Origin: Folioceros fuciformis
Taxonomy: Eukaryota
Length of the DNA: 20,000 nt
Direction: 5' to 3'
Assembly: GCA_049999805.1 (NCBI GenBank)
Contig: JBNGIO010005723.1
Span: forward strand, 58,377 to 78,376
The notes below the pieces were generated by a model. It had not been told where the DNA came from, ran no database searches, and saw nothing but the letters and a program-made list of their open reading frames with translations. Positions 1 to 20,000 of this stretch are shown in pieces (position 1 is the stretch's first letter; each line of letters opens with the position of its first letter). Position numbers and translations under genes: made by a program.

Positions 1-1421
1 AGTGTCACAGAATCAGGTACAACCATTCCATCTTTTTGCATGACACTGTAAAGATGAAGGGCTTCCTGACCCATTCCTTGCTGACAATATCCTGAGATCA
101 TGCCATTCCAAGTGACCACATCTTTTCGAGCAAGTCCGTCAAACACTTTGCGGGCATCTTCTAGGTTGCCGCACTTTGCATACATGTTTACCAAACTATT
201 GGCCACAAAAGTGTCGGCTTGGTGTCCTAGCCCTTTTATCTGCATATGCAAATGCTTACCGTTTTCAAGAGCTGGAGCACCGACACTTGCACACGCCTGG
301 AGGAGGCACACGAAAGTCACAGAATTGGGTACAGACATGCCGTCTTTTTGCATGTCGTTGTACAGGCGAAGGGCTTCCTGGCCCATACCCAACCGGGAAT
401 ATCCTGCGATCAGAGCAGTCCACGTCACGACATCTTTCTCCCCAAGACCGTCAAACACGCTTTGAGCGTCTTCCAAACTGCCGCACTTTGCGTACATGTC
501 CACGACGCAATTACAGACAAACAAGTCACTCTGAAACCGGCTGGCCAATACATGGGCATGCACCTCCTGCCCAGACTCCAAATCTGCTCCTTCGCCACAA
601 GCCTGGAGAGCTGCCACAAACACATGCCCATCCGGCTCCACACCTGACCCCCGCATCCGACGATACAGTTTCATAGCCTGCTTATCTTGCCCGTTCTTCA
701 CATGGGCACATATGATCGAGGACCACATGAAAGCATCTGGTTTGGCCACCAGGGAAAACACATCCATCGCATCTTGCAACCTGCCATGAGAAACATACAT
801 TCGCAGGATGTGGTTGCACAGGAATGTATCCGACCGATAACCTGCTGCAACCGTGAATGCATGGACCCGCCGACCCAGAACAAGATCCTTCTTCACCATA
901 CATTTCTTCAGGACAGTATAAAAAACAGACGTGGAAACACAACAGTCTCTCTGCACTAGAAGTCCCAGGGCTTCCACTGCCTGTGTGAGATTGCCTTGAT
1001 GACATAAAGCGCCGACAGTTTCAGCCGTGACGACCATTTCATGTCCAGCGGCCCTGGCATCACTCGCCAGGCTGCAGTCAGATTCCCTCGTCGCCACATC
1101 TACCGAAAATGGTAACGTCCAGCGAGGATTTTCGGCGACCGATCCGTGCCCAGTCACACGCCCTCCTTGATGAGCTGCCTTTCTTGCAAATGTGCTTAAT
1201 CTAGCTGCTTCCTTGTTCGTCAAGGATCGGTCCCTCAAATTCAGGCGAGCGGGAGCACTTCCTGTAATACCAATTTGCTCGCTCCACCAACACGATCCCC
1301 CCAAGGGGTCTGGTGGTCCTTTCCGTGGATCCACAATCATGCCCCAGACAAGCATGGCGTCTAGGATACGCAGCAAAATTCTCTGCCAAAACCCTACTGC
1401 AAGGGTTAAAGGGTTTAACAT
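1..1421 (-). CDS. PLS-class pentatricopeptide repeat protein #1 (organellar RNA-editing factor family), 3' end beyond window
   Basis: Manual translation of the minus strand is stop-free from 1421 to 1: ...VTAETVGALCHQGNLTQAVEALGLLVQRDCCVSTSVFYTVLKKCMVKKDLVLGRRVHAF...DTFLCNHILRMYVSHGRLQDAMDVFSLVAKPDAFMWSSII...DMYAKCGSLEDAQSVFDGLGEKDVVTWTALIAGYSRLGMGQEALRLY... It is clearly paralogous to the PPRs at 3031-7533 and 14640-16922. First in-frame ATG is 1421, with alternatives at 1355 and 1340. It is not in the ORF track because no stop falls inside the window. Confidence 0.93.
   Translation of the reverse strand, partial: MLNPLTLAVGFWQRILLRILDAMLVWGMIVDPRKGPPDPLGGSCWWSEQIGITGSAPARLNLRDRSLTNKEAARLSTFARKAAHQGGRVTGHGSVAENPRWTLPFSVDVATRESDCSLASDARAAGHEMVVTAETVGALCHQGNLTQAVEALGLLVQRDCCVSTSVFYTVLKKCMVKKDLVLGRRVHAFTVAAGYRSDTFLCNHILRMYVSHGRLQDAMDVFSLVAKPDAFMWSSIICAHVKNGQDKQAMKLYRRMRGSGVEPDGHVFVAALQACGEGADLESGQEVHAHVLASRFQSDLFVCNCVVDMYAKCGSLEDAQSVFDGLGEKDVVTWTALIAGYSRLGMGQEALRLYNDMQKDGMSVPNSVTFVCLLQACASVGAPALENGKHLHMQIKGLGHQADTFVANSLVNMYAKCGNLEDARKVFDGLARKDVVTWNGMISGYCQQGMGQEALHLYSVMQKDGMVVPDSVT
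1389..1396 (+). promoter_or_regulatory. Telobox (AAACCCTA) at the junction of the divergent PPR#1 and GCIP-like genes
   Basis: Exact AAACCCTA at 1389-1396, followed by AGGGTTA/GGGTTT near-copies on the opposite strand (about 1402-1416). Telo-boxes are known plant promoter/5'UTR elements. Function here is inferred. Confidence 0.35.
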
Positions 1422-1504
1422 GTCTAGCAACAATCTGGTTTGATATTTTCTTCAGCCTCTGCTAGCCGTCCGGTGATCCAACCACATTTGGCAAGTGAAC
1501 GGAA

Positions 1505-2856
1505 ATGGGAATACAAGGATTGAAGAAACACGCCCAGGCTGTACGTGAATCGCTCACGGTAATGCTTCTGCAAATTGCTTCGCAGAAGATCTCAAATTCA
1601 TTTGCGTTGTGTTTGACATGTTAGAGCTGCAAATCCTGAATGAATTTTGCGTGGCAGCTGCTGGATGTGCCTGCAATCGATTCTGTTCAGAAAGTACCAT
1701 GGGATGACGTGAAAAAACTTGCAGAGCAAGTATCTAAGCATGCGACAACAGGTAGGGCGGACATCAGGTCTTCCAAAAATTTGCAGATGCTTGCGTCCAG
1801 TCTTGTGGGATGATCCAGCCCAGTTTTGTTGGATGTGTGCAATTCAGTTGGATTGTTGGGAAGTAAACTTGAAGACACAGTTGAAGCCGTGAAGACATAT
1901 TTGGATACACTTGAAGGGTTGGTTCTACTGTCTCATGGGAGCACAGTCGGAGCAGGCCACACGCTTTTAACTGCTGTTCGTGAGAATACTCTCAAAGTGG
2001 TAGAGACGAGCTTGAGCCTCCTGGACACAGCCATGCTTCTAGCCTGTAAAAGTAAGCATCGTTTCCATCAACTGCTTCGTGCACAAGTTGCATGTCGGGA
2101 GCCCTAACTGGGCTAGTTGTGTCTTCAGCAGCTGATGACAGTGAACGAAAGGTCGTCCTACCGACTGCAGTTGGCAAGGTTTGGGAAGCATGCAAGGCTT
2201 TGCAGAAGGTTCCCACGGACAACCGAGCTGCTGTCGGAAGGAGCATAATCCAAGTAATCGCGAGCATGCAAGATGTCACCCGGGAGTTGGATCAGGTCAG
2301 GGAATCTGCTCTGAATGACTCGACTGCCATCTCCGACCTGCGCCTGGATGAGAGAATATCAGATAGTGGTACCAGTAGCAGTCCAGTAGCTCTACTGCCC
2401 GAAGAGGTCCCCCCTTCTCCTGCGGGCGATGACGAAGCCTCTGCCTCCGAGGACATGGATTTCGGCCAAGAACTGTCTGACGAGGAAATGGGAGTGGTGA
2501 AAGCGTCGACGCCGGTGATTGATTCCTTGATCCTAGTGCTCAAGGAAGTGGTCTATGTGGTTGCTGACAAGAAAGCAGAGACACCAGTGGACCACTGGGA
2601 GGGCCTGCTGGCGTGTTGCAAAACCCTGGGAGTGACTGTGGAGGAGCTTGGGTCATTCCTATATCCCCCGCAAGAGCAGGATCAGCTCCAAGGCTGTTTG
2701 CGGAAGCTTAACTATGTATTAGCCCAGGTGCAGGAAGAAATTTTGGGGATGCGGGGCCCCTTGCCAGAGAGCCTTCAAGCAGCATGGGATCACGCGCAGT
2801 CTTCTATAGCTCTTCTCCAGCAGACTTTGAATGCTGCAGATGCCAAACTTGAATGA
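1505..2856 (+). CDS. CCNDBP1: Grap2/cyclin-D1-binding protein (GCIP/CCNDBP1)-like protein, 4 exons
   Basis: GT-AG exons 1505-1558, 1658-1751, 1848-2051, 2129-2856 (alternative NAGNAG acceptor 2132) join in frame. Product: MGIQGLKKHAQAVRESLTLLDVPAIDSVQKVPWDDVKKLAEQVSKHATTVGLL...YLDTLEGLVLLSHGSTVGAGHTL...GKVWEACKALQKVPTDNRAAVGRSIIQVIASMQDVTREL...EELGSFLYPPQE. The HGSTVGAG, VWEAC..L.K.P..N and LYPPQE motifs are recalled from plant GCIP-family proteins. Confidence 0.85.
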
Positions 2857-3030
2857 CCTCGTGTGCAGCAAAGGATACGAGAGTGATATTCCCCTTGAGC
2901 TATCACGAAGCGCTCTCTAGCCGCGAATCAGCTGAATCCAGGTTAACGCGGGCACGCAAGATGTCATTGTCAACCCTAATTGCACACCGTTTGTCATCCG
3001 CGGTGGTCACGTATCGGTAGATTGTCATGT

Positions 3031-6000
3031 CTACTGAGTTCCATTTTCTTCTTGGCCGATATCAAACGTGTCTAGAGCTACAAATGAGTGTTTTTGTTCT
3101 GATTGGGGGGGGATGAAAGTGTCATCTCCAACCAAAAAACTGTGTACTATTCCGTCCATGTCGGCCCACCAACTCTGGCCCGGCTGCTTCCAGGCTCTCG
3201 CTCTTTTTCTCCTGGCATGCAACGCCTGGGCGTGCTCCAACTTCTGGGTAGCGGTGAATAAGTTAGACATCAACACATATGCTGCTGCATCTTGCTCGTC
3301 CAACTTCACTGCTTTCTGGAAGGCATAGCGTCCCATCTCTACGTTGTTCCACTTCCGACAAGCGCCCAACAGAGTGTGCCAGACTGCAGCACTGGGAGGG
3401 ACCGGCATTGTGCTCACCATATCCAGAGCCTCATACAGCTGGCCTGCCCGGCCCAGGAGGTCCACCATGCACGTGTAGTGCTCCACACTAGGAGTGATCC
3501 CGAATTGCTTGCTCATGGCCGCGAAGCATTCTCTCCCCTTGTCTACCAGGCCCGTGTGGCTGCAGACAGTGAGCACACTGAGGAAGGTGATGCCGACTGG
3601 ATCTATGCCAGCTTCTCTCATTTTCTGCAGCAAATCGAACACCACTCTGCTGTTTCCTTGGCAGCTGTAGCCGGCAATCAAAGCACTCCACGCGACAACA
3701 TCTCTGTTTGGCAATGCGTCAAAAACCTGCTGTGCATCCGCCATGCTGCCGGCCTTGGCGTACATGTTTATCAAGCTACTGGCAACAACGACATCAGCTT
3801 GGAGCCCCTGTTCCTCGATCTGTGCATGTAACTGCCTTCCCACATGCAAGGCTGCCACATTTGCACATGCCTGCAGGAGGGCCAGAAAGGTGACGGAATT
3901 GGGCACAGCAATGCGTTCTTGTTGCATTGCCCGGTAAAGGGAGAGGGCTTCGTGCCCCAGGCCCTGCTGAGCGTATCCTGCTATCATGGCGTTCCATGTT
4001 ACCACGTCCTTTTCAGCGAGTCTGTCGAAGGCTCGCTGAGCATCTTCCAAGCTGCCACACTTTGCGTACATGTTTACCAGGCTGCTGCCTACAAACACGT
4101 CGGCTTCGTGCCCTTGTTCTCGAACCTGCGCATGAAGCTGCTTTCCCGTCTCCAAAGCCGACGTGCCCATGCCTGCACACGCCTGCAGGAGGCAAACAAA
4201 TGTGACAGAATCGGGCACGGCTACGCCTTCGTCTTGCATTGCGCTGTAGACACGAATGGCTTCCTGTCCCATGCTCTGCTTGGAGTATCCTGCGATCATA
4301 GCATTCCAGGTAACCACATCCTTCCGAACAAGGCCGTCGAACACACTCTGCGCATCTTCCAAGCTGCCACACTTTGAATACATGTTCACCAAGCTGTTGG
4401 CTACAAACACGTCACTTTGAAGGCCTCGTTCTCGGATTTGCACATGAAGCTGCTTCCCCTTCTCCAGTGCAGAGGGCCCCAAACCGGCACAGGCCCGCAG
4501 GAGGCTTACAAAGGTGATGGAATCAGGTTCATCGATGCCTTCATCTTGCATGTTGCTGTAAAGGGCGAGCGCTCTGTCGCTCATGCCCTGCTGGGCATAC
4601 CCGGCTATCATGGCATTCCATGTCACCACATCTTTCTGACCCAACCCGTCGAACACTCTCTGAGCATCCTCCACGCTGCCACACTTCGCATACATGTTCA
4701 CCAAGCTGTTGGTTATGAACACATCAGCTTGATGTCCCCGTTCTTTGATTTGAGCATGGAGCTGCTTCCCCATCTCCAAAGCTGGGGTGCCCAAACTTGC
4801 ACATGCTTGCAGGAGGCAAACAAATGTGACAGAGTTGGCTACAGCAATGCCTTCTTCTTGCATACGACTGTAGAGGTTAAGGGCTTCCTCGCCCCTGCCC
4901 TGCTGGGAATATCCCGTAATCATGGAATTCCATGTTGCCACCTCCTTTTCACCTAGGCGGTCAAATACTCTCTGAGCGTCTTCCAAGCTCCCACACTTGG
5001 CATACATGTTCACCAAACTGCTGCCAACACACACATCAGCTTGATGTCCTCCTTGTCTAACTTTCGCATGTATCTGCTTCCCCTTCTCCAGTGCCGTCGG
5101 CCCCACACTTGCGCATGCCTGCAAGAGGCAGACAAATGTGACAGCATCCGGCACGGCAATCCCCTCTTCTTGCATGGCACTGTATAAATGAAGAGCTTCC
5201 TGCCCCATGCCCTGATGGGAGTATCCTGCTATCATGGCAGTCCACGTCACCACATCTTTGTCACCAAGTTCTTCAAACGCCTTGCGAGCTTCTTCCAAGC
5301 TGCCACACTTTGTGTACATGTTCACCAAGCTGCTGGCTACAAACTCCTCCGCTTGACTTCCTCGTTCACGAATCTGCATATGAAGCTGTTTTCCCTGCTT
5401 CAAAGCAGGAATGCCCACAGTTGCACATGCCTGCAGGAGGCATACAAACGTCACCGAATTGGGTACAGCAATGCCTTCATCTTGCATGACACTGTAGAGA
5501 TGAAGGGCCTGCTGCCCCATGCCCCGCTGGGAATATCCTGCAATCAGAGCTGTCCAAGTCACCACATCTTTTTGACCAAGTCCGTCAAACACACTCTGGG
5601 CATCTTCAAGACTGCCACACTTTGCATACATGTTCACCAGACTGTTGGCTACAAACACATCAGCTTGATGGCCGTGTTCCCTAATTTGCAAATGAAGCTG
5701 CTTCCCCATCGCCAAAGCTGATGTGCCCACACTTGCACATGCCTGTAGCAGGCACAAAAACGTCACAGAATTGGGTATAACGATGCCTTCTTCCAGCATT
5801 ACACTGCACAGACGAAGGGATTCCTGAGCCATGCCTTGTTGGGAATACCCTGCAATTAGGGCAGTCCATGTCACCACATCCTTTCGAGCAAGTCCTTCAA
5901 ATACTCTCCGAGCATCTTCCAAGCTGCCACATTTTGCATACATGTTCACCAGACTGCTTGCTACAAACACATCAGCTTCATGACCTTGGTCTCTGATTTG

Positions 6001-7533
6001 CTCATGAACTTGCCTCCCCTTCTCCAATGCTGCGGTGCCCAAACCTGCACATGCCTGCAGGAGGCCGACAAACGTAACAGAATCAGGTGTTGCAACGCCT
6101 TCCTCTTGCATGATACTGTAAAGACGAAGGGCTTCATGCCCCATGCCCTGCTGGGAATATCCTGCTATCATGGCATTCCAGGTCACCACGTCCTTTCGAC
6201 CAAGGCCATCAAACACTCTCTGCGCATCCTCCACGCTGCCACACTTTGCATACATGTTCACCAAACTGTTGGCCACGAACACATCAGCTTGATGTCCTCG
6301 ATGATTAATTTGCACATGCAGCTCCTTCCCTTTTTCCAACGCCAGAGTGCCCACACTTGCACATGCCTGCAGGAGACACACGAAAGTAACTGAATCAGGC
6401 ACAGCCCTGCCTTCCTCCACCATGGCACCGTACAGAGCAAAGGCTTCCTGAGCCTTGCCCTGCTGGGAATATCCTCCGATTATGGCATTCCAGGTCACTA
6501 CATCCTTGACAACAAGGCCGTCAAACACGTTTTGTGCGTCTTCCAAACTGCCACACTTGGCATACATGTTCACCAAGCCATTGGCCACAAACAAATCAGG
6601 CTCACCGCCCCTAGCCAACACTTCAGCGTGCACCTGCTGCCCAGTTTTCAAGTCTGATCCCCTTGCACAAGCCTGCAGGGCTGCAACAAACACGTGGCCA
6701 TCTTGCTTCACACGCGACCTGCACATGCGATGATATAGTTGTATGGCCTGCTTCTCTTTCCCCTGTTTCACATGGGCAGAGATGATGGCAGACCATGTGA
6801 AGGCATCAGGCCTGTCAACCTCTGCAAACACATCCATCGCTTCCTGCAGCCTGCCATGGGAGGCATACATCCGCAGGAAATGGTTGCACAGGAACGTATC
6901 CGACTGGTACCCCTTCCTCACCGCCAAAGCATGAACCCGACGACCCAGAACCAGATCCTTCCACTCTGCACATTTCCTCAGGGCATCAGAAAACAGAGAT
7001 TTGGAAACACAGCAGTCTCTCTGCACCAAAATCCCCAAAGCCTCCACAGCCTCAGTCATACAGCCTTCATAACATAGCTTGCTCACGGTTTGAGTCGTTA
7101 CCTCTCTTGCGTGTTCTCTGTAACGATCACAATCCATCTCCATCCCCCCATCCACCTCCACACCCTCACCCATACCCATATCCAAGTCCATGTCCACACC
7201 CATACCCACACCCACACCCACACCTATGTTATCGACAACCCAAGCCCGCTTGTCCAGTTTGTTTAACCAGAGGACCTCCTGGGAAAATTGATTCGAATTC
7301 TGGCTGTGCTTAGCATGCCTGTTATCCCGCCTAACCAGACATCTTCCTGAGCAGCCTGGATTTCTTGCAAAAACGCTGCACACAGATGATTCCTTGTCTC
7401 CCAATGCCTGGTTTGTTGAACCAGCCGACTGCGAGCTCTTCCTGGAACACCTGCCAACCCGCAGCGTAATTGGATCCACGAAAACCGTCCCGACAATGGA
7501 TCCTGCAGCTCTTTGCAGACAGCCATTGCACAT
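3031..7533 (-). CDS. Giant PLS-class PPR protein #2 (~1500 aa; 11 PLS triplets + P2L2S2 + E1 + E2 + WW-type PG box, no DYW catalytic core)
   Basis: Single intronless ORF. The track start at 7545 is GTG and the first ATG is 7533. Repeating P (VVTWNAMIAGYSQQG), L (SVTFVCLLQACA) and S (VFVANSLVNMYAKCGS) motifs are followed by P2-L2 (FLSVLTVCSHTGLVDKG)-S2 (HYTCMVDLLGRAG), E1 (VWHTLLGACRKW), E2 (AYVLMSNLF) and PGQSWWADMDGIVHSFLVGD, then a short tail and stop. Confidence 0.97.
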   Translation of the reverse strand: MCNGCLQRAAGSIVGTVFVDPITLRVGRCSRKSSQSAGSTNQALGDKESSVCSVFARNPGCSGRCLVRRDNRHAKHSQNSNQFSQEVLWLNKLDKRAWVVDNIGVGVGVGMGVDMDLDMGMGEGVEVDGGMEMDCDRYREHAREVTTQTVSKLCYEGCMTEAVEALGILVQRDCCVSKSLFSDALRKCAEWKDLVLGRRVHALAVRKGYQSDTFLCNHFLRMYASHGRLQEAMDVFAEVDRPDAFTWSAIISAHVKQGKEKQAIQLYHRMCRSRVKQDGHVFVAALQACARGSDLKTGQQVHAEVLARGGEPDLFVANGLVNMYAKCGSLEDAQNVFDGLVVKDVVTWNAIIGGYSQQGKAQEAFALYGAMVEEGRAVPDSVTFVCLLQACASVGTLALEKGKELHVQINHRGHQADVFVANSLVNMYAKCGSVEDAQRVFDGLGRKDVVTWNAMIAGYSQQGMGHEALRLYSIMQEEGVATPDSVTFVGLLQACAGLGTAALEKGRQVHEQIRDQGHEADVFVASSLVNMYAKCGSLEDARRVFEGLARKDVVTWTALIAGYSQQGMAQESLRLCSVMLEEGIVIPNSVTFLCLLQACASVGTSALAMGKQLHLQIREHGHQADVFVANSLVNMYAKCGSLEDAQSVFDGLGQKDVVTWTALIAGYSQRGMGQQALHLYSVMQDEGIAVPNSVTFVCLLQACATVGIPALKQGKQLHMQIRERGSQAEEFVASSLVNMYTKCGSLEEARKAFEELGDKDVVTWTAMIAGYSHQGMGQEALHLYSAMQEEGIAVPDAVTFVCLLQACASVGPTALEKGKQIHAKVRQGGHQADVCVGSSLVNMYAKCGSLEDAQRVFDRLGEKEVATWNSMITGYSQQGRGEEALNLYSRMQEEGIAVANSVTFVCLLQACASLGTPALEMGKQLHAQIKERGHQADVFITNSLVNMYAKCGSVEDAQRVFDGLGQKDVVTWNAMIAGYAQQGMSDRALALYSNMQDEGIDEPDSITFVSLLRACAGLGPSALEKGKQLHVQIRERGLQSDVFVANSLVNMYSKCGSLEDAQSVFDGLVRKDVVTWNAMIAGYSKQSMGQEAIRVYSAMQDEGVAVPDSVTFVCLLQACAGMGTSALETGKQLHAQVREQGHEADVFVGSSLVNMYAKCGSLEDAQRAFDRLAEKDVVTWNAMIAGYAQQGLGHEALSLYRAMQQERIAVPNSVTFLALLQACANVAALHVGRQLHAQIEEQGLQADVVVASSLINMYAKAGSMADAQQVFDALPNRDVVAWSALIAGYSCQGNSRVVFDLLQKMREAGIDPVGITFLSVLTVCSHTGLVDKGRECFAAMSKQFGITPSVEHYTCMVDLLGRAGQLYEALDMVSTMPVPPSAAVWHTLLGACRKWNNVEMGRYAFQKAVKLDEQDAAAYVLMSNLFTATQKLEHAQALHARRKRARAWKQPGQSWWADMDGIVHSFLVGDDTFIPPQSEQKHSFVALDTFDIGQEENGTQ
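4069..6567 (-). repeat. Tandem 312-bp PLS cassette array inside PPR#2
   Basis: The Met codon of the S-motif 'NMY' appears on the + strand as CAT at 4069, 4381, 4693, 5005, 5317, 5629, 5941, 6253 and 6565. The spacing is exactly 312 nt over 8 intervals. Confidence 0.95.
7132..7224 (-). repeat. Degenerate hexanucleotide microsatellite coding a (G/D/E)-(V/M) dipeptide tract in the PPR#2 leader
   Basis: CCCACA/CCCATA/TCCATG-type units on the + strand. The minus strand translates as GVGVGVGMGVDMDLDMGMGEGVEVDGGMEMD. Confidence 0.8.
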
Positions 7534-7661
7534 CCTCTCACGCACGCATTAGCAGAGGCATTAGCTGCCTGTCCTGTCGACCCTGTGAAGCTTTGACGTA
7601 CTTTGCTAACGGGTTGAGTGAAAACGCATAGGCCAATACAGAAAACGGGTACCTTCGTAGG

Positions 7662-7701
7662 CGAATCACGAATCAAACGAATCACGACTCACGAATCAAA
7701 C
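7662..7701. repeat. Short tandem CGAATCA repeats upstream of PPR#2
   Basis: cgaatca-cgaatca-aa-cgaatca-cgactca-cgaatca-aac: five 7-mers, one with a mismatch. Confidence 0.7.
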
Positions 7702-7991
7702 TGCCCCCCGATTGCGCCCCTGGATTTTTGAAGTGCGTTTCAGGCCATTTCACCCTTGAGCAATCCCGTACATGTGCTGTGTCTTTGGTAGCCATGGCAT
7801 CAGTTTAACAACCGAGAGATGCCTCTCTTCTTGAGTGGTTCCTGCTAGGAAGACGCTGAAGTTTGAACCACCTTGCGATTTGCGAAAGCATGTTTCTCCC
7901 TATGTATGACGAGACAATAATAGTCTAGTTTCCCCCAAAACCATAGGCCTATGCGATGTTGGAAAAAAACATCTGTTAAGGTAAGGTAAAC

Positions 7992-8105
7992 CAGGCCAAA
8001 ATAGGCCCGAACAGGCCCATACGTTCTGGGGTTAATCGACGAAACGCAAACGGTAGCAATGCCGGCCTGGCCAGGCCTGGCCTAGCCTAGCGCTGGCCCG
8101 GCTGG
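7992..8105. promoter_or_regulatory. GGCC-rich proximal promoter of SGF29 (site II-like elements and palindromes)
   Basis: aggccaaa, aggcccga and aggcccat (AGGCCCA = site II-like TGGGCY) at about 7993-8020. Overlapping 14-bp palindromes ggcctggccaggcc and ggccaggcctggcc at about 8064-8082. All lie about 80-190 nt upstream of ATG 8181. Confidence 0.4.
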
Positions 8106-8180
8106 ATGCCCGGCTTCCTGTCTGGATTGTTGCATCCCATTCGTGAAGGAAGCGAGGTGGCAAGCAAACTGCGCGGCAAG

Positions 8181-9805
8181 ATGGTGGCATCAGGGCAGCA
8201 GCGGGTCGTGGAGAAGGCTGCCAGTGCAGTCACAGAGGAGAAAATGGCGGTGCTGGAGAAGACAACGGAGCATCTGCGAGAGCTGGATCGGCTGCGCAAG
8301 GAGCAGGACACCGTGCACCGCAAGATCAACAAAATTCACGCCAAGCTGTCGCAGATAGGTATCGACGAGGCTGACTGCGATGGAGCAGCTTGATTCAGAT
8401 GCAGCAATGTGAGATGGCGACCGGCTGGAAAGATGTCGATTTTTTTGCTCACTGGCTTTCTTTGCGTCTTTGTATTGTTTGCAGACATATGTAAGGCTGA
8501 GAAATTGGGGGATAAGCTCTGGGTGAAGCTCCGTGGCTTGTATATGACGGCAAAGTCTCTAGCGGAACAAGAGGAACAGTGAGTGAGTGGCTGCTGGTAG
8601 GGGGGTGGGAGGTTTGTGGTTGATTTGCGGGATTTTGTGAGCTTACCAGGGTTTGGCGTGGCAGAACGTCGTTGGATTGTATTAGGGAGCTGGATTCTTA
8701 TTTGGCTCCTGTGCAAGGGCCTTCGAACAGAAAGAAACCAGGTTGAGTGTGGCAGCATTGTTACGCTTGCTCAAGCATTATTGTAGATGGTAACATTCAG
8801 GGATTCATTTGCACCAGATGCGAGTGAACAGAAGAGAAAGAAAGCTAAGCAAGATAATGAGCCTGCGCGGCTGGCTTCGCCAGTGCCCTCTCGTATGCCT
8901 ATCGACCATTCAACCATCTCCCTTGGTGATCAGGTTGTCAAGAACCAGGCTCTGTGGAGTGCTGTCTGTGTGAATGCTGTTACCAAGTAATGTCGGCAGG
9001 GTTTCATAGTGGAGGAACTTGCAGGTAGCAGCTAGGGTGTCGGCGAACGAGGCAGAGAAGGATGACTGGATTGTGGTGAAAGTCACACGATTTGACCGTG
9101 AAAGCAAACAGTATGGATCCTTTCCTCCGCTGTGCTAGTATCCAAGAGCATCGTGAAAGCTTCATCGAAATTCCGTGAACTGTGAATTATTTGTGCAGGT
9201 ATGAAGTTATAGACGAAGAACCTGGTGACGAGGAGGAGAGTGGGCAAAGGTGCGGGTCGCCAACTTCCCCAGTGTTATTTTACTTGTTGCAGCTTGGTCC
9301 ACGACTCAAGCTGAGTGATGTGCCTGTAGGAAATACAAGCTGCCAGCAGCATGCGTCATTCCTTTCCCTAAGCGGACAGATCCATCTAGTGCTCAAGATT
9401 TTCCTGTTGGATCACAAGTTTTGGCTGTCTATCCTGGAACCACTGCCCTGTACAGAGCAGTCGTTGTAGGTCCTGCAAGAAAGGTACTCTGCGTTGAGAG
9501 AAAGTGGAAGCTTGGCCATTTGGTGTCCTTTTCTTTGTATCCGCTATTTCTGGCACTTTCTCACTGGCTCGTATTGTTGCCGCAATTTTTGGGGCCTGGC
9601 AGCGAAAGAGTGACGAGTAAGTCCCTTGCTGTGAAATTGTGCTAAAAGGGTGATCAGTGCGCGGCTGTGTGCTTACGAGTTGATTCGCTTTTGCAGCTAC
9701 TTGCTAGAATTCGATGACGATGAGGAAGAGGGGGTGGACGGGCTCCCGAAGCGTTCTGTCGTGTTCAACTATGTAGTCCAGCTTCCAGAAGGCCACCGTC
9801 AATGA
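8181..9805 (+). CDS. SGF29: SAGA-associated factor 29 (tandem Tudor H3K4me reader), 9 exons
   Basis: GT-AG exons 8181-8358, 8485-8578, 8665-8741, 8818-8933, 9025-9110, 9199-9249, 9330-9483, 9603-9616 and 9697-9805 join in frame. Product includes RELDRLRKEQDTVHRKINKIHAKL...GDQVAARVSANEAEKDDWIVVKV...YEVIDEEPGDEEE...IPFPKRTDPS...VLAVYPGTTALYRA...RKRKSDDYLLEFDDDEE...LPEGHRQ*, matching plant SGF29 motifs. An upstream in-frame ATG at 8106 is also possible. Confidence 0.95.
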
Positions 9806-10058
9806 TGTAAGGAGGCAGGGAGGAAGGGAGGGAGGGAGCGGGTACAACGAAATGTTCATCTCATATCAGCAATGGCGCAAGCCTGAAGTAAGTAGACTGC
9901 CGAGTAGAACGTACGACTGTGTTAGCACTGGTCCCCCAGACGCAGGGGCATGTAACTTAACACACGTTCTTTTGGAGTGTGGCGTTGTAATATATGTAAT
10001 ATGGTTCACCTTTGTGATCCTCGTACGAGGGCCGCTGCCTCTGCACGAGTGCGGCACA

Positions 10059-10409
10059 CTAGTCCTGTTTTGTAACGTCCTTTGACAGCTTCACAAGCTC
10101 CTGGCCCGTCTTGGCCAAGGTATTCCCTGCTTTCTCTAAAGTCCTTCCAGTCCTGTCCAAGATGCAGGCGAGGTACAGTACTGATGCAGCCACACAGAGC
10201 AGGGCCGGCACCATAACGAGCGCCGGAACTGGGCTTGGGGAACAAATAACCTGTTCCCGTCTGGTAACAGAATACTGCAACTGCTCCTGCGCATTATTGG
10301 AACCTACAGAGGACAGACACGCCGAGTCTGTGTCGTCGGTAGTGTCGGCGCTCGAAGCAAAGCTTGCCACGAGCACTGGCGTTCCCGACTTGTCTTCAAT
10401 TAATTTCAT
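10059..10409 (-). CDS. Putative small single-pass membrane protein with C-terminal heptad helix (unknown function)
   Basis: ATG at 10409 gives 116 aa. A hydrophobic stretch PVPALVMVPALLCVAASVLYLACIL is followed by DRTGRTLEKAGNTLAKTGQELVKLSKDVTKQD (7-residue periodicity). A possible 66-nt GT-AG 5'UTR intron lies at 10523-10458. No family recognised. Confidence 0.4.
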   Translation of the reverse strand: MKLIEDKSGTPVLVASFASSADTTDDTDSACLSSVGSNNAQEQLQYSVTRREQVICSPSPVPALVMVPALLCVAASVLYLACILDRTGRTLEKAGNTLAKTGQELVKLSKDVTKQD

Positions 10410-10711
10410 CTCGCCTTCCAACCTCGTCCTTCAGCTAGCTTCCTCGTCCCGTCTCGCCTGTCACGGCACTCAGCAGCAGAAATGCTGTGGAGGGCACTGC
10501 ATGCTTGCAAGACACGGACCTACATAGCTGCGGGCAGGAGCATTGAACAAGTGAGCGCCAAGCGATTCTCTCACGCTCTGGTGTTCGCCCTTCCCGTTCC
10601 AAGCATCAGGTACAGTGACCGGGAACCGGAAATGAACACCATTTCTCATTTTCTAACGGATCAAACCGGTCATTTCTCAGGTCATCTCCACCGCATTCCC
10701 CGTACGAAGCC

Positions 10712-13047
10712 ATGGCCATGGCTTCGGGCTTGGTCGGACTAGCGGGGAGTGTTCCAGCTCGACGACTGGTGGCGGTGGAGAGCGTGCATGAGCAAGCTGT
10801 GGTGAGATTCTGCTAGCCTTATTGGAGTGGACGAGCAGGCGGGGTCGTCATTTGTGGAGGACGGGATTGTGTGGCTGATGAGCCCTGCTGCATTTCACAG
10901 NNNNNNNNNNNNNNNNNNNNNNNNNNNNNNNNNNNNNNNNNNNNNNNNNNNNNNNNNNNNNNNNNNNNNNNNNNNNNNNNNNNNNNNNNNNNNNNNNNNN
11001 GTAGGCATGTCGATACGGCCCTCGATCCTTCATCCTGCGTCGATGCATGCGGTGAGAGCGTCGGCGTCGTCGTTTCAGGCGGCTGAGACGTTGCCTCAAG
11101 GCAGTGTGGATGTGGAGAAGCCGGTGGTGTCGTCGCAGTGGCTGCACTCCAATCTGCAGTCGGAGGATGTTAAGGTTCGTCTTCCACTAGTGGATGAGCT
11201 CGCAGGAACGAGGGGGTGTGCATGTGAGTGAACGATGTTCTTCCGCGCAGGTGCTTGATGCGTCTTGGTACATGCCTGCAGAAGGACGAAGTCCTCGGAA
11301 GGAGTATGAGGTGAGGTGTATCCATTTCGTTTCCCAGGGTTGGTTGGCACCGGTTGAAAGCTGTTTGCAGAGTGCCGCTTTCCGGAATGTTTGTTCAAAT
11401 TGGACTTCTATTGAGCAGGTGTCACACATTCCGAAGGCGCTGTTCTTTGACTTGGACAAAATTGTGGACCTGTCCTCAAATGTGAGTAGTGAACTCATCC
11501 AACAGCAGCAGCCAGCAAGACCTTCATTATCTAGGGCCTCACTATCTCTGCTGTCCTATCAGAGTATGGTTGCAAGTTCATGTATCAAGGGTTGAGGCTG
11601 TATTTCGTGAGTTTCGGACCTATCTTAACTTTGGACGACATGTAATGCAGCTTCCGCACATGTTGCCCTCTGAAGATGCTTTTGCTGCTGCCGTGTCAGC
11701 TCTAGGCATTCAAAACAAAGATTTAGTTGTGGTCTATGATGGCAAGGGCATTTTCAGCGCTGCTCGTGTGTGGTGGTCTGTCTCTGGCACTCAACCTCAT
11801 GTGGATCCTTCTGCTTTCGGTATTTCTGCTACATTGCAGTGCGCTTACGGTAGAGGAGACAAATCTGGGATGTCGCAGGATGTTCAGGGTTTTTGGCCAT
11901 GAGAAGGTGGTAGTCTTGGATGGAGGCCTACCTGGGTGGCGAGCTGCAGGGTATGAAGCTGAAACTGGGGTGGCTACTGAAATTTTGGATAAAGTTGAAG
12001 CCTCAACTGAAGCCGTGAGGAACATACACGATGGCGACCAAGCTCTTCCGTGGGTGCCCTGTCCTCATGAATTGAACTTCGCCGTTGAACATATGACGAC
12101 AACGCACAATATTATCGATAACTTTTTTCTTTTTCTGCCAACAGAACTAACGTATCTTTCAAAGCTGTGCTGCAGCCAAATCTTGTTTGGTCCTTGGAGC
12201 AGGTACTCTTCTTACCATTGTTTCTGCTGAGGATTATATCATTCGGTCAGGTTGATCTTACGAACTTAGTGCAACTGATCTTACGAGTTTTAAAAAACTC
12301 AGGTGAAGCAGAATATTGAAGAGCACAATTTCGAGCTGGTGGATGCCCGCAGCAAGGCCAGGTCCTGCTCCTTCATTTTCTATCTGCTTGCCGGTGAATG
12401 CTGTATTTGCAGAGGGCCGCTGGTATCAGTTCCTCGCACTGATGGCAGGCTTCAAATATCTCCAGGTTTGACGGAACAGCACCAGAACCACGCGCAGGCA
12501 TCAGGGGGGGCCACGTACCCGGAAGCAAGTGTGTCCCATTTACTGAGGCAAGTTTGAGCCTTCTTCTTCCTTGGCCTTGGAAGCTGTCCCTGTGTGTGCT
12601 GTTGGCGTATGGTACTGATCAAGGGTATATAGTCTCCGTCCACAGGTTTTAAGCAACGAAGGCAAGCTCCTACCGAAGGAAGACATAGAGAAAAAGTTTA
12701 CAAAAGCTGGTACGATTTGGATAACGTTTTCACCAAACATGATGCACACTGTGAATGCGCTAAGCGCACTTCAACGTTTTTCTAATGACAGACATTGCGA
12801 TCAAAGGCCCCGTGGTAACGTCTTGCGGGACAGGAGTGACTGCCTGCATACTTGCTCTGGTGAGAAAGCTCATTTGAATGGTCGTTTCCCTCGTACCGGC
12901 GTGGGGGCCTAAATTGTCACCCTTCACTTGCAGGCCCTTTTCCGCTTGGGCAAGAAGGATGTTCCAGTCTACGACGGTTCCTGGACGGAGTGGGGGCTGT
13001 CGCCAGACACGCCAGTATCTGTCACCAAAGAAGTGACAAGATCCTAA
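10712..13047 (+). CDS. STR1: Thiosulfate/3-mercaptopyruvate sulfurtransferase (two-domain rhodanese, STR1/MST1-like) with N-terminal targeting peptide
   Basis: Exons 10712-10801, [gap] 11001-11174, 11251-11310, 11419-11481, 11651-11775, 11879-12049, 12145-12202, 12303-12361, 12466-12547, 12646-12709, 12792-12859, 12934-13047. Motifs: [71 protein letters not shown], active-site loop SCGTGVTAC, and VYDGSWTEW. Confidence 0.95.
10901..11000. other. Assembly gap (100 N)
   Basis: Run of exactly 100 N, a typical placeholder for a gap of unknown size. Confidence 0.99.
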
Positions 13048-13195
13048 GGTGCTCGCATGCACTCCAACTTGTAATAGAATGTTGTGTAGGCCTGAGGAGC
13101 CAACCAAACATTCGGATATCCCCTAGCTATCCTTTCATGACATGCATTTCGCAGTTCTTGAATTCAGCAACACACACCACCCTCCCTGTCTTTGG

Positions 13196-14035
13196 TCATT
13201 GCAGAAAGTAGCCGGCCAGAAAAAGCGCAAAGAAGAAAGCCAAGCTCCCGTAGATCAAGAGACTCTTCTGCCCGGATGTTAGTGAGTTGCCACCCAGGCC
13301 GTAACTCTGGTTCTGCGCGAAACCTGCCACCTCAATGCTCTTGCTCTTGAAGTAGCCCTGTGCAGCTCCGCATGTGGGGCAGAGCCAGTCCTCTGGCAGG
13401 TCCCTGAATGCCATTCCAGGTGCCACTGGGTAGTTCTTATCACCGACAGCTTGGTCGTACACATAACCGCAAGAGGTGCATTCATATATACCCGTGTTGA
13501 GCACAGCGAACCGCTCCTCCAGCCCTTTCACAACCCAACAAAGCACAAGAAACTGTTAGTAAGTGTCTTCCTTCCTTCCTTCCACTGGTGCCATTAGCAT
13601 GTATCTATCTTGCAATCTGCTTGAACGCGCACGGAAGTGCAGAACGAATGAGTACCTCTACGAGGATCCAGCTTATCGGAGCTCTGTGTGCTCGCAGTGG
13701 AAGCCTCATCCTTCTCCTCCTTCTCCACATCCAGAGGACCCGCCTGGCAATGCACATCTAGTCTTTGCCTCTGCCTCCTGTTGCTGTTGTTGCCCACCAC
13801 CGAGCTCAAGGTAGGCACGACGGCGAGTGTCTGACACAGGTCACTTGATGCTAAGCAGAGCAGCAGGAATTGCGCTGGGCAGGGCAGCTCAAGGCGTGGC
13901 TCAGAGCAATGTCTTTCTCACCTGAGGCAGTCCCCATGCCGAGACCGTGACCGGACGCAGTTTCGCGCATTGGCTGCGTCCAGCAGCGCCAGGCAGCAGA
14001 GTCCTGGCACACGTTCCACCCAAGCTCCCTGCCAT
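13196..14035 (-). CDS. RBD1: Plastid thylakoid rubredoxin (RBD1/RubA-like), 3 exons
   Basis: Exons (minus strand) 14035-13922, 13830-13656 and 13524-13196 join in frame to 205 aa. Start context gccATGgca, then a transit-like N-terminus. Core: DKLDPRRGLEERFAVLNTGIYECTSCGYVYD...DLPEDWLCPTCGA (two CxxC). C-terminus: AGFAQNQSYGLGGNSLTSGQKSLLIYGSLAFFFALFLAGYFLQ* membrane anchor. Confidence 0.95.
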
Positions 14036-14639
14036 GGCTCTCGAGCAGTTGCGCGCACCAATTTCAGCCCAACACACTTCACTCCGGTTTCACATCCTAA
14101 GCCACTACCCAACAGGATAGTGACCAGTGAGAGACCGCCATATGGATTTGATTAACCGGGCCCTTTCCGAGCAGATATAACACGCGGGACCCATCGCGCG
14201 CTGCCCTTGGTGGCAACTTGAATCCTAGCAAATGCAGAGCAACTTGTTGCCTTCGTGTGGTACATACTCCATTGGATTCCGTTGTGAGGCTGCGGTATGT
14301 CGTCAACCAATCTTTGCTGAGGTACGCATGGATACCACAGCACAGAATGATGAGATTCCATCAGTTGTGGTTCGAGACTGTGTTGCAGGTACGCCACCGT
14401 GAGTGATGTCTGCCCTCTCTTATCGCACTTTTGTGGGTGTCCCAGGCGTTCCAGTAGTCCTCACTCGATCATGCAGGGATTTCCAACTTTTTCATCGTGG
14501 AGAAGAACTGTTTCTATGCCATCGCTCTCCGAAAGTGAAGACGCCTATGTAACGCTGAAACAACGACCAAGCCCAGACCTCTGCCTGGCGAAGACGATGT
14601 CTTGCCACCAGCTCTTGGGTCGATATTTGTCTCTGGACC

Positions 14640-16922
14640 ATGCGCGTTGTTTGGATGGCAAGCAAAATGCAGAGACTGGGAAACGATGGCTACGGGCCAG
14701 CTCGGGTGAAAATGCAGCTGGCTGCACTGGATTGGCAGATGGGTCGTCGTGCACCTGTATCCACCTGGGGAGTGCCGGATGATCACGACTCTGGCAGGCC
14801 TACAGGATATCCGAGGAGCGTGACGGCTGGAGCCGTGACCCACCTGTGTGAGGAGGGGCAGCTCGGTGAGGCTGTTGAAGCTTTGGGAGTGCTGGTGCAG
14901 GCAGGCTGTCGTGTTTGCCGATCTCTTTTCTACAGAGTCATCAAGAGGTGTGTTGTTCAAAGGGATCTGGTTCTGGGTCGCCGGGTCCATGCTCTCACTG
15001 TGGAAGGGGGATATCAATCGGACACGTTCCTGTGCAACCACGTTCTGCGAATGTATTCGTCTCATGCCAGGTTGCAAGAAGCGATGGATGCTTGTGCACT
15101 GGTGGCCAAGCCTGATGCTTTCATGTGGTCCTCCATAATCTCTGCCCATGTAAAACACGGACAGGATAAGGAGGCTATACAACTCTATCATCGTATGTGT
15201 ATGTCGAGTGTGAAGCCAGATGGGCATGTGTTTGTAGCCGCCCTTCAGGCTTGTGGAAGGGCAGCAGACTTGAAAACTGGCCAGCGGGTGCATGACGATG
15301 TGTTGGTCAGTGGAGTAGAGCCTGATTCCTTCGTGTGTAATACTTTGGTAGACATGTATGCCAAGTGTGGCAGCTTGGTAGACGCACGAAAAGTCTTCGA
15401 CGGATTAAGTCAAAAAAATGTGGTGACATGGAATGCCCTGATAGCAGGGTATGCCCAACAGGGTATGGGATGGGCAGCCCTTCATCTTTACAGTGTTATG
15501 CAAGAAGGTGTTGTTTCGCCCGATTCTGTGACATTTATGTGCCTCCTTCAGGCATGTGCTATTGTGGGGAGTCCTGCGTTGCGAGAGGGGAGGCAGCTTC
15601 ATACGCAAATCAGAGAACAAGAATACCAAGCTGATGTGTCCGTAGGAAACAGCTTGGTGAACATGTATGCAAAATGTGGCAGCTTGGAAGAGGCCCGAAA
15701 AGTGTTTGACGGGCTTGCTCAAAAGGATGTTGTCACATGGACAGCTTTGATGGCAGGATACTCCCAGCAAGGCATGGGCCAGGAAGCCCTTTGTCTTTAT
15801 GGTGCTATGCAAGAAGAAGGCATGGCTGTGCCTGATTCCGTGACTTTCGTGTGCCTGCTGCAGGCATGTGCAAGTGTAGGCGTCCTAGCTTTGGAAAAGG
15901 GGAAGCAGCTACATGGCAAAGTCAGAGAACGAGGACTTGAAGCTGATGTGTATGTAGCCAGCAGCTTGGTAAACATGTATGCGAAGTGTGGCAGCCTAGA
16001 GGAAGCACGAAATGTGTTTGACAGTCTCGGTGGAAAGAATGTGGTAACCTGGACTACTCTGATTGCAGGATATTCTCAGCAGGGAATGGGTCAGGAAGCT
16101 CTTCATCTCTACCGTGCCATGGGAGAAGAAGGGGTTGTGCCACCCGATTCCATTACGTTTGTGTGCCTCCTGCAGGCATGTGCAAGTGTGGCAGCTTTGC
16201 ATGTGGGCAGACAGCTTCACTCACAGATTGAAGATCAAGGGCTTCAAGCTGGTGCAACTCTGGCCATCGGCTTGATTGACATGTACGCAAAATCAGGAAG
16301 CATGGTCGATGCACAGAAGGTGTTTGACGAAATGCCGGAAAGAGACGTTGTCGCCTGGACTGCACTGATAGCAGGATATACCCGTCAAGGAGACAGCGAA
16401 CAAGTCTTTCAGCTGGTTCTCAGGATGAAGGAGGAGTGCATACAGCCAGACAGCGTCACATTGCTCAGTGTGCTAACAGTGTGTAGTCATACAGGCCTAG
16501 TGAACGAAGGGCGAGAGTACTTTGAGGCTATGAGTGGAGACTACGGCATCACTCCCACGATGGAACACTATGCATGCATGGTGGATCTCCTGGGTCGTGC
16601 AGGCCGACTGGATGAGGCTCTCGAGGTGGTGAGGGCAATGCCTGTACAGCCTGATGCTGCAGTTTGGTGCGCACTACTGGGTGCTTGTCAAAAGTGGGGC
16701 AGCGTGGAGGTGGGACTCCATGCTTGTGACGAGGCAATGAAGCTGGACAGAAAAGATGCTGCAGCATATGTGTTGATGTCCAATATATATGCGGGTGCCC
16801 AGATGTGGGAGGAGGCACAAGAGATGCAGGCCAGGCGAACGAGAATTAGGGCATGGAAGTATCCCGGCCAAAGCTGGTGGACAGACATGGACGGACAAGT
16901 CCACAGGTTTGGTTGGGGATAA
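14640..16922 (+). CDS. PLS-class PPR protein #3 (760 aa; 5 PLS triplets + P2L2S2 + E1 + E2 + WW-type PG box, truncated)
   Basis: Intronless ORF with the same N-terminal cap, internal cassettes and terminal block as PPR#2, ending RAWKYPGQSWWTDMDGQVHRFGWG*. The true start is uncertain (see findings). Confidence 0.95.
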   Translation: MRVVWMASKMQRLGNDGYGPARVKMQLAALDWQMGRRAPVSTWGVPDDHDSGRPTGYPRSVTAGAVTHLCEEGQLGEAVEALGVLVQAGCRVCRSLFYRVIKRCVVQRDLVLGRRVHALTVEGGYQSDTFLCNHVLRMYSSHARLQEAMDACALVAKPDAFMWSSIISAHVKHGQDKEAIQLYHRMCMSSVKPDGHVFVAALQACGRAADLKTGQRVHDDVLVSGVEPDSFVCNTLVDMYAKCGSLVDARKVFDGLSQKNVVTWNALIAGYAQQGMGWAALHLYSVMQEGVVSPDSVTFMCLLQACAIVGSPALREGRQLHTQIREQEYQADVSVGNSLVNMYAKCGSLEEARKVFDGLAQKDVVTWTALMAGYSQQGMGQEALCLYGAMQEEGMAVPDSVTFVCLLQACASVGVLALEKGKQLHGKVRERGLEADVYVASSLVNMYAKCGSLEEARNVFDSLGGKNVVTWTTLIAGYSQQGMGQEALHLYRAMGEEGVVPPDSITFVCLLQACASVAALHVGRQLHSQIEDQGLQAGATLAIGLIDMYAKSGSMVDAQKVFDEMPERDVVAWTALIAGYTRQGDSEQVFQLVLRMKEECIQPDSVTLLSVLTVCSHTGLVNEGREYFEAMSGDYGITPTMEHYACMVDLLGRAGRLDEALEVVRAMPVQPDAAVWCALLGACQKWGSVEVGLHACDEAMKLDRKDAAAYVLMSNIYAGAQMWEEAQEMQARRTRIRAWKYPGQSWWTDMDGQVHRFGWG

Positions 16923-17506
16923 GAAGCTACCCCAATGGTGAAGATGTGCAAGCAACGTTCCTTGCATCTGTGAGGAGCGCAAGGACATCAAAACCTGCAC
17001 CAGAAAAATCCGAAGTGGACCATCTCCTCTACTCTCTCCACGCTGACGACACTTGTCCTAAACTGACGTTGGGAAGAGGTTGTTCAACTGGGTTGCCGCA
17101 CATCCAGGAAAATCGTTCTATGATATTGATGTAACCTGTACTAAAACTGAAATACATTCTGTATGTAGTAAACTATGTACGACTATGTATTTGTGAAGTA
17201 GGATTGTGTCCCTCCGGCTTCCATGGACATCGTTGTCATCGCTGGTAGTTGGATTACCTACACTTTCTGTTGATGCATGAAAGGAATACGCCCATTGGGC
17301 AGCTCAAGACCGTTCGGTGGGAACACAGGCTGGATCAGTTTCTAAGGTGGAGCCGATGACGTTGAATAGAGTATGTTGCTCTGTTCCGAACGAGTTTGTC
17401 TCTTTCCTGACTGACGACTGTCCTTGAGCAGAGACTGGGGACAGGCAATCTTGAGCCCGTGAGTGATGTACACGAAGGTCCAGAAGTAGAAGGCCCAGAT
17501 CATGAA

Positions 17507-19475
17507 ATGTACGTGGCAGCAAAGGTTGTAACAATGGAGGCAGCGTGGATGATTGTGATGGGACTTCTTGTCATTCTGTGTTGTCTTGTATTGTTGGTGC
17601 AGCTGGGTTCCAAGTTGAGGCTGCCTCCAGGGCCTCCACCAAAGTTTTGTTTTGGGCACCTTTCGATCTTTGCCTCCCCGTACAAACATGTATTGTTGGC
17701 GGACCTGAGCAAGACGTATGGCCCGCTCATGTTTTTCAAGCTGGGATCCACCCCTGCCATCGTGGTGTCCTCGCCTGATGTCGCCGAGCAATTATTCAAG
17801 TTCCACGATCAGGTGTTTGCAAGTCGCTTCCAGACAACCGCCGTGAAGTCGCTGCTCTGCAACCCTGAGTCGTTCACATGGGCACCGTATGGAGCGCGAT
17901 GGAGGTTTCTGAGGTACCTGTGGCGGTGCAAGCTTTCGTGAATGATCAGGGATGGAGTGTGTCCTTCATGCTCATGCTGAGCATCTTGTGAATATCGGGG
18001 CGTGCAGGAGGATAGTTACTTCGGAGCTGTTGAGCCCGAGGCGGTTGCAGAAGTACGTGTCTGGGCGAGAAGAGGAAATCTCTGCCCTTGTGAAGGCCGT
18101 TTGGAATAATGCAACGAAGGAGGGTGCAGGATCCATCAATATGCGACCTTTGCTCAAATCACTTACCACGAATAACATGACGAGGATGTGTATGGGCCGA
18201 CGATTCTTGACCTATGATACTGTTGCTGATGCCGCTGTCGTCGACATGGCCGACGAGGAACAGGTGATTGTGGATGGATTTGGAAGAACGAGGTGGTTGT
18301 GACGTATGGTCAAGGGTTGATTTGATTGAAGCCGATGAACAGAGTGTGACCTTGCTCTTCCTGCGTCTGCAGGACGAGACTCATCAGTTCAAGCAAGCCT
18401 CGGAGCGTTTGTTTCAGCTGTTAGGAGTCCAGTTTATGGGAGACTTTATCCCCTACCTCGGATTTTTGGACAAAAACAGTGTGAAAGAGGAGATGAAGAG
18501 AGTGGTTGTGACAATGCACAACTTTGTTGGCAGGATTCTTCAGTTGCATCGTGGCAGTAAATTGCATGATGAAGTGTCCTCACCTGACTTCATCGATCTG
18601 CTGATGAGTATGCCCGAGGGAGCAGGTCCAGACCAGCGGATAGGTGATGCCACCGTCAAGACCCTGACCATGGTAAGTGTAAGTGCATTTGGGCGCGCTC
18701 GAGTATGCTTCAATTCTGTCATGTCGTCTGACCTATGAATGGAGAGCTTGTCAGGCCATGTTGGCTGCTGGATCGGACACCACTGCTGTTGCATCAGATT
18801 GGGCTCTTTTCGAGCTACTCCGCCATCCCCATGCTGCTAGGAGGGTGCAGGAGGAAATAGATTCCGTTGTAGGGAAGGAGCGAAAGGTACAGGAATCAGA
18901 CCTGCCTAACTTGCCTTACGTACAAGCTGTCGTGAAGGAGACGTTGAGACTGCATCCTCCAGCGCCACTGCTTGTACCTCACAGATCCACTGGACCATCC
19001 AAGCTCATGGGCTATGACATCCCTGCCAAAACAGTGACGTTTGTGAATGCCTGGGCTATTGGGCGTGATCCTGCTGTGTGGAAGAACGCTCACGTGTTCT
19101 CGCCTGAGAGATTCCTGGACAGGTGAGACACCCACGCAGCTAAGGCTTGCTTCTGCGGTTCCTAGGAGCATGCCGGCTGGCTCTGTTGACCATATTGATA
19201 ACGTGGCAAATGACAGTGAGATTGAAGTGAGGGGCCAGCACTACCAGTTGTTGCCATTTGGTGCGGGGAGGCGAGGTTGCCCTGGCATATCCCTGGCACT
19301 CATCGTGGTGCAGTTGCTAATAGCTAGGCTGTGCCACAGTTTCAACTGGTCTCTTCAACCAGGATTAAGGCCTGAAGATTTGGATGCAACCGAGGCACCA
19401 GGCGGTCTCTTCTGTTCCAAGCAGGTGGAGATGGAAGTTTTTGCAATTCCTCGTTTACCGCGTTCTTTGTATTGA
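17507..19475 (+). CDS. Cytochrome P450, CYP71 clan (A-type), 5 exons
   Basis: GT-AG exons 17507-17913, 18008-18263, 18373-18672, 18755-19122 and 19217-19475 join to 529 aa (alternative ATG 17534). Motifs: N-terminal anchor + LPPGP, APYGARWRFLRR, I-helix AAGSDTT, K-helix ETLR, PERF, and heme motif PFGAGRRGCPG. Confidence 0.95.
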
Positions 19476-20000
19476 CAATGTGGTAATGCGCTCGGGAGAG
19501 TAGGAAGGAGAGAAAGTACTGCATGCTGTGTTATATGCTATGATTGTAGAGGAGCTTCGTTCCGAACATTGGATTGGTTAGGCTATTCCAGTGGAATAAA
19601 AGAATAGGCTCCATGGATTGGACGGTAGGCTTAAATCAAGTTTTGGACAGTAATTGAACTTGTTGTTAAGTCAATGGTAAACGTTCTTGTTATACATTTA
19701 AACCAATACAAATCTAAGTAGGAGGTTTAGTTCAATTTTATCCATATTATAGTTCAGATTAAATCAAAATGGATTAAATTATTCTAGTCAAAACATACAG
19801 GCGTTTAGAAATTTAAATAAAAATATTGTATGGTAAAGCTCAAAAATTTAAATAAAATTAAATATCTCATGAATTGAATAACCGGAATTGAACTATCTCA
19901 TAGATCATGAATTGAACAATTAATTCAAAGACGACCTTGTGTAGAAGGGCCAACGATTTCAAGAGAGGAATATTACTCTAAGATAGATATTACTAGCACT

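Follow-up and report, generated by a model that had tools for sequence, protein, structure and literature searches.

Three genes encoding PPR proteins, PPR1, PPR2 and PPR3, lie in the window, the whole 20,000-nt stretch of DNA analysed here (Table 1). PPR1 extends ~2,350 nt past the left edge of the window; its full ORF of 1266 aa comprises the cap, six LL cassettes, a terminal P-L35-S triplet, P2-L2-S2-E1-E2 and the PG box (PGQSWW), without a deaminase. In line with the preliminary description, all five cap motifs were found in the translations of all three ORFs, PPR2 and PPR3 have a terminal block in common, in which the full PPR1 ORF ends too, and the 37-aa L motifs number eight in PPR2, two in PPR3 and one complete copy in the windowed part of PPR1 (six in the full ORF). 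The same description called the cassettes near-identical, and this did not hold: at the protein level those of PPR2 share only 64-78% identity, and at the DNA level 73-79%. PPR2 aligns to residues 306-503 of the PPR-DYW structure 9kfx (E 1e-89), and its translation downstream of the PG box contains neither HxE nor CxxC. The PDF remnant upstream of the PPR2 cap scores 19.4 bits, compared to about 80-106 bits for intact PDF copies.

Table 1. Features of the three PPR loci in the window
Feature	Positions	Strand	Basis or remark
PPR1, 5' part	1..1451 (ORF 3-1451)	-	ORF translation
PPR1 cap, Lc34-S0-P0-L0-S	432..929	-	motif layout
PPR2 ORF, intronless, 1505 aa between stops	3031..7548	-	predicted from ORF
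PPR2, decayed in-frame remnant of OSB-type PDF motif, upstream of cap	7222..7389	-	ends approximate
PPR2 cap, Lc34-S0-P0-L0-S	6502..6999	-	AVEALG helix immediately upstream
PPR2, eight P36-L37-S31 cassettes	4006..6501	-	312 nt each
PPR2 terminal P36-L35-S31 triplet	3700..4005	-	ACANVAALHVGRQLH
PPR2 P2-L2-S2-E1-E2	3190..3699	-	
PPR2 WW-type PG box	3124..3189	-	sole conserved piece of DYW domain
PPR3 ORF, 787 aa stop to stop	14559..16922	+	
PPR3 cap, Lc34-S0-P0-L0-S	14922..15419	+	
PPR3, two P-L37-S cassettes	15420..16040	+	first P is 35 aa
PPR3 terminal P-L35-S, P2-L2-S2-E1-E2, PG box	16041..16919	+	end 21 aa past E2

The layout, P-L-S triplets followed by P2-L2-S2-E1-E2, is that of PLS-class editing factors, and the 5th and last residues switch among canonical states in the P motifs of 291 and the S motifs of 265 of 307 cassettes. 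These code residues do vary, but they rank only 38th-43rd in variability among the 104 cassette positions, of which only 33 are at least 90% conserved. An ‘LL’ motif was reportedly named by Gutmann et al. in 2020 and a ‘WW’ type by Gerke et al. in the same year. L motifs of the PLS class measure 35-36 aa (PMC12733224); the internal ones here, with 37 aa, are a length variant, while those of cap and terminal triplet have 34-35 aa.

Genome-wide, the exact cap pattern matched 240 times and its reversed control not once, so the cap is not a chance pattern. The PGxSWW pattern, with 338 matches against 8 in the control, sets a lower bound for the family; the WW genes sampled are ~75 of these at least 338, many picked by likeness to the PPR2 cap. 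PPR1, PPR2 and PPR3 are members of a family of hundreds, not a three-gene subfamily. The cap is indeed common to all three, as had been proposed for a single subfamily, but is not specific to it, as it also heads the DRH and GRP DYW:KP genes of the same genome, which suggests a hornwort. The KP box, HAE and DRH/GRP end that define the DYW:KP U-to-C factors do not characterize the WW proteins. Among the 120 listed of 1781 PPR2 relatives in a protein database from which close hornwort proteomes are seemingly missing, there was no close relative (best 53%), no PGxSWW box and no run of 37-aa L motifs, a single such motif occurring in three. No cap relatives were found in a metagenome scan, no RNA-recorded run among the matches listed in a sequencing-run search and no RuBisCO large-subunit (rbcL) match in the assembly contigs. 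Syntenic counterparts of PPR1 and PPR2 occur in related organisms, with ~91% likeness at the PPR2 terminal block; the syntenic PPR2 locus has the order GCIP-PPR2-SGF29. From this conserved location the amplification predates the split from these organisms. None of the matches listed was a contig from another organism covering a whole cassette array.

An intact deaminase (HxE(x)nCxxC) in cis was absent from PPR1-PPR3 and from 74 of 74 WW genes, and the seven loci translated from a genome-wide WW-to-HSE pattern yielded none either. The WW C-terminus consists of 20-27 conserved aa and an unconserved tail (median total 44 aa, shortest tail 20 aa), and decayed DYW remnants persist behind the PG box. 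The PG box itself is strongly conserved, with G174, W178, G183 and F188 invariant in 60/60, and everything behind it is decayed. The proteins thus end soon after E2 with the PG box kept, as truncated, CRR4-like E2/E+ proteins do; CRR4 ends 27 aa past E2 and requires DYW1 (bioRxiv 10.1101/2024.01.16.575875).

Complementary loci exist in the same genome. L117, L131 and L132 contain intact HSE..CxxC..DYW, no PG box and, in the sequence read, no PPR; on the scanned stretches Pfam returned DYW_deaminase only. With their deaminase intact, PPR motifs few or absent and the PG/E+ region deviant, these three, L132 being incomplete with its 5' end off its contig, are DYW1-like as gene models built from genomic sequence alone. 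On structure 9kfx PPR2 reaches residue 503 and the donor profile spans residues 525-612. An AlphaFold model of a donor alone was of low confidence (pTM 0.41), and the YPRH DNA pattern, used for more donors, matched at chance level (39 vs 39 in the control). Six canonical complete PPR-DYW genes (L111-L116) are also present and could be donors in place of these three. The OSB-type PDF motif is present in L117 and L131. It is intact in 22/40 DYW:KP genes, which have their own deaminase, against 3/59 WW genes; the profile was built from 16 of these PDF-positive KP genes, and among the KP genes outside this seed 6/24 have the motif intact. Searches with this profile retrieved proteins named OSB1, OSB2 and OSB3 (4/10 looked up), and 11/16 scanned PDF-profile proteins had an SSB domain match; the ESM Atlas gave no name for the motif, and a word-index search only 2 proteins.

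Cassette number ranged from 0 to 11 per gene (307 cassettes, 71 genes). DNA identity was 0.730 within genes, 0.725 between genes and 0.726 at the same array position. Accordingly, the cassettes group neither by gene nor by array position, and neither of the two outcomes that the preliminary description had foreseen was obtained. Near-identical repeats clustering within genes, the hallmark of a TALE-like array, were not observed: none of 46,971 pairs exceeded 0.85 and none 84.3% DNA identity, counts in which perfectly identical duplications, possibly collapsed in the fragmented assembly, would go unseen. At four-fold sites identity was 0.51 for cassettes, 0.54 for caps and 0.50 for tails, well above the about 0.30 of random sequence; genes and cassettes are therefore equally old and unsaturated. 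The cap-versus-tail Mantel correlation was significant but tiny (rho 0.08).

The P5 code allele belongs to a haplotype of 12 nt that includes linked silent sites, the all-T form being observed 30 times vs 2.4 expected and the all-N form 138 times vs 73. Codons 6 and 8 contain silent sites free of CpG context that are in linkage with the P5 allele (r2 0.14-0.24), more weakly in a second set of 70 cassettes (0.19 and 0.07). Linkage falls near null past about 30 nt. Both P5 alleles are found at each position of the array, and 34/42 genes contain the two together. Two loci read from the assembly, L043 and L071, are chimeras in which a WW-type start is joined to a DRH deaminase. The common code switches are all single-base changes. 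Linkage between the P35 silent site and the last residue (P35/P36) was rejected as recombination evidence, as CpG decay explains it. Exact common DNA runs, which reach 55 nt except for a single 173-nt duplicate at a broken locus, were likewise not counted as signs of exchange; they lie in the most conserved motifs and were scored without a null model.

Taken as a whole, the sequence data make it probable that the WW PPRs are old, recombination-mixed C-to-U specificity factors for organelle RNA that work with DYW1-like donors in trans. The 5th and last residues of P and S motifs would read RNA at one base per motif, by a code that is established for PPR proteins and presumably applies to WW proteins. 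The clade may have been founded by a single gene that had the cap, an LL cassette and an entire DYW domain of the HSE type, and one old burst would have amplified both genes and cassettes. Recombination between copies probably moved code alleles as short tracts, with crossovers altering cassette number and now and then exchanging ends between clades. Such exchange would have blended the cassettes into a single pool, after which the genes may have diverged mostly independently. The deaminase behind the PG box has decayed, and given this decay, catalysis would have to come in trans, most likely from L117, L131 and L132, in the manner of Arabidopsis CRR4 and DYW1, giving C-to-U editing.

Two other histories of the cassettes seem to us quite improbable, and about equally so. 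One is an actively reprogramming TALE-like scaffold that still gains targets via intragenic triplet duplication and loss plus code swaps. The variable cassette number (0-11 across 71 genes) fits it, and so does a small within-gene excess (+0.006 residual identity, p about 0.0005), from which some intragenic duplication took place: the nearest neighbour lies in the own gene for 13/307 cassettes vs 4.5 expected, 58/693 within-gene vs 1275/46,278 between-gene pairs lie above 2 SD, and the best pair (0.843) consists of neighbours in one gene. Yet no pair exceeds 85% DNA identity, none of 693 within-gene pairs has at least 7 rare alleles in common, neighbouring genes resemble each other no more than random ones do (residual 0.0002) and loci are syntenic in other organisms. 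Of the programmable TALE-like scaffold proposed earlier, variable number between fixed ends, code switching and traces of recombination are supported; current gain by near-identical triplet duplication is not. That the 5th/last residue code confers programmability has been published for all PPR editing factors (PMC12733224). The other history has an ancestral cassette copied in a burst and then shaped by point mutation and selection alone, with independent code switches and no real part for recombination. Star-like distances, the single-base switches and the P35 link, which fits CpG decay and not descent, agree with it, but the CpG-free linkage of codons 6 and 8 to P5, the distribution of both P5 alleles over positions and genes and the two WW/DRH mosaics argue against it.

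As for catalysis, WW proteins might bind RNA and obtain activity from canonical full-length PPR-DYW proteins, or serve a non-editing role (stabilisation, processing), the PG-less DYW proteins doing something else. Complete DYW:PG genes are present, and in Arabidopsis a single DYW donor that has some PPR motifs acts for many partners (PMC10226603). We consider this unlikely, though less so than either alternative history, because the PG box is conserved and the rest behind it decayed, while the stand-alone deaminases lack exactly the PG box piece. A bolder form of the preferred reading, that of trans-acting DYW1-like donors, has in our view somewhat less than even chances: a non-vascular plant may have independently evolved a genome-scale split editosome. 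Several hundred catalytically dead guides would be built from recombination-mixed 312-nt cassettes, with short conversion tracts having carried the specificity alleles, the WW-type PG box of the guides would plug into just three PPR-free deaminases bearing the OSB-type single-strand-binding PDF motif, and occasional crossovers would re-attach a WW start to a U-to-C deaminase.

In hornworts over a thousand organelle sites are edited, and a large part of the PPR genes has no catalytic domain. Three named candidate deaminases make the missing-enzyme question testable in an E. coli editing assay. If the proposal is true, split editing factors reach beyond vascular plants, where DYW1-like proteins have been placed (bioRxiv 10.1101/2024.01.16.575875). 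As in CRR4 with DYW1 (and E+ PPRs with DYW2), the PPR protein ends ~27 aa past E2 with the PG box only, and the short candidate partner combines an intact deaminase with a deviant gating region. CRR4 and DYW1 pair one to one, in contrast to hundreds of WW PPRs to three candidate donors; unlike DYW1, donors of the L117/L131/L132 type have a long low-complexity linker and, in L117 and L131, an OSB-type PDF motif, and unlike CRR4, the WW proteins show a one-residue WW insertion within the PG box.

The hornwort PLS-class E+/truncated-DYW expansion (Anthoceros) is similar in its very large intronless PLS family with many C-terminal truncations and in having DRH and GRP DYW:KP sister groups in one genome; the available portions of the publications (PMC13386178, PMC7027989, PMC10030945, PMC9478123) do not describe the fixed cap, 37-aa L motif, cassette pool or stand-alone donors. 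According to the same literature, hornworts are enriched in E+ proteins (PMC13386178) and DRH and GRP DYW:KP are hornwort variants (PMC9478123). These U-to-C factors share the cap, a P motif of 36 aa and an ancestral PDF motif with the WW genes, but possess their own deaminase and 35-aa L motifs, with 37-aa L in only 4 of ~40 examined. TAL effectors and restorer-of-fertility-like P-class PPRs also combine fixed ends with variable, code-bearing repeats reshaped by recombination. Their repeats are recent and highly similar, with fast turnover, whereas WW repeats differ by ~27% in DNA and their loci are syntenically stable; the cassette statistics point to specificities from an old burst and recombinational mixing, not from continuing TALE-like turnover. 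For designer editors, the uniform cassette offers a natural template. In OSB proteins the PDF motif is fused to an OB fold, and in the present loci to PPR arrays or a deaminase.

Motif parsing of the three intronless PLS-class PPR ORFs in the window (PPR1-PPR3) gave one common layout: an Lc34-S0-P0-L0-S cap, n cassettes (P36-L37-S31), P36-L35-S31, P2-L2-S2-E1-E2 and a PG box. All motifs quoted in the preliminary description were found in these ORFs, but its cassettes were wrongly called near-identical, as identity among those of PPR2 is 64-78% for residues and 73-79% for bases. The N-terminal linker of PPR2 (window 7138-7222) carries a low-complexity run of GV/GM/DM dipeptides.

Features of the window and loci of the same genome discussed in the text
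Feature	Location	Strand	Remarks
PPR1	3-1451	-	6 cassettes and the same end as the others, once completed from adjoining DNA
GCIP-like gene	~1490-2856	+	
PPR2	3031-7548	-	8 cassettes
SGF29 tudor gene	~8180-9805	+	
Gene	~10720-13047	+	No Pfam match in the piece scanned; N gap at 10901-11000; presumably rhodanese/sulfurtransferase-like by its motifs
Rubredoxin gene	13196-13800	-	
PPR3	14559-16922	+	2 cassettes
Cytochrome P450 gene	~17550-19475	+	
L043	693-3311		WW-type cap and one LL cassette on DRH array and DYW:KP domain
L071	351-3356		As L043; assembly gap inside
L117	G000:C2033		DYW deaminase gene, candidate DYW1-like donor
L131	G000:C2365		DYW deaminase gene, candidate DYW1-like donor
L132	G000:C1291		DYW deaminase gene, candidate DYW1-like donor

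Cap-bearing genes with a PGxSWW box are here called WW genes and cassettes with a 37-aa L motif LL cassettes, labels that reportedly go back to Gerke 2020 and Gutmann 2020. Genes were taken from cap and PGxSWW match lists and from DYW searches. A first set comprised 237 exact-length cassettes from 56 regularly parsed genes out of 61 (5 irregular ones were dropped); cassettes of one gene had a DNA identity of 0.730, those of different genes 0.726, and those at the same position likewise 0.726. The result held when 15 more genes, chosen from the pattern list by contig order, were added. Over all 71 genes (0-11 cassettes each; n = 307), identity was 0.730 within and 0.725 between genes, with a maximum of 0.843. 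None of 46,971 pairs exceeded 0.85, in a sample of ~75 of at least 338 WW genes and in a fragmented assembly that could mask perfectly identical duplications but not 85-97% ones. The nearest neighbour lay inside the own gene for 13 of 307 cassettes (4.5 expected), and the within-gene excess (+0.006, p ~0.0005, persisting under GC3 control) is real but small. The positional excess was +0.0006, and no excess cassette likeness was found between neighbouring genes. Four-fold site identity was 0.51 in cassettes, 0.54 in caps and 0.50 in tails against ~0.30 at random; genes and cassettes therefore expanded long ago and roughly simultaneously, and they form one pool. With within-gene identity close to between-gene identity and no pair above 0.85, the proposed actively programmable, TALE-like scaffold is not supported; the data support an old cassette pool mixed by recombination. 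Altogether, the pattern is real and well formed, in a known protein class.

The code positions toggle among canonical states (P in 291, S in 265 of 307 cassettes) and rank only 38th-43rd of 104 in variability. The P5 allele is part of a haplotype of 12 nt that reads N-A-M-I or T-A-L-I and includes silent third positions in linkage (r2 0.14-0.24). At these four sites, picked from the first set, pure haplotypes were in excess (N-A-M-I 138 versus 73 expected, T-A-L-I 30 versus 2.4); the second set again showed an excess (7 versus 0.3) with weaker r2 (0.19 and 0.07). Outside the haplotype codons the two P5 classes differed significantly only at P34, and mean linkage was near null past ~30 nt. No array position lacked either allele, and 34 of the 42 genes with at least 3 cassettes contained both. 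Short-tract conversion or repeated crossover would be the simplest reading. Six genes (L032, L092, L094, L102, L104, L141) have an additional motif of 31 aa inserted in the array, a hybrid that starts as P and ends as S, which is consistent with out-of-register crossover.

In a cap tree built by a quick method, 59 WW caps and two DRH-tailed genes formed one group (SH-aLRT 97), with the GRP caps as its sister (99). Motif-by-motif scoring of L043 gave nine WW-like and then five DRH-like motifs, and L071 showed the same switch, against a background of 1/1311 and 2/382 misassigned motifs. Because each of the two loci was found via the other and no DYW domains are closer than theirs (85%), one putative real event is favoured over misassembly. 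Four GRP genes (L092, L094, L095, L102) have caps sister to WW caps and tails nearer DRH (49% versus 39% aa), a discord suggesting that the whole clade may be of old chimeric origin.

A genome search with the PPR2-type cap returned, among its best 150 matches, 149 at 64-76% identity. Counted as lower bounds, the exact cap pattern occurred at least 240 times (control 0) and PGxSWW at least 338 times (control 8). The cap also heads DYW:KP genes ending in DRH or GRP, which are described as hornwort variants (PMC9478123); their L motifs have 35 aa, with one 37-aa L in 4 of ~40 genes. Six canonical DYW genes all lacked the cap. Since four database proteins with L motifs of only 35/36 aa carry a related cap, the cap predates the 37-aa L. 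Hornworts are described as enriched in the E+ subgroup, with 1,583-2,308 PPRs per genome, mostly intronless dispersed copies (PMC13386178; PMC7027989). These features point to a hornwort as the source of the window. Among the first 100 cap matches listed, opposite-strand caps stood 1.6-2 kb apart in head-to-head pairs on contigs C970, C1771, C3079, C4611 and C5690; DRH genes also form tail-to-tail pairs. L067:1-1911 and L100:168-3257 belong to another truncated PLS subfamily with L motifs of 51-52 aa, similar in length to those of database proteins P0019, P0058, P0079 and P0085. In two short near-duplicate genes (L134:547-1137, L135:1782-2021), array and PG region are deleted and part of the cap lies directly on the DYW:KP core.

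Four sequencing runs were aligned to the window. Single contigs of organisms B and E join the PPR1 start to the GCIP gene and the PPR2 start to the SGF29 gene, and the PPR2 terminal block matched in B, C and E with 30-36 differences per ~400 bases; thus, the loci are older than these lineage splits, and the paralogues, 27% apart, are older still. Among the matches listed, no contig of another organism spanned any of the cassette arrays.

A candidate split editor is a more interesting lead than the cassette pattern. None of 74 WW genes has an intact deaminase, and conservation of WW proteins stops 20-27 aa past E2. A few WW genes retain decayed in-frame DYW remnants, therefore the founder had a deaminase. 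Similarly, Arabidopsis CRR4 ends 27 aa past E2, and CRR28 cut there depends on DYW1 (bioRxiv 10.1101/2024.01.16.575875); DYW1-type supply in trans also appears in PMC7611903, PMC10226603 and PMC11094755. L117, L131 and L132 are mutually related; all three keep HSE, CxxC and the DYW end intact and lack a PG box, and the sequence read showed no PPR motifs in them. Two database homologues were found. On the solved PPR-DYW 9kfx, PPR2 aligned as far as residue 503, and the match to the donor profile began at 525. A PDF motif split by an intron and a possible transit peptide occur in L117 and L131. The motif upstream of the cap is this PDF motif of OSB proteins, which in OSB1 is enough alone for ssDNA binding (PMC6963530). 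It is intact in 22 of 40 DYW:KP genes, 16 of which seeded the profile, and in 3 of 59 WW genes; the PPR2 copy is decayed. Since WW proteins lost the deaminase and mostly also the PDF motif and the donors carry both, we infer that WW PPRs and stand-alone DYW donors may form a putative split editor. Alternatively, canonical DYW genes could act as donors for WW PPRs; the stand-alone proteins are the candidates put forward here. PDF motifs also precede PLS arrays in the lycophyte Diphasiastrum (P0007, P0046, P0061, P0076) and the liverwort Calypogeia (P0033, P0039, P0043), and some of these proteins have two or three copies.

PPR code, synthetic reprogramming and trans-donation (PMC12733224) and hornwort PPR expansion (PMC10030945; PMC8075897) are already published. 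Our literature search, which covered listings for all but the papers cited above by identifier, found no paper on a hornwort DYW1-like donor, PDF-PPR fusion or cassette conversion; the WW type, the long L motif or the donors may have been described before in Gerke 2020 and Gutmann 2020 or in the supplements of these two key papers.

Pieces of run X3 (F. fuciformis, presumed to be RNA) start immediately after AG acceptors (2132, 9697), and the run partially covers PPR1, PPR2 and PPR3, which hints at transcription of the PPR genes. One X3 contig (window 2132-3480) runs from the last GCIP exon (+) through to the PPR2 3' end (-); the two transcripts are convergent and possibly overlap.
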